IMG/VR virus record: IMGVR_UViG_3300025102_000043
Location: 1-52,698 of that record
Reading direction: 5' to 3' (one strand)
Length of the DNA stretch: 52,698 nucleotides
From: a virus
Lineage: Duplodnaviria > Caudoviricetes
Part shown: positions 1 to 52,698 of the stretch, piece by piece
How positions within the stretch are numbered: position 1 is the stretch's first letter
How the letters are laid out: every line of letters begins with the position of its first letter
Position numbers and translations under genes: made by a program
The notes under the pieces: generated by a model
The model's input: only the letters and a program-made list of their open reading frames with translations
Database searches by the model: none
What the model was told of the DNA's origin: nothing

Positions 1-140
1 CGTTCTATTGTAATAAAGAACACAAACAGTCCAAGGTAAAGATGTATTTCATAGTAATTACATTGTTCGTCAGGTTCGTAGTGTCTTATTCCAAATAAGA
101 TACCATGAGAAAATTGAAAACCAAAACCTATTCTTTTCAT
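1..140 (-). CDS. Small hydrophobic hypothetical protein, running off the window edge (not in ORF track)
   Basis: Manual translation from ATG at 140: MKRIGFGFQFSHGILFGIRHYEPDEQCNYYEIHLYLGLFVFFITIE...; starts just after the stop of 142..378. Confidence 0.65.
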   Translation of the reverse strand, partial: MKRIGFGFQFSHGILFGIRHYEPDEQCNYYEIHLYLGLFVFFITIE

Positions 141-141
141 A

Positions 142-378
142 TTACCATTTGTCTTTTGGGCATTTAGACTTTCTCCATTTAGCTTTCACATCCATCCAGC
201 ACCCACAAATACCACACGTACTCTGATTATGAATAAAATGAACACACGAGTCACAAATTCCAGCTCTTCTTATAAACTCTTCCTTTGGCACGTTTCTTGC
301 ACCATCAACTAGATAGGCTGCTGTATCTTTCGCAATGTTCTTTACTTTATCTAAAAAACTTGGTTTATTTGTTTTCAT
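142..378 (-). CDS. Small Cys-rich Zn-binding protein, DUF6171-like
   Basis: CDSC...CGICGC...KCPKDKW pattern. Confidence 0.7.
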   Translation of the reverse strand: MKTNKPSFLDKVKNIAKDTAAYLVDGARNVPKEEFIRRAGICDSCVHFIHNQSTCGICGCWMDVKAKWRKSKCPKDKW

Positions 379-763
379 GTTTATCTCTTAATAATTTTCT
401 TTTCTTTCTGTATTCGTTTCTAGATTCTTTACAACCATCGCACCTACAACCTTTTCTATAGGCAGTAACAGATGGGCAGGGCATACCTTCTTTTACTCTT
501 GCAGCCTTATAATTACATCTAGCATGAGAGAACGCTATGTTCTCTAAGTCAAAGAATTTATCAGCAGGGTCGTCTGAATCCAGCCAAGGTTCTTTGTGTT
601 CTACTGTAAATTTATCTATGTCTTTTATTTCTGTGGCACATTGATAGCACCATGCGTAGCCAAGTTTTTGTGCAAAACTAAAAAGTATTGATTTTTTAAG
701 TTTGTGAGCTGCTGTACTAGGATTCATTCCCAGTTGCTTAGTCTTTTTTTCTTTTATTAACAT
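365..763 (-). CDS. HNH endonuclease-like protein with C-terminal Cys cluster; start probably ATG 763 rather than 817
   Basis: CYQC...TVEHKEPW...NIAFSHARCN, followed by YRKGCRCDGC. Confidence 0.7.
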   Translation of the reverse strand: MLIKEKKTKQLGMNPSTAAHKLKKSILFSFAQKLGYAWCYQCATEIKDIDKFTVEHKEPWLDSDDPADKFFDLENIAFSHARCNYKAARVKEGMPCPSVTAYRKGCRCDGCKESRNEYRKKRKLLRDKHENK

Positions 764-1022
764 ACTTTCTTTTTTTAGGGTAGTTGTGACCAACCCCTTT
801 CTTTCTTCCACCTTCATTCTTCTTTCCCCTATTTTTTGATTTATCAGTAACAGTTAACTTATTAGAACTGATACCATCAACGTGATGAATTTCTTTACCA
901 TCTCCTTTAGTTACAAGACCCTTTTTAGCCATCTTATACCTATCCCTTTTTCTTTTCCTATTGTCAGCTCTTTGCTTAGGGCTAGATTGAAACTTTTTAT
1001 ATTCGTCTTTATAATCTCTCAT
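738..1022 (-). CDS. Small basic HNH-like protein
   Basis: MRDYKDEY...KGDGKEIHHVDG...NKLTV...KNRG, a minimal phage HNH pattern. Confidence 0.65.
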   Translation of the reverse strand: MRDYKDEYKKFQSSPKQRADNRKRKRDRYKMAKKGLVTKGDGKEIHHVDGISSNKLTVTDKSKNRGKKNEGGRKKGVGHNYPKKRKYVNKRKKD

Positions 1023-1030
1023 TGATTCTT

Positions 1031-1073
1031 AAAAAAAATGAGGGGAGATTTAACATTATCAAACCACCCCTCA
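1031..1073 (-). terminator. Intrinsic terminator-like hairpin
   Basis: Minus strand TGAGGGG-TGGTTTGA-TAATG-TTAAATCT-CCCCTCA followed by T8. Confidence 0.75.
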
Positions 1074-1101
1074 AAACTAAATATTATGATAAAACACACT
1101 G

Positions 1102-1109
1102 TAAATATA
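1102..1109 (-). promoter_or_regulatory. TATATTTA promoter element (variant of Bacteroidota -7 TAnnTTTG)
   Basis: TATATTTACAG on the minus strand in an intergenic gap; the same 11-mer occurs at 45181. Confidence 0.5.
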
Positions 1110-1126
1110 ATAAAAAAAACAATTAT

Positions 1127-1627
1127 TTATGCAATATCCTTATAAGTTATTAACACCTCTTTGTTATTAAGTAGTGTTTCTGCTATTTTAGGGTATATTC
1201 TTTTGTATGCTTGTGTAGACTTACCAATAAAACCATTACCAATTATTTGGTTGTTCTCTTGCGAGTCGCCCACGAGTAAGCATCCTGCAGTATGCTCATC
1301 AGTATTACCACAGTGAATAAGGATATACTCAAAGTTAGGTACATTAGTAATATGAAGCATGCCCCTATGAATCTTAGGAAATCTTTTAGAATATTTTTGA
1401 TGGTATCCACCTTCTGTTCTAAGTTTAACTTTATATGTCCCAGCTGGGATTCTTGTTTCTCCATATTTTTTTTCTTCTCTATGTTCATCTTCTAGTGTGT
1501 AGCATACAAAGCTTCTCTTACATCTAAACCCTTCACCATTGGGGTTGTCAGCTGTATCGTCTACCACAAATAATATTCCTGACGTGGAGTCTGGTCCACT
1601 TGATATTCTTAATACTTCTAATTTCAT
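1127..1627 (-). CDS. DUF5675-family putative L,D-peptidase, candidate endolysin
   Basis: CYTLED...IPAGTY...ILIHCGNTDEHTAGCLLVG (HxGN...GC motif). Confidence 0.8.
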   Translation of the reverse strand: MKLEVLRISSGPDSTSGILFVVDDTADNPNGEGFRCKRSFVCYTLEDEHREEKKYGETRIPAGTYKVKLRTEGGYHQKYSKRFPKIHRGMLHITNVPNFEYILIHCGNTDEHTAGCLLVGDSQENNQIIGNGFIGKSTQAYKRIYPKIAETLLNNKEVLITYKDIA

Positions 1628-1629
1628 AA

Positions 1630-4600
1630 TTAATTTATTATCTCTTTAACTTTTTCAAAAATGTTTGGGTCTCGTTCTTTACTCAACTCTTCTTGTTGCC
1701 AAGACTTTAATAGGTCTGCATACGTAAACTTTTTTTGTGCCTCCATCCATTCGTTAAAATTCTTATAAACTCTTTTATCTCTGTTTAAAAAGTTATATAT
1801 CATATTACCATCACTAAAGCCTTGTATATGCATACTAATAACACTATCTCTGTTACCTAACTCACTTAAAACTCTCTCTTTATTCCTATCTTTAACAGTA
1901 ACACCACGTTCTTCTATACCTAAAGCTTCAGAGTATGTATATAACTTATCTAAGTAATTCATCTGTCTTTCAACTTCACGTTTAATTTTTTTAGGACCAT
2001 CTCCTTCTGGGTCTAGTTTCTTTAGAGTATTAGACACATCTCTAACTTTAAAGTTTAAATTTTCTTGTAAATTAAATCTACTAAATCTAAACCCAGTCAT
2101 TGACATGGTTTCATGAACAGGACTTTTCTTTCTATCCATTTCATCTTCATCTAAAAATAATTCTGGTTGCCAGCTTTCCATCATGTCGTATATTTGGTCT
2201 CCAATACCAGGCATTGACTCAGATACAACATGAGTTATTGAGTTTCCTAATCTATCAAACCAATCATCAGTTGTATCATCTAGTTTTCCACCTGATTGTT
2301 TTTCTCTTTTAGATAAATCTTCTAATATTTGAAACATCATACTTGGGCTAAAAAATGTTTCAAGCATAGAGTTTATCACATCATTTTTTATGATTTTATC
2401 AAAGGTTGGGTCATCTTCTGGAGTATTTATTATAGCATTAATAACTCTAGTTATAACATTATTAGACATATTGTCTGATGAGTTCCAAACATAATACGTT
2501 CCATCAAAGTAACCCTCATCTCCTAATTGAGCAGATACTAATTTAACATCTCCATATTTCATATAGCTAGGTAAAAATAATTGAATCATTTTATCTCTAG
2601 TTATGTCATCCATTTTTAATTCATTAAAGTCTACTCCACCATGATTATTGTCAAACCAATCAGAATAACTATCATATAAAGTAAACTCCTTATCAATATC
2701 TCTCTGCTCTTCATTCATTAATGCGTAGTCCATAAGTGGATTGTCTGCCAAACCTTCGTCATCGTCATCTGTAAAATCTTTAAGCATTCCTATTGCACTA
2801 GCAAAAAGAGCTGCTATCCCTGTGTATAAGTGAGGAAGTGTACTCCAAGCAAATACAGTACCAAAAAGTCTTTTGTATCCAGACCTTTGTAGAACTGGGT
2901 TTCCTGAACGTATCATTTTATTAGCTACTTTTAAAGAACCAATACCTGTTCTTAAAACCTCAGCAGGGAAAGATATAAAGTCTCCAACTAAAAGCATTCT
3001 TCTTATTCTCTTACCAACTTTAGGAACTAATGAATATGTAGTGTAACCACCTCTAACATTGTCTGCTGCCATTTTAATAGCCTCAGTTCTTTCATAGCCT
3101 GCCCTTTGAAATAGGTCTACTTCACTTATAAATCCAGCTCCCTTCCATATAACATCCTCCCATAGATAAGCTTTATTAACTAATGTATTTATTTTTTTTA
3201 AAAGACCTGGCTTTCTTTTCTTAACCTTATCCATGTCCATACCAGAATCAAAAAGTTCTGTCATAGCAATACCTAAGTCTCCATCTCTCATAATATCTTG
3301 AAGCTCGTCTGCATATACAGAGTCAATTATACCATTCTCAATCATGGTTGCAAACATTTGCTCTCTTTCTTGAGTTGTTGATTTGTCAAACAAATTCTGC
3401 ATAACATTAAAACTTTCTTTCATATCTGAATAAGAAAAGTGACCATTGATAGATGCAAAATACATATTACCTAAAAAGTTTCTCACGTGTGTTTTAAGAG
3501 AGTAAACAGTTTTACCAAGCTTGATAGCACCATTCATAACTTGAGCTATTCTGTACGCACCTGTTGGGTTATACACCTCTCCATCAATAAACTCCTTAAC
3601 CTCTTTTGTTGTATAATAAACAGCATCTGAAAACTTTAATGTAACAGGGTATCTGTGTGTATCTGATAATTCAGGTGGAAGATTATCCTCTCTATATACC
3701 AAACTTCCTTCCATTGCAGCTACAGCATTAGCCTTAAACTCTAGAGCTTCAAGCTCAGAGGTTTGTTTAGTTAGTGTGCTAACTATATTAAATAATGGAT
3801 TTTTTGCTTCTGAAAACAAATTAGATATAGCATCAGGAAGGTCTTCTCTTTGTTTGAACACACCAGTGTTAACATCATTTGCTCTGTTAACAGCTTTCAT
3901 GAAATCACTAGATTCTGGACCATCACTAAACATTCTTTTTATATCTAGTAAAATTTGTTCCTCTGTAATTTCATTTTCATTTTTATATTTCTTTTTATAT
4001 TTATTTGCTAATGTTTTTCTTATAAACTCATAAGAAGATTGTATTAAATCAGCTTCTTTACCATATCTTTTAACAACTTTTTCTATTTTTTTAGGGTCTG
4101 CTTTTGCTTTAATTAAAGCGTTTATAGCTTTTAACATTTTCTTTTTATATCCCTGGTCATTATGTATTCTATATTGTCTGTTAATATATATACCCATATT
4201 CTTATCAAGAACAACTCCTAATTTATCTGCAACAACATCTTTTAATTTTCTACTAAGTGAATCAACTTTTCTTCTAACTTGTTTTATTAATTTCTGTAAT
4301 TCTGGGGCAGACTCAAGGTCTTTCATTGTAGCTTTACCAACATGATTTTCTTTTAAAGATTTTATTTGCTCTTCTACCTCTCTTATTCTATCTATAACTG
4401 CACCAGCTGCGTATGTTTTGCCATCTCTATCTAAATTCTCTAAATCATATTCATAATTTTTAATTTCAGATTCTAACTCTTGTATTTTGACTGTTGGGTC
4501 TGATAAGACATCATTAATAACTCTTAGTGGTATTGGGTTGTTAGATTTTTGGTTTTCCTCTATAGCAGACCTCATCCTATCTACAAGCTTTAATAATTTA

Positions 4601-7600
4601 AACTTTTCAGCTTTTATTTTAGACTTATATCTCCACTCCATGTCAAAAACCTTTTTAGGTATATTCCCCATTGGTAACAACTCTCTTCTAAAAGAGAAGT
4701 CTGAAAAGAAATCAGATGTTCCTTTAAGCCATTGTCCACCAAGTTGGTTTTTATATTCTGTTGAATAAATAGTTTTTGCATTATTATTAAATCCATCTTG
4801 ATACTCTGTGTCTTTAGATGGGTTCAACATATCTTCTACAACTGAAACTACTGGGCTTGTTATTTCAATAGTTGTTTTAGCTTGACCACCTACTTCTGAT
4901 AATACTGGTCCAGCTTTAGAATCTATACTTTGCATAATATCATTTACAACTTCAGGTATAACAGAATCAAAGAACTCAGCTCTTGGTCCTTTAAAAGCGT
5001 CTCCACTTTCAAAAGCAATTCCATTATAATTTTCTGTAGAAGCAAATGAAATAATATTTCTTACAACAGGTGCTATGTTAGACATCATTTTACTGTTTGG
5101 TGCTTTAATGTTTTTTATAAATAAAACTTTTTCACCAACATCATTTGAAACAACCTCGTAGTCTACATCAGCAAGAGTCTCATTGCCAAGGATAACACTC
5201 ATAGTATTACCACTAAACTGCATTGATGTTTGATGCATTGATATATAGTCTTCTAAAGCAACTTTTGGTATACCATCTGGATAAGACCTTTCAACTGAAT
5301 CTAAGAAATCCTTTATGCCCATGAATTTTATTTCTTGAGAAAGATTTGAACCACCATATTTTTTAAGCTCTTTAAGCCATTGTTTTGGTGTGCCATGAGT
5401 TATGTCAGAAAATTTAATAGAGGTATTTAGACTAGAGAAACCTGACCCCCCCAATGTTACCACTCTCTGGTTTTTTACATCAGGTTGACCAATAAGGTCC
5501 TTTATTGTTTGTATTCTTTCATTTATTGTAGCATCACCCTGAGCTACAGTCTCACCTGTACCACCTGTAGAAACATCCTCAAAGGTTTGTAAATTAAATA
5601 TTGCCTTTTGATTATATTCTCTACCAAGTTGTTTAGCTTCTTCTATCATTTCTATAGGTATAGCTACAGAAATATCCAAGTATGTTTGATTACTTTCAGA
5701 ATCATACCATGTACCAACAGCAACATGATTATCCATATCTAGTAGCTCTTGATTTGCAGCTCTATATTCTTCTAGTTCTTTTTTAGTTACATCTCCACCT
5801 TTTACAATTTTTCCTAATTCAGGAAATATACCTACCATAGCATATGGACCAGAAACATTACCAAAAAAGTTGTTATAAGTTGACCCACCATTTTCTTTAT
5901 GGGATTTGAACTGGTCATCAATATTGTATTGAGACTTCATTTCCCCAGTAGATTTTCCTCTTTTCTTTTCATTTATGTTTAACCCACGTGATGTAGCTTG
6001 AGTAAATATTTTAGTAACATCATCTAAGTTAGTTATTTCACTTAAATCATTTAGGGTTAAATTTAATGGAGCATTTGTGTCAACTCCAAGTAAATATTTT
6101 ATAATAGATTGAATATAAGATTTTGCTTTATTTAATGTAGATTGGTTTTCATCAAACTTTTTTAGTCCAGCGTCTGCTAAAAACTCAGCCATAGCTTCTT
6201 CTAAAACCTTATCAGGATTTGATATATCTTTATCTTTAACATCTGTATCTCTTAAAAGAGCACCACCCTTACCTTTTGCATATCCTAATTTAGCAAATTT
6301 CATATATTTACCCCCCTCTATAGATTCTAAATCTTTTTTTATACCATCTAAAACTTTTTTAATTTCAGGGTTTGTTTTAGACATTTTAATTAATGAAGTT
6401 ATAAATGGGTGTGCACTTTCATGAAACATTGTATTAGGGTTAGCTATATCTAAATTAATATGTATTTCAGGAGTGCCTCCATCAATACCTTCTTCAGATA
6501 TAATAGCCCTACCTATCTCACTTAAATTAACTCCATTGCTAGCAAAAAACTCTCTCAGGGATGCCTCATCTTTATGTATAGTTACATTAAAACCTAAACT
6601 ATTATATAATTTTTTAACTATTTTAAGAACCTTAACTTTTCTATCATAAACCTCTCCTTCGTATTTAGAGTATTCATCTATTAAACTATCTATATTGTTA
6701 TCTGTAACGCTGTCAAATAGAGGATTAATAACTCTTTTTTGTTGTTTTATTTCTTTTTTAGATTTTTTCTTTTTATCAACAGGTTTTTTATCTTGTTCTT
6801 TTTGTTGATTTTGTTCAGTCTCATATCCAAGTTCATCTATTGCCTCCTCAATCATTTGTTCAACATCTTTCATGCTTATAACATCAGCGTTTCCAGCAGA
6901 CAATATATCGTTTGTTATTTTTCCAGCTGCAGCCCCAAATTTTATACTATTATTAGATTGTAGGGTTAATCCTTTGGTTTTACTTACAGCTTCATTAAAT
7001 TGTTGAGTTGTTATTTTTCCTTGGTTTCTTTGTTTCTGTAAAGAATTAAACTTCTTAATAGCTTTATTTTTTATCTCTTCACTGTATTGGTTGTCTAAAG
7101 TAATTATAGAGTTTAAAGAGCCTGTATCATTTTTAGAAAAACCAAGTATATTACCTGTATCCTTACCATCTATATTAAGTTGACCACTTGAGTCTACAGA
7201 AACTTTTTTACCTTCATATTTTAAACCTACAGTTGATAGTCTTTTTCTACCAGTTCCAGCGTCTTTTATTTTTATACCCTTACCCCTTCCTGGAGTTTTA
7301 AGAACAAACTCTCCATTTTTATTTTTATCTAAGATTCCTTGTTTTCCTTTATAGGAGACTGGTTTTCCAATGTTTTGGTTGAGGGTTGTTCTGTCTTGCT
7401 CTGTGTCAGCTTCTGTAATATCTTCTCTAATACTCGTACCTTTAGTTCCTCTGGAAGCTCCTCTAGTCTTGCCTCTACCTCTGGTGATAATCTTTTCATC
7501 TTTTATTGTTTTTATATTAGTAACGTCTTTTTCTAATTTTTTTAATAATGCTAATTCTGATTTTTGTTCTTGATTTAGGTTTTCTTGAGCATCTAATGTT

Positions 7601-10600
7601 GTTATTCTTCTTTTTATTGCATCTAAAGAATCTTTTTGTTGAGACTCTGTTAATGAATCTCCTTTAGTTATTCTTCTTATTAAAGCTTTAGTACCTATAC
7701 CCAATCTACTTATGTCCATAAAGTTACCCACATATTCTCTAACCTCAAAATCAATGGAAGAAGATAAATCATACATAACTTTTACAGGGTCTTCATTTTT
7801 AAGTATTCTATTTATTGCTTTATCAGATTGTTCTATTCTTTTTTTAACCTCCTCTTGTACATCTTTATTTAAACTTCCTTGTAATCCTTCAGCGTTTTGC
7901 TTATACTCTACTAAGTTTAATAATTCTCTTTTTGATAAGTCACTTAGACTAGTTTTTCCAATAAGGTTTTCCATAGTCTTAAACTTATTTTTAAGACCAT
8001 CTTTTAATTTTTTAGCATCATTTTTTGTAAAAGTTTTAAGTTTACCCCCAACCATAACTTCTTTTCCAATTTGATTATCTATAGCTTTGAAGGTGTCTTC
8101 TTGGTTTGTATAAGCATGATACATTCCATCTTTATACATTCCAGATTTTATATATTCTTTATTAAATGAAGAGCTGACATCTGTAACAGCTGTTGCACCA
8201 GAACCTATAATAGCACCTATGGTAAATTCTTCAAGAGCGTCATTAACATTAAACTTAGTGTCAAATTCATATTTATTCCACCATTGGTCTTTTATTAAAT
8301 CAACAGCAGCACCCTGAGCAAGTTCTTCACCACCCTCTATAACTCCATACTTTAATGCCTTTTTACTAAAAACAGAATTAACAATACCTCTTTTTATAGC
8401 AGCGTCTACCACGTCTTTTCCAACTCTATCGCTTATCGCATCTAAAGCTTTATTTGTAGCCATTCTTTTAACTGATGGGTTAATCATTCCAAAATCAGGT
8501 GTAGCAATCTCTATTACAGAAGAAACTAAAGATGCTTGACTTGCCATATCAGATGCATCTCCAGGTAACATACCTTGTCTAATTCCTTCTGCATAATACA
8601 TATTATACATTCTTATATTGGTTGCCCCATAAAGACCTGCATAAAAACCAAACTTACCAGCTCTCGCTGAGTTTGTTAGTTTTTTTGTACCACCCCCAAC
8701 TCTCTTGGCTATAGTCATATCTAATATAAAGTCAGTAGTTGCGTGTGCTAGATTATAAAAAGAACCACCCCATTCTTTCTTTTTCTGTGTTGGGTAACTT
8801 TCTTTATTATTCTCGTATTCTTTTATTATGTTTGCGTACCTATCAGACTCAGGGTTAATAACATAATTATCTTTAGTTATAATGTTTTTTATTTCATTAT
8901 TGCTATCAAAAATAATAGTGCCATCTTCTACATTCGCATAGTAAACATTACCCATACTCTCAGAGTTTGTTAAACTAGTTGGTTTGTATAACCAAGAAGT
9001 TCCAGCCTCTTCCATGTTTTTAGTAATAAATTCAGATGTAACTCCTGCAATTTTATCTGTCATATCATATTCATTCTCATAAGAAAATATACCTTTTGCT
9101 TGTTGTGGGATTGAAGATATACTTTCCACAAAATTACCCAAAGTTCCTAAAGTTACTGAAGAAATATTTCTTAAACCTTTTCCTAACCAAGTAGATTCAT
9201 TATAAGCTTTCTGACTAGCATTTCTTCTTTTTAATAATTTATCTTGTCTCTTTTTATATACTGGCTCATCTGTTGTAGACATTAAATAATTTAAAGAAGA
9301 GTTATAACCATTTATAAGTTTATCTAAAAGTAAAACATTGTTATCTCCCTTTAAATGATTTTCTCTTTTTAATATTAATTCAGCGTATTTTGTGTTTCTA
9401 AAATTATTAAAATCACTAACGAGCTTATTGTATCTGTTTAGGTCGCTTTGTTTCATGCCTCTAGTATCTAAAGGACCATGAGCTAAAGTTGGAAAATCAT
9501 TAATTAAAGCTAATTGTTCTTTTAACCATTGTTCAGCTAATATTATTTCTTCTCCAATTTGTTCTGTTTTTCTATTTATCTCAGACATACTCTTAGAACC
9601 CTCCATGCTTTTAGATAAATTATCAAATAGCTCTAGGGTAAATTGACCAGCTTTTAAATCATATTCTGATTTTTTTATTTGTTTTTTATCCTCGTTTGAT
9701 ATTGATTCTATCTCTCCTTTTAAAAACGTAGAGTTGTCTAGATTAAATTTTTCATATAATTGATTTATAAGCCCCCCATTAAAATTTTCAGCGATACCAT
9801 CACTATTTATATCTTTTAAGAAATTAGGGTCAGATTGCATTTGATTTATTAATTCTGGTAAAGCAGAGGAAGATGCTAGTAATGGGTTTGCTCCACCTGT
9901 CATATCAGGAGATATAACTACACCTGTTTCAGTATGTTTATATTCTGAGTTACCTAAATGCTCCCATCCAGAGGTAAGGTATTGGTTTATTTTTTCTTCT
10001 ACTTTTTGTATAATATTAAAATAAGTTTTTTTATCATTTGGGTGTCTAACATCTCCCCACCATTGTTTCCAATACTCTCCTTTTTTCATAGAGCTAACAG
10101 GCATAAAAAGATATTTTGTTGGATTACCCTTAAAGTCCTCACTACCTTTAATGTAATGGTTTAGTAATCTTTTTTCATCTTCATCAAGTAAATGAGAAAT
10201 ATCAGACAATTTTAAGTTAGGAATATTACTTTCTTTTCCTGCATGACTTTTATATAAAAGGTCTGTTATATCAAAACCATTATCAATTTTATTTGTAGAT
10301 AAAGCAAATCTACCACGATTCTCTAGGTCATTAATTAATTCTTCTTTAGTAGATGGTGGATTAAATTCTGGGTCAAGGTGTTCATGGTTATGAAACTCTC
10401 CATGAATAGTATCCTCAATAGATTGCCTGTTTCCTAAATTTCTTTTAAATTGAACATGAACATGCTCTCTTGGTCCTCCTTCGTCTTCTATGATGATGCC
10501 TGGACCTCCACCAGCACCCTCTGTCCATTTATTAGCCCATTTTTTACCCTCTGCAGTGTTGTTTACCCAATTCAAAAACTCTTTAGAAGATGGTCCTGTT

Positions 10601-11382
10601 AGGTCTATAGCCATGCCATGCAGATGATATGAATGCGAATGCCCACCAACTTTATTATTTAAATCTTCATCTCTAAAGGCACTCTCTATATTTAGTGGGA
10701 CATGATTTTCCCAAACACTACCTAATTCTTCAATAGCTGTGTTTACAGCTGGATTAACTAAATTGTTTGTTAAAGTTGGATTAAAGTTTATATTTTTATT
10801 TTCAGTAGTTATAGGTACAAGACTTTCTTTTTCTACAGATTTTGTTGGGTTACTAGAATCTATTTCATTTTTAGTAATAATATCATTATCTCTAGATTCC
10901 TCTTCTTCTGGTGCTTGAGACTCTTTATAGTTCTCTATGTTTTCAACTAATAAATTTGTTAACTCATCATCATTGTTGATAGTAACATTTATTTCACCAC
11001 TAACTACAGAATCTAGAAACTCTTCTTTATTTACTTGACTTATTAAAGTTTGTCTTGATACTGTGGCTCCATTGACTGTGTATAATGGAACATTACCCTC
11101 TGAAGAGTCCAAACCACCAGTTTCCCCATCTGACGTAATATCTTCCCCATCCAAATTTTCTTCTGATTGGTCTTTTTTTTTTAAGCCATAAGTTTCTTTT
11201 ATGGTGTTCAGTTTATCATCATCTAGCTGAGCTCCACCATATTTGGAGTACAGGTCTTTAAGTAATCCATCAATATCATCTCCATAGGTTTGTTTTATAG
11301 AGTTTATCTTATTTTGGTCAAGTTTTTCATTAGTATACTTACCATAAAAATCTACCAATAATGAGTCTAAATCTTCATTCAT
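1630..11382 (-). CDS. Giant multi-domain virion/ejection protein with peptidase M15 and zincin-like domains
   Basis: 3250 aa, last gene of the ejection block; SAFRD..LN..VGG..HSYHLHGMAIDL...HVHVQF (M15); FHESAHPF...EEAMAE (HExxH); long helical regions. Confidence 0.8.
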   Translation of the reverse strand: MNEDLDSLLVDFYGKYTNEKLDQNKINSIKQTYGDDIDGLLKDLYSKYGGAQLDDDKLNTIKETYGLKKKDQSEENLDGEDITSDGETGGLDSSEGNVPLYTVNGATVSRQTLISQVNKEEFLDSVVSGEINVTINNDDELTNLLVENIENYKESQAPEEEESRDNDIITKNEIDSSNPTKSVEKESLVPITTENKNINFNPTLTNNLVNPAVNTAIEELGSVWENHVPLNIESAFRDEDLNNKVGGHSHSYHLHGMAIDLTGPSSKEFLNWVNNTAEGKKWANKWTEGAGGGPGIIIEDEGGPREHVHVQFKRNLGNRQSIEDTIHGEFHNHEHLDPEFNPPSTKEELINDLENRGRFALSTNKIDNGFDITDLLYKSHAGKESNIPNLKLSDISHLLDEDEKRLLNHYIKGSEDFKGNPTKYLFMPVSSMKKGEYWKQWWGDVRHPNDKKTYFNIIQKVEEKINQYLTSGWEHLGNSEYKHTETGVVISPDMTGGANPLLASSSALPELINQMQSDPNFLKDINSDGIAENFNGGLINQLYEKFNLDNSTFLKGEIESISNEDKKQIKKSEYDLKAGQFTLELFDNLSKSMEGSKSMSEINRKTEQIGEEIILAEQWLKEQLALINDFPTLAHGPLDTRGMKQSDLNRYNKLVSDFNNFRNTKYAELILKRENHLKGDNNVLLLDKLINGYNSSLNYLMSTTDEPVYKKRQDKLLKRRNASQKAYNESTWLGKGLRNISSVTLGTLGNFVESISSIPQQAKGIFSYENEYDMTDKIAGVTSEFITKNMEEAGTSWLYKPTSLTNSESMGNVYYANVEDGTIIFDSNNEIKNIITKDNYVINPESDRYANIIKEYENNKESYPTQKKKEWGGSFYNLAHATTDFILDMTIAKRVGGGTKKLTNSARAGKFGFYAGLYGATNIRMYNMYYAEGIRQGMLPGDASDMASQASLVSSVIEIATPDFGMINPSVKRMATNKALDAISDRVGKDVVDAAIKRGIVNSVFSKKALKYGVIEGGEELAQGAAVDLIKDQWWNKYEFDTKFNVNDALEEFTIGAIIGSGATAVTDVSSSFNKEYIKSGMYKDGMYHAYTNQEDTFKAIDNQIGKEVMVGGKLKTFTKNDAKKLKDGLKNKFKTMENLIGKTSLSDLSKRELLNLVEYKQNAEGLQGSLNKDVQEEVKKRIEQSDKAINRILKNEDPVKVMYDLSSSIDFEVREYVGNFMDISRLGIGTKALIRRITKGDSLTESQQKDSLDAIKRRITTLDAQENLNQEQKSELALLKKLEKDVTNIKTIKDEKIITRGRGKTRGASRGTKGTSIREDITEADTEQDRTTLNQNIGKPVSYKGKQGILDKNKNGEFVLKTPGRGKGIKIKDAGTGRKRLSTVGLKYEGKKVSVDSSGQLNIDGKDTGNILGFSKNDTGSLNSIITLDNQYSEEIKNKAIKKFNSLQKQRNQGKITTQQFNEAVSKTKGLTLQSNNSIKFGAAAGKITNDILSAGNADVISMKDVEQMIEEAIDELGYETEQNQQKEQDKKPVDKKKKSKKEIKQQKRVINPLFDSVTDNNIDSLIDEYSKYEGEVYDRKVKVLKIVKKLYNSLGFNVTIHKDEASLREFFASNGVNLSEIGRAIISEEGIDGGTPEIHINLDIANPNTMFHESAHPFITSLIKMSKTNPEIKKVLDGIKKDLESIEGGKYMKFAKLGYAKGKGGALLRDTDVKDKDISNPDKVLEEAMAEFLADAGLKKFDENQSTLNKAKSYIQSIIKYLLGVDTNAPLNLTLNDLSEITNLDDVTKIFTQATSRGLNINEKKRGKSTGEMKSQYNIDDQFKSHKENGGSTYNNFFGNVSGPYAMVGIFPELGKIVKGGDVTKKELEEYRAANQELLDMDNHVAVGTWYDSESNQTYLDISVAIPIEMIEEAKQLGREYNQKAIFNLQTFEDVSTGGTGETVAQGDATINERIQTIKDLIGQPDVKNQRVVTLGGSGFSSLNTSIKFSDITHGTPKQWLKELKKYGGSNLSQEIKFMGIKDFLDSVERSYPDGIPKVALEDYISMHQTSMQFSGNTMSVILGNETLADVDYEVVSNDVGEKVLFIKNIKAPNSKMMSNIAPVVRNIISFASTENYNGIAFESGDAFKGPRAEFFDSVIPEVVNDIMQSIDSKAGPVLSEVGGQAKTTIEITSPVVSVVEDMLNPSKDTEYQDGFNNNAKTIYSTEYKNQLGGQWLKGTSDFFSDFSFRRELLPMGNIPKKVFDMEWRYKSKIKAEKFKLLKLVDRMRSAIEENQKSNNPIPLRVINDVLSDPTVKIQELESEIKNYEYDLENLDRDGKTYAAGAVIDRIREVEEQIKSLKENHVGKATMKDLESAPELQKLIKQVRRKVDSLSRKLKDVVADKLGVVLDKNMGIYINRQYRIHNDQGYKKKMLKAINALIKAKADPKKIEKVVKRYGKEADLIQSSYEFIRKTLANKYKKKYKNENEITEEQILLDIKRMFSDGPESSDFMKAVNRANDVNTGVFKQREDLPDAISNLFSEAKNPLFNIVSTLTKQTSELEALEFKANAVAAMEGSLVYREDNLPPELSDTHRYPVTLKFSDAVYYTTKEVKEFIDGEVYNPTGAYRIAQVMNGAIKLGKTVYSLKTHVRNFLGNMYFASINGHFSYSDMKESFNVMQNLFDKSTTQEREQMFATMIENGIIDSVYADELQDIMRDGDLGIAMTELFDSGMDMDKVKKRKPGLLKKINTLVNKAYLWEDVIWKGAGFISEVDLFQRAGYERTEAIKMAADNVRGGYTTYSLVPKVGKRIRRMLLVGDFISFPAEVLRTGIGSLKVANKMIRSGNPVLQRSGYKRLFGTVFAWSTLPHLYTGIAALFASAIGMLKDFTDDDDEGLADNPLMDYALMNEEQRDIDKEFTLYDSYSDWFDNNHGGVDFNELKMDDITRDKMIQLFLPSYMKYGDVKLVSAQLGDEGYFDGTYYVWNSSDNMSNNVITRVINAIINTPEDDPTFDKIIKNDVINSMLETFFSPSMMFQILEDLSKREKQSGGKLDDTTDDWFDRLGNSITHVVSESMPGIGDQIYDMMESWQPELFLDEDEMDRKKSPVHETMSMTGFRFSRFNLQENLNFKVRDVSNTLKKLDPEGDGPKKIKREVERQMNYLDKLYTYSEALGIEERGVTVKDRNKERVLSELGNRDSVISMHIQGFSDGNMIYNFLNRDKRVYKNFNEWMEAQKKFTYADLLKSWQQEELSKERDPNIFEKVKEIIN

Positions 11383-13208
11383 TACAATACGCTGCTTCTG
11401 TTACTACTACTACTATTTCCACTGTTAGGGTCACTCACATAATTTTTACAATCTTCGTGAGAGTTAAAATCTAAACTACAATCAAGCTGTTTATTTAGTT
11501 GATTCATTCTACCCTCTGATTCTGATATTAGAATATCATTTCTATCCCCAGAACCTCTACCTGCAATTTGATATCTATAAGCCTCTGCAGGTATTATAGA
11601 TTTTAATAATACATTGTCTCCAGATATAGAGTATTTAATACCTAATGCATCTAACTTTCCTGCCTCACTTTTAGGTAATTTTACATTACCATATAAAGCT
11701 TCTCTATAACTACATCTTTTTTTCTCTTCAAGTGTAAGGCTTTGATATTTCTCTTGAGATATTGCTTTTCCATCTAGAAATAAAGAAACGCCATATTGAG
11801 CTCCTTCAAAGTCAACTTGCTGGTTATAAGAGTCTAATTGAATATCACTAACAACTTGGTTAAATCTAGTGTCTCCACCTATAATTGTTATATTATCAGG
11901 GTTTAAATCTACTTTCGTTGTTATAATACCCTTTTCTCCTGTGTCGTAAGCAGCTCCTTCAAAAACATAATTTGTGTTAGTTGCTGTTTTATAATCTGGG
12001 TTTTGGTTTGCTTGATTTACATTGAAACTTTTATCGTCATCATAAACTAAATCATGTTCATAACCAAATCCACTAATTTCTTGAACAGGTAAATTATATC
12101 TAGGAGTATCGCTTTTACTACCTGATGAAGTTGGTCCTTGACCTGTTCCTAGTCTATAAGCCATGTCTACAATATCAGCTTTTGTTATAATATGGTCTTC
12201 TCCCTTTTCTTGTCTTACTAGGGTTTTAAGATACTTGGAGTGACCATTAGTATTTCCAGTACCAGAATTATCATCCCAATGTCCACCACCACCAAAAATA
12301 TAAGCCTCTAAAGCTTTATAAGATAATTGGTCTATAGCTTTACCTGTTGTATCTCTTCTTATAAGATTCTCATACTCAGCAACAGTTTTTTGAAAATTAC
12401 CTTGACCAACATTAGAAACTTTATCACTAAATCCTAAATCTGTTAACCAATTTGAAAATCCCATTTGGTTATTGTCAAAATCAGTATCTTGACCAGTGTC
12501 TACAGGAGCCATAATAGGTATTGGTTCACCATTTCTATCTACAGCAGCTTTTTGAGGGTCAGTAGTTTCCTCACCATCCACACCCATATACACCTTCATT
12601 TGATTTCCTTCATTATCTAAAATAGGGTTTCCTGTGCTATCAGTTTTTACTTTATGAACTTGTTTTCTTTTTTTGCTATTAACAACCAATCTACCATTGT
12701 TGTCAAAAGTAAAATTAAAACTTTCACCACTCATGCCTTGTTTCCAGACATTTATCATATCATTTAATTTCTGCTCGTTTTCAGCGTTGCCATAATTATC
12801 TTCATCTGTAACCATTAACTCAGCAAGAGCATCATACCTACTTTTTAAATCGTCACCATAAGTGTTGAATATGTCTGCAGCACTCTGCATGTTAAGAAGA
12901 ACTTTATGAGCTTGTTTACAGTCAGGTCCACAATCTTCAGAACGATAGTCTATACTTAATACGCTTGAATTAGCCATAGCGTAATTATAAACTTGGTCAT
13001 TTAAATCTTCTTGAACAGCTAACATGTTCTCATTGTTTGTTCCAAATTCAGCTAATTGAAAATTGTAAGGTTTAGGTTTAGAAGCTTCTGTAGCTTTATC
13101 CTGCTTCATTTGAAGCTCTTTTCTTTTTAAGTATATATCAGCCCAACCTTGAGCTTCTTGGACAAGGTCTCTTCTTCCTACTATTTCTGAGACATTAGCT
13201 ATTGGCAT
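11382..13208 (-). CDS. Probable internal virion/ejection protein
   Basis: 608 aa; lies between the 419-aa cargo gene and the giant gene, abutting the latter; no enzyme motif recognised. Confidence 0.6.
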   Translation of the reverse strand: MPIANVSEIVGRRDLVQEAQGWADIYLKRKELQMKQDKATEASKPKPYNFQLAEFGTNNENMLAVQEDLNDQVYNYAMANSSVLSIDYRSEDCGPDCKQAHKVLLNMQSAADIFNTYGDDLKSRYDALAELMVTDEDNYGNAENEQKLNDMINVWKQGMSGESFNFTFDNNGRLVVNSKKRKQVHKVKTDSTGNPILDNEGNQMKVYMGVDGEETTDPQKAAVDRNGEPIPIMAPVDTGQDTDFDNNQMGFSNWLTDLGFSDKVSNVGQGNFQKTVAEYENLIRRDTTGKAIDQLSYKALEAYIFGGGGHWDDNSGTGNTNGHSKYLKTLVRQEKGEDHIITKADIVDMAYRLGTGQGPTSSGSKSDTPRYNLPVQEISGFGYEHDLVYDDDKSFNVNQANQNPDYKTATNTNYVFEGAAYDTGEKGIITTKVDLNPDNITIIGGDTRFNQVVSDIQLDSYNQQVDFEGAQYGVSLFLDGKAISQEKYQSLTLEEKKRCSYREALYGNVKLPKSEAGKLDALGIKYSISGDNVLLKSIIPAEAYRYQIAGRGSGDRNDILISESEGRMNQLNKQLDCSLDFNSHEDCKNYVSDPNSGNSSSSNRSSVL

Positions 13209-13218
13209 ATTTTATATT

Positions 13219-14478
13219 TTAAAGTTTTCCTATTGATGTTCTACCAAGGTTTCTTAATCTAAATTTTTGCTTTCCAGAAGGAACTCTAGGTTTATGTACA
13301 GCACCATGTTTAGCCATAGTCTTACCAAACTCTGCTTTAGATTCCTCTGTGTCCTCTGCCTCTCTATCCCATTTAGTTAATAGCCTATCCATTAGTTTAA
13401 CTAAAGACTTTCCATCATTATCTTTAATCATCCTTCTCATTTGTTTAACATTCTTAGGAGGCACAATAGCCTCTCCACCAGTCATTTCTCCTACTTTTTC
13501 TGGAGCTCCATTTTCTCCATTTTTCTGAACTAAATCAATAGGGTTTGATTCATGAGAAAATTTACCTGGGGTTACCTCTGGCTCTCCAGCTTCCATCATG
13601 TCTTTTGGCATACCACCTTTAGTAAACTTTTTCATTTTATCTTTAAGTTTACCACCACTAATTTTACCTAGCTTAACATCTAGTTTGCCATAATTAACAC
13701 CTAAAGTGTTCTTTCCTATTTTCCTAACAGCACCTCCATGCTTTGTTCCTACAAGGTCCTGTGCTATAACCCCCTTATACCTACCAGGACCCTTTGGAGC
13801 GTCTTCAGCATCTTTATACTCAAACTCACTAACCTGTACACCATCTTTGGTTTTTCCAACCTTCTTGATGTTCTTTTTTTCTTTTCTATCTGACAACGCA
13901 CTAGCTATAGTACCAATACCAGCATCTATAGCTCCATATTGTTGTTGTTGATAAGAAGCTAAATTTTGTTGACCTGCCATAACATCTTCTCTAGCGTAAT
14001 CAGCTAATTGAGCCTGTCTAGCATAATCAGCTTGCTCTCTAGCCTCTTGAGTGTTTCTAAGTTGTCCTCTCTCAGCTACACCAGCTTTTAAGCCTTGTCT
14101 TTGGGCAGTAGCTTGTTCAGTCGCTAGTTTTGACTCTTGTGCTTGACCTGCTCTGGCAGCAGCAAATGGGTCAACTCTAGAACCACCTCTAGTAGCAGCA
14201 GCCATAGCACCTGCTCTAGACCTTTCAGCAGCCTCTTGTCTTCTGTTTATTTCTGAACCACCAAGACCCTCTTTCATTTTCTCAATCTCAGGAGACATTG
14301 TTAATTTTTGTCTACTGTTTCTGAGCTCTTCTTCTTTAGCTAATTGAGCTTGTCTATCAGCTTCTGCTTTAGCTATATCTTTTTTAGATTGTTTAGCTCC
14401 TTTTATACCAGAGATTAAACCACCAATAAAGTATTTAGCAGCGTGTAATCCTTTTAATTTTTTCTTCTTTTTAGCCAT
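13219..14478 (-). CDS. Internal virion/ejection protein with an internal peptidase S74 (intramolecular chaperone) domain
   Basis: Ala/Gln-rich coiled coil; SDRKEKKNI...FEYK...GVIAQDL...VNY; C-terminal SHE...EMTGGEAI module. Confidence 0.7.
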   Translation of the reverse strand: MAKKKKKLKGLHAAKYFIGGLISGIKGAKQSKKDIAKAEADRQAQLAKEEELRNSRQKLTMSPEIEKMKEGLGGSEINRRQEAAERSRAGAMAAATRGGSRVDPFAAARAGQAQESKLATEQATAQRQGLKAGVAERGQLRNTQEAREQADYARQAQLADYAREDVMAGQQNLASYQQQQYGAIDAGIGTIASALSDRKEKKNIKKVGKTKDGVQVSEFEYKDAEDAPKGPGRYKGVIAQDLVGTKHGGAVRKIGKNTLGVNYGKLDVKLGKISGGKLKDKMKKFTKGGMPKDMMEAGEPEVTPGKFSHESNPIDLVQKNGENGAPEKVGEMTGGEAIVPPKNVKQMRRMIKDNDGKSLVKLMDRLLTKWDREAEDTEESKAEFGKTMAKHGAVHKPRVPSGKQKFRLRNLGRTSIGKL

Positions 14479-14485
14479 GGTTTTA

Positions 14486-14493
14486 CAAATATA
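14486..14493 (-). promoter_or_regulatory. TAnnTTTG promoter element (TATATTTG)
   Basis: Exact match 7 nt upstream of ATG 14478. Confidence 0.7.
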
Positions 14494-14505
14494 GTAATTA
14501 TTATT

Positions 14506-17500
14506 TTATTTATTACTAAGTTCACTGTTAATTGTATTTGCATTTACAGCAAACATGTTCATCTTATCTTTAGTTCTTTTTGTTAAGGTTGTGTCCATAT
14601 AGTGACCCTTTAATCTATCTCCTTCTATAGTAGAATTTCTTTTTACAAACATAAAAGTATTTGCTAAAGTAGCTGTAGCATTAGAAGCTAATGTAATCAT
14701 TCTATCTTCATCAATAGTATCTATTACCCCAATTAGTGTTTCAGTTCCAATATTATCATAATAAATTAAATCACCAACACTAATTCCTGCAGTCGTAAAT
14801 GTTGTGTTAGTTGTTGTTCCTTGAACCACTCCACCAACAAGAGCAGACCATGTGGTGCTTCCAAAAATCTCTTCATTACCATTGTTTGAAGAAACATGAC
14901 CTAAACCAATATATTCTCCACCTGATGTATTTGTTTCTCCAAATGGAATATTAGAAGATAAAATTTCCTCTCTTTCTACCCAATTACCTGGAAATAAATT
15001 TCCAGCCTCATCATTTCTATAAGACAGCCTGTGAGTTAAACTAGTTGTATTTATATTTGTTTCTAGTTTAGTTTCGTAAGCTGTATTATCAGCAGATATT
15101 ACAAATAAATTATTAAGTGCAGCTCCAGAAGCTGTTGAACTAGCTGTAATAAAAGCATTAACTTCACCAATAGATGTATTCATATTGGTTCCATTTGTTA
15201 TTGCAGTTATAACCCCAAGAGTTATGAGTGTTCCTTCATCATTATAAAATACAGAGTCTCCAACCATAAAATCATTGTTCTGGAAATCTGTATTAACCCC
15301 AACTAAAGTAGCACTACCAGAAGTTGCTGTAACAGTTGCAGGCTCACCATTTGAATTAGTAGATATTATAGGAATAGATTCTTTTTTAGAAGAACCTTCT
15401 ATTGATAAAACATTCCATGTTTTAACTGTAGAAACATCATTGTTAAATGGAGTAGATATTACAGATTCTTCAGGGTATGGGTTATCATAAAACATATTAT
15501 GATTATCAGGGTCTGAATCATGTTTATATAAGTCTCCATTTTTAAAGCTTATAAAAACTCTATTTAAAGTTCCATAATATTCAGGGTAGAATGTATAAAA
15601 ACTAGTCCACCTATTAGAACTTTCATTAAATGCTAATGTTTGTGGTGATGATGTTAACACATATTCTCTTCCATTGATTTGTTGCTCAGGTCTATCATCC
15701 TCTTCTGGAGTAAACTTATCAATGTCTCTTATTTTTGTTTTAACAGAACGTGTAGCTTTTCTATTTTCAAAGTTTACAGATTCTGCATTAAAATTATTAT
15801 TATTAGTATTAAAGAATGCCATTCTTTGTGGTTTGGTTGTGCTCTTTTCTGTACTATATATACCTGGGAAAGTTACTAAGTAATCACCATGCCTCCTATC
15901 ATACCCACCTAATATAAATAAACCCCCACCTAATTTTTCTTGATACTCAGAAAGTAGTATAGATTGATACTGGTCCATTTTATCTCTAAAGAAATCTTTC
16001 ATTTTATAATCAGACACAACTGTTAATCCATTGCCACCTAATCTTAAAACAGCTCCTTTTCTTATGTCTGTAAAGTATATAGTTTTTTCATGAACAGCTA
16101 CTGACTCTGGGTTTAAAGAAACGCCAAAGTCTCCACCAAAAGGAGTAGCAGTTTGAGGTAAAACATTATTAGATAAAGATATTCCCTCATCTCCTGATGG
16201 TGACGTTATTATAGATTTACTTACTAAAACTTCAGATATTTTCTTCTCTTGCATTAATACTAAATTAGTATCTCTGTTAACAAGTTTTTGAATAGAACCT
16301 AAAGATAGGTCATAGTCCATATATGGTCTTTGGCTAAAATTAAAAGAGTGTAATCCATTATATTGTGTATCTGGTTGGAATACATCAGAGTAAGTTAAAG
16401 TAGCTTCTCTTCTTTGTTCTTTTGCAAAAGTAGAATAAACGTGTGGTCTACCAATGTTACAATGATTAGTTTGCATAAAGTCATTTAAAAAGTAACTTTC
16501 ATATTGTTGACTTCCTAAGATTGCTACATTACCATCTTGGTCTAGTGATGTAAAAAACCTACTTTTCCACCAAACGTCTCCCCTTTTAAATATTCCTTCT
16601 GCAGGGGTGCTTAATGTTTTTTCATTAACATATACTTGACCTTGATTAGCCAAACCTCCCATATGAAATCTATTATCTGCACCAGGGTTTCCTATAAGGT
16701 GTCTTTCGCTAAATTCATGATAAAGAGTTAATTCTTCATTTAAATTTTTCTTAGGTCTATATATTTCAACTATAACTTTATGCCAGTTAGGTAAAACCCC
16801 ATCGCTATTTGCAGTTGATTTATCAAAGTCTGCTATATTTGGGTCAGCTATAATAATAAACTTACCTTCAATAGCGTCTTGAGTTGCGTTTCCACCAACA
16901 GGAGAATCTGAAACCTTTTTTGTTTCATCCATATTTGTCCCCCCTAATTCAAACCTTCCAGGAAAATGCCCAACATCACTAATTTTTAAATCAAAATATT
17001 TTTCAAATAAAGCATTAGCAAAATTAGCACCTTTAGTTATTAGTCTAACTCTATCTCCCTCAGCAAAGCTCCAGTCTCCAATTAAAGATTTATCTTTCTC
17101 ACTATAACTCCAATCTCTACCATCCATGGTATTTAAAGATATATAAAGTTTAGTGTCTGCTTCAGCTTCAGCTTGGGTTGTCCCAGCTTTTTTCCCCATA
17201 TTTATATATGCGTTATCAACAATAAATTGCATATACTTACCAACAGAAGTATTTCTCGCATACGCCCAATGATAATACTTAGCCCATATTGGTGGCTTAT
17301 GAAATATTTTCCAATATATACTTCCTGGATTTAATTTCTCTGGGTCAGTTAAAAGCTCTGTAGATATAGCACTAGGGTTGGTTGTAAGGAATTGTCCAGT
17401 AACTGGACCCATAGCATATTTTTTTTCATTTGGAAAATCTACATAGCATGATGAGTTTCTATCATATGTTGAATCACTAGAGTCTAAAGTGTTTAACATA

Positions 17501-20484
17501 ACAGTAGAGCTTCTTCCCTTTTCATCATAATAAACTAAACCAAATCTATGCCAAGCACCTACTTTAAAAGATGCTTTATCAGCAGCTAATTGTAGGGTGT
17601 TAGCATTGCTAATATTTACGTTTGTTTGTTCTTCCCAGTTATCAACATCTAAGTTTACAGCACCTTTAGCACCATCCCAAGAATTGTTTCCATTATATTG
17701 AACAGTGGATTGGTTACTCCTATATTTTCTACCAGAACCACCCCCTAAAGTGGAAACACCAAATTTATCGCCAGGAGCATCAACAGCAGAAAAATTTGTA
17801 CAGTTAGATAAACCACCTGCATCACTAACGTCTGCATGGTCTCCTTCATCTCCAGCACCATCTACATTTATCCATGAGTGTAAATTAGTAGTAGCTCCTC
17901 CAGGATGATTATGATATGGGGGTTGTATTGAAGAACCAAAAGGGTAATAGTAAGTATCTTTTTGCCTTTTGTCTGGGCATTCATCATCTGGGTATGGGTT
18001 ATTATTTCCATCACCATCATCTTGAACCTCTTGACCATAAGGAACCCACTCCATAAATAGAGCATTATTTGTACCATAACTAGTGTCTTCTTTATATATT
18101 TTTGCTAACCTCATTATAGCAGCTCCTTGTCTTTGATTACCTGTCCAGTCATAGGTATGCGTCTCAGTTCCTGAATTAACCATAAAGGTTGTATATACTT
18201 TACCTGGATTAGGACCATCTTTATGATATGGATTAAAAAACTCATGAGGCTCTCCATTTTCATAAAACTCTTGTGTGGTTCCTCTGTCATCATCTAATCC
18301 AGCACCACTAGGGTCTTGACTAAAGTTAGCCATCTTTTTTATATCTGTTATAAACTCATCAATAAGACCACCAACTCCACCACTAGAAACTTGCCTTGTT
18401 AAATCAAATTGAAAACCAAAATATTTAAAGTTTTTTGAAGTGTCTTGACCTGTATCATAATCTTGAAATGGATATCTAATTTTTATTCCTCTATTCAAAC
18501 CAGTCATGTTGGTGTTTCTTAAATAACTTTGATACCTTTCTCTATGTTGCATCTTTAATCTAAAAGCTTGACCTGACTCAACTATAGTTGGAAACTCTAT
18601 TCTAACAATACTTCTAGCTCCATTAGCATCTAATCCAAAAACTCTCCTACCCTTGCCAGCACTTATTCCATCACCTTCATCTGCATATTCAGTTGTTGCT
18701 CCAAGAGCTGTTGAACTTCCTGAAGGGTATGCGTATGCAACTGCATCTCTTTCATGCATAGCTGTATCTCCCACAACACCATATAAATATGTTGAACTTG
18801 TTCCTCTCCAGGGGCTAAAGTCACCTTCGTTTTGAATACCACCTCCTTCTAGTTCTATATTTTCACTATCACCCTCCCAGGAACCCTCTTCCATCTCCAC
18901 ATAGCTAAGAACATTGTCTACAACATTACCAAGAGCACTACCATCTTTTATAAAAACAGGAGATAAGTGAAAGTGTGGATTAACTTGGTCAAATCCATCT
19001 ATATAGTTTCCATATATAATTCTATTCTCATTTGCTATTTCTTGAGCCTTAGCTCTTTTAGGAACTTGGTCAAACAATTTGTCAAAAGCTATAGGGTCTA
19101 CTTGAGAGTAAACACCATCATTTCTAAAATCAATGTAACCAGATGGCATTTCAGAACGAACAACTGAAGAGCCATTTGCTGCCATAGACCTAATGTATGG
19201 TATGTTAACATTTGAAACAGAAGTCCATCCATATTGTGCGTCTGCAACAGAACTTCCATTTGAGTCAACAGTAATGCTATCAATATATCCAGCCTCTAGT
19301 GATGGGTCATAGGTAGCGTCATAGTAATTATTGTCTACTGTTGCTACTAAATAATATTCCCCTTTATTACCTTCATCTGGAGAGGTTTCTATATATGAAC
19401 ATTTTCTTGCTACAATTTCTATTTTATCAACATCAGAGGGTCCATTGTGATACCAAACTCTAATTTGATTATATGGATTCTGTTTCCCCTCATCTACTTT
19501 ATTTGTATAATATTGAGGTGCAGGAAGAACATAGCTCCATTCTGAATATGCACTTGTCTCGTTGTTTTTATAAATATATCTATAAGCAAATTGCCAAACA
19601 TGACCAAATAGATTATTTTTCTTATAAGCAAAATCAAAGTTTGCGTGAGCCTGTACAGACAATATACCTGCATTAGCAAATGTTATTCCACCAGCTGGTA
19701 CAGATTCAGAGGGTAAAGAAACTTCTTGAGCGTCTGTTAAAGTATTTGTATTTTGAGTTGATGAGGATATATTTCTTATTGGTGTTTGATGAAAGTATAT
19801 AGGGGGGTGTGGTCTATCTTTACATACATCAATGTATTTTAATTTATCTGTATAAGGTACATTTGCATTAACTCCATTATTATCACCACTAGCAGAATAA
19901 AACTCAAATGGGTACATTGTTTCTAAATTAAATGCAGTTGTTGGATTTACAGAATATGCACCACTATCGTAATACACAGCCCACCCAGCTTTAGCCATTT
20001 CTACATTTATATATTTAGGCTCATTATGTTTTTCTTCTCTTATTGGTGATACATAAGAATTATCACTAGTCCAATATAATAAATCACCTATTTTATTAAT
20101 ACCTGTTATTAAAGTATTTTCATCAAATCTAAGAACATTATTTGTTACATCACCACTATCTCTAAATACTGTTGAAACAACATCTGTGTTTATATTATAC
20201 TCAAGTATAGTATGATAAGCCCTTGTGTTAAATAAAAAATAATATATACAACTTTTAGGACTATCTTCATAGGAACCAATAACTTTGTAATCTAATTCTG
20301 TTCTAGGCATAAGTTGAGGAGATGCCTCTTTAACCATCCCTCTAACATTCTCTAGTAACTGAGAACTTCTATTTTCTGAGGATATTATTCGCACATTTTG
20401 AGCGTAGAAATAATCTCCATTAGGGTTTACCCTGGAATCATCATCTCTATTAAGTCCACCTTGAAAGTTCCTTTTGTCTTGCAT
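14506..20484 (-). CDS. Tail muzzle/stabilisation protein (P22 gp10-like, crAss-like type) with large insertions
   Basis: N-terminal F.GGLN.DDD...Y.YAQNVR; LYWTSD..EPKYIN; QFAYRY; RIIYGNY; FGLVYYDEKGRS; GSIQKL; YFTD..KGAVLRL; directly after the ring genes. Confidence 0.8.
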   Translation of the reverse strand: MQDKRNFQGGLNRDDDSRVNPNGDYFYAQNVRIISSENRSSQLLENVRGMVKEASPQLMPRTELDYKVIGSYEDSPKSCIYYFLFNTRAYHTILEYNINTDVVSTVFRDSGDVTNNVLRFDENTLITGINKIGDLLYWTSDNSYVSPIREEKHNEPKYINVEMAKAGWAVYYDSGAYSVNPTTAFNLETMYPFEFYSASGDNNGVNANVPYTDKLKYIDVCKDRPHPPIYFHQTPIRNISSSTQNTNTLTDAQEVSLPSESVPAGGITFANAGILSVQAHANFDFAYKKNNLFGHVWQFAYRYIYKNNETSAYSEWSYVLPAPQYYTNKVDEGKQNPYNQIRVWYHNGPSDVDKIEIVARKCSYIETSPDEGNKGEYYLVATVDNNYYDATYDPSLEAGYIDSITVDSNGSSVADAQYGWTSVSNVNIPYIRSMAANGSSVVRSEMPSGYIDFRNDGVYSQVDPIAFDKLFDQVPKRAKAQEIANENRIIYGNYIDGFDQVNPHFHLSPVFIKDGSALGNVVDNVLSYVEMEEGSWEGDSENIELEGGGIQNEGDFSPWRGTSSTYLYGVVGDTAMHERDAVAYAYPSGSSTALGATTEYADEGDGISAGKGRRVFGLDANGARSIVRIEFPTIVESGQAFRLKMQHRERYQSYLRNTNMTGLNRGIKIRYPFQDYDTGQDTSKNFKYFGFQFDLTRQVSSGGVGGLIDEFITDIKKMANFSQDPSGAGLDDDRGTTQEFYENGEPHEFFNPYHKDGPNPGKVYTTFMVNSGTETHTYDWTGNQRQGAAIMRLAKIYKEDTSYGTNNALFMEWVPYGQEVQDDGDGNNNPYPDDECPDKRQKDTYYYPFGSSIQPPYHNHPGGATTNLHSWINVDGAGDEGDHADVSDAGGLSNCTNFSAVDAPGDKFGVSTLGGGSGRKYRSNQSTVQYNGNNSWDGAKGAVNLDVDNWEEQTNVNISNANTLQLAADKASFKVGAWHRFGLVYYDEKGRSSTVMLNTLDSSDSTYDRNSSCYVDFPNEKKYAMGPVTGQFLTTNPSAISTELLTDPEKLNPGSIYWKIFHKPPIWAKYYHWAYARNTSVGKYMQFIVDNAYINMGKKAGTTQAEAEADTKLYISLNTMDGRDWSYSEKDKSLIGDWSFAEGDRVRLITKGANFANALFEKYFDLKISDVGHFPGRFELGGTNMDETKKVSDSPVGGNATQDAIEGKFIIIADPNIADFDKSTANSDGVLPNWHKVIVEIYRPKKNLNEELTLYHEFSERHLIGNPGADNRFHMGGLANQGQVYVNEKTLSTPAEGIFKRGDVWWKSRFFTSLDQDGNVAILGSQQYESYFLNDFMQTNHCNIGRPHVYSTFAKEQRREATLTYSDVFQPDTQYNGLHSFNFSQRPYMDYDLSLGSIQKLVNRDTNLVLMQEKKISEVLVSKSIITSPSGDEGISLSNNVLPQTATPFGGDFGVSLNPESVAVHEKTIYFTDIRKGAVLRLGGNGLTVVSDYKMKDFFRDKMDQYQSILLSEYQEKLGGGLFILGGYDRRHGDYLVTFPGIYSTEKSTTKPQRMAFFNTNNNNFNAESVNFENRKATRSVKTKIRDIDKFTPEEDDRPEQQINGREYVLTSSPQTLAFNESSNRWTSFYTFYPEYYGTLNRVFISFKNGDLYKHDSDPDNHNMFYDNPYPEESVISTPFNNDVSTVKTWNVLSIEGSSKKESIPIISTNSNGEPATVTATSGSATLVGVNTDFQNNDFMVGDSVFYNDEGTLITLGVITAITNGTNMNTSIGEVNAFITASSTASGAALNNLFVISADNTAYETKLETNINTTSLTHRLSYRNDEAGNLFPGNWVEREEILSSNIPFGETNTSGGEYIGLGHVSSNNGNEEIFGSTTWSALVGGVVQGTTTNTTFTTAGISVGDLIYYDNIGTETLIGVIDTIDEDRMITLASNATATLANTFMFVKRNSTIEGDRLKGHYMDTTLTKRTKDKMNMFAVNANTINSELSNK

Positions 20485-20488
20485 TTAT

Positions 20489-21202
20489 TTATATTTTAGG
20501 AGCTTGCTTAAACGACTTTCTTATAGTCTGTAAAGCTTCTTGTTTAGTAAAGCTTAACATTCTAGCTCTAGCAAGTCTCTTTTGATTATACCAGTCAGCT
20601 TTAGCAGAGGTTTTTTCTCCTGCGTCTGCTCCTCTTTTTCTATGTATAGATTTCCAATATATATAAGCTCTCATAGCGTCAGCCATAAATTCATGAACCA
20701 CCACATCTCCCTCTGTTGGATGTATAAAAGAATTAGATATATATTCTAATATTATTTTTTTACCTGAAAGAGAAGATGTAAATTGTATTGTTGAGTTTTC
20801 TAAATCAACCCTGTAATATCCATTAGCATTGTTTCCTCCACCAACTCCATACTCTTGAGAATACTCAAAATATGTAGGATTTAATTCATCATCATTAGCA
20901 ACTGCATCATTTGCTGCAGTAGATATTAATGATTTTTCATTTCTTAAACCAAGTGGGTGAACATCTCCATCTGCACCACGCACACCTATCTTAGTATATT
21001 TTACATAATCATTAGGTAGGTTTACAGTTAATGTATTAGAATCAATAATTAACTCAACTGTTTTTACACCACCAGCTACGTCAAAATTTAATTCTTTCAT
21101 TCCATTCATTCCTAGTTTAAAATATCTAAGAAAATCATTCTCACTTGTTTTACCTTCCTCCACTAAAAGGTCGTTTATTATTTCTTTTAATTTTATATAC
21201 AT
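20489..21202 (-). CDS. Tail ring/tubular adaptor protein (P22 gp4-like)
   Basis: LPNDYVKYTKIG...ILEYIS...AYIYW; position between head and muzzle genes. Confidence 0.7.
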   Translation of the reverse strand: MYIKLKEIINDLLVEEGKTSENDFLRYFKLGMNGMKELNFDVAGGVKTVELIIDSNTLTVNLPNDYVKYTKIGVRGADGDVHPLGLRNEKSLISTAANDAVANDDELNPTYFEYSQEYGVGGGNNANGYYRVDLENSTIQFTSSLSGKKIILEYISNSFIHPTEGDVVVHEFMADAMRAYIYWKSIHRKRGADAGEKTSAKADWYNQKRLARARMLSFTKQEALQTIRKSFKQAPKI

Positions 21203-22887
21203 TATGTTATATCTACGTTATCATTTGTTAAATCTTCTTTAGCTGCCCTCATAGATGTAAACGTAGCAACTAGAGATGTTATCATTTCTGATATTGCATC
21301 AGATGGAATAGGAAACTGGTCTCTCCAACCTAACTCTCCTGATTTTGCAATCATCCAAACAGAAACTTGACTATGGGCTCCTCTTTTAGCATCTCCTACT
21401 TCTAGTCCAAAATCAGCTTCTTCATTATAAAAGTATAATCTTGGTGATGATTGTGGGGGTATGTGATTGACTGAATTGCTACCACCCTGTTGTCTATACC
21501 AGTATTTTCTACCACTTAAAGCTATAGCACTATCATACATATTAGAATATACACCTGGGTTAGGCATTCTAAAATAACAATCTAATTGTCTATAATTAGC
21601 TCTCCTTGATTCTCCAGGACTCTGTGTAAAAGTAACTGTATTTGAAGCACCATCAGCCCCTGGAAGGGTTAATGTATATAAAACATGATGAATACCACCT
21701 AAAGCAAATGTTTCTGAAAGAGCTATCATTCCTGGTGCTGCTGGGGTAGTTAATGCTGTAATACCATATTGTTTTAATATACCTCCAAATTTATTAATCC
21801 ACATTTTTACTAAATGAACATTTCTAATTCCATTATATGTAGAGTCAAGAACACCATCACCATTTGAATCAAAATTTTCTGTAGCTCCATACCCATCTAA
21901 CGCATGCATTTCACTTAAACTTATATCTATGTAACAGTTTAAAACAGATGAATTTTTTGCTTTAACACCCAATGTGTCTGCTTCCATACTGTGCAAGTTG
22001 TTGTTTTTAGGATAATAAATTGTCATTCCAAAACTAAATTCTGGAGAAACATCTGTAGTCATTTCAGCCCAAGAAGTAGCATTTCCAGGGTTAGCAGAAG
22101 CAGTAAAATTAACTATTTCCTCATTTGTTAACACAGACTTTATACTCATGTTACTATCTCCTGTTGGACCAAAACTTTGAGATAAATCATTGCTTTGAAA
22201 AATAAATCTATTTTGAGATGAATTATCTTGTGGGTGAATAATTAATTTATTAGACTCTAAAAAATCTACAAAGTCTGAATTTTTAAGCAAACTATAAACA
22301 ATCCACATTGGTTTTAAATTATACTCTGAAACTATATTTTGTGTTTGTTGAGAGTCATAATCTACATAATCAAAAGTAAATTGATATTTTCTTAAAGTTG
22401 TATCACTTTGACCATGACTAAAAGAGATTAAAAATTTTCTACCTATATTATGTGTTCCAGTTTTTAAACTAAACATAAAATAAGCACTAAATGGAGTAGA
22501 ACTTGAAGCAGGAACATCTGGTGGAGCTATTAAATATGAATCTGTTAAGCCTCTTGCGTAACCATCATCCATTTTACAAACTCTATATATACCACCATCG
22601 TTTGGGAGGTTTATTGGCATTTGGTCTAGCACAACATAAGGTCTACCTCTACCATAAGTGCCTGTAGTGTCATTTTGAACTGTTAAAGTTCTTACGCTAA
22701 GAAATTCATTAGGTATTTCATTCTCACCTATTGTTGCATTTTCCATTACAGTTTTCCTAGCTAAAGCATCTCTTTCATGCTCCATTAAAACTCCAACTTC
22801 TTGAAGAGTTACTTTTGCATCATCACTTATGCCACCACCATTAACTATTCTTAATACTTGTTCTGCTATTTGTTTTTTTGTTGCCAT
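21202..22887 (-). CDS. Tail ring-like protein with a large central insertion
   Basis: N-terminal QIAEQVLRIV.GG.ISDD...PINLP and C-terminal FPIP..AISEMI resemble ring proteins; about twice the length of its neighbours. Confidence 0.55.
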   Translation of the reverse strand: MATKKQIAEQVLRIVNGGGISDDAKVTLQEVGVLMEHERDALARKTVMENATIGENEIPNEFLSVRTLTVQNDTTGTYGRGRPYVVLDQMPINLPNDGGIYRVCKMDDGYARGLTDSYLIAPPDVPASSSTPFSAYFMFSLKTGTHNIGRKFLISFSHGQSDTTLRKYQFTFDYVDYDSQQTQNIVSEYNLKPMWIVYSLLKNSDFVDFLESNKLIIHPQDNSSQNRFIFQSNDLSQSFGPTGDSNMSIKSVLTNEEIVNFTASANPGNATSWAEMTTDVSPEFSFGMTIYYPKNNNLHSMEADTLGVKAKNSSVLNCYIDISLSEMHALDGYGATENFDSNGDGVLDSTYNGIRNVHLVKMWINKFGGILKQYGITALTTPAAPGMIALSETFALGGIHHVLYTLTLPGADGASNTVTFTQSPGESRRANYRQLDCYFRMPNPGVYSNMYDSAIALSGRKYWYRQQGGSNSVNHIPPQSSPRLYFYNEEADFGLEVGDAKRGAHSQVSVWMIAKSGELGWRDQFPIPSDAISEMITSLVATFTSMRAAKEDLTNDNVDIT

Positions 22888-23582
22888 TATTTATTTTGTT
22901 CTAGCACTGATGCTGTTCCATATTCAACTATTGTTGCTTCTCTTAATGCTACTCCTAAGTAGGAAAGTATTCTATGAGCAATTTCTTTATGTGTACTTTC
23001 AGGCAATGTCAACTGAACTGAGTTTGTTGGGTTATAAATTTCAATATTGTTTACTGTAGAAAAAGACCATATTGGGTCAGGTGGATTTTTAATATAAGTA
23101 AGTCTAAAACTACCTTCATCTTCGCTATCTTCTCCAATAAAAATTCTAATACCTGCATTAGAAACAACCCCACAAGGGAAAAATTCTGATGGAGGGTTTA
23201 AGTCACTTTGCCTTCTTATTTCTAATTCTTCAATATTCATCATATCAACCATAACTCCTTCAAACTTAGCAGCTACAAAATATAAATAATCACCAGTTGC
23301 AAATATATCAGTTGCACCATCAGCTAAAAATCTAAAATCTCCAGTACCATCATTAGTAATTATAGTGTTATATGAAATAGAAGGTCTTAACTCATCCCAT
23401 AATTGAGAATTTTGTTTATAACCATTTACAATACCATCTCCTGAAGCAGAACCATATCTATCTTTAATAAGGTCAAGCTGTGCCCTTTTAGCTAAAAGAT
23501 TAAATTCAGAAGGTTTTATCCACCCTCTATTCTCTTTGTTAGCTAATAATTTTACAAACTTATATAATTCATCTATTGTCAT
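22887..23582 (-). CDS. Tail ring/adaptor protein
   Basis: LANKENRGWIKPSEFNLLAKRAQLD...TYIKNPPDPIW...IL.YLGV, typical of crAss-related ring proteins. Confidence 0.7.
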   Translation of the reverse strand: MTIDELYKFVKLLANKENRGWIKPSEFNLLAKRAQLDLIKDRYGSASGDGIVNGYKQNSQLWDELRPSISYNTIITNDGTGDFRFLADGATDIFATGDYLYFVAAKFEGVMVDMMNIEELEIRRQSDLNPPSEFFPCGVVSNAGIRIFIGEDSEDEGSFRLTYIKNPPDPIWSFSTVNNIEIYNPTNSVQLTLPESTHKEIAHRILSYLGVALREATIVEYGTASVLEQNK

Positions 23583-23587
23583 AAGTA

Positions 23588-23595
23588 CAAATATA
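23588..23595 (-). promoter_or_regulatory. TATATTTG promoter element
   Basis: Exact match just downstream of a terminator and 5 nt upstream of ATG 23582. Confidence 0.7.
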
Positions 23596-23597
23596 AC

Positions 23598-23636
23598 AAA
23601 AAAAAGGGGGCTACAAAAGCAACCCCCTCTAAAAAA
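23598..23636 (-). terminator. Intrinsic terminator
   Basis: GGGGG...CCCCC stem followed by a T-tract on the minus strand, after 23654..24589. Confidence 0.75.
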
Positions 23637-23653
23637 CAGATATGAATGTTTTA

Positions 23654-24589
23654 TTAACTATTAAATTTGTCTATTTGCTTCTTCATTTCAGCTAAAACAA
23701 GTTGACCTTCTTTGTCAATACAGAATCCTGCAAAGTGGTCTAAAGGTTTTTTACCAATAGGAACGTGGCATATTAAAGAGGTTTGGTCACCCTTTTTCCA
23801 AGACACTCTATTTGGTTCCATTAAAATAATAGCATAATCTTGAGCATTTAAAATAACTTCTTTAATAGATGTCATTGGATTATCTAGTCCAGCTATAAAA
23901 GACATTGGAGATTTTTTGGCTAATATTCTCATATCATATCTAATTTCCTCTGTACTCTTCTCAACATTAACACCTAAAACTTTAGCGTATCCAATTAGTT
24001 TACTAATAGGCATTTTAAGAGCTAAAGACATAGCATCTATTTCTTTCAACTCTTTATTTATAATTGCTTTAGCGTCCCTAGATTTATCAACTCTTTCAAA
24101 TGTAGCTCTCCTATCTTTCATTCTATTAGGATTGTTTTTATTTGAATTACAGTTATCTAAATAATTTACAAGTGTAGGGTTTTGATTGTTTACAACTAAA
24201 ACTCCTTCAGTAAAAATAATAGGTGATTTAACTTTTGCATTTTCTTTTTGTTCATCTTCATATATAGAAGACTCTCCAGGTATATACCTAATTTTTCTAT
24301 TTACACCTTTTATTGGGTCAAATATAATATCTTCAGCTTTCATCATAGAAACAATAGGATGTTGTTTTTTATTTGTACCTGGTATTCTCTTTCCACCAAT
24401 AAGTTGAAATATAACTGGCTTTTCAGATTTTTTACCAAAACTTGGATTAACAAAAGGGTTTTTGATAGTTTTCTTTGGCATTGGTGGTACTTTAAATTCC
24501 ACCTCTGCTGGGCTCGCCACAATAGTTTCAGTAGCTACTGCTACATCTTCTGTGGTCTTTTTCTTTGGGAATGTTTTTTTCTTATTCAT
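23654..24589 (-). CDS. Conserved head-module hypothetical protein
   Basis: 311 aa downstream of the capsid genes; RKIRY...SIYEDEQ...IIF.EG.L.V. Confidence 0.6.
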   Translation of the reverse strand: MNKKKTFPKKKTTEDVAVATETIVASPAEVEFKVPPMPKKTIKNPFVNPSFGKKSEKPVIFQLIGGKRIPGTNKKQHPIVSMMKAEDIIFDPIKGVNRKIRYIPGESSIYEDEQKENAKVKSPIIFTEGVLVVNNQNPTLVNYLDNCNSNKNNPNRMKDRRATFERVDKSRDAKAIINKELKEIDAMSLALKMPISKLIGYAKVLGVNVEKSTEEIRYDMRILAKKSPMSFIAGLDNPMTSIKEVILNAQDYAIILMEPNRVSWKKGDQTSLICHVPIGKKPLDHFAGFCIDKEGQLVLAEMKKQIDKFNS

Positions 24590-24628
24590 TTTATTAAATA
24601 TTAAATTAAAATTAAAATTAACATCTTT

Positions 24629-24653
24629 GGAAAGGGGAGAAACTCCCCTCTCC
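24629..24653. other. GC-rich hairpin after the capsid genes (attenuator or processing site)
   Basis: GGAAAGGGGAG-AAA-CTCCCCTCTCC; no clear U-tract. Confidence 0.5.
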
Positions 24654-24706
24654 TTAGATATGTTCTTTAGACTGCCTGTATATCATTTCAAGACAGTTCG
24701 CAATTA

Positions 24707-25066
24707 TTACGATGCGTCAATTACATCAATACTAGCACAAGCTGTAATATGTGTACTGCAAAATGCTGAATTTTCAGAATCTGCAATATTCACAAATGAA
24801 TTGTTTCCAGCGATTGAAGGCTCTGTTAAAGCTTTAGCTATATCTTGACAGGCTTCTTTGTGTTTGCCAGTAGCAACTGTTAAAACGATAACTGTTTTGT
24901 TTACTGCGTCTGCCTCCACTTCTTGCATAGAGTCAAAGTAAACTCTCATCTGTGTAGATGTTGCCATCTCAAAGTGTATTAGCTTACTAACAGGAAACAT
25001 AGCTACCTCTTCACCAGCAGCGTTGTCATCAACAGCAGCAGTTGCGAAATATAAATATCTATTCAT
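24707..25066 (-). CDS. Probable auxiliary/decoration capsid protein
   Basis: 119 aa directly downstream of the major capsid gene; Ala-rich; function inferred from position. Confidence 0.5.
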   Translation of the reverse strand: MNRYLYFATAAVDDNAAGEEVAMFPVSKLIHFEMATSTQMRVYFDSMQEVEADAVNKTVIVLTVATGKHKEACQDIAKALTEPSIAGNNSFVNIADSENSAFCSTHITACASIDVIDAS

Positions 25067-25091
25067 TGTATAAAGTTTATAAGGTTAATAA

Positions 25092-26528
25092 TTAAGATTT
25101 CTTGATTAACATAAATCTGTTTGGTGCAAAACCTTCAAATCCTCTCTCAGTTCTATAATGAGACTTTAAGTGGTCTTGTTCGTTAGTTTTGTTCTTCAAT
25201 ACAGCAGAACCTGTTAACCAGTGTTCCATCTCTCTTGAGTAACCATTTGCAGCTTTATATCTGATTCTAAGTGATGGTATTTTAGAGCCACTCTTAGCGT
25301 CTCTTTGAGTATCCATAGGAATACACATACCATAACCTGAATAGTTTTGACCAGCAGCTCCTAGCAATTTAGGGTGATTAAACACGTCATAAGTTTTCTT
25401 ATGGAATGTATATCCACCTCTAGTGAAAGAGTTAAACCCTAAATTTAGAGCCATATCTTTCTTGTTTTGGAACGTACCATAATTAGCACCACCTGCAGCA
25501 TATGCTCCTTGTGCAGCTAATAAGTCATCAATATCCATAGATAAGTCAATACCAGCATAAAGAGCCATTTCTTTAGCACCTCTATACTTGTCCAAAGACT
25601 TAACCATAGCATCAAAATCTGCCATAGTAATTGAAGCAGAACCTAAATCCATAGACTGACCTTTACTTTCAATAAAAGAAAGCAGACCTTCAGTTCCTCT
25701 CATAGTCCCACCAGCAGTGGTAGAAATACCAGCATTAGAATTTGTTTGCCCAATGATTAATTGTAACTCACAATAATCTAAGAATCTTTTATAAGTATCA
25801 GCTTCACCTTTTAAGTACCATAAGTAACCAGAACCCATCTTTTCGTTATCCACTTTAAAGTAGATTACGTTAGTTGCTTCTGTACCAGACACCTCAAAAG
25901 ATTCCTTGATAATCATACACTCATTTGTATAAGTGTGGACTCTAGGCATTAATGATGATGGTTGAACTGAGTTTTCTCCATGCATGTTACCAACAATACT
26001 ATATCTTCCTTGAGTTGAAACTGCCATATTTGGAGTTCCATCTAAAGCAGATAATGTAGGGTTACCATTCGCAGCTACTGATTGTACAAACATTAATTCA
26101 CCATTTGGAGCTAATAATACGTCATTTGCTCTTACTGGAGTATCTGTGTTTGTTCCATCAATAGACGCATCAGGCGTACCAGGTGTTCCTGTTAAACCCT
26201 GTGGGTCAGTGTTATCTTCTGATGCATAAACAAATACATCTGAAGTACCACCATACGAACCTGGAGATGTTAATAATACTGAGTTATGAATGAATGCTTC
26301 TTCATAATGCTCAAATTTTGTTTGGGTTGTTTCTTTCTTGGCACCCACCAATTCTAAAAGACCAGTAATACCTTGACTACCATATCTTTTAACAAAGTTC
26401 TCATCTACGTCTCGCTTATGCATAGCTAAAGCAGCAGTAGTTAGAGCACTTACGTAATTGTCCTGGGTAGCTAACGCAACACTTGTTGGGTTTAAAACCA
26501 TCCCAGTACCTAAACTTACACTTGCCAT
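25092..26528 (-). CDS. Major capsid protein
   Basis: 478 aa after portal and scaffold-like genes; IIKESFEVSG, GTEGLLSFIES.G, LNLGFNSF.RGGYTFHK, C-terminal HYRTERGFEGFAPNRF. Confidence 0.88.
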   Translation of the reverse strand: MASVSLGTGMVLNPTSVALATQDNYVSALTTAALAMHKRDVDENFVKRYGSQGITGLLELVGAKKETTQTKFEHYEEAFIHNSVLLTSPGSYGGTSDVFVYASEDNTDPQGLTGTPGTPDASIDGTNTDTPVRANDVLLAPNGELMFVQSVAANGNPTLSALDGTPNMAVSTQGRYSIVGNMHGENSVQPSSLMPRVHTYTNECMIIKESFEVSGTEATNVIYFKVDNEKMGSGYLWYLKGEADTYKRFLDYCELQLIIGQTNSNAGISTTAGGTMRGTEGLLSFIESKGQSMDLGSASITMADFDAMVKSLDKYRGAKEMALYAGIDLSMDIDDLLAAQGAYAAGGANYGTFQNKKDMALNLGFNSFTRGGYTFHKKTYDVFNHPKLLGAAGQNYSGYGMCIPMDTQRDAKSGSKIPSLRIRYKAANGYSREMEHWLTGSAVLKNKTNEQDHLKSHYRTERGFEGFAPNRFMLIKKS

Positions 26529-26576
26529 AATTTTATAATTTTAGTTGTTATTTAATAATTTTTTTAATACACGTTT

Positions 26577-27761
26577 TTAGTCCCATAAAGAAGAGTCACC
26601 AAAAATTTGGTCACTTATTTGCTTCTCTATATTACTACCTCCTTGTTTACTAGAAACCTTAGCAGGTTCAAATGATGGATTCTTTATGTCTTTTAAGACT
26701 TGTTCAGAACCTTTTGACCTATATTGATTAGCAACACTTCTAACTATTTTGTCTTGCAACTTCATAGCCATCATGTCTAATGCTAATGCTTCTCTGTCCA
26801 TGTTTCCATTTTCATCCATATAAGGGTCAAAGAAATCATCTAAATTAGCTAAAGCTTGACCTACAACCTGTTTGTCTTCATTTGTTAGTTGATAATCAAA
26901 ACTTTCATTTTCATTAATTCTAAAGGTTAAAGACTCAATACTATCTAGTTCTTCATCCATGTTATCGTAAAAATCCTCCATCCTTTCCTGTTGCTCCATT
27001 TCCATTTTATCAATCTCTTCATCAGAATAATTATCACTTAATTGCTCAGGTGACCAGTATTCCTCTTGAAGGTCTTTTAATTCGTCTTTGGCTTTTGCAA
27101 CATCTCTTTTCAGGTGAATCTTACCTAGTGTAGTATCTTCAGCGTTGTATTTCTCCTCGTTCTGTTTGTACGTGCTTTCAAAAAATAAGTCTATTTCTTT
27201 CTGAGACAAGTTAGGATTTTCTAAAGATAGGTATTCTTTTATAATATCAGAATCAGCCATTTCGTCATAATTCTGTGTTTGAGTTTTAAAGTAGTCCTCT
27301 GGACTTCTACCTGTTTCAGAAACAAATCTATTTAATTCTGCTATCTGTTCGCTAGCAAAATCATTTTCTTGTTTTTTTTCTCCCTCTAAGTCGTCTAATA
27401 AATTGTCTAAATCATCATACTCTGTGCCATACGTTTCGTTTAGCATATCCAAAGTAGCGTCATAAGAGCTATATTCATTAGCTTCCTCTTGAGGTTCCTC
27501 ATTTTCTTGCTCGTTTTCTTCTTCACGAGAATCTGATTTCAAAGAGCTTTCAATAAGCTCCTGTGGACTTTCCTCATTTTGAGTCATTTCCATAGGAGTT
27601 TCTTGTTCAGGTTGTTCTTCAGTTTGAGTTAAGTCTATTACATTATTCTCAAGCTGTGTATCCTCACTATTTTCATTAGGTGTGGATTGGTTAGCAACCT
27701 CTATTTCTGTGCCAGTTAATTCTGCGAATTCACTAGCTACATCTAATTGTTCTTCACTCAT
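26577..27761 (-). CDS. Acidic scaffold-like head assembly protein
   Basis: Very E/D-rich and helical; between portal and major capsid genes. Confidence 0.7.
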   Translation of the reverse strand: MSEEQLDVASEFAELTGTEIEVANQSTPNENSEDTQLENNVIDLTQTEEQPEQETPMEMTQNEESPQELIESSLKSDSREEENEQENEEPQEEANEYSSYDATLDMLNETYGTEYDDLDNLLDDLEGEKKQENDFASEQIAELNRFVSETGRSPEDYFKTQTQNYDEMADSDIIKEYLSLENPNLSQKEIDLFFESTYKQNEEKYNAEDTTLGKIHLKRDVAKAKDELKDLQEEYWSPEQLSDNYSDEEIDKMEMEQQERMEDFYDNMDEELDSIESLTFRINENESFDYQLTNEDKQVVGQALANLDDFFDPYMDENGNMDREALALDMMAMKLQDKIVRSVANQYRSKGSEQVLKDIKNPSFEPAKVSSKQGGSNIEKQISDQIFGDSSLWD

Positions 27762-27792
27762 ATCTATTAAATTAAATTATTATTACTTTCTG

Positions 27793-27800
27793 CAAATATA
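27793..27800 (-). promoter_or_regulatory. TATATTTG promoter element for the scaffold/capsid operon
   Basis: TATATTTGCAG in the gap upstream of ATG 27761. Confidence 0.7.
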
Positions 27801-27824
27801 TTAAATTTTATTAACAAACAATAG

Positions 27825-30287
27825 TTATTTAAAAATATTTGGCATTGGATTATCTTCTTGTATTTGTGGTGGAGCAGTTGGTTCAGGTTCCAACTCTGTC
27901 AAAGGCAGAGCTCTATCTCTTTTTTGTTCCACTATTCTTGATTGATTATAAGCAGCTTTATCTTGAGAATCTAATTTTATTTTACCTGATACATTGGCTA
28001 CTTCTTTTTTACCAGAATTATTTAAAGCAATCTCCTTCATTCTTCTTTGATGATTCATGTCTTCTAATTGATTCTTTAACTTAAACTCTGATTCTAGTCT
28101 TTTTAATTCAGAAGAAGCTTGCATTTGTATTTTAGCTTGCTCTATCTGAGCCATCATTTGAGTTTCTTGCATTTTTAATTGAGACTGTTGCTCATTAGAC
28201 TGTCTTTGTATTTCTGAGTTCATTTTTTGTGCCTCTTTAGCCTTCTTGTCTTCCTCCTCTTGATATTTCTTTCTTCTAAACATTAATACCTGATTGGCTA
28301 GTTTAACATTTTTTATTCTTCTAATAGTTATAACATCCTCTAGTCTTATTTCTTTTTGTGCTAAAGACATTTGTAGGTTAGCTTCTAATTGGCTTTTCTC
28401 TTCTTCATTTGGAGCTACATCTAAGGTTACACCAAACTCATGTATTGATATATCTTTATTTACACCAAACATTGTAACAGCTGATTTACCCAGAGCGTTT
28501 GTATATGACTTTTTCTTAGATTTACTTTCTAAAACATCTTGTAGTCTCATAATAATACATTCTGAAACTCTTTTGGTTATACTTAAATAACCATCATTTA
28601 TATTTTTAGTAGCGTTGTTGGAAGCCATTATTTGTAGTTTTTGAACCCCCACTAAGGCTTCACTTGGAGGTTTAGCACCCTCTCTAGCTTCATTAACACC
28701 TGTAACATCTCTAATCATTTGTAGATTATGAGCATATATAGATATAAGTTTTTCCATGTCACTTCCTATACCATTATCTAACTCCTGTACAGGAACAGCA
28801 CCTGTTGGTGCACCATCATCTGTAATAGTTCTATAATATATATTACCAGTTTGGTCATATATTTCTTGTAATTCTAATGGTGTAAAAGAACCACCATCTC
28901 CCTTAGAAACATTCTCTAATGCCCCTAATTCAAATGCTGCACCTTTTGGTCTAGCTTTTGCTATAACCTGCTGAAGCTTTAAATGTGCTAATTGAATTTG
29001 GTCAGCAAATGGAATCATTCTTTCAACCATAGATTTATTAACCATCTTATGAGTACCAGGTGCATATACAACATATGATAATTTAGTCTCTGTAAGGTTA
29101 GACTTGTTTCTCATCATGTTTTTAGCTAAACCATAATTTATACAATAATCTGTTCCAACAATCCATTTACCAGAATAAACAACTTTAACAGAGTTTTTAA
29201 TTAACTCTCTTTCAAATTTAGATTTTTTTGGAGTTTTATAGGAGCCCTTCTTTTTAGTAACAGTATACCCACCATAAGCATTTTTCTTTTTTTCATACTT
29301 TAGTTCGTTTACAGATAAAAATTCTGCATCCATTATAGTTACCCTGTATTTGTCATATTCAAATTCATCCTGATACTCATTCATGTAAGATTCGTAATTT
29401 GGACTTATTTGGTCGTTATGATTTTTTCCTGCAAACTCTTGAGATATTTTTTCATAATCACTTTCAGACAACTGGTCTCCAGCTATTCTTTTTAATTCAC
29501 CTATAGTTATTGTGTAAACTTCTCCTGCATGTTGTATATCGCTGTAATCTTCATTGTTAGTGTAAGATGTAACTAGATTAGCAGGGTCTACATATTTTAT
29601 TTTTACACCAGTATTTGGGTCTATAGATGTTTTTGTAGCTCCAACACCACAAGTAACTAAATCCCTAATAACTGATTTTTTAATAGCATCATAATTATTA
29701 ATATCTAAAACAAATTTAATACCATTTTCTACAGCTATTTCTGTTGACTGTTTGTAATTAAGAGCCATATGTATATCTAACTCTTCTTGAGTTTCTGGTA
29801 TATACCCTTTCTTTTGAACATCATATCCAGTAGCTTTACTAAACTCTTTCATAGCAGGATGAACAAGCATTTTAGCAAATAAAGATTTCTTATCCCTCTC
29901 TCTTAATGTTTCTGATATTGGGTCTATTGCATTTGCTACAATCTCAAACTCTTGATTTGCCAAGTCATTAACTATAAGGTCTATAAATTTAGGTATTATA
30001 TTTACAGGAGTCCAATCAAGGTTTAAGTAAGATGTATCTCCTTGAGCATCTAATAAATCTTTGTACTTAGATACATTTTGAGAACCTTGAGCATAACTTC
30101 TAGACTTAACATATCTAGACCTTCTGCTATCAACTTTCATATCAGCATTATCTTTCCAGTCATAATACATTTTTTTAAAATATGCTAAACCATATTCTAG
30201 TTTTTCTTTTTGTTCTGGTGTTGCAAATGGACTTGGGTATCCACCTACTTTTTTAACTTTATCAAAACCATTTTTTTTAAATTCCAT
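27825..30287 (-). CDS. Portal protein
   Basis: 820 aa directly after TerL; LDWTPVNIIPKFIDLIVN, MIRDVTGVNEAREG, Gln-rich C-terminal coiled coil. Confidence 0.9.
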   Translation of the reverse strand: MEFKKNGFDKVKKVGGYPSPFATPEQKEKLEYGLAYFKKMYYDWKDNADMKVDSRRSRYVKSRSYAQGSQNVSKYKDLLDAQGDTSYLNLDWTPVNIIPKFIDLIVNDLANQEFEIVANAIDPISETLRERDKKSLFAKMLVHPAMKEFSKATGYDVQKKGYIPETQEELDIHMALNYKQSTEIAVENGIKFVLDINNYDAIKKSVIRDLVTCGVGATKTSIDPNTGVKIKYVDPANLVTSYTNNEDYSDIQHAGEVYTITIGELKRIAGDQLSESDYEKISQEFAGKNHNDQISPNYESYMNEYQDEFEYDKYRVTIMDAEFLSVNELKYEKKKNAYGGYTVTKKKGSYKTPKKSKFERELIKNSVKVVYSGKWIVGTDYCINYGLAKNMMRNKSNLTETKLSYVVYAPGTHKMVNKSMVERMIPFADQIQLAHLKLQQVIAKARPKGAAFELGALENVSKGDGGSFTPLELQEIYDQTGNIYYRTITDDGAPTGAVPVQELDNGIGSDMEKLISIYAHNLQMIRDVTGVNEAREGAKPPSEALVGVQKLQIMASNNATKNINDGYLSITKRVSECIIMRLQDVLESKSKKKSYTNALGKSAVTMFGVNKDISIHEFGVTLDVAPNEEEKSQLEANLQMSLAQKEIRLEDVITIRRIKNVKLANQVLMFRRKKYQEEEDKKAKEAQKMNSEIQRQSNEQQSQLKMQETQMMAQIEQAKIQMQASSELKRLESEFKLKNQLEDMNHQRRMKEIALNNSGKKEVANVSGKIKLDSQDKAAYNQSRIVEQKRDRALPLTELEPEPTAPPQIQEDNPMPNIFK

Positions 30288-32357
30288 TTAGCGTATTTTT
30301 TTAGATATATTTCCTCTATTAGTATAAGTTTTTACAAATTTAACAAATTTTGGCGATTCTTCCTTAATTCTGACAAATTTTTGTGAAGCAAGTAAAGCTA
30401 AACTAGAACTAATGGTAGCATCAAACTTAGTTCTATTGTTTATATCAAACCTACTCCAATCATCTAAAAGATTGTTGAAATAACATTTTCCTATCTCTCC
30501 TGTGTCTGGTTTTAAGCCAACATTATCATATATATATGTTGCTACAGCTTCTGCTTGAGCATTTATAACTGCAACTCCTGAACCAGGTATACCTTTAGTT
30601 TGTTGTTTTTTGCTAAACTCTGTATGAGTAGATTCTGGTCTATCCATTAAATATTCATAATAACCCCTTCTTTCAAAGTATTTTATTATACCTATTTTGT
30701 TATTCTCAACAAGTATTTGACATCCATAAAAGACACACTGCTTAATCATGTCTTCATAAAATATTTCTGCTTTTGGTGGTCTAAATATATATTCACAAAC
30801 AAATTGTTCACAGGGAGAGTTTTCATCCATTGTAAATTTATGATACACATGGCAAGCAGCATTAGACCTTCTACCATCTGTTGTTGTGTCATGGTCATAG
30901 GGGTCACATCCTGAAACAAGGTTTATTGAGTTTCCTGGTTTTTTCTTTCCATATTTTGTTTCTATAAGATTTCTTTTATTCTCATCAGGAACCCAACATA
31001 TTTCCCATTTACCTTTATTGTTTGGTATCCATATAACTTCACTGTCTTGAATACCATTTTTCCATATAAAATCACCTTTAGTTGTTAAGTTGTCAGTAAT
31101 CTCATTATAATCCATTTGTTGATATATCTTCTCAACATCAAAAACACTAGACAATGAATCATTTCTAAAAGCTTCTTCTGAGGTAAAAGGAAACTGTCTT
31201 TTAAATTCTGACAACTCATTTGTGTTATTTTTTAAACCTTCTCTTCTGTTTTGAATGTAGTTTTTTGAACCTACATCTACATTTACACCATCCATACCCA
31301 TTATTGGTTTTTGTGGCGTGTCTGTTACAGAGAACCCATATTCATCAATAAAACCTTCTAAATTTTCTTGTGCAGGTATAAATAAAGAATATAGTCCAGA
31401 TTTAGTTCTTCTATTCAAATCTTTATCTGTAACATCTGAATCATAATACAAATTCTTATATTCTAACCCACCATCTTCTAGTTTATTAGCAGTAGAACCC
31501 ATCATACATTTACCTACAATTTTTCTACCAAGAAGAAGACAGGTTTGTGTTACTGACCAGTTCTTAGCTATAGATGTTGAGCCTGTCCATTTACCTGCCT
31601 CATCATGAACAAGTAGTTTTAGTTTCATACCATCATAACTATTATCTGCAGTGTTTCTCCAATCTATAATTGTATTAAGAGCTTCTGATTGTTGTATATG
31701 TTTATTCTTTTTAGTTATCTTTTTAGCTGGCTCTCTAAACGCTAACTCAACTCTTGGATTACTTGAACCATCTTGTATTGGTTGAAAAAAGAAAGGATAC
31801 CTTCTGTATATTCTAACCACCTTATCTGTAAACATTGTTTTAGCATCAGAACCTGTTTTAGAAAGTAAACCAAAATTAGATTCATATGTTTGTGTAGCTT
31901 GATTAACCATCTCAGCACTAGCCATATAAGAGAATCCAGAACGCCTGTTCTTTAAGAAACACATACCCATAGAATTTGGGTCTAATTTACAAGCCTCCCA
32001 AAATAAGAAAAACTTTCTATTTGCATCTCTATAGTCAGGATATCCAACATCAATATTAGACCATTGAATAAACATATAATGACTACCTGTTATATAAGTA
32101 GGTTCTCCATTATTCATAAACCAAAGACCTTCTTTTCTTCTTATAAACTCTTGCTCAATATAGTCATAGTAATCTACTGCATTGTCTCTATTTAAACCTG
32201 CAGGCATATCTTCTCTTATCCACCTTTGTTCTGCCTTTTTTTTATATGAGAATAATATATTTTTCTTTGTTGGCTTTTTAGGTAGTTGGATTTTTAATCC
32301 TTGTATTTCTATTATGTCTCCTAAACTTTTAGAGTTTAGTATTATTGGTTTAGACAT
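30288..32357 (-). CDS. terL: Terminase large subunit
   Basis: LKNRRSGFS (Walker A variant), LLVHDEAGKW (Walker B), MGST motif III, GCDPYD nuclease, VENNK, FDATIS. Confidence 0.93.
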   Translation of the reverse strand: MSKPIILNSKSLGDIIEIQGLKIQLPKKPTKKNILFSYKKKAEQRWIREDMPAGLNRDNAVDYYDYIEQEFIRRKEGLWFMNNGEPTYITGSHYMFIQWSNIDVGYPDYRDANRKFFLFWEACKLDPNSMGMCFLKNRRSGFSYMASAEMVNQATQTYESNFGLLSKTGSDAKTMFTDKVVRIYRRYPFFFQPIQDGSSNPRVELAFREPAKKITKKNKHIQQSEALNTIIDWRNTADNSYDGMKLKLLVHDEAGKWTGSTSIAKNWSVTQTCLLLGRKIVGKCMMGSTANKLEDGGLEYKNLYYDSDVTDKDLNRRTKSGLYSLFIPAQENLEGFIDEYGFSVTDTPQKPIMGMDGVNVDVGSKNYIQNRREGLKNNTNELSEFKRQFPFTSEEAFRNDSLSSVFDVEKIYQQMDYNEITDNLTTKGDFIWKNGIQDSEVIWIPNNKGKWEICWVPDENKRNLIETKYGKKKPGNSINLVSGCDPYDHDTTTDGRRSNAACHVYHKFTMDENSPCEQFVCEYIFRPPKAEIFYEDMIKQCVFYGCQILVENNKIGIIKYFERRGYYEYLMDRPESTHTEFSKKQQTKGIPGSGVAVINAQAEAVATYIYDNVGLKPDTGEIGKCYFNNLLDDWSRFDINNRTKFDATISSSLALLASQKFVRIKEESPKFVKFVKTYTNRGNISKKIR

Positions 32358-32360
32358 ATA

Positions 32361-32645
32361 TTATCTTTTTGCAAATTTCTCAGCTAAACCTTTTTCAAAG
32401 TCTTTTTCTTGTTTAAACTCTCCTTGAGCAATTTGTTCTTCTAACTTAGATATACCTATAAGTATTTCTTGTGCGTCTAAAAAACATTCTTTTTTTGCCT
32501 TAATAGCATTTCTTCTTTTCTCATCAGATAAATCAGGGTCTAATGGAGTTCTTATATCTTCTATAAGTATAGCCACAGCTTCTTTTGATGAGTCTATAAG
32601 GTCTTGTAGGGTTCTTTGTACGTATGATTTATTACTTTCCTTCAT
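32361..32645 (-). CDS. Small helical protein, candidate terminase small subunit
   Basis: 94 aa immediately upstream of terL; positional inference only. Confidence 0.45.
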   Translation of the reverse strand: MKESNKSYVQRTLQDLIDSSKEAVAILIEDIRTPLDPDLSDEKRRNAIKAKKECFLDAQEILIGISKLEEQIAQGEFKQEKDFEKGLAEKFAKR

Positions 32646-33282
32646 TGTTATATAACGCTAATATGTCTTCGTTTCTCATTCTTAACATTTTTTTACCTTC
32701 TATAGTCATCTCATATTCAGAGTTTTCTGAAAAAATAACCTCATCTCCAACATTAACCCCTTGTTCTTTTAACCAACTGTTCATATGTAACACGCTTCCA
32801 TGAAGGGTTATATCTTCTACTTCAGGTTTTATAAATATACCTGATTTAGTTTTTATGCTATCTTCGTCTTCTGTTTTTTGTTCAATAAAATTCCAATGAT
32901 GTAACATTTTTAATTTTCCTTTTCTAACTCTAGCATACATCTGTTGCCAATGAACCTTATATATATTTTCTTTATCTATCCATGTTACTAGATTTTCACT
33001 TTTAAGGTCTTGAGATGATTCATTAGCAAACTGTTGGTCTACAGTAACTGCACCAACAGAGCCTGTTATATGATGGTGAAAATAAACTTTATCACCTTTC
33101 TTAACATCAAAATCTAAACCTTCTGGTAACCAATCTGGATTTTCGTAAACAATACCATATTGTCTAGCAAACGTATATGGGTCCCATTTTACGTCTAATG
33201 AAATTTCTAAACCATTTAATTCTACAGTGTCTTCGTAAGGTTTTTCTACCTCTACCAAGAAATAATTTTTTGGTATCTTCAT
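32632..33282 (-). CDS. Tandem GroES-like co-chaperonin
   Basis: Two units: ...VKKGDKVYFHH and TKSGIFI...VNVGDEVIFS...IEGKKMLRMRNEDIL. Confidence 0.8.
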   Translation of the reverse strand: MKIPKNYFLVEVEKPYEDTVELNGLEISLDVKWDPYTFARQYGIVYENPDWLPEGLDFDVKKGDKVYFHHHITGSVGAVTVDQQFANESSQDLKSENLVTWIDKENIYKVHWQQMYARVRKGKLKMLHHWNFIEQKTEDEDSIKTKSGIFIKPEVEDITLHGSVLHMNSWLKEQGVNVGDEVIFSENSEYEMTIEGKKMLRMRNEDILALYNNEGK

Positions 33283-33283
33283 G

Positions 33284-33556
33284 TTAATTAACTTTATATT
33301 CTTCTGTATAGTTTAAATTATATTCTATTCCTGTTAAGTCAAAAAATGACTTCCACATTTCTGATTCATCTTTATCTTCCATTTTAATAAAAACATTAAA
33401 TTTTAACATTTTATATTTTATAAAGTATAAGTCATCTTGAACTATAGCTGTTATCTTTGCTTGACCCCTCATTATAGGTTGTCCAACAACATAAGTAATA
33501 CCATCTTTAATGTCTCCAACAACTATTTTTCTTATTAGTCCATTTATTAATTCCAT
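33284..33556 (-). CDS. Conserved phage hypothetical protein
   Basis: LIRKIVVG..KDG.TY.VGQ...WKSF...IEYNL; tight operon packing. Confidence 0.65.
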   Translation of the reverse strand: MELINGLIRKIVVGDIKDGITYVVGQPIMRGQAKITAIVQDDLYFIKYKMLKFNVFIKMEDKDESEMWKSFFDLTGIEYNLNYTEEYKVN

Positions 33557-33855
33557 TAGGCTTCGTATTTTTTATTATTATTAAATAAATTAAACATATG
33601 TAATTTTGCCATAGTTTCTTTTTCTTCTAGCATTTCAGTTACAGATTGTTCGTCATATGGGTTTTCAAATATCTTTTCTTCAATTACATCCATAAGAGCT
33701 TTAGACGCTAAGTCTTCATCCATATTGTGGATAACATTTGCATCTAAATCATTTAAAGTTTTACCCATTTCTATATAAGAAAATGCAAATTTTACATTAT
33801 TTTCTTTCTTTAAAGATTCTAAATCTTTTAATATTTTTTTAATTTTCTTGTTCAT
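33556..33855 (-). CDS. Hypothetical protein; start probably ATG 33855 (MNKKIKK)
   Basis: Operon packing; the shorter start minimises overlap with the upstream gene. Confidence 0.6.
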   Translation of the reverse strand: MNKKIKKILKDLESLKKENNVKFAFSYIEMGKTLNDLDANVIHNMDEDLASKALMDVIEEKIFENPYDEQSVTEMLEEKETMAKLHMFNLFNNNKKYEA

Positions 33856-34246
33856 TATTTTCTTCATCGTCATCATAAATATCATAATGTACTTTTAAAT
33901 CTTCTACATTATCAAATGGTGTTCCATTGATATTAGCAAAACCACCTAGTTTAATAGATTGAGCCATTTCCTCATACTCTCCATGTTTTTCTTTATATAT
34001 AGCTACTTTTAATAAAATAAGGTATCCTATTAAATCTGAAACTGTATCTTCTGTATTATCATTAATACCCTTGTTTTGTATACGCATAAGCTTATCGTCT
34101 ATACGTGCACATAAAGAATCTATTGGTGAACCTGATGAGAATACGTTTGATGGATTGGTGGCACTGTCTCCATATGCCTTATTTTTAGATATTAAAAGGT
34201 CTTTCATTTCATCTGTGACCTTTATTATTAAGTCTTCTGTCTTCAT
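33839..34246 (-). CDS. DUF1599 / nucleotide-modification-associated domain protein (MazG-like helical fold)
   Basis: KNKAYGDSA...RIDDKLMRI...DTVSDLIGYLILL. Confidence 0.8.
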   Translation of the reverse strand: MKTEDLIIKVTDEMKDLLISKNKAYGDSATNPSNVFSSGSPIDSLCARIDDKLMRIQNKGINDNTEDTVSDLIGYLILLKVAIYKEKHGEYEEMAQSIKLGGFANINGTPFDNVEDLKVHYDIYDDDEENNEQEN

Positions 34247-34267
34247 ATATATTAAATTAAATTTCTA

Positions 34268-34275
34268 TAAATATA
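34268..34275 (-). promoter_or_regulatory. TATATTTA promoter element
   Basis: Follows a terminator and precedes ATG 34246; same layout as at 23588. Confidence 0.5.
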
Positions 34276-34276
34276 C

Positions 34277-34304
34277 AAAAAAAAAGGCTACCAAAAAGTA
34301 GCCT
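34277..34304 (-). terminator. Intrinsic terminator
   Basis: AGGCTAC-TTTTTG-GTAGCCT followed by a T-tract on the minus strand. Confidence 0.8.
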
Positions 34305-34326
34305 AATTTAAAAGTTATAAACAAAT

Positions 34327-34776
34327 TTATGAACTGGCTACAAAAAGCTCTATATCAACAGCTGCACTTCCAGTTGGTTGAACACTTATTTTTTCTAAGT
34401 CAGTCATTGTCCCAAACGATGGACTAGTGTCTGCTTCAGATAATATTAAGTCATCAACTGCACCCAAAACGTGACTTTGTTTTGCAGTTAAAGTAATTTG
34501 ATAAAGTGTAGCAGCAGCAATAAAAGCAACCTCAACTGTTTCTGTGTCGTCAAGATTAGTTATTCTAACATATTTAGCGTCTGCTTTCTTAATAGCACCA
34601 TCAGAAGCATGTCCTGTAGCAGCAAAAACTGCTATTGTTGTTGCATGACCATTAACGCATGAAACCTTTCTTTTAAACGCTTCGTTTATATTTTGTATTA
34701 TAAAAGTATTAGATGAACCATATTGATTACCTTCTAGTTCTAAATTCTCTTTATGTGTGACTGTTAGTGTTGCCAT
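34327..34776 (-). CDS. Probable small beta-rich virion protein
   Basis: MATLTVT..E...L.G..YGS...KYVRITNLDD...DIELFVAS; follows the fibre gene. Confidence 0.6.
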   Translation of the reverse strand: MATLTVTHKENLELEGNQYGSSNTFIIQNINEAFKRKVSCVNGHATTIAVFAATGHASDGAIKKADAKYVRITNLDDTETVEVAFIAAATLYQITLTAKQSHVLGAVDDLILSEADTSPSFGTMTDLEKISVQPTGSAAVDIELFVASS

Positions 34777-34783
34777 TTTATAT

Positions 34784-36796
34784 TTATATTAAGTTTCTAC
34801 TTATTTTTTGATAATGAACTGTAACTTCTCTAGTTCCTGTATGTCTTGTTACTAGATTTATTTGTGGAACAAGATGAGCAGTGTCTAAAAGAGCTGCACC
34901 TTTAGTTGATGTACTTGCAGCTTGTCTTCCATATATATATATGTCTGAAGCGTCAGGAAAAGATTTTGTTGATGCAGCAGTGATAGTTATGCTTGTTGCA
35001 GAAGTTACAGCAGTTACTGTTCCCCAAGCAACACCTGTTGAATTTGTTATAACATCACCAACAACAAATTGAGTTGTAGCATCTGAGGTTGTGGTTATAA
35101 CATGAGAACCACCACCTGTTAAACTTACTGCCCCATTAGTGTTAATACCACTGTCACCTACACCTGATATAACTGTTAAACCATATTGTTGTTCATTTAT
35201 AAAAACAGAAGGTTGTCTTGAATCATCTATATCTATTTTAAATCTATATGTTGTTCCTTCAGCTACAGGTAAACCTAAATTAGTAACATAATCAGTTCCA
35301 TTATTGCTATAAACACAGTGCCATGTTGTCCCTGTTCCTTGATATCTATTGAAACTATGTGCACCTGTAATATCTGAATCATAATAAAACATTACTTGGT
35401 CTGCATATTGTGTATGAGTATGAGAGTCTTGTAAAAGAGCTGCTCCACCTAAACCTACAATATATCTTACAGTGTCTTTGGCATTAGCTTCAGTAGCGTG
35501 TGTTGTTATAGCACATTCCCATGAAGTTTCATCTGCTGCACCAAATGTAACATTTTTCCAAGCTGATTGAGCAGTATCTTCATGTGGCATAATAACAGTT
35601 TCGTCTCCATTAGTACCTGATGTTGTTAAAAGTATTCCAGCTCTATTTGCATCAAACCCAGATACAGGAGTTCCTTGACCATCTATCTCAAAGTCTATAT
35701 TTGTACTTATTGCAATACTACCATTTGCTTTTGGTAATTGTTTAAAATATTCCTCTAACTCATACCTACCACCATCTCCAGTTATTTGAGTAGCAGTTAG
35801 TGTACCTGTAACAAGAACATCACCTAGCACATGAAGTTTGGACGTTGGAGAGTCTGTTCCTATACCAACATTACCAGCACTTGTTATTCTCACTCTTTCT
35901 GCAGGATTAGCACTAACACTTCCATCTTTAGTGCTAAAAATCATAAAAGAATCTTGCGTAGAATTTGAGGAGGTCCAGTTGGTTTCTGTACCTACAACTA
36001 AACTTGCTGCTTTTGCTACTGCTGGTGTAGAAGCATCATAGTAAAATTGGTTAAACACAAGTCCTGTTTTTGTATTTATCATAGAAGCAGCATTACCCTT
36101 ATTTGTTATGCTAACAATATCTTTTTGTCCTATTGCTGCACCTGTTTCTGCTACCTCTAATGTAGAAGTTGGAGCAATAACATTCTCTCCAATACCTATT
36201 TTTTTACCAGAGCCATCTACAGAAAGTAGTGTTTCAGAATTGCTAAACACTTCAAAAGTTCTAACTTCTGGTGGAGCATTAACTCTAATTTGATGATTTG
36301 TGGCAGAACCACCACCTATATCTATATAACCAGAACTTGGGTTTGACTTACCTATACCTATAGCCCCAGTAGCTGAACCATTCATTATAACCACTTCACC
36401 AGCACTAGAATGTGCACCAGTGTTACTCATTATATAATTACTGTTAGCTTGAGCTGCTGTGCTTGATGTACCACCACCCACAGTAGCAACTGGATTACAG
36501 TCACCTATACAAAAAGAATATTGAGTTCCTTTTCCTATTATAAATGATGCATTACCATTGTCTATTGTTACAGCTTGAGCTGAACCAGCGTTTATATGTA
36601 ATTTAGCTACAGATGGGTCAACCCCTATACCAAGAGTTGTTGCAGCCTTTACCTTACCAGTAGCTATAAATAAATCACTATCATTTCCAGCACCATCTTC
36701 AACAGCAGTTAATGATGATGTTAACGTAGAGTCACTAGCAGTTTTTAATAAACTACTAAATCTATTTGCTACAGTTTGTCCACTTAATGTTGCCAT
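34784..36796 (-). CDS. Tail fibre/spike protein
   Basis: G/T/S/A-rich; ERVRITSAGNVGIGTDSPTSKLHVLG and further xGIG..P...L.V repeats typical of Bacteroidota phage fibres. Confidence 0.8.
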   Translation of the reverse strand: MATLSGQTVANRFSSLLKTASDSTLTSSLTAVEDGAGNDSDLFIATGKVKAATTLGIGVDPSVAKLHINAGSAQAVTIDNGNASFIIGKGTQYSFCIGDCNPVATVGGGTSSTAAQANSNYIMSNTGAHSSAGEVVIMNGSATGAIGIGKSNPSSGYIDIGGGSATNHQIRVNAPPEVRTFEVFSNSETLLSVDGSGKKIGIGENVIAPTSTLEVAETGAAIGQKDIVSITNKGNAASMINTKTGLVFNQFYYDASTPAVAKAASLVVGTETNWTSSNSTQDSFMIFSTKDGSVSANPAERVRITSAGNVGIGTDSPTSKLHVLGDVLVTGTLTATQITGDGGRYELEEYFKQLPKANGSIAISTNIDFEIDGQGTPVSGFDANRAGILLTTSGTNGDETVIMPHEDTAQSAWKNVTFGAADETSWECAITTHATEANAKDTVRYIVGLGGAALLQDSHTHTQYADQVMFYYDSDITGAHSFNRYQGTGTTWHCVYSNNGTDYVTNLGLPVAEGTTYRFKIDIDDSRQPSVFINEQQYGLTVISGVGDSGINTNGAVSLTGGGSHVITTTSDATTQFVVGDVITNSTGVAWGTVTAVTSATSITITAASTKSFPDASDIYIYGRQAASTSTKGAALLDTAHLVPQINLVTRHTGTREVTVHYQKISRNLI

Positions 36797-36799
36797 ATT

Positions 36800-36973
36800 T
36801 TAAATTTCAAATCCAAAGTTTAATACCATAAATCTAAACCTTGCACAGTTTGTTTTTTCACATATACTGCAAGGGCAGTATTTTAATTCAAATACAGTTA
36901 TAGTGCCAAGCCTTACAGACACACCATATTTTTCTTTTTTATTTCCAGCTCTCCATGAGTTTATCCAATTCAT
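36800..36973 (-). CDS. 57-aa Cys-containing protein (not in ORF track)
   Basis: MNWINSWRAGNKKEKYGVSVRLGTITVFELKYCPCSICEKTNCARFRFMVLNFGFEI; fills the gap between neighbours with 2-3 nt spacing. Confidence 0.8.
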   Translation of the reverse strand: MNWINSWRAGNKKEKYGVSVRLGTITVFELKYCPCSICEKTNCARFRFMVLNFGFEI

Positions 36974-36975
36974 AA

Positions 36976-37368
36976 TTAATTAAATTTTGCTAACATTATT
37001 TTATCTATACTTTTTTGAACATCTTTTTTAGTTGCTTCCAACTCAAACATTATGTTCGCTTTAAATCTTTCCTTTTCCTCACCACTTTCAAATATAATTA
37101 CAGTGGGAATAGAAGTTACTTTATATTTTTCTTGCAAGTTAGGGTATTCTCCAATATTTACCCTATATTTTTCACAATCTCCTAATTTACTTAAATCTGC
37201 AAATTCATTACCACTATTCCATTCAACCCAAAATTCTACAGCAACAATATCTTTTGTTGTTTTTTCATTAAAGTTAGATGGCGTTAAAAACTCTTGACCA
37301 TTTATTTTTGCAACTGAAAATAAAACAATTAAGAATATTAACAATAATTTTAAATCTAAATATTTCAT
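36976..37368 (-). CDS. Secreted thioredoxin-fold protein lacking CxxC
   Basis: Signal peptide ending ING|Q; VAVEFWVEWN in place of FWAxWCxxC; KYKVTSIPTVIIFESGEEKERF. Confidence 0.75.
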   Translation of the reverse strand: MKYLDLKLLLIFLIVLFSVAKINGQEFLTPSNFNEKTTKDIVAVEFWVEWNSGNEFADLSKLGDCEKYRVNIGEYPNLQEKYKVTSIPTVIIFESGEEKERFKANIMFELEATKKDVQKSIDKIMLAKFN

Positions 37369-37653
37369 TTAATTCATTTTATCTATTTTATCTCTGAGGT
37401 ATTTCATGTCCTCTTTTATTTCATTAACATCTTCTTGCGTTGTTAATATAGTTTGACGTATCATTTCGTCTTTCATTTTAAATTCCATTTTAGTAACTTC
37501 TGGTGGGGGTGCTATTGGAAGTTCTTTTGCTTCAGCTATATCAGCTTGCAGTGTAAACCACATACCTACAAAAGCAAAAATTAAAACTGCTAAACCACCA
37601 AGTGATTTTAAACTTACCTCAAATTTAGATTCTTCTGATATTTCTTTTGCCAT
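37369..37653 (-). CDS. Single-pass membrane protein with C-terminal coiled coil; start probably ATG 37653
   Basis: LGGLAVLIFAFVGMWFTL transmembrane segment, then heptad-like EDVNEIKEDMKYLRDKIDKM. Confidence 0.7.
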   Translation of the reverse strand: MAKEISEESKFEVSLKSLGGLAVLIFAFVGMWFTLQADIAEAKELPIAPPPEVTKMEFKMKDEMIRQTILTTQEDVNEIKEDMKYLRDKIDKMN

Positions 37654-37657
37654 TGTT

Positions 37658-39451
37658 TTAGATTTTTCTACCCATATTATAATTGCCACTCTTAGCTCTT
37701 TTCTTTAAAGCAGGTTTTGTTGCAGGAGCTACCTTCTTAGCCATATCATGAACTGATAATGCAGCACCCACATAACCTAATCTTTTAAGAAGTGCTTTAC
37801 CTCCTTTTTTTGCTAATATTCTAGCTATTTGGGTTTTAGTCAACTTCTTAGTTCCTCCTTTTAAAGGTTGCTTTATTTTTTTAAACTTTGCATCTCTTTC
37901 TTCCATTTTTTTTAGGTATTCTTTCATACCATCACTCATTTCTCTAGCCATTGGAGTTCCTCCATCTTTATATGGTCTTTTCATAAAGTTTGTTCCTCCA
38001 CCTGGGTACTTACTTACTTTTCCACCATCTTTATATGGTCTTTTCATAAAATTAGTTCCTCCTCCTGGATACTTTTTCATAACGCCTCCTTTTTTATAAT
38101 TTTTCATAACTCCTCCTTTTTTATACATTCCTGAATTGCTTGCAGCCTTATCTGCTTTTTGCTCTTTTCTTATTCCTTTACCTTCCTTACCTTGGTCAAA
38201 AGCTCTATCTGATTTTCTTTCTTTTCTAGCAGCTTTTCTTTCTTGTCTATTTACGTAAGCTCTATCTGAAGATTCCATATTCATACTGTCTCCATGCATA
38301 GCCATTCCACCCATATTATATTCTCTAACAGGCTCATTCGTTCTGGATTTTTTAAACTTATCGTAATTTTTTAAATTCATATTACCTCTTGGAGAAGATA
38401 TTCCAAGTTTATCTTTTAGATTTCTATACCATCTTCTAGGAGAAATCATTCTTCCACCAGTGTATCTAAAACCTCTATCTTCTCTGCTTTGTTGTCTAGC
38501 TTTTCTTCGCATTGTTCTTCTATACTGTCTAGACTCTTTTCTGTATTTTTTACGTGCTTCTCTTTTTCTTTTTCTCTCTAGTCTATCTTCCATTCTTTTC
38601 TGCCTTCTAGCTTCTCTTTCGTCAAATCTTTCGTCTTTAGTTTTTTTAACTTTAATAGTTTTATTTGATTCTTCTGTTGGGTTTTTGTCTTTATTGTTGT
38701 TTTTATTTCTATTAATATCTTTGTCTCTTACTACTTGTGGTGTGTCAGAACCTTTATTGTAATTACCTTCACCATCTTCTTCATCCATTTCTATTGGATT
38801 TATTTCATCACCATTTACACCACCTTCATTATATTTTCTTTTTATAAAGTTTGTCCCTCCTCCTGGATATTTTTTTACCTTTCCTCCACCTTTATATGAT
38901 GATTCTTTTTTAGGCTTCATATTAGTATTAACCTCCTCAGTTAATACTTTTTTATAACTTGGGCTATCTTCAAAATCTGACACTTCACCCCAATATGTAA
39001 ACGACTTATAAGCTTTGCTATTTTTAGCATCTTTATATGCTTTTGAGTTTATCATTTCATCATAACTCATAAAATTAGCACCTGGCTTTTTAGACTTATC
39101 ATCGTCAGTTACCCCACCAAGAGCATACATTTTTTTATCTTTTTTGGCTTTTTGTTTTGGTTTATTTGGTGTTGAATCTGATACTTTATCATCTAAACCC
39201 CCTGTTGCATCATTAGCTAATTCACCTTCTTTTTCTTGGTCTTCTTTTATTTTAGTAGAATAAACATTCCTTTTTTCTAATAAGTTAAACTGTTTTGGTC
39301 TAAACTTAAAAGTCTCTTCTCCTGCAGCACGTTTTTTCTTAAACTTTTTATTAAACCTTTTTCTGGTTCTACTTTCTTTTTTTGGAGTTGTTGTTGCGTC
39401 TGTTGTTGTTGGTGTTTTTCCACCTTTTACATATTTATCTAACATTTTCAT
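37658..39451 (-). CDS. Basic, disordered protein with 12 YxxGG motifs (probable virion cargo/polyprotein)
   Basis: YVKGG, YALGG, YKGGG, YPGGG x3, YNEGG, YNMGG, YKKGG x2, YKDGG x2; K/R-rich. Confidence 0.75.
   Translation of the reverse strand: MKMLDKYVKGGKTPTTTDATTTPKKESRTRKRFNKKFKKKRAAGEETFKFRPKQFNLLEKRNVYSTKIKEDQEKEGELANDATGGLDDKVSDSTPNKPKQKAKKDKKMYALGGVTDDDKSKKPGANFMSYDEMINSKAYKDAKNSKAYKSFTYWGEVSDFEDSPSYKKVLTEEVNTNMKPKKESSYKGGGKVKKYPGGGTNFIKRKYNEGGVNGDEINPIEMDEEDGEGNYNKGSDTPQVVRDKDINRNKNNNKDKNPTEESNKTIKVKKTKDERFDEREARRQKRMEDRLERKRKREARKKYRKESRQYRRTMRRKARQQSREDRGFRYTGGRMISPRRWYRNLKDKLGISSPRGNMNLKNYDKFKKSRTNEPVREYNMGGMAMHGDSMNMESSDRAYVNRQERKAARKERKSDRAFDQGKEGKGIRKEQKADKAASNSGMYKKGGVMKNYKKGGVMKKYPGGGTNFMKRPYKDGGKVSKYPGGGTNFMKRPYKDGGTPMAREMSDGMKEYLKKMEERDAKFKKIKQPLKGGTKKLTKTQIARILAKKGGKALLKRLGYVGAALSVHDMAKKVAPATKPALKKRAKSGNYNMGRKI
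37962..38075 (-). repeat. 63-bp-period tandem duplication encoding KYPGGGTNFMKRPYKDGG
   Basis: Two near-identical copies, plus a third diverged copy near 38822-38875. Confidence 0.8.
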
Positions 39452-39454
39452 ATT

Positions 39455-41761
39455 TTATCTTTTTTTTCTATTAGCCTTAGGTCTTCCAATAGCTATTATA
39501 ATTGCCATTTTATTTTTACCATTTTTCATTTTTCCTTTATTTGCCTTAACCATCATGCCTTTTTTTGCTTTACTTTCTCTAAGTGCTTTAGCAGTTGGTG
39601 CTCCTTTACTACCAGGTTTTCTCATTTTTTCTCCAGAGCCTGCAGCAATTCTTTTTTTCTTAGCATGAATATTATGCCAAAGACCTTTTCTTTTTGCTAT
39701 ACCACCCTTTCTCATATCGTTACTAAATGCGTCTCGTAAGTTGTCATCATATTGGGAGTTTTTCTCTGCCTCTTTTATTCTTTCACTCTCTTGCGTTGTT
39801 TCTTTTGCTTTTTGCATATCTTTCTCAACTTGGTTTTTGTGAGTTATATTAAAAGACTTTACATTACCATTTTCATCATAATATTTAAACGCTTTAGTGC
39901 CACCTCCTCCATCTGATTGTGCCCAGGAATCAGCAAATGCCATAGCTCTATCGTAACTACTATAAACACTTCCTCCATCTTTATATTTATTAACCATCAT
40001 ACCCTTCTTAGCAAATCTATTTCCACCTGCTTCTTTATATAGCTCTTCAGCACCTTCAGGAACTTCTCCTGTTTGCTTGTATTGCCTATACATTTTCATA
40101 GCATCTTTTTTCTGACCCTTAGAAGCACCTCTATATAGGTTTTTAGCGTAGCTCATATCATCTTTACTAGCACCCATTGCTTTACCCTCTTTTCTAATTG
40201 CTCTTACTCCACCATGCATGTATTTAGTGACTCCTCCTTTTTTCATTTTACCCATCATAGGTCTTGTGGTTTTTTGCTTTACCTCTTCAGAATCTTTTTT
40301 TCTATCAGCTCTATCTTGAGCATCTTGTTTCTTTTCGTCTGCTATAGCTTTATCATAATCCTTTTGACTTTTGTTTTGTTTATCCCTAGTTTCTTCCATG
40401 TATATATCCCTAACACTTTCATTACTTTTCTTATTCATGGCAAGACTTATTCTCTCCTTTCTTTTTAATTCTTTTTCCATCTCAGGAGTCCATTTACCCT
40501 CTTTCTCTAGTCTTAATTTTTTTTGTCTTTCAATATTTAAACCTCTATCTAACATTCCATAATCAGTCATAGCCTTATATGGAGAACCACCACTAGTTGG
40601 GCTGTCTTCATAAAACTGATATTCTGACACAGGTTTTTGTTCTCTTTTTTGAACAAATCTATTATATCTAGTTTTTAATTTATCTTTGGATTTTTGAAGC
40701 CAGTTTCTTTTACTTTCCTTTTGAGGAGGTATTCCACCATTGTTATATTTTTTCATACTTTTTCTTTTATTAACAACCATTCCTTTTTTGGCAGTAACTT
40801 CGTCTGCTACATCGCCTAATTTATCACCAAGACCTTCTGTAGCGTCACTTAATGTATCACCAAGACCTTCTGTTGCCTCAGATAAACCTTCTCCTGCACT
40901 TGATAATGCATCACCTGCTGAATCTGCTATATTTGAGCTAGCATCTGACAAGCCTTCTCCCATATTAGAAGTTGCATCACCTAAAGCGTTGCCAGCACCC
41001 TGCATTGATTGAGGAGTCATATTTCTAGACTCGTGACTATAGTTTCCTTCTGCTCTACCAATATTAGGATTTTCTCCTTCACCAAAAGTTGATTGAGGAA
41101 TATACTCATCACCTGGATTTACTGTCTGTGGAGTTATGTCTGTATCCATATTTTGCCTGGATATTGTTTGAGGAGTAGCATCTGTATCTATATCTTTTCT
41201 AGATATTGTTTGAGGAGTATAATCTTCGTCTCCACCTCCAGTGTCATTGCCCCCAGTATCACCATCACCATCACCATCACCATCACCATCTCCATTTCCA
41301 TTTCCATCACCATCACCATCACCATCTCCATTTCCATCACCATCACCATCACCATCACCATCTCCATCTCCATTTCCATTTTCATCTAACTCTTCCCTTG
41401 GGTCTTTATCTACTAAGATTTCATCATCTGTATTGTTATTCTCTTCTATTACACTTGAATCGTCTTCACTACCTTTATTCTTATTCTTATTTTTGTTTTT
41501 GGTCTTATTCTTGTTTTTGTTTCCACCACCCAAGTCTATAGCTTCTGCCTGATGAAATTGAGTTCCACCTCCACCTCCACCTGAAGGAGCTTGTTTTTCG
41601 TAGAATCGTACACCACCACCTTCAGCATAGTTTGGTATAGACATGCCTGCTTTGTTATCTTCAGTATATATTATTGGTAAATCGTTTTTCTTAGCATATG
41701 CTTTTGCATCTGCTAAACCCTTGTCAGTGTATGGGAATTTCTTTTTTCCTACTCTTGGCAT
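39455..41761 (-). CDS. Modular low-complexity protein with [YM]xxGG and AKKGM motifs (probable virion cargo/polyprotein)
   Basis: YAEGG, YNNGG, MKKGG, YMHGG, YKDGG, MRKGG, AKKGM x3; GD tract; 14-aa and 11-aa repeats. Confidence 0.75.
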   Translation of the reverse strand: MPRVGKKKFPYTDKGLADAKAYAKKNDLPIIYTEDNKAGMSIPNYAEGGGVRFYEKQAPSGGGGGGTQFHQAEAIDLGGGNKNKNKTKNKNKNKNKGSEDDSSVIEENNNTDDEILVDKDPREELDENGNGDGDGDGDGDGDGNGDGDGDGDGNGNGDGDGDGDGDGDTGGNDTGGGDEDYTPQTISRKDIDTDATPQTISRQNMDTDITPQTVNPGDEYIPQSTFGEGENPNIGRAEGNYSHESRNMTPQSMQGAGNALGDATSNMGEGLSDASSNIADSAGDALSSAGEGLSEATEGLGDTLSDATEGLGDKLGDVADEVTAKKGMVVNKRKSMKKYNNGGIPPQKESKRNWLQKSKDKLKTRYNRFVQKREQKPVSEYQFYEDSPTSGGSPYKAMTDYGMLDRGLNIERQKKLRLEKEGKWTPEMEKELKRKERISLAMNKKSNESVRDIYMEETRDKQNKSQKDYDKAIADEKKQDAQDRADRKKDSEEVKQKTTRPMMGKMKKGGVTKYMHGGVRAIRKEGKAMGASKDDMSYAKNLYRGASKGQKKDAMKMYRQYKQTGEVPEGAEELYKEAGGNRFAKKGMMVNKYKDGGSVYSSYDRAMAFADSWAQSDGGGGTKAFKYYDENGNVKSFNITHKNQVEKDMQKAKETTQESERIKEAEKNSQYDDNLRDAFSNDMRKGGIAKRKGLWHNIHAKKKRIAAGSGEKMRKPGSKGAPTAKALRESKAKKGMMVKANKGKMKNGKNKMAIIIAIGRPKANRKKR
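41258..41380 (-). repeat. Hexamer microsatellite encoding (Gly-Asp/Asn)n
   Basis: About 20 ACCATC/TCCATT-type units. Confidence 0.95.
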
Positions 41762-41765
41762 TTTA

Positions 41766-42089
41766 TTATATTTTTGCTTCTTTTTGTTCTAATATATTAT
41801 AGAACCTAGTTATCATTAATTTTGCTCTGTGTGACATCATATATTTCCTGGCTCTATGCCTAGCTCTCTCTTGATAAATTGCAAGATAACCTTTTTTTAG
41901 TAAATCTGGCATATTTCTGGTCAAAAAAGTCATTGAGCACTTATAGTTGTTTTTAACATAAGTACCTGTGAAATACTTTAAATCACACACAAAGAACAAA
42001 AATTCTATGTCTGAAATCTTCAAACTATAGTTGTCTCTAAAATAAAACAAGGTGTCCCTGTAATACTTTAAATAGTTATTTTCTTGCAT
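41766..42089 (-). CDS. Probable winged-helix DNA-binding protein
   Basis: 107 aa basic; L...DIEFLFF...LLKKGYLAI...RKYMMS resembles the MarR-like wHTH layout; first gene of the leftward unit. Confidence 0.5.
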   Translation of the reverse strand: MQENNYLKYYRDTLFYFRDNYSLKISDIEFLFFVCDLKYFTGTYVKNNYKCSMTFLTRNMPDLLKKGYLAIYQERARHRARKYMMSHRAKLMITRFYNILEQKEAKI

Positions 42090-42107
42090 TTAATTAAAAT
42101 ATAATGA

Positions 42108-42136
42108 CAAATATAAATAAATTATTCTTATATTTG
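42108..42136. promoter_or_regulatory. Back-to-back divergent TATATTTG promoters
   Basis: CAAATATA at 42108-42115 (minus) and TATATTTG at 42129-42136 (plus), exactly at the strand switch. Confidence 0.8.
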
Positions 42137-42172
42137 ACAATAAATAAATTATAATCTTAAAATATATACAAA

Positions 42173-42721
42173 ATGGCTAGTAAGTTTTTTTCCACAAGAG
42201 TTGTTCCAGTGTGTTCTACATCAGCTGTGGCAAATAATTCAGTTTTATTTGTTTCATCTGAAGTTCCAACAGGAGTTAGAAATGGTCAATCAGTAATGTT
42301 AAAATCAATTACTGTTATAGATGCAGAGGATGAACTAGAAAACATAGAGCTTTTATTTTTTAGAAAAAGGAGAAATGCTGCTGGCACTGAGGTTGGTTTA
42401 ACAACATTGAGTGGTGCTGTAGATATAACAGCAGCTAATTTGGTTTCTCTTGAACCAATAGGCAGTGTAATGCTAGATTTAGATGGAACTGGTGCTAATG
42501 GTTTTACTGCTACTGAAAAAATGGACCTTATAAATGCTGGTGTTCACACAAGAACTGATATAAACCTTATTATGACAAGCCACCCTAGCGAGTCTAATGA
42601 TGAGCCACTTGCAGAAGAGGGGTGTATATATATGGCAGGAGTTAATAGAGGCTCTGGTAGTATTGGTTTAACATCTGCTTCTGCTTACACTTTTGTTTTA
42701 GGGTTTGAGTTATCAGCTTAA
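42173..42721 (+). CDS. Probable beta-rich virion protein
   Basis: 182 aa; small and aliphatic residues; precedes a fibre-like gene. Confidence 0.55.
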   Translation: MASKFFSTRVVPVCSTSAVANNSVLFVSSEVPTGVRNGQSVMLKSITVIDAEDELENIELLFFRKRRNAAGTEVGLTTLSGAVDITAANLVSLEPIGSVMLDLDGTGANGFTATEKMDLINAGVHTRTDINLIMTSHPSESNDEPLAEEGCIYMAGVNRGSGSIGLTSASAYTFVLGFELSA

Positions 42722-42733
42722 AATAAACATTAA

Positions 42734-44629
42734 ATGGGTACGAAAACAATTACACCCAGAAGTAATAACGATGGGCAGATAGGTTCATCTTCTAAGTATT
42801 GGGATAAAGGATTCTTTAATGACCTTCATGTTAATAATCTTCACACATCACCTTCGTCAACTCTTTCTGCAAATGCAATATCTGTAACAGCAAATGCAGG
42901 AATTTTATTTGAAGGTGCTATTGCTGATGAGTTTGAGACAGTGGTTACTGCTATAAACCCAACAGCAGATAGAGGGATTCTTTTACCAGATGCTTCAGGT
43001 ATATTTGCTTTAACTTCTGGTGTTGGTGTGACAACATTAAGTGGTACAACAGCTAATGGTTTTGTAACATTTGCAAGTTCTGGAGTATTAGATGTTGAGT
43101 CTACTATTGTATACGATGGGAGTGATAGTGGATTAACACACACTCCACTTGCATGGTCTAGCACTAAAAAATTTCACGTATTAGATTTAAATGATTCTGC
43201 TGCTTCTAGCACTCGTAACTGTATAGGTCTTGAAATTGATTATGATAAAACAGTTGATACAGGTGGTGGAGATGTTATAACAGCTGCTGGTTTGGATGTG
43301 ATTTTAAATGACGCTGCAACAAGTAATGCTGGTACTACAATTTTATATGGAATTAGAAATCAGAATACTCTTGCTAATGCTAATGGTACTACTTCTATTT
43401 ATGGTATTCAAAACGCATTATCTGGTGGTGATATTCAATGGGGGATTAGAAATGTTTGTTTAGGAGGAACTGCTGCAACAACAACTGGACTTTATCAAAT
43501 AGTAGAAGATGGTGGAATTGATATTAGATTAAATAGTTCTGCTGATACTGGAGATTATTTTTCTATAGCAACAACAACTCATGGTGCTACAACAATTAGT
43601 ACAGTAGATGACGATACTACTTTAGCTCATTTAACACTTGATGTGCATGGTGATATAACATTAGATGCCCAAGGCAAAAATGTATATATGGCAAGAGATG
43701 GTAGTAATGTATTTGATTTTAATGTAGACACATCAAGTATGAAAATAATGGACACTACAGACAGTGGAGATTATTTTTCTATAGCAACAACAACTCATGG
43801 TGCTACAACTTTAACAACAGTAGATGATGATAACAGTGGTAGCGCTGCCTCTGCTGATTTAACTCTAAATATTGATGGTGATATTGTTTTAAATTCTGAA
43901 ACTGGTGCTGGAGCAACAGGTGGAATTAAATTTCAACAAGTAGGAACAGAGTTTATGAATTTTACAGCTCATCATGCTGGTTCTTTTTTGCAGATACTTG
44001 GAAATGGTGGAACTTCTACAGGTGATTCATTCTTTATAGACGTAGCAGAACATGGAGACACAACTTTAACAACAGTAGATGCTGCTGGAGCTCAAGGACA
44101 CTTTAGAATTGAGTCAGATGGCGATATAATATTAAACCCTGGAAGTGGTAATATACAAATTCAAGATACTGCTGCAGAATTGGTTTCAGCAGGTCAACAT
44201 ATACATAAACAAGTTAAAGTTGTTTTGTCACAAGCTAATTGTAATGATTTACATTCTACACCTATAGAACTTATACCTTCTCAAGGAGCTAACACTATTA
44301 TAGTTCCACAATCAGGAATAATGATGGTAGATAATAATACATCTGTAAACCAAACAAATAGTTCAGCAGATTTAAATTTTCATTACGCTGATAAAGAACC
44401 TGGAGCTTATGGAACTACAACATTGTTTCACATAAGAAGATTTATGAATACTAATCATTTAACTGATATAGTTTATTCTTTAGGTGAAATGAGTGGATTT
44501 GAAATATCACAAAATTTAACAGACTGTGTAGATAAAGCTGTAGAAGTCTCTGTAGACTCTGCATTAACTAATAATAGTATGACTTCAATAACTATATATT
44601 TAAGTTATCACGTAATAAACATATCGTAA
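42734..44629 (+). CDS. Fibre/spike-like protein with internal repeats
   Basis: FEGAIADEFET.....PTADRGILLPDASG fibre motif; beta-solenoid-like YGI.N repeats; three GD.F.I...HG.TT..TVD units. Confidence 0.7.
   Translation: MGTKTITPRSNNDGQIGSSSKYWDKGFFNDLHVNNLHTSPSSTLSANAISVTANAGILFEGAIADEFETVVTAINPTADRGILLPDASGIFALTSGVGVTTLSGTTANGFVTFASSGVLDVESTIVYDGSDSGLTHTPLAWSSTKKFHVLDLNDSAASSTRNCIGLEIDYDKTVDTGGGDVITAAGLDVILNDAATSNAGTTILYGIRNQNTLANANGTTSIYGIQNALSGGDIQWGIRNVCLGGTAATTTGLYQIVEDGGIDIRLNSSADTGDYFSIATTTHGATTISTVDDDTTLAHLTLDVHGDITLDAQGKNVYMARDGSNVFDFNVDTSSMKIMDTTDSGDYFSIATTTHGATTLTTVDDDNSGSAASADLTLNIDGDIVLNSETGAGATGGIKFQQVGTEFMNFTAHHAGSFLQILGNGGTSTGDSFFIDVAEHGDTTLTTVDAAGAQGHFRIESDGDIILNPGSGNIQIQDTAAELVSAGQHIHKQVKVVLSQANCNDLHSTPIELIPSQGANTIIVPQSGIMMVDNNTSVNQTNSSADLNFHYADKEPGAYGTTTLFHIRRFMNTNHLTDIVYSLGEMSGFEISQNLTDCVDKAVEVSVDSALTNNSMTSITIYLSYHVINIS
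43549..43809 (+). repeat. 45-bp exact direct repeat (43549-43593 and 43765-43809)
   Basis: TGGAGATTATTTTTCTATAGCAACAACAACTCATGGTGCTACAAC twice, 216 bp apart. Confidence 0.9.
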
Positions 44630-44630
44630 T

Positions 44631-45170
44631 ATGGTACTAACAGCAAAAGCATACGAATCATTTTTTGCAACTTCTGGAGGAGGTGCAAGAGAAATAGACA
44701 ATACAACATTAACAAATATAGAATCAGCTTGGGATGCAGAAAAAGCAGATGGTTGTAGGAAATATGTTGATGACCCTATCTTTGCTCCTATTATTTTTCA
44801 ACTTCAAAAAATGCAAGATGAAATAGATTATCTTAGAACAGAGGTGTCATCCAATAAAGATAAGGCTACATTTCCAGGACTAGGAACTAGTAGCACTACA
44901 GCGTTAGCTGGTGACACAACAGTTATAGTAAAGGCACAAGCTGATGCTATAATACAAAACACAGCCAAGACTAGTATGACTTTAGGTACAAGTGGTAGCA
45001 CAGCATTAGCTGGTGATACTAATATAGTAACAATAGGTAGTAGCACAACAATAGCGTTTGGTGATATGATAACAGTTCCAGGAAAAGGAAAAGTACCAGC
45101 ATCGTATAATATAGTAATGACAGTTACAAATAGTGGAGTAAGTAAAGCAATAACATTAACATTAACATAA
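44631..45170 (+). CDS. Fibre-associated protein with a short coiled coil and GTSxxTALAGD repeats
   Basis: LQKMQDEIDYLRTEV; LGTSSTTALAGDT and LGTSGSTALAGDT. Confidence 0.65.
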   Translation: MVLTAKAYESFFATSGGGAREIDNTTLTNIESAWDAEKADGCRKYVDDPIFAPIIFQLQKMQDEIDYLRTEVSSNKDKATFPGLGTSSTTALAGDTTVIVKAQADAIIQNTAKTSMTLGTSGSTALAGDTNIVTIGSSTTIAFGDMITVPGKGKVPASYNIVMTVTNSGVSKAITLTLT

Positions 45171-45180
45171 AATAATTTCG

Positions 45181-45188
45181 TATATTTA
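45181..45188 (+). promoter_or_regulatory. TATATTTA promoter element for the envelope gene cluster
   Basis: TATATTTACAG in the gap upstream of ATG 45207. Confidence 0.55.
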
Positions 45189-45206
45189 CAGGTAAAAACA
45201 AAAACG

Positions 45207-46235
45207 ATGAAAAGAATAATAATACTGTTACTAATGGTAAACATTTGTGCACAAGCACAAATCCAAGATTTTTTTAAATACTCAACTGTATATACATCAA
45301 TGACAATGAACACATCTTTTATTGAAAGAGATGATTATATAGCTGTGCAAAAAGGATATGAGGATGTAACACAAGTTAATCCTTATGATTATAATTTAAC
45401 AATAGGTTTAAGAAAAATAGCAAGATTTGATTATGAGTACAAGGTTAAGACATGGTATTATGGCACTGAAAAAGGTGTTGCAGACAATGTTACTATTGGT
45501 AACGCTGTTGGTTGGGAGTATTTATTTAATTATTCATTTATACGTAATCGTGGGGATAAGTATACTGAACAAAATTACTGGATTAGATACTTGGGAAATT
45601 GGTGTGTTACCAAAGTCCAATACAAAGACAATCAAAGAGTAGATTTAAGATATAACTCTTTTGATACTAGATTTAGATTAGCTAAAGGTAATTGGGATTT
45701 AACTTTAGGTGGTGTATTTAGAATGCATAACCCATATGGAATTAGCCCTATAGAAGATTTTTGGACACCAGGAGAACAGTCTTTTAAACAACTAGCTGAA
45801 TCCTTTGGTTATAGTACAGAGTTTGTTAATGGTGATTGGCACTGGTTTAACGATGGAGAGTTAATAGCTACATCTGATGACGAGTTCTATAAACATTATT
45901 TTGGAAATGCAGTTGCATCATATAATGAAAGAGAATTAGAAAAACTTGGTATGCAAAAACAGTTGAGTGCTGTCATAGGTGTAGCATATTATAAGTATAC
46001 AGATAGAATGTGGTTACATACGTGGATTAATTGTATGCCTTTTCATTATGGTTTAGATGATTATTCTTTTGAATATGGTATAGAAGATTATGATAATATA
46101 GAGTGGGACGCTGGTATTGTTCTTGGTTCTCGTATAACTAAGCATTTAGGTTTATTTATAGAAGGAACACACATGCGTTATTGGATGAAACCAGTATATG
46201 AAGTGAAGTTTGGTTTTAATTATTTAATATTTTAA
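45207..46235 (+). CDS. Probable outer-membrane beta-barrel protein
   Basis: Signal peptide AQA|Q; aromatic-rich amphipathic strands; C-terminal YEVKFGFNYLIF with terminal Phe. Confidence 0.7.
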   Translation: MKRIIILLLMVNICAQAQIQDFFKYSTVYTSMTMNTSFIERDDYIAVQKGYEDVTQVNPYDYNLTIGLRKIARFDYEYKVKTWYYGTEKGVADNVTIGNAVGWEYLFNYSFIRNRGDKYTEQNYWIRYLGNWCVTKVQYKDNQRVDLRYNSFDTRFRLAKGNWDLTLGGVFRMHNPYGISPIEDFWTPGEQSFKQLAESFGYSTEFVNGDWHWFNDGELIATSDDEFYKHYFGNAVASYNERELEKLGMQKQLSAVIGVAYYKYTDRMWLHTWINCMPFHYGLDDYSFEYGIEDYDNIEWDAGIVLGSRITKHLGLFIEGTHMRYWMKPVYEVKFGFNYLIF

Positions 46236-46237
46236 TT

Positions 46238-46882
46238 ATGAGAAAAAGTATTTTTATTTTATTTGTATTGTTAAGTTGGTTTTGTAAAGGTCAGGGTTAT
46301 GATTTTCAACAATTATGTTTAGACTGTGCCACTCAGGGTGGTTATTATTGTGGAGACGACCCAGCTAATTGGACTCAATATGCTCCTGATGGATGTGTTC
46401 AGACAGCATGGTTAAATGATTCATGGGAAGATTGTGTAGACGCAGGTGATGAGAATGGAGCTGTTCCAACTACTCCATTAGATTGTGCTCCTGATGAAAT
46501 TCCTTGCGATACTATTTTTGTAGATATTCCTGTAATTGAATATGAATACATATACGAAACAGACACAATTATTCAAATTGAAACAGTAATAGAAGTAGAA
46601 TATACGTATATTACAGATACAGTAACAGTTTATGAAGATGTATTAGACACTATGTTTATAGATGTTATAGAATATGTTGAGATATTTGTTATTGATACAA
46701 TAGTAGAATTTGAAACAGAATATTTAGATTGTGAAACAGGTATGCCATGTAATACTTCTATTCCTGAAATATTAGAAAAATCAGAAAATGATGGTCGTAT
46801 GTATAACATTCTAGGTCAACCAATACAAAGACCAGAAAGTATATACATACACGATGGTAAACTTAAATACATATTAAACTAA
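46238..46882 (+). CDS. Secreted Cys-rich protein with LDLa-like motif and T9SS CTD-like tail
   Basis: Signal peptide CKG|Q; CVQTAWLNDSWEDCVDAGDE; DT[IVM] repeats; C-terminal YNILGQPIQRPESIYIHDGK. Confidence 0.65.
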   Translation: MRKSIFILFVLLSWFCKGQGYDFQQLCLDCATQGGYYCGDDPANWTQYAPDGCVQTAWLNDSWEDCVDAGDENGAVPTTPLDCAPDEIPCDTIFVDIPVIEYEYIYETDTIIQIETVIEVEYTYITDTVTVYEDVLDTMFIDVIEYVEIFVIDTIVEFETEYLDCETGMPCNTSIPEILEKSENDGRMYNILGQPIQRPESIYIHDGKLKYILN

Positions 46883-47241
46883 TGTATACTTATAAAGCAA
46901 AGTTAGATAGAGTTGTTGATGGAGATACTATAGATGTAAATATAGACCTAGGTTTTGATATATCAGTTCATAAGAGAGTTAGATTAGCAGGTATAGATAC
47001 TCCTGAGAGTAGAACTAGAGACTTAGAGGAAAAAAAACGTGGCTTAGCTGCTAAGGATAGATTAATAGAAATACTTGATAAAGGTGATTTACAGGTAGAA
47101 AGTAAAGAGGTTGGTAAATATGGTAGAGTTTTAGGTGTATTAACTATATATCCTGACAATCTAGGTTTACCAATTAATGTTAACGACACATTGGTGAGTG
47201 AAGGTCATGCAGTTGAGTATAATGGTGGTAAAAAGAAATAA
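46882..47241 (+). CDS. Thermonuclease (SNase-like) protein
   Basis: RVVDGDTID...RVRLAGIDTPE...GKYGRVLG...LVSEGHAV.Y. Confidence 0.9.
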   Translation: MYTYKAKLDRVVDGDTIDVNIDLGFDISVHKRVRLAGIDTPESRTRDLEEKKRGLAAKDRLIEILDKGDLQVESKEVGKYGRVLGVLTIYPDNLGLPINVNDTLVSEGHAVEYNGGKKK

Positions 47242-47243
47242 TT

Positions 47244-47465
47244 ATGAATATATTTAGAAATGATAATAATTGGAATGAGAAAGCTATAATAGGTTTTGTA
47301 GCATTTCTTATTATGTGTTTAATAATGGTTGCTGATTTAGTAACAGGATGGGTTGGAAAAGACCTCATCATCAATAAATTCGTTTACGACAGTTTTGTTT
47401 GGGTTGTGCTTGGATGTTTTGGAATCAGTGGTGTAGAAAAATTTGCAGGTAATGGCAAAAAGTAG
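47244..47465 (+). CDS. Two-TM small membrane protein, holin-like
   Basis: Two hydrophobic segments and a basic C-terminus. Confidence 0.6.
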   Translation: MNIFRNDNNWNEKAIIGFVAFLIMCLIMVADLVTGWVGKDLIINKFVYDSFVWVVLGCFGISGVEKFAGNGKK

Positions 47466-49965
47466 AAAGTATATATCTAAAAAAAGAACCAGAAAGTTTT
47501 TCCTTGGTGGTTTAATGAAAAAAATGGCTAGTGCCAATCCATTGGCAATGGGTATTAAAGCTTTAAGAAAGAAAAAAGATGGTGGAGAAGGAGCTGAGGG
47601 GGAAGAGGTTTCTCAAAATAACGATGGAAAAATATTAAAAGTAAAAGTTCTAGGAGAAGGTGGTGGAGAGAATAAGTCTCAACTCTCAAAAGAGGCAAAG
47701 AAAGCTAAAATGGACGCTATGGCAGGTTCTTTAGGAGGAATGTCTAAACCTGGTTTTAATATAGGAATAATGAGAAAAGGTGGTGTTGTTAAAAAATCAT
47801 CAAATAAAGATAAGGATAGAAAATTTGTAATTTTAAACACCCAAGAAGAGATAGATAAAATAAATAAAGATGCAGCAGGCTTCCTGCCAGGAAAAAAAAC
47901 AAATCTTCCTGGATTTGATAAATATAATGCAAGAACTCATAAAAAAAAGAAAAAATACAAGGATGGTGGTAAAGTTTCTGATGCAAGTGATGTTAATTTA
48001 CATAGCAATAAAGGAAATACTGATGAGGGAGCTAAACTAAAGAAAGAAGAAGAAAAAAGAAAAATCCAAGAAAACGACTCTGAAAAACTTAAAAATCTTG
48101 GTAAATCCACAATTAGAGATGAGGCTATTGTTAGAGGAGGACAAGCGTTAGCTAGAAGAGCAGGAGCTACTGGAGTTAATAGGGCTTTAGGTGCTTTTGG
48201 ACCTATAGGAGCTATGGCTGGAATTAGTTACGCTATGTATGATAATTATGATGAAGCTCATGAACAAGCTTTTGGTCCTAAATTAAGAGACTTAGAAAAA
48301 ACCCATGGAAAAGAAACAAGAAAAAAGGTAGAGCAAACAACTCACACTTTTGGTGGACATGGAGCTACAGGATTTGGTCAAGGTTATAAATCAAAAATGG
48401 AAAAAGGTGGTATTATGAAAAAAAGAAAACATGTAAATAGCAATGTTGGAAGAACATTAGAATATCAAATGCTTGATGGTGCAGGAGCACTTTATGATAA
48501 AAAGTCTACAGGAAAAGTTAAAAGACTTTTAAATGAGAAAGAAAAATCTCTATATAGACAAGCAGGTAGAAAACTGCCTAAGAAAAATATATTTAATGAA
48601 GGTGGGGAAGTTTTAAATGAAATGAACGATAAAGAGGGTTACAACCAATGGAAAACAGATAGGTCTACAAGAACTAGAACAAATATATCTCCTTTAGTTT
48701 CAAGAAAACAACATCTTAATAAACATTATGAAGATAATGTAGACCCAGACTCTAAGGGGGCAGATAGAAAAAGTGAATTTGTAGAAAGAAAAAACCAAGG
48801 AACTTGGAATCAAGGTTATGGTAATCAAGATTTGATGATAGAAGCTAAAGAGGGTAGAGGAGATATAAAAAGAAGAGGTTTAGCTAGAGGATTATTTAAT
48901 AGAAAAACTGAGAAAGGTCTTGTTAAGAAAAAATACGATGACGAACTATCTAAAGACAGTGAAGTTATATCAGGAGCTAGAGCATCTAAATTTGGTTTAG
49001 GAGACTATAAAGAAGAAAAGGCAGCTGGTAGAGAGCAGAGAAAATACATTACTTCAGGTGAAGATAGTGATGGAGACCCTATAAAAACAAAAATAAAAAC
49101 AAAGGGTATAAGAGGTAGAGATATACCAACTGAGATGAATAAGGAGAAAATGATTAATGAGAATGAGAGAAAGTTTGTTGATGTTGTAGATGGTAAAAGG
49201 GTAAAGAAAAGAGGCGCTACTGCAAGCACTGCTAGAGAGTATAAAAGAAGAGGTTTAAGGAGAGTTTATACTGACCCAGATGCTGAAGGAAATGTTCAAT
49301 ATGTAGGAACTGGTGAAAGGGCAACACGAAGAGCTGATAGAGAAAGTGGCAGGGATGAGAGAAACCAAAGAAGACAAGAAAATAAAGCAATTAGACAACA
49401 AAAACAACAAGATAGAAAAGCTACAAGAAAACAAAATAGACAAGATTTTAGACAGTCTTTTGGTGGTGACCCAGGAAGCTCTTATTCTTCTGGTTCTAAT
49501 TATGGTGATTACGAGGAAGGTGGAGTTGCATTTAACAAGCCTAAAAGAACCCCAAACCATCCAAAAAAATCACATATAGTAGTTGTTAGAAAACCAGGAG
49601 GTGGTAAGAAAACAATTAGATTTGGTCAACAAGGTGTGACCACTGCTGGTAAACCAAAAGAAGGTGAATCACAAAAACAAAAAAACAGAAGAAAATCTTT
49701 CAAGGCTAGGCATGGTAAAAATATAGCAAAAGGAAAAATGTCTGCAGCCTACTGGGCTAATAAAGTTAAATGGGAAGATGGTGGAGTAAACGCACCTAAA
49801 GGTCTTCACTGGATGAAGAAAGGAGAAGGAAAATACAAACTAATGAAGCATGGCGATAAGCCATTTAAGAAACATGCAGGTGCTAGTTTAAAAGCTAAGT
49901 TTCCTATTCAAAAGAAACACAATCCTAAACAAGACGCTAGAATGGCTAAAAGAAAATACGTGTAA
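47452..49965 (+). CDS. Basic modular protein with 7 [YFMW]xxGG motifs (probable virion cargo/polyprotein); start probably ATG 47452
   Basis: FFLGG, MRKGG, YKDGG, MEKGG, FNEGG, YEEGG, WEDGG; the last modules resemble stand-alone small phage proteins. Confidence 0.75.
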   Translation: MAKSRKYISKKRTRKFFLGGLMKKMASANPLAMGIKALRKKKDGGEGAEGEEVSQNNDGKILKVKVLGEGGGENKSQLSKEAKKAKMDAMAGSLGGMSKPGFNIGIMRKGGVVKKSSNKDKDRKFVILNTQEEIDKINKDAAGFLPGKKTNLPGFDKYNARTHKKKKKYKDGGKVSDASDVNLHSNKGNTDEGAKLKKEEEKRKIQENDSEKLKNLGKSTIRDEAIVRGGQALARRAGATGVNRALGAFGPIGAMAGISYAMYDNYDEAHEQAFGPKLRDLEKTHGKETRKKVEQTTHTFGGHGATGFGQGYKSKMEKGGIMKKRKHVNSNVGRTLEYQMLDGAGALYDKKSTGKVKRLLNEKEKSLYRQAGRKLPKKNIFNEGGEVLNEMNDKEGYNQWKTDRSTRTRTNISPLVSRKQHLNKHYEDNVDPDSKGADRKSEFVERKNQGTWNQGYGNQDLMIEAKEGRGDIKRRGLARGLFNRKTEKGLVKKKYDDELSKDSEVISGARASKFGLGDYKEEKAAGREQRKYITSGEDSDGDPIKTKIKTKGIRGRDIPTEMNKEKMINENERKFVDVVDGKRVKKRGATASTAREYKRRGLRRVYTDPDAEGNVQYVGTGERATRRADRESGRDERNQRRQENKAIRQQKQQDRKATRKQNRQDFRQSFGGDPGSSYSSGSNYGDYEEGGVAFNKPKRTPNHPKKSHIVVVRKPGGGKKTIRFGQQGVTTAGKPKEGESQKQKNRRKSFKARHGKNIAKGKMSAAYWANKVKWEDGGVNAPKGLHWMKKGEGKYKLMKHGDKPFKKHAGASLKAKFPIQKKHNPKQDARMAKRKYV

Positions 49966-50267
49966 TGACTATTAATTTTATACATACAAAAGGTGTTTTG
50001 GAGAACGCTTTTAGAAAAGATTCCTTTAGACATCTTGAAGTAATATACGCATCTGGAAGCACAGGTGCTATTAGTATTTATTTTGCTGCTGAAGGAGATA
50101 TAGTTGATATGGATAAAATAATTCTTACAGTTAACAAAGACTTCATGCATATTGTTGCAGACTCTATAAAAAAATCAATATCTTCTCCAGGAGACTCTGT
50201 TGTGGAGCTTGGAGCTAAAAAGGGTATTTTCAGACAAATGATTTCTCTGACTCACGTTCCTGGTTAA
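49965..50267 (+). CDS. Hypothetical protein, possible paralog of 24707..25066
   Basis: ISIYF...DKIILTV...H....SIKKSI versus MRVYF...VIVLTV...H....DIAKAL. Confidence 0.6.
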   Translation: MTINFIHTKGVLENAFRKDSFRHLEVIYASGSTGAISIYFAAEGDIVDMDKIILTVNKDFMHIVADSIKKSISSPGDSVVELGAKKGIFRQMISLTHVPG

Positions 50268-50335
50268 AATATAGATACCACATAGACACCTATCATTATT
50301 AGAACATATATTATTTTAGATACTTCTATTTTCAT
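50264..50335 (-). CDS. Possible 23-aa single-TM peptide
   Basis: MKIEVSKIIYVLIMIGVYVVSIF; preceded by TATATTACAG, a promoter-like variant; stop overlaps the convergent gene. Confidence 0.35.
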   Translation of the reverse strand: MKIEVSKIIYVLIMIGVYVVSIF

Positions 50336-50468
50336 GCTGTAATATACATTTCTAATGTTAATAGAATGTTAAGCTAATATTTTTTTTGTGTTAAAAATTT
50401 TTTTGAGAAATTTTGAGGGTGGGTATTATATACTATTATGCTAATCCAAATTTAGAACCCCAAGTGGA

Positions 50469-50476
50469 TATATTTG
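50469..50476 (+). promoter_or_regulatory. TATATTTG element with no downstream ORF
   Basis: Exact motif pointing into the boxes and the dif-like site. Confidence 0.4.
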
Positions 50477-50500
50477 ACCCCACCCCATTAACTACATAAC

Positions 50501-50651
50501 AGAATAAGCGTTCTGATTCATACATACTATATAATAGAATGGGCGCTCTACTAATACCTATTACCCTACTTAACATAATATATATTATAAGACAATCAAC
50601 ACCAAGCATTTAGAATGAGCGTTCTGCAAAACTATTAAGAACGATTGTTCT
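50501..50651. repeat. Four 14-bp quasi-palindromic AGAA-N6-TTCT boxes
   Basis: 50501 AGAATAAGCGTTCT; 50536 AGAATGGGCGCTCT; 50612 AGAATGAGCGTTCT; 50638 AGAACGATTGTTCT. Confidence 0.75.
50568..50595 (-). other. dif-like XerC/XerD recombination site (11-6-11)
   Basis: TTGTCTTATAA-TATATA-TTATGTTAAGT versus E. coli dif GGTGCGCATAA-TGTATA-TTATGTTAAAT; XerD arm 10/11, spacer 5/6. Confidence 0.75.
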
Positions 50652-50975
50652 AGTGAGTAGTAAACACAAATGGTGTAACACCTGTACACTTTATACCAAT
50701 TATCCCCAAATCAATTTGAAGGGCATTTTAAAGCCATCTAACAGACTTTCTATCTGTTCTGAATGTCTACCATTAAAAGTTTCTGTTTCTTTATTAGAAT
50801 CATTTCCCCTCTGTTAAGTTTCTTTACATTTATGATTGTTAATAGTATTGTTAATAACTTTGTTTATTAGCTATTGACTTTATCAATTTAATGCGTTACA
50901 ATCACGCACGTACATCACACGCATACGCATCACACGTACGCACGTTCCATTAGTAGTTTGTAACACCTATTCCTT

Positions 50976-50994
50976 ATTTAGAATCATTCTAAAT
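50976..50994. promoter_or_regulatory. Perfect 9-1-9 palindrome, Fur-box-like operator
   Basis: ATTTAGAAT-C-ATTCTAAAT. Confidence 0.65.
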
Positions 50995-51033
50995 TTCATT
51001 TTTTTTTCCTCGAGTCAGAGCATTTATTTCAAA

Positions 51034-51072
51034 TACCTTTGTCGAACGTATTGTAAAAAAACATTACATTTG
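51034..51072 (+). promoter_or_regulatory. Two tandem TAnnTTTG elements (early promoter)
   Basis: TACCTTTG at 51034-51041 and TACATTTG at 51065-51072, upstream of ardC; the first TTTG may serve as the -33 element of the second. Confidence 0.65.
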
Positions 51073-51124
51073 TGGTATGAGATTGACACAAGGTTAATCA
51101 TTAACACACACTAAACAAAACATT

Positions 51125-52054
51125 ATGAAAAAAGACGTTTATCAGATTATAACAGATGAAGTAATCAAGGGATTAGAAACTCAAGGTCTAACATGGTTCA
51201 AATCATGGGCAGGGAATACAGACACAATGTGTATCAGCCATACAACAGGTAAAATTTACAGAGGTATAAATCAGTTATTATTATCAATGGCAATGATGCA
51301 ATATGACTACTCAAGTAAAGAATTTATGACCTTTAATCAAGCCAAGAAACTAGGGGGAAAGGTCAAGAAAGGTAGCACATCACATATGGTAGTTAACTGG
51401 AGAGTAGCATACTTTGTAACAGATAGCAAAGGCAAGAGAATATATCTAAAGGGCAAAAGCTTAGAAGAGTTAGTAATTCCAAAGGGTTACACCATGAGCG
51501 ATGTTGACAAGTCAATGAGTGCAAGTTATTTCAGAGTATTTAATCTGGATTCTGTTGAGGGTATTCAGGACAAATGGAATATCGATGAAGTTATTGAAGG
51601 TAGTATATTTGAGCCTATCAATGAGGCTGAACAGGTATATACTAATATGAGGAAAAAACCTCAATTAATACACCAAGATAATGTTGGTTGTTTTTACAAG
51701 CCATCTAATCATATGATTAATATGAGTACTCAAGAGACATTTACTACTCCTGATGATTATTATAAAGTTTTATTCCATGAGTTGAATCATTCAACAGGTC
51801 ACGAATCTATACTAAATAGAAAAACTTTGAACTCTCCAAATCATAACAAGGTTGCATATAGTCAAGAGGAGTTAGTAGCTGAGTTAGGAGCTATGTTTCT
51901 AACTAATCTAACAGGTATTAAACCAAAGGGAGATGATAGAAATAGTCAAGCTTATATTAATGGTTGGATAAAGCATTTAAAAGACCACCCAAAAGAAATA
52001 ATTTTTGCGAGTAGTCAAGCTCAAAAATCAGTCGAGTTTATACTTAACAGATAA
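51125..52054 (+). CDS. ardC: ArdC-family antirestriction protein (ssDNA-binding domain plus zincin-like domain)
   Basis: VYQIITD.VI..LE...W.K.W...YRGIN...FMTFNQAKKLGGKVKKG...VFN; HELNHSTGH..ILNR...YSQEELVAELGAMFL...YINGW. Confidence 0.92.
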   Translation: MKKDVYQIITDEVIKGLETQGLTWFKSWAGNTDTMCISHTTGKIYRGINQLLLSMAMMQYDYSSKEFMTFNQAKKLGGKVKKGSTSHMVVNWRVAYFVTDSKGKRIYLKGKSLEELVIPKGYTMSDVDKSMSASYFRVFNLDSVEGIQDKWNIDEVIEGSIFEPINEAEQVYTNMRKKPQLIHQDNVGCFYKPSNHMINMSTQETFTTPDDYYKVLFHELNHSTGHESILNRKTLNSPNHNKVAYSQEELVAELGAMFLTNLTGIKPKGDDRNSQAYINGWIKHLKDHPKEIIFASSQAQKSVEFILNR

Positions 52055-52069
52055 ATAATAATAGGTCAA

Positions 52070-52091
52070 GGGGGTAGCCTTAAATACCCCC
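52070..52091 (+). other. GGGGGTA...TACCCCC hairpin between early genes
   Basis: 7-bp stem, 8-nt loop, no U-tract. Confidence 0.6.
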
Positions 52092-52112
52092 AAAATTTAA
52101 AACTAAATAACT

Positions 52113-52508
52113 ATGAAAAAATTAATTGAAGGTTTAACACAAAGATTAGAAGGAACAAAAGTATATCTAATCGAATTATTAAAATCAGATGATATGATTC
52201 TAATATCTAAATCAGAATTTGATGAGGACATGGAAAGCATTAAAGACCATATAAATGAAATTAAAGCAGAGAGAGATAATGTTTATATCAATGAAGACGC
52301 AATTAGAGACGCAGTAAGTGACGTAATATATCAAATGGACGTTGATGACTCAATGATTGAGGGATTAGATGGTGTAGAAGCTGAATGTGACATGGCTTAT
52401 AATGAACTGAGTAAGATTAGAAGAAAATACGATAGTATGGACAAGAAGAAAGAAGAAGTAATAAATAGTGCAGTTAACAGAGTTATGAATAATAGTATAG
52501 ATAAATAG
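52113..52508 (+). CDS. Acidic helical early protein
   Basis: 131 aa, D/E-rich centre, A-rich start region. Confidence 0.7.
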   Translation: MKKLIEGLTQRLEGTKVYLIELLKSDDMILISKSEFDEDMESIKDHINEIKAERDNVYINEDAIRDAVSDVIYQMDVDDSMIEGLDGVEAECDMAYNELSKIRRKYDSMDKKKEEVINSAVNRVMNNSIDK

Positions 52509-52513
52509 TTAAT

Positions 52514-52618
52514 ATGGAAAATTTAAATCAACAAGAATTGATTGATAGAGTTTTATCAGGTCAATTAACACAAGATGAATTTGATAATCTAATTTATCAA
52601 GTAATGGAAAAAATGTAG
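52514..52618 (+). CDS. 34-aa early peptide (not in ORF track)
   Basis: MENLNQQELIDRVLSGQLTQDEFDNLIYQVMEKM; 5 nt after the previous stop; G.LT.DEF resembles SHOCT. Confidence 0.6.
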   Translation: MENLNQQELIDRVLSGQLTQDEFDNLIYQVMEKM

Positions 52619-52639
52619 TGTGTATTTAGTTTGGATTAT

Positions 52640-52659
52640 GGGGGTTGAAATATACCCCC
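52640..52659 (+). other. GGGGGT-TGAAATAT-ACCCCC hairpin
   Basis: Same stem as the 52070 hairpin. Confidence 0.6.
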
Positions 52660-52698
52660 TTAATTCTAAAAAAATCACTATGAGTAATGAGTAAGCAA

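Follow-up and report, generated by a model that had tools for sequence, protein, structure and literature searches.

The window analysed here, the whole 52,698-nucleotide stretch of IMG/VR record IMGVR_UViG_3300025102_000043, comes from a marine flavobacterial-type phage. Three of its genes encode long basic proteins (P0001 to P0003) that are punctuated by the motif [YFMW]xxGG, and a fourth (P0004) carries the motif twice. The features are:

13219..14478, minus strand: P0004, 419 aa, 2 motifs (residues 16, 285), marginal
37658..39451, minus strand: P0001, 597 aa, 27% K+R, 12 motifs (residues 7, 109, 186, 195, 207, 378, 443, 452, 461, 473, 482, 494)
37959..38125, minus strand: tandem motif-to-motif array, P0001 residues 443-498
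39455..41761, minus strand: P0002, 768 aa, 6 motifs (residues 45, 339, 506, 514, 593, 683)
39572..39700, minus strand: phrog_16028 module of P0002, residues 688-730
47443..49965, plus strand: P0003, 840 aa, 7 motifs (residues 19, 110, 172, 319, 384, 690, 777)
49525..49785, plus strand: phrog_7595 module of P0003, residues 695-781
49786..49965, plus strand: terminal module of P0003, residues 782-840, ending ...KRKYV before the stop

The likely true start of P0003 is the ATG at 47452, because relatives start MAK[SN]RKYI. The genes for P0001 and P0002 lie upstream of the terminase gene, and that for P0003 is on the opposite strand. The head module runs in the order portal, acidic scaffold-like protein, SU10-type capsid protein. 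P0004 matches phrog_6121 'virion structural protein', has a Peptidase_S74 domain of the self-cleaving chaperone type at residues 196-242, and is encoded directly downstream of a muzzle-protein homologue (Pfam crAss_MUZ). It is the only one of the four whose gene lies directly after the muzzle gene and before that of a giant virion protein.

Is the motif simply a product of composition? The counts reported by the sequence-only reading for these four proteins were all reproduced. In 2000 composition-preserving shuffles per protein, 0.65, 1.2, 1.0 and 0.39 motifs were expected in P0001, P0002, P0003 and P0004, and the observed counts were reached in 0, 0.05%, 0.05% and 5.4% of shuffles, respectively. 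The remaining 34 ORFs of the window have 0-3 motifs each, none significant by shuffling (lowest p 0.067); a 608-aa protein with 2 motifs is among the non-significant cases. A second test was conditional on GG and counted only the first GG of each G-run. An aromatic residue or Met stands three residues ahead of GG at 8 of 16 sites in P0001 (p 2.6e-4), 6 of 13 in P0002 (p 7.5e-4) and 7 of 14 in P0003 (p 7.4e-5), and at 8 of 80 sites in the 34 other ORFs pooled, which is the background level (0.12). P0004 is not convincing by itself (2/7, p 0.085). Under the first-GG count every motif has its own context (8/8, 6/6 and 7/7 in P0001, P0002 and P0003). Because the enrichment persists among existing GG sites, the motif is not accounted for by G/K composition, which had been named among the findings that would overturn the idea.

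The spacing of the motif is specific. Across 385 distinct GG contexts, Y, F, M or W stands exactly three residues before GG in 163, compared with 20, 36, 68 and 33 at neighbouring offsets, and Tyr is enriched 7.8-fold at this position. The context first described as usual, basic-basic-aromatic-x-x-G-G, is found in its strict form in only 6 of 25 motifs, but 18 of 25 have at least one K or R among the two residues ahead of the motif. GG is followed by V, I, L or M in 14 of 25, and the conserved joint element can be written [KR]-[YFMW]-x-x-G-G-[V/I/K/T]. The Gly codons of the motif are a mix of GGT and GGA, the same as elsewhere, which points to selection on the peptide and on neither DNA nor RNA. 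With hmmscan at E <= 1, P0001 to P0004 match no Pfam repeat family; we take the KGG stress repeat to be an example of such a glycine-rich family.

AlphaFold predicts disorder over most of P0001 and, with confidence, a single long helix at residues 272-325. The pLDDT is below 50 for 335 of its 597 residues, and all 12 motifs lie in such stretches. The suggestion that whole motif-to-motif units have been duplicated in tandem is borne out in the P0001 gene by a 63-nt unit repeated 2.2 times (37959-38098; two motifs per unit) and a 27-nt unit repeated 2.1 times (38069-38125; one motif per unit). Array copy number differs between P0001 homologues. The motif itself is conserved. It is enriched in 20 of the 20 P0001 relatives listed, including the window's own protein; in 1000 shuffles each, the observed count was never reached in 19 of them and was reached 4 times in the remaining one. 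The motif is kept across homologues of 31-83% identity, and when 15 homologues are aligned, 7 of the 12 P0001 motifs keep their columns in 8-13 of them, with variable x-x residues and flanking sequence. P0002-type proteins have 3-6 motifs in 10 of 10 cases.

What lies between the motifs? P0001 and P0003 match no Pfam family, and P0002 gives sub-threshold Pfam matches only. We found that the between-motif segments are modules that many marine phages encode separately, as ORFs of 50-100 aa, an observation that is new here. The modules include phrog_7595, phrog_16028, phrog_33179, DUF5872 and DUF6321, which are found as free-standing 40-100-aa ORFs in very many marine phages; the only Pfam matches of the modules in relatives are DUF5872 and DUF6321. 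In P0003, the phrog_7595 module lies between an N-side Y-E-E-G-G and a C-side W-E-D-G-G, and among the matches listed it shares 72-88% identity with solo proteins of about 96 aa. It scored E <= 1e-3 for 7963 of 8000 scored shorter candidates and was found by tblastn in phages of cyanobacteria, Roseobacter-group bacteria and Vibrio; phrog_7595 is extremely abundant among metagenomic proteins. P0002 has an N-terminal module matching phrog_33179, DG hexanucleotide and TPQ-type repeats, three AKKGM variants of the motif (residues 324, 584, 732) and a conserved C-terminal end (...AIIIAIGRPK...RKKR). Its phrog_16028 module follows M-R-K-G-G and precedes an AKKGM variant. The same module forms a 50-aa ORF of its own in Roseobacter phage CRP-5, stands alone also in cyanophages and pelagiphages, and is embedded in other lineages in larger proteins with 0-1 motifs.

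The joint appears where a module is followed by another. We surveyed 114 ends of the commonest module in 121 proteins. The protein stops at ...KW at 99 ends and one residue later at 2; xxGG and another module, of three different kinds, follow 8; and the remaining 5 continue into further sequence without GG. In all 8 cases in which a module of this lineage follows, the joint on the commonest module reads W-E-x-G-G. The terminal module of P0003 behaves likewise, reading KRK[YF]V[KS]GG where it is internal in relatives. Since modules ending natively in ...KW and in ...KRKYV both show it, the aromatic-x-x-G-G spacing is kept regardless of the module's native end. Free C-terminal modules lack xxGG even in multi-module proteins of this lineage (e.g., P0028, P0029, P0035 and P0036). 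Fusion without a joint is tolerated elsewhere, as shown by the 5 ends without GG and by phrog_16028 embedded in motif-poor proteins. Relatives with a terminase about 86% identical encode the same material in three genes instead of two, or in two to three instead of one, and their modules are split, fused and reordered. The proposal that the motifs punctuate otherwise unrelated basic segments is therefore strengthened, because the segments exist as solo ORFs and the xxGG extension is present only where a module follows. We conclude that P0001 to P0003 are lineage-specific, highly basic, largely disordered chains of micro-proteins, like beads on a string. The motif is very probably their separator: it lies in disordered linkers, is added when something follows, and is kept through splits, fusions and reordering. 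Proteins of this type are absent from the cultured relatives examined, including phi38:1, whose record has structural proteins annotated.

A close architectural parallel is with polyvalent proteins, in which domains that are also found solo are strung together in one polypeptide, encoded near virion genes, proposed to be co-delivered and sometimes processed (PMC5512222). The chains described here share with them the combination of several domains that also occur as solo proteins. In that account, the domains combined are recognisable as enzymatic or conflict-related, a metallopeptidase is often embedded among them, and no fixed joint motif is described; the words 'linker' and 'glycine' do not occur in that text (Iyer et al. 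2017, PMC5512222). By contrast, the present chains consist of basic 40-100-aa DUF and PHROG modules without assigned function, have no embedded peptidase, and use a fixed joint motif.

Are the joints cut? The reading that we favour, though only tentatively, is that the chains are polyprotein-like and the joints are sites of proteolytic processing. The P0001 to P0003 genes would then encode precursors from which small basic proteins and peptides are set free, perhaps to be packaged in the capsid, perhaps to act in the infected cell; the joint would be a recognition site for an endoproteolytic cut after or near GG, and the cutting enzyme could come from the host, or from the phage if it is so divergent that searches miss it. 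Cutting the tandem arrays would give 8-12-residue peptides, which would be meaningful only if such peptides are products. This reading is favoured by the enrichment beyond composition and GG content, the conservation, the offset specificity, the disorder, the solo modules elsewhere, the separator rule, the splitting and reordering of genes, and the selection at the peptide level. The shape of the motif also fits protease sites as a class, which typically have conserved non-prime residues, two terminal small residues, little constraint on the prime side and a disordered setting.

The processing reading invites comparison with the adenovirus core-protein precursors, African swine fever virus (ASFV) polyproteins and polyubiquitin or ubiquitin-like precursors, all cut after Gly-Gly. 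Adenovirus thereby releases basic DNA-associated products, and polyubiquitin is built of head-to-tail units with a short cap after the last GG. The likeness is a loose one. As in those precursors, two glycines end the element and a hydrophobic anchor lies upstream, and several proteins here have short tails after the last GG that resemble the polyubiquitin cap. However, known GG proteases read a hydrophobic residue at P4, with an aliphatic anchor, whereas the anchor here is at P5 and mainly Tyr; P4 of the 385 GG contexts is Y, F, M or W in only 68, with K and E the commonest residues. Terminal modules also lack GG, the setting is a tailed phage of a bacterial host, and the searches described below detected no cysteine protease of the CE clan or any other kind. 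A second comparison is with the internal proteins and scaffold core of T4 and the inner-body proteins of giant phages, which are basic or internal proteins, from which a prohead protease removes short N-terminal leaders and which it cuts at many short consensus sites as the head matures. The chains, too, are basic and carry a short consensus many times. Prohead-protease systems have a dedicated, recognisable enzyme and sites ending in Glu, whereas the portal, acidic scaffold-like and capsid genes here are laid out without a protease gene that we could find, and no gene occupies the usual protease slot of the head module.

Consistent with the original statement that no dedicated protease is recognisable in the window, Pfam searches of 34 of the 38 ORFs gave no peptidase beyond Peptidase_S74 in P0004 and the cell-wall type Peptidase_M15_3 in a 3250-aa protein; the other four ORFs are a portal, a terminase, an endonuclease and an anti-restriction protein by PHROGs. 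The idea that a CE-clan or other protease might be encoded beyond the window was not supported: a 96%-complete relative has no peptidase among the 10 largest ORFs of its extra 9 kb, and Peptidase_C48 (PF02902) is absent from 5 of 5 related records, in profile searches of a kind that could miss very divergent enzymes. The failure to find a protease, the empty protease slot, the aromatic at P5, the very short peptides expected from the tandem arrays, the tolerance elsewhere of fusion without a joint and the absence of such proteins from the cultured relatives examined all count against processing.

Alternatively, the chains may remain whole and act as polycations, condensing or binding nucleic acid, either phage DNA within the head or host RNA or ribosomes, without any specific reader of the joint. 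Gly-Gly would then provide flexibility between modules, and the aromatic and basic residues would serve as cohesive or nucleic-acid-contacting stickers. The K+R content of P0001 to P0003 (18-27%), the disorder of P0001, the expansion of low-complexity linkers by slippage and the failure to find a reader are in keeping with this, and modules 72-88% identical across very many metagenomic proteins and varied phage hosts fit a universal ligand such as nucleic acid. A passive linker, however, needs neither exact aromatic-x-x-G-G spacing irrespective of how the preceding module natively ends nor conserved motif positions amid varying linker sequence, and the absence of the joint at free ends is unexplained unless the joint is purely a linker. 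We consider an uncleaved hinge or sticker rather unlikely.

Less likely still is multivalent docking, in which the motif would bind a virion pocket (capsid interior, portal or scaffold) and load the basic proteins into the procapsid, with repeats adding avidity. Repeated shell-binding motifs are known from cargo or scaffold proteins of icosahedral shells, namely carboxysome CsoS2 and the cargo-loading domains of encapsulin cargo. Like these, the chains, known here from sequence, are basic, disordered and repetitive with many copies of a short motif, and the variable copy number of their arrays suits avidity. Moreover, most P0001-type genes, including extra gene pieces in the relatives L006 and L007, begin MK-x-LKK-[YF]-x-x-G-G, and a related form, K-[YF]-F-[LI]-G-G-L, lies near the N-terminus of P0004, at the position of the crassvirus cargo protein C1. 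Unlike CsoS2 and encapsulin cargo, however, the motif is missing where a module ends freely and also from the putative giant cargo protein; the 3250-aa protein, the likeliest to be packaged, has 0 motifs where 1.8 are expected. Many P0003-type genes also open straight with a module rather than with an N-terminal motif, and the absence of xxGG at 99 of 114 ends indicates that a tag does not travel with the module regardless of position. A universal capsid-addressing tag, as once envisaged, is thus unlikely. The atlas of crassvirus PhicrAss001 describes partly unfolded cargo (C1/C2) stored in the virion and has no word beginning 'cleav' or 'proteolytic' (PMC10172136). Compared by gene position, the present phage resembles crassviruses in its Bacteroidota-type host and in a muzzle homologue followed by putative cargo genes and a giant protein, but only P0004 is in a cargo-like position, unlike P0001 to P0003.

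That the motif count has no function and simply follows from a G/K-rich composition together with recent tandem duplication is highly improbable: two tandem arrays do supply part of the P0001 count and the two P0004 motifs are not significant, but the shuffling, the GG-conditional test, the distinct contexts and the conservation at 31-83% identity contradict it.

Why string micro-proteins together? Many eukaryotic viruses characteristically process polyproteins; in tailed phages, to our knowledge, processing is mainly head-protein trimming by a dedicated prohead protease. The concatenation of micro-proteins through one fixed joint would be a new logic of gene expression or cargo delivery in phages, whether the joint is cut or otherwise read. 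It also links the orphan families phrog_7595, phrog_16028, DUF5872 and DUF6321 into one functional set, whose shared membership suggests that they act together. It is possible, if on the doubtful side, that a lineage of marine tailed phages makes dozens of small basic modules and short cationic peptides as three chains cut at Tyr-x-x-Gly-Gly by an unrecognised, possibly host, protease. If so, this would be an expression strategy in the style of eukaryotic viruses in a bacteriophage, and might reflect adaptation to hosts where separate initiation on many tiny ORFs is difficult. It would also offer the first experimental handle on micro-proteins of the DUF6321/DUF5872 type, whose genes are some of the most widespread in marine phages.

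We show that in this phage independently viable modules are separated by the [YFMW]xxGG motif, which is conserved, position-specific, and disordered. The motif was examined in four proteins, two of which carry recognizable modules:

37658-39451, minus strand: P0001, 597 aa
39455-41761, minus strand: P0002, 768 aa; its residues 688-730 are a phrog_16028 module, which has matches among small free-standing ORFs of cyanophages, pelagiphages, and roseophages
47443-49965, plus strand: P0003, 840 aa
49525-49785, plus strand: phrog_7595 module of P0003, with small stand-alone matches to residues 697-777 in the same three phage groups
13219-14478, minus strand: P0004, 419 aa

The counts of the sequence-only reading are exact: 12 motifs in P0001, 6 in P0002 (plus three AKKGM sites), 7 in P0003, and 2 in P0004. 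Composition-preserving shuffles (n = 2000) gave expectations of 0.65, 1.2, 1.0, and 0.39, respectively, and reached the observed count in 0-0.05% of cases for P0001-P0003 and in 5.4% for P0004; the same test found no enrichment in the remaining 34 ORFs of the window. Among existing GG dipeptides, Y, F, M, or W stood three residues upstream at 8/16 in P0001, 6/13 in P0002, and 7/14 in P0003, as against 8/80 in the other ORFs and a background of 0.12. Because the enrichment survives both the shuffles and this conditioning, G and K composition fails as its explanation. The basic-basic-aromatic context that had been described as usual is true in its strict form of only 6 of the 25 motifs, although at least one basic residue occupies the two preceding positions in 18; the residue after GG is branched or hydrophobic in 14/25. 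We rejected an internal Shine-Dalgarno-like signal (GGAGG from Gly-Gly codons), as the Gly codons in motifs are mixed GGT/GGA, as they are elsewhere (first Gly: 18 GGT, 9 GGA). These codons are ordinary, and the constraint therefore acts on the peptide. The tandem duplications noted earlier show up at the DNA level as 63-nt and 27-nt periods. P0002 holds further repeats at 40817-41519 (minus strand). A 6-nt repeat present 19-21 times specifies runs of Asp-Gly/Asn-Gly, and there is also a run of Asn-Lys; a 42-nt unit gives a repeat of the [Y/A/I]-T-P-Q-T type, and a further unit measures 33 nt. Relatives share the x-[TI]-P-Q-[TS] repeat, which also appears, as S-D-T-P-Q-V-V, in the P0001 conserved core and may represent a second short linear motif.

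The motif is conserved in homologues. All 20 P0001-type proteins among the matches listed (one being the window's own) are enriched, with 4-12 motifs against 0.24-3.6 expected, and proteins with P0002-type ends have 3-6 motifs each in 10/10. In an alignment of 16 sequences (A1, P0001 with its homologues), 7 of the 12 P0001 motifs fall in the same columns in 8-13 of 15 homologues; the aromatic position alternates between Y, F, and M, the two middle residues vary freely, and G210 and G211 are invariant. When 385 distinct GG contexts were pooled from all relatives, Y/F/M/W occupied offset -3 in 163, compared with 20, 36, 68, and 33 at offsets -5, -4, -2, and -1, and Tyr was enriched 7.8-fold.

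The pattern does not extend to cultured or complete relatives. No enriched ORF was found in Cellulophaga phage phi38:1 (whole), the first 50,000 of 60,850 bp of ctfjg026, or the last 50,000 of 77,160 bp of Maribacter phage Panino, and in other lineages the phrog_16028 module is embedded in larger proteins with 0-1 motifs. The joint is thus a lineage-specific device rather than a property of the modules. Neither P0001, whether whole or as its conserved core, nor P0004 found a tblastn match among 50,697 phage records; IMG/VR scans with two back-translated joint or array patterns returned none for either, and the ESM Atlas returned only unnamed viral clusters for P0001, below a useful score. A scan of the genome collection for the start MK-x-LKKY-x-x-GG was also discarded: its 33 stretches were in no case P0001-like, and several were lipoprotein-type signal peptides or unrelated proteins.

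The separator rule emerges from the ends of the modules. We located 114 occurrences of the conserved end of the phrog_7595 module among 120 listed hits and P0003. The end, ...KW, is the protein C-terminus in 99/114 and is followed by one more residue in 2/114; in 8/114 it continues as W-E-[D/E/K]-G-G-[V/I]-N into another module, of which there are three different kinds, and in 5/114, apparently from other lineages, it runs on without GG. Four multi-module proteins of the same lineage in which this module comes last (P0028, P0029, P0035, and P0036) stop at ...KW with no extension. Similarly, P0003 ends in ...KRKYV, and internal copies of the same module in relatives read KRK[YF]V[KS]GG. Comparison of terminal with internal ends thus indicates that one or two residues are added, restoring aromatic-x-x-G-G. 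At the N-terminal flank of the phrog_7595 module, A-E-[EK]-G-A alternates with [YM]-[EK]-[EK]-G-G. Where P0002 has AKKGM, the aligned sites of relatives are canonical [YFM]-[KH]-[KH]-G-G.

Judged by homology, what lies between motifs is more than random filler. Roseobacter phage CRP-5 encodes the two modules separately, as 50-aa and 87-aa proteins whose genes lie two genes apart within a single small-ORF cluster; in Synechococcus phage S-H1 the homologue immediately precedes the scaffold and coat genes. Relatives carry the further modules DUF5872 and DUF6321. The phrog_7595 module dominates a search with P0003 among shorter proteins, in which 7963/8000 scored candidates had E <= 1e-3; those listed are mostly 93-98 aa and 72-88% identical. 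This micro-protein (~96 aa; P0038-P0144) is extraordinarily abundant and conserved, and tblastn places it in phages of cyanobacteria, Roseobacter-group bacteria, and Vibrio. Its predicted fold (mean pLDDT 67.8) consists of three strands and two helices; Foldseek found no PDB match at E <= 0.001, and the model hence gave no functional lead. The AlphaFold2 model of P0001, built with A1, has a mean pLDDT of 53, with 335/597 residues below 50, one confident long helix (272-325), and a few short ones. Every one of the 12 motifs falls where confidence is low, 11 of them entirely and one for 3/5 residues. P0004 has a Peptidase_S74 domain (an intramolecular chaperone, self-cleaving) mid-protein at residues 196-242, after an Ala/Gln-rich probable coiled coil; self-cleavage there, if it occurs, would give two halves. 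P0023, a distant P0001 relative, has a short stretch very like this region by eye, where Pfam does not report S74.

Gene boundaries are fluid among relatives. A related-locus search found nothing with a single protein as query and four IMG/VR loci with A1, one of them in a 59.5-kb, 96%-complete record (G002) collinear with the window. The P0002/P0001 pair corresponds to three genes in two relatives (372+308+378 aa and 421+308+259 aa), and in these two the P0003 material is divided between two or three genes with a different module order. P0001-type gene pieces mostly start MK-x-LKK-[YF]-x-x-G-G, the exception being the 308-aa piece of locus L007, and many P0003-type genes start directly with a module. 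Exchange of modules between the P0001 and P0002 families is seen as well, P0007 and P0019 being examples.

The window is a whole IMG/VR record (52,698 bp, 85% complete by CheckV, G+C ~32%), and its phage is, to judge from its genes, a podophage of the Flavobacteriia-infecting kind. Its setting comprises the following features, with several side observations:

27825-30287: portal; 87 phage records matched, every one at <60% identity (by organism name, Flavobacterium 68, Cellulophaga 15, Tenacibaculum 2, Maribacter 1, Caudoviricetes 1)
after the portal, minus strand: terminase, SU10-type capsid protein, and several "virion structural" PHROGs
14506-20484, minus strand: 1992-aa protein with a crassvirus muzzle-family domain
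1630-11382, minus strand: 3250-aa protein, Peptidase_M15_3 near its N-terminus as sole recognizable domain
34304-34285, minus strand: the one good terminator-like hairpin
365-817, minus strand: HNH endonuclease
46882-47241, plus strand: second endonuclease (phrog_452), directly upstream of P0003
51125-52054, plus strand: "anti-restriction protein" PHROG match, near the contig end
32632-33282, minus strand: 216-aa protein with a Cpn10 (GroES-like) domain at residues 126-211, its N-terminal half resembling a second such barrel
37369-37689, minus strand: ORF whose listed GTG start overlaps the P0001 end

P0001 and P0002 head the minus-strand unit that ends at the hairpin and includes a fibre-like 670-aa protein; P0003 belongs to a divergent unit. 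A sigma-70 promoter scan was uninformative (71 sites, 84 expected). A very acidic 394-aa protein encoded between the portal and capsid genes is presumably the scaffold. Past the muzzle-type protein come P0004, a 608-aa protein, and the 3250-aa protein with its cell-wall peptidase domain. This order is the same as that of PhicrAss001 (muzzle, cargo C1/C2, giant virion proteins; PMC10172136). The muzzle-family domain here sits in a phage with Cellulophaga/Flavobacterium-podophage-like head genes, and phi38:1, ctfjg026, and Panino carry no detectable counterpart of the 3250-aa protein. Cultured relatives encode both GroEL and Cpn10, and the window lacks GroEL. Signal-peptide-like N-termini, conserved in related contigs, occur on three proteins (36976-37368, minus; 45207-46235 and 46238-46882, plus): a thioredoxin-fold protein, an aromatic-rich 342-aa protein that ends in Phe and resembles an outer-membrane barrel, and a Cys-rich acidic 214-aa protein. 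For the 37369-37689 ORF, translation more likely begins at the ATG located 36 nt downstream, because the orthologue in the complete relative has 93 aa; the product has one transmembrane helix, then a coiled coil, and in this resembles a small protein of the CRP-5 micro-ORF cluster. The genome part missing from the window (locus L014, G002 50.4-59.5 kb) encodes a DnaB-type helicase, a DUF1064 protein, a PDDEXK (DUF3799) protein, and a DnaA-C-like HTH protein, with no DNA polymerase among the 10 ORFs scanned.

What is the joint for? We tentatively favor a processing site. Cleavage would account for the separator rule, for the short caps that precede the first GG and follow the last, and for the free reordering of modules and the equivalence of split and fused genes. 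The window has no recognizable dedicated protease, as the sequence-only reading had stated: Pfam scans of 34/38 ORFs found no protease family, and the other four have PHROG identities. Nor was a protease found among the 10 ORFs in the extra 9 kb of the complete relative, and Peptidase_C48 is absent from 5/5 records. A search for a protease embedded in the 3250-aa protein gave only irrelevant PDB hits (phmmer, E >= 0.03) and an endolysin-type PHROG match, with nothing protease-like by sequence. A phage may borrow a host protease for its head proteins, so the missing phage protease weakens the cleavage reading and does not remove it. Phylogenetic profiling for a reader gene left too many lineage-specific ORFs to be useful.

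An uncleaved hinge or sticker within a nucleic-acid-binding polycation is less likely, since a passive linker requires neither fixed spacing nor positional conservation, and both are observed. It is more doubtful still that the joint is a docking or address tag: such a tag should travel with each unit and mark other cargo, and the motif does neither, which speaks against capsid-cargo addressing, one of the two options of the sequence-only reading. Modelling the capsid protein (97-row alignment A3) in complex with P0001 436-505 scored 0.00, which gives no indication either way on binding. Residues after GG are not consistently hydrophobic, and for that reason we dropped two further readings, a chaperonin-binding-loop mimic and a chaperone-binding site. 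With the enrichment exceeding shuffled expectation, an artefact is very improbable.

Our literature search found no paper describing the [YFMW]xxGG motif in phages, nothing on phage polyprotein cleavage of internal virion proteins, and, among the papers listed, nothing pertinent on disordered or lysine-rich internal proteins. GG-directed processing, known in adenovirus, ASFV, and ubiquitin-like precursors, is the closest chemistry, and its defining features were found here only in part. The same is true of the closest concept, the polyvalent protein (PMC5512222). The feature is real, conserved, and unexplained. Joint-linked chains represent a new form of the polyprotein or polyvalent-protein theme, and one that is readily testable.

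Follow-up and report, generated by a model that had tools for sequence, protein, structure and literature searches.

A dif-type Xer site in the early-region spacer of a tailed phage of marine Flavobacteriia and its possible use for integration at host dif

The DNA analysed here (hereafter the window; 52,698 nt, 33% G+C) is a linear IMG/VR record of a tailed phage that is about 85% complete. A minus-strand block of the window encodes the terminase, the portal, virion proteins and two giant ORFs (3250 aa and 1992 aa), while a plus-strand block closes with a non-coding spacer and an ArdC-like anti-restriction gene (Table 1). An earlier, sequence-only reading of this DNA had pointed out a 28-bp dif-like site in this spacer and described the spacer as the only long non-coding region, which agrees with our measurement of 857 nt for positions 50268-51124 and of 309 nt for the runner-up gap.

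Table 1. Features in and around the early-region spacer (positions in the window)
Feature	Positions	Strand	Evidence or remark
100-aa ORF of unknown function, left border of the spacer	49965..50267	+	no family; homologue in L082, 40% identical
Non-coding spacer, 857 nt, from the 100-aa ORF to the first early gene	50268..51124	.	no Rfam family; promoter-like matches at chance
Conserved left block of the spacer (…GGGTGGGTATTATATAC…GACCCCACCCC)	50386..50486	.	aligned in 12/12 sequences; bounds the hypervariable stretch
Operator-like palindrome 1, TAGAAYGnnYGTTCT type	50500..50514	.	motif enrichment
Operator-like palindrome 2	50535..50549	.	motif enrichment
AG dinucleotide immediately past the XerD arm	50566..50567	-	conserved in hosts (A 19/25, G 14/25)
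dif-type core site, 28 bp (XerC arm, 6-bp centre, XerD arm)	50568..50595	-	27/28 to chromosomal sites of G001, G002 and G003
XerD-side arm TTATGTTAAGT	50568..50578	-	10/11 to host consensus TTATGTTAAAT
Central hexamer TATATA	50579..50584	.	one of three host centres; variable among phage relatives
XerC-side arm TTGTCTTATAA	50585..50595	-	11/11 to Flavobacteriales consensus TTGTC[C/T]TATAA (25 host sites)
Operator-like palindrome 3	50611..50625	.	homologues in relatives, whether or not these have the dif-like site
Conserved right block of the spacer (…CCAATTATCCCCAAATCAATTTGAAGGGC…)	50631..50760	.	spacer alignment
Operator-like palindrome 4 (AGAACGATTGTTCT)	50637..50651	.	motif enrichment and spacer alignment
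ArdC-like anti-restriction gene, first of the early block	51125..52054	+	Pfam ArdcN and MPTase-PolyVal, phrog_7245

The phage is a roughly 60-kb podophage of marine Flavobacteriia and is kin to Elemovirus and the Pachyviridae. Its terminase is 48% identical to that of an uncultured podovirus, 39% to that of Elemovirus and 34% to that of Cellulophaga phage phi46:3 (Pachyviridae), and its portal homologues among isolates (30-36% identity) belong almost exclusively to phages of Flavobacteriia, with 68 Flavobacterium, 15 Cellulophaga, 2 Tenacibaculum and 1 Maribacter phages. The phage had been called crAss-related, which stands as a distant kinship but not as a close one: terminase identity to crAss-like phages is 23-28%, against 34-48% for the phages of Flavobacteriia and the uncultured podovirus, and neither the terminase, nor the portal, nor the replication module of a relative (G407) revealed the close hallmark-gene kinship of a crAss-like member. 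No nucleotide similarity to phage isolates was found, and the phage is present in marine metagenomes.

Relative G407 carries the modules for early functions, replication and lysis that the window lacks. Past its ArdC gene, this contig carries small early ORFs, a PDDEXK exonuclease of the RecE type, a DnaA-C-like HTH protein and a replication initiator, and then continues with a primase-helicase, a resolvase-like protein of the Holliday-junction type, a holin and homologues of the genes on the far side of the window. This gene order implies that phage DNA lies on both sides of the site. The 10 G407 ORFs that were scanned contained no polymerase, which suggests that the phage relies on the host replisome for its replication. 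As the sequence-only reading had stated, the window contains no integrase: a Pfam search of the window and the contigs of four relatives recovered neither Phage_integrase (PF00589, 0/5) nor Resolvase (PF00239, 0/5), although the absence rests partly on the relatives because of the window's completeness. The same five sequences yielded no ParB_N (0/5) and no XafT-like DUF3653 (PF12375, 0/5), the mark of the TLC-phi subtype. No other partition function was recognised, and no repressor or lysogeny module was recognisable.

On the minus strand, positions 50568-50595 read TTGTCTTATAA-TATATA-TTATGTTAAGT (plus strand, ACTTAACATAA TATATA TTATAAGACAA), an 11-6-11 layout with inner ATAA/TTAT and unlike outer halves, of which both the sequence and the coordinates had been given exactly by the sequence-only reading. 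The 28-mer occurs once in the window with up to 3 mismatches allowed, and none of 100 dinucleotide-preserving shuffles contained a match. Likewise, when 1 mismatch is allowed, the consensus pattern derived from host sites (described below) fits the window at this position alone, and it matched 0/100 shuffles, which places the site far above the AT-rich background. The 10/11 match reported earlier for the XerD-side arm is correct, both against the Vibrio dif motif in the accessible part of PMC12715192 (ATTTAACATAA, complementary strand) and against the Flavobacteriales arm TTATGTTAAAT; the G variant of this arm is also found in Bacteroidota chromosomal sites. For the XerC-side arm the earlier reading had claimed only the inner ATAA, which is right but understated, as all 11 bases match the Flavobacteriales arm.

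Host dif sites were derived from genomes. A scan of one genome per species with the inner core and a TATATA centre returned at least 120 stretches, and the matches listed fall into lineage-specific types, among them a Bacilli/Mollicutes type (ACTTCCTATAA…TTATGTTAACT/CC) and a Bacteroidota type in which a variable XerC arm precedes TTATGTTAAAT or its -GT form, usually with AG behind it. The same listed matches included three with 27/28 identity to the window site, in a Flavobacteriales single-cell genome (G001), a Flavobacteriales MAG (G002) and a Bacteroidetes MAG (G003), in each of which the centre-free core matches exactly once. Across 201 Flavobacteriales genomes, 76 contained a match and 73 of these exactly one. 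The second matches were considered as prophage sites and rejected, all three being located inside ORFs and having non-consensus arms. Three centres account for 65 of the 79 matches (TTTATA 37, TTAATA 24, TATATA 4), and that of the window is thus the centre in 4 of the 76 matching genomes, whichever of these, if any, represents the phage's own host. Because the reversed pattern, with its 15-base core alone, gave about 56 matches in the same 201 genomes (counted from the table), the core by itself is not rare in AT-rich Flavobacteriales genomes; true host sites are marked by their restricted centres and extended arms. From 25 host sites we obtained the consensus TTGTC[C/T]TATAA T[T/A][A/T]ATA TTATGTTAAAT, mostly followed by AG, and this trailing AG is also present after most viral sites and in all three site-bearing lineages of the phage's relatives.

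The matched host sites behave as chromosomal dif. The G001 site follows clpB, gyrA and a TPR gene, i.e. housekeeping neighbours, and a TPR gene also precedes the site of another genome (G020). The GC skew switches sign at the site in two megabase contigs (from +0.129 to -0.095 and from +0.084 to -0.029), and does not do so in the 20-kb and 15-kb stretches examined around the G001 and G002 sites. Moreover, all 17 of 17 genomes from the family of G001 encode XerD-like genes, a second paralogue being frequent, and the available part of Kono et al. (PMC3025954) gives predicted dif sites for 19/19 Bacteroidetes. The near-identity (27/28) to the single-copy chromosomal site of three genomes, trailing AG included, strongly supports the identity of the phage element as a dif-type XerC/XerD site, and positions 50568-50595 are very probably a genuine Xer site of this type. 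In this reading, the phage has, in the spacer ahead of its early genes, a copy of the site at which its marine Flavobacteriales host resolves chromosome dimers. Comparison with the dif of Flavobacteriia had been proposed as a check that might also point to a host; it yielded the above identity and consensus fit, and suggests, from the sequence match, that the phage may infect marine Flavobacteriales. With all functions taken together, the phage site is probably a working XerCD substrate that would be bound and recombined by these proteins.

The 28-bp site is embedded in what appears to be the control region of the early genes. The TAGAAYGnnYGTTCT motif has 13 matches in the window against 4.65 expected, a number that was reached in 0/100 shuffles, and four palindrome sites, counted on both strands, lie within positions 50500-50652 and flank the dif-like core. 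The N4 form of the motif is the correct one, an AGAAY-N5-GTTCT spacing having remained at chance level. Because homologous copies occur in lineages without the dif-like site, we take the palindromes to belong to a different system that regulates the early region. An origin with DnaA boxes was also considered and rejected, since the window contains 22 matches where 20.9 are expected and the spacer contains just one. No structured RNA of an Rfam family was detected across the whole window, and sigma-70-type promoters and terminators remained at chance level in a scan whose models do not cover Bacteroidota promoters.

Close relatives were gathered through their ArdC gene from viral and metagenome contigs; an 840-aa protein used as an anchor for relatives matched only via a widely shared C-terminal domain. 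Alignment of 12 spacers revealed two well-conserved blocks around one hypervariable stretch, and within this stretch 7 of the 12 sequences, from 3 of 6 lineages, carry a dif-like site, in identical orientation throughout. The window and L391 form one of these lineages and are identical there, L084 and L401 form a second with TATGTA as the centre, and the third (L082, L393 and L394) has two tandem sites in each member, with starts 37-38 bp apart and a degenerate XerC arm in the upstream copy. The homologous spot has no site in the five remaining sequences and three lineages (L398; L396, L397 and L399; L402), in the case of L398 despite 88% ArdC identity, and the cultured relatives elemoA, Panino, MW202828 and phi46:3 contain no site at up to 1 mismatch. 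The scan of relatives for positional conservation, which the sequence-only reading had called for while naming absence from relatives as counter-evidence, thus returned a mixed answer, the site occupying the same spot in some relatives but not in all.

Comparison between the three site-bearing lineages revealed that 19-21 of the 22 arm positions and 4-5 of the 6 centre positions are identical, whereas the 30-nt flanks agree at 6-9 of 30 positions, which is the random level. The site is therefore a conserved island amid unrelated flanks, yet a facultative one, and since the arms have been kept while their flanks have not, the arms are probably under selection in these phage lineages. The centre of the window site (TATATA) is fully host-like, while those of the sister lineages (TATGTA, TTTTTA, CTTTTA and TAAACA) depart from the host form on the XerD side.

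Dif-type sites recur in many other viral contigs, including near-complete integrase-free phage genomes of 50-67 kb. Among viral sequences, the arm pattern GTCYTATAA-N6-TTATGTTAA matched at least 120 stretches, whereas a complete scan with the reversed control found 45, and 90 of the 120 matches listed also fit at 3-4 of the four positions that the pattern leaves free. The good fits among these listed matches include 33 of the 53 contigs of at least 30 kb, with 29 of these 33 sites being intergenic; another 33 of the 120 are located on contigs of microvirus size (up to 10 kb) and have the same arms. Among the large genomes, G412 (95% complete) and G413 (100%), with a terminase 54% identical to that of the window, and G204 (96%), with a terminase 35% identical, carry one site each, and no Phage_integrase was found in these three or in G410 (95% complete).

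As a class, the viral sites differ from host dif in one direction, namely on the XerD-side half of the centre. Of 53 unique good viral sites among the matches listed, 33 have a host-like XerC-side half of the centre, and 9 have the host ATA on the XerD-side half (2 of 30 in large contigs). When the same 24-nt pattern was applied to 401 Bacteroidota genomes, 15 had one match each and all 15 matches contained ATA (reversed control, 2). The difference in ATA is significant (Fisher p = 3e-9, with the listed matches as the viral set) for a comparison that sets viral contigs of any host against genomes with exactly these arms. In the accessible sections of PMC5357621, VGJ-type integrative mobile elements exploiting Xer (IMEX) are described as having centre homology on the XerC side only, hence leaving no part for XerD.

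The phage was looked for in an integrated form at host dif, between two dif-like sites, and was not found so in 401 and 17 genomes, in 153 host loci or in the contigs of 4 runs. Portal homologues occur in 3/401 Flavobacteriales genomes at 35-38% identity, and the four portal-bearing contigs of those genomes contain no dif-like site at up to 1 mismatch. The terminase was absent from the 17 genomes of G001's family (0/17), the family to which two of the 27/28 matches belong. The proteins of the window and G407 had no match in the 153 host loci with a dif-type match at their centre (L221-L373); the only host loci that these proteins matched were the four portal-bearing ones (L387-L390). In 4/4 marine metagenome runs, contigs bridge the site from phage to phage without differences (X1, 50201-51693; X5, 49729-50676; X6, 50040-50934; X7, 49878-50781), in Logan contigs, which drop rare variants and of which X1 may be the source sample. 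The search for phage-host junctions that the sequence-only reading had suggested thus returned none in these runs, and no loose contig end at the site was seen among the 24 listed out of 81. Two candidate links to host DNA were dismissed: the G412 contig end beside the site is homologous to G413 across the site and is phage DNA, and a RadC-like gene found both on a Polaribacter contig whose end lies at a dif-like site and on three phage contigs with a site is too common in mobile elements to be informative.

The sequence-only reading had offered two functions, integrase-free lysogeny at host dif or resolution of circular multimers. The dif-type site and the missing integrase agree with this proposal, but no integrated relative, phage-host junction or partition gene was found. 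Integration at host dif through XerCD is our preferred reading, with a probability of roughly 0.4, and is ranked first for three reasons: precedents are known from these hosts, no integrase was found, and the class has VGJ-like centres. In this scenario, the injected phage genome would circularise, host XerC would bind the TTGTCTTATAA arm and host XerD the TTATGTTAAGT arm, and the phage site would pair with chromosomal dif for strand exchange across the 6-bp centre. The phage would thereby be inserted at the replication terminus, amounting to an integrase-free lysogeny of the IMEX kind. Because the arms and centre of the window site match dif sites of Flavobacteriales, both XerD- and XerC-mediated exchange would be possible, and integration would be reversible and probably FtsK-dependent. 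A prophage between two fully functional dif sites should be readily excised by FtsK-activated XerCD. Stable lysogeny is for this reason doubtful for the window site, and any lysogeny would be expected to be transient or unstable, without a locked prophage.

Alternatively, the partner of the site might be a second phage copy, with XerCD resolving or unlinking circular multimers and catenanes of the phage genome in a plasmid-like carrier state. This reading is ranked second, and we regard it as rather doubtful. It would account for the single site per near-complete genome, for its location in a non-coding control region like that of plasmid resolution sites, and for the exclusively free configuration seen in metagenomes; moreover, the replication and recombination genes of G407 fit a circle replicated by the host replisome with multimer-forming recombination, and the non-host centre of the class could serve as a private site that avoids the chromosome. 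However, such a private site leaves unexplained why the XerC-side half stays host-like while the XerD-side half drifts, half of the close lineages do without any site, and ParB_N is absent (0/5). Concatemers are, furthermore, normal for lytic packaging, so that their resolution matters only if the genome persists through divisions, and a bare dif core on plasmids has no bias toward resolution over multimer formation. The patchiness in close relatives would in turn fit a neutral remnant, i.e. a short cassette that stems from an earlier recombination event, either with host dif or with a small element bearing dif, and that has no present role, as would the hypervariable stretch with its lineage-specific flanks, the cultured relatives without a site and the tandem sites of one lineage with their degenerate upstream XerC arm. 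A neutral 28-mer should nevertheless have decayed along with its flanks, and the arms have been kept at 19-21/22 beside randomised sequence. With no host genes in those flanks, recurrence in many independent phage genomes at nearly always intergenic positions, and a shift of the XerD-side centre that is systematic and non-random, we consider a remnant unlikely.

Among the possible functions, that of a landing pad ranks third and is improbable in our estimation. Small elements that exploit Xer, such as microviruses, PhiCjT23-like ssDNA phages or dif-targeting insertion sequences, would use the site to ride in the phage, and the site would owe its existence to them and not to a benefit for the phage. 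The microvirus-size contigs with the same arms (33 of the 120 listed matches) would provide suitable passengers, dif-targeting insertion sequences are described in a part of PMC10132070, and the tandem sites of L082, L393 and L394 resemble leftovers of element insertion and loss, but none of the 7 site-bearing relatives has an inserted small element beside its site, and the phage would have no selective reason to keep the arms intact. That the resemblance to dif is incidental, the site serving as an operator for some phage regulator or as part of a promoter, or having arisen by chance in AT-rich DNA, might be entertained for a site amid four operator-like palindromes in the regulatory spacer of a window of 33% G+C. 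It is highly improbable, however, given that 0/100 shuffles match, that promoter-like matches stay at chance level, and that the palindromes, being present in relatives without the site, form a separate system. In addition, the likeness between the two arms is confined to the inner TTAT/ATAA, and still each arm fits its own host counterpart.

Integration at host dif could extend beyond the window phage. The window phage and a whole set of other tailed dsDNA phages of marine Bacteroidota that lack an integrase may be Xer-exploiting elements, a reading that we put forward tentatively. Equally tentative is its corollary that the 28-bp mimic of host dif would be their whole integration module, serving lysogeny or persistence via host XerCD; the divergent XerD-side centres suggest that most members of the class would use a VGJ-like exchange catalysed by XerC alone. 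The IMEX hallmarks were found in part, with a dif-like attP present, an own integrase absent (0/5) and an integrated form not found. Xer exploiters on record are filamentous, double-jelly-roll, micro- and PhiCjT23-like phages and genomic islands, according to the available parts of PMC5357621, PMC12715192, PMC3091885 and PMC9719478. No tailed phage is named among them in the accessible text of PMC5357621, where the word 'tailed' occurs 0 times, or in that of PMC12715192, and a literature search that reached few subscription journals turned up no tailed phage described as carrying a dif-type site. In the flavophage survey of Bartlau et al. (PMC8776804), the accessible sections infer lifestyles from integrases, note integrases in some environmental Pachyviridae and never mention Xer.

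If 60-kb tailed phages do use a 28-bp dif mimic, integrase-based prediction would undercount temperate or persistent lifestyles in the ocean. A change of 28 bp could then suffice for a phage to acquire or lose lysogeny, in keeping with the patchy distribution among relatives, and the dif arms and centre would offer a sequence-level clue to the host. Should the reading for the whole class be true, IMEX biology would extend to the Caudoviricetes and integrase-based calls would miss a class of temperate marine phages. The claim of Xer use is testable by standard Xer assays.

Among known Xer-exploiting systems, IMEX of the VGJ-phi type (Vibrio) share with the window phage a single dif-like attP of 28-29 bp and the lack of an integrase. 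The viral class further resembles VGJ-phi, as portrayed in sections of PMC5357621, in keeping the XerC-side half host-like and differing on the XerD side, but this signature is missing from the window's own site, whose centre is fully host-like. VGJ-phi, as a filamentous phage, integrates as double-stranded DNA at dif via host XerCD, whereas no integrated copy is known here; it is also an ssDNA filamentous phage of about 7 kb from Gammaproteobacteria, compared with a tailed dsDNA phage of about 60 kb from Flavobacteriia. Closer in host phylum and class are the microvirus proviruses (BMV/Alpavirinae) and the PhiCjT23-like prophages of Flavobacterium, which likewise lack an integrase and have dif-like borders (parts of PMC3091885 and PMC9719478), yet these have ssDNA genomes of 4-8 kb and are found integrated, in contrast to a large tailed phage seen in the free state only.

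Also a large element is the gonococcal genetic island, a 57-kb IMEX whose difGGI shows homology to host dif in its XerC arm and centre and which uses the FtsK/XerD-first pathway of chromosome dimer resolution (both from sections of PMC5357621). This island is conjugative, however, and stays integrated because its XerD arm has diverged and does not halt FtsK, while the XerD arm of the window differs from host dif by one outer base. The plasmid Xer sites cer and psi and the Cre/lox system of P1 resemble the present case in that site-specific recombination keeps a circular replicon monomeric, and P1 is itself a tailed phage that needs Cre/lox as a plasmid prophage (according to the same parts of PMC5357621). 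For their part, cer and psi require about 180 bp of accessory sequence together with host accessory proteins (the four palindromes beside the phage core might be candidates for such sequence, but also occur in relatives that lack the core), and P1 has its own recombinase and partition system, whereas neither a recombinase nor ParB was found here (0/5). A further likeness is to the chromosomal dif of Flavobacteriales, with 27/28 identity and the trailing AG, from which the window site is set apart by its position between phage genes on both sides rather than at the replication terminus.

The pairs of dif-like sites in the related phages L082, L393 and L394, which lie in direct orientation, look like the footprint of past Xer events. 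TAAACA forms the centre of the upstream site, whose XerC arm (TGTCCTGATAA) is degenerate.

Coordinates of the features described in this part
Feature	Sequence	Position	Remark
Tandem dif-like sites	L082	5532-5596	starts 37-38 bp apart
Tandem dif-like sites	L393	3017-3082	starts 37-38 bp apart
Tandem dif-like sites	L394	3580-3645	starts 37-38 bp apart
Conserved non-coding block	window	50386-50486	T-run, GAGAAATTTTGAGGGTGGGTATTATATAC, then GACCCCACCCC; common to 12/12 relatives
CACGCA/CGTACA-type repeat run	window	50893-50945	CACGCACGTACATCACACGCATACGCATCACACGTACGCACG; within spacer
phrog_7595 domain (~80 aa)	window	49470-49849	C-terminal part of 840-aa ORF 47443-49965
Giant ORF, 3250 aa	window	1630-11382	minus strand
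Giant ORF, 1992 aa	window	14506-20484	minus strand
GroES-like co-chaperonin gene and HNH endonuclease gene	window	32632-33282 and 365-817	in structural arm
RadC-like JAB-domain gene	L321	961-1485	
RadC-like JAB-domain gene	L194	8568-8978	
RadC-like JAB-domain gene	L167	3788-4228	
RadC-like JAB-domain gene	L189, L132		

Within the spacer that holds the site in the window, possible roles of the strongly conserved non-coding block are those of an early promoter and of a signal for packaging or replication. Among contigs of the marine metagenome run X1, the common stretch was limited to 50375-50433, with divergence on either side. Repeats similar to the CACGCA/CGTACA-type run of the same spacer were present in the related phage L084 (520-580), and L082 has no such run. 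Because one contig of run X7 spanning the repeat run omitted 50889-50971 (81 nt), this run is length-polymorphic in nature. Furthermore, one low-depth contig of run X5 linked the last base of the window (52698), via 10 other letters, to 50847, suggesting that a second copy of the TTGTTAATA…-type element lies just past the window end.

The phrog_7595 domain of the 840-aa ORF is a widely exchanged module, since at least 598 viral stretches carry it (75-85% identity) and depth spiked over it in all four metagenome runs. In the related phage G407, the block homologous to window 45207-47447 was inverted and moved relative to ArdC, and the order of modules is thus fluid in this phage group. The sole match of the giant 3250-aa ORF was lysozyme-like, around residues 228-315, and a 3003-aa counterpart in G407 yielded no tblastn match to the window at 1e-5.

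Near dif-like sites, a RadC-like JAB-domain gene (41-46% identical) was found on a Polaribacter MAG contig, which stops 55 nt past its own dif-like site, and on four site-bearing phage contigs. On the host side, a conserved TPR-repeat gene (~385 aa) lies directly upstream of the chromosomal dif in several Flavobacteriales (loci L515, L516 and L517 of genomes G001, G002 and G020, respectively), coming after gyrA in G001, and could be a useful landmark to locate dif and junctions.
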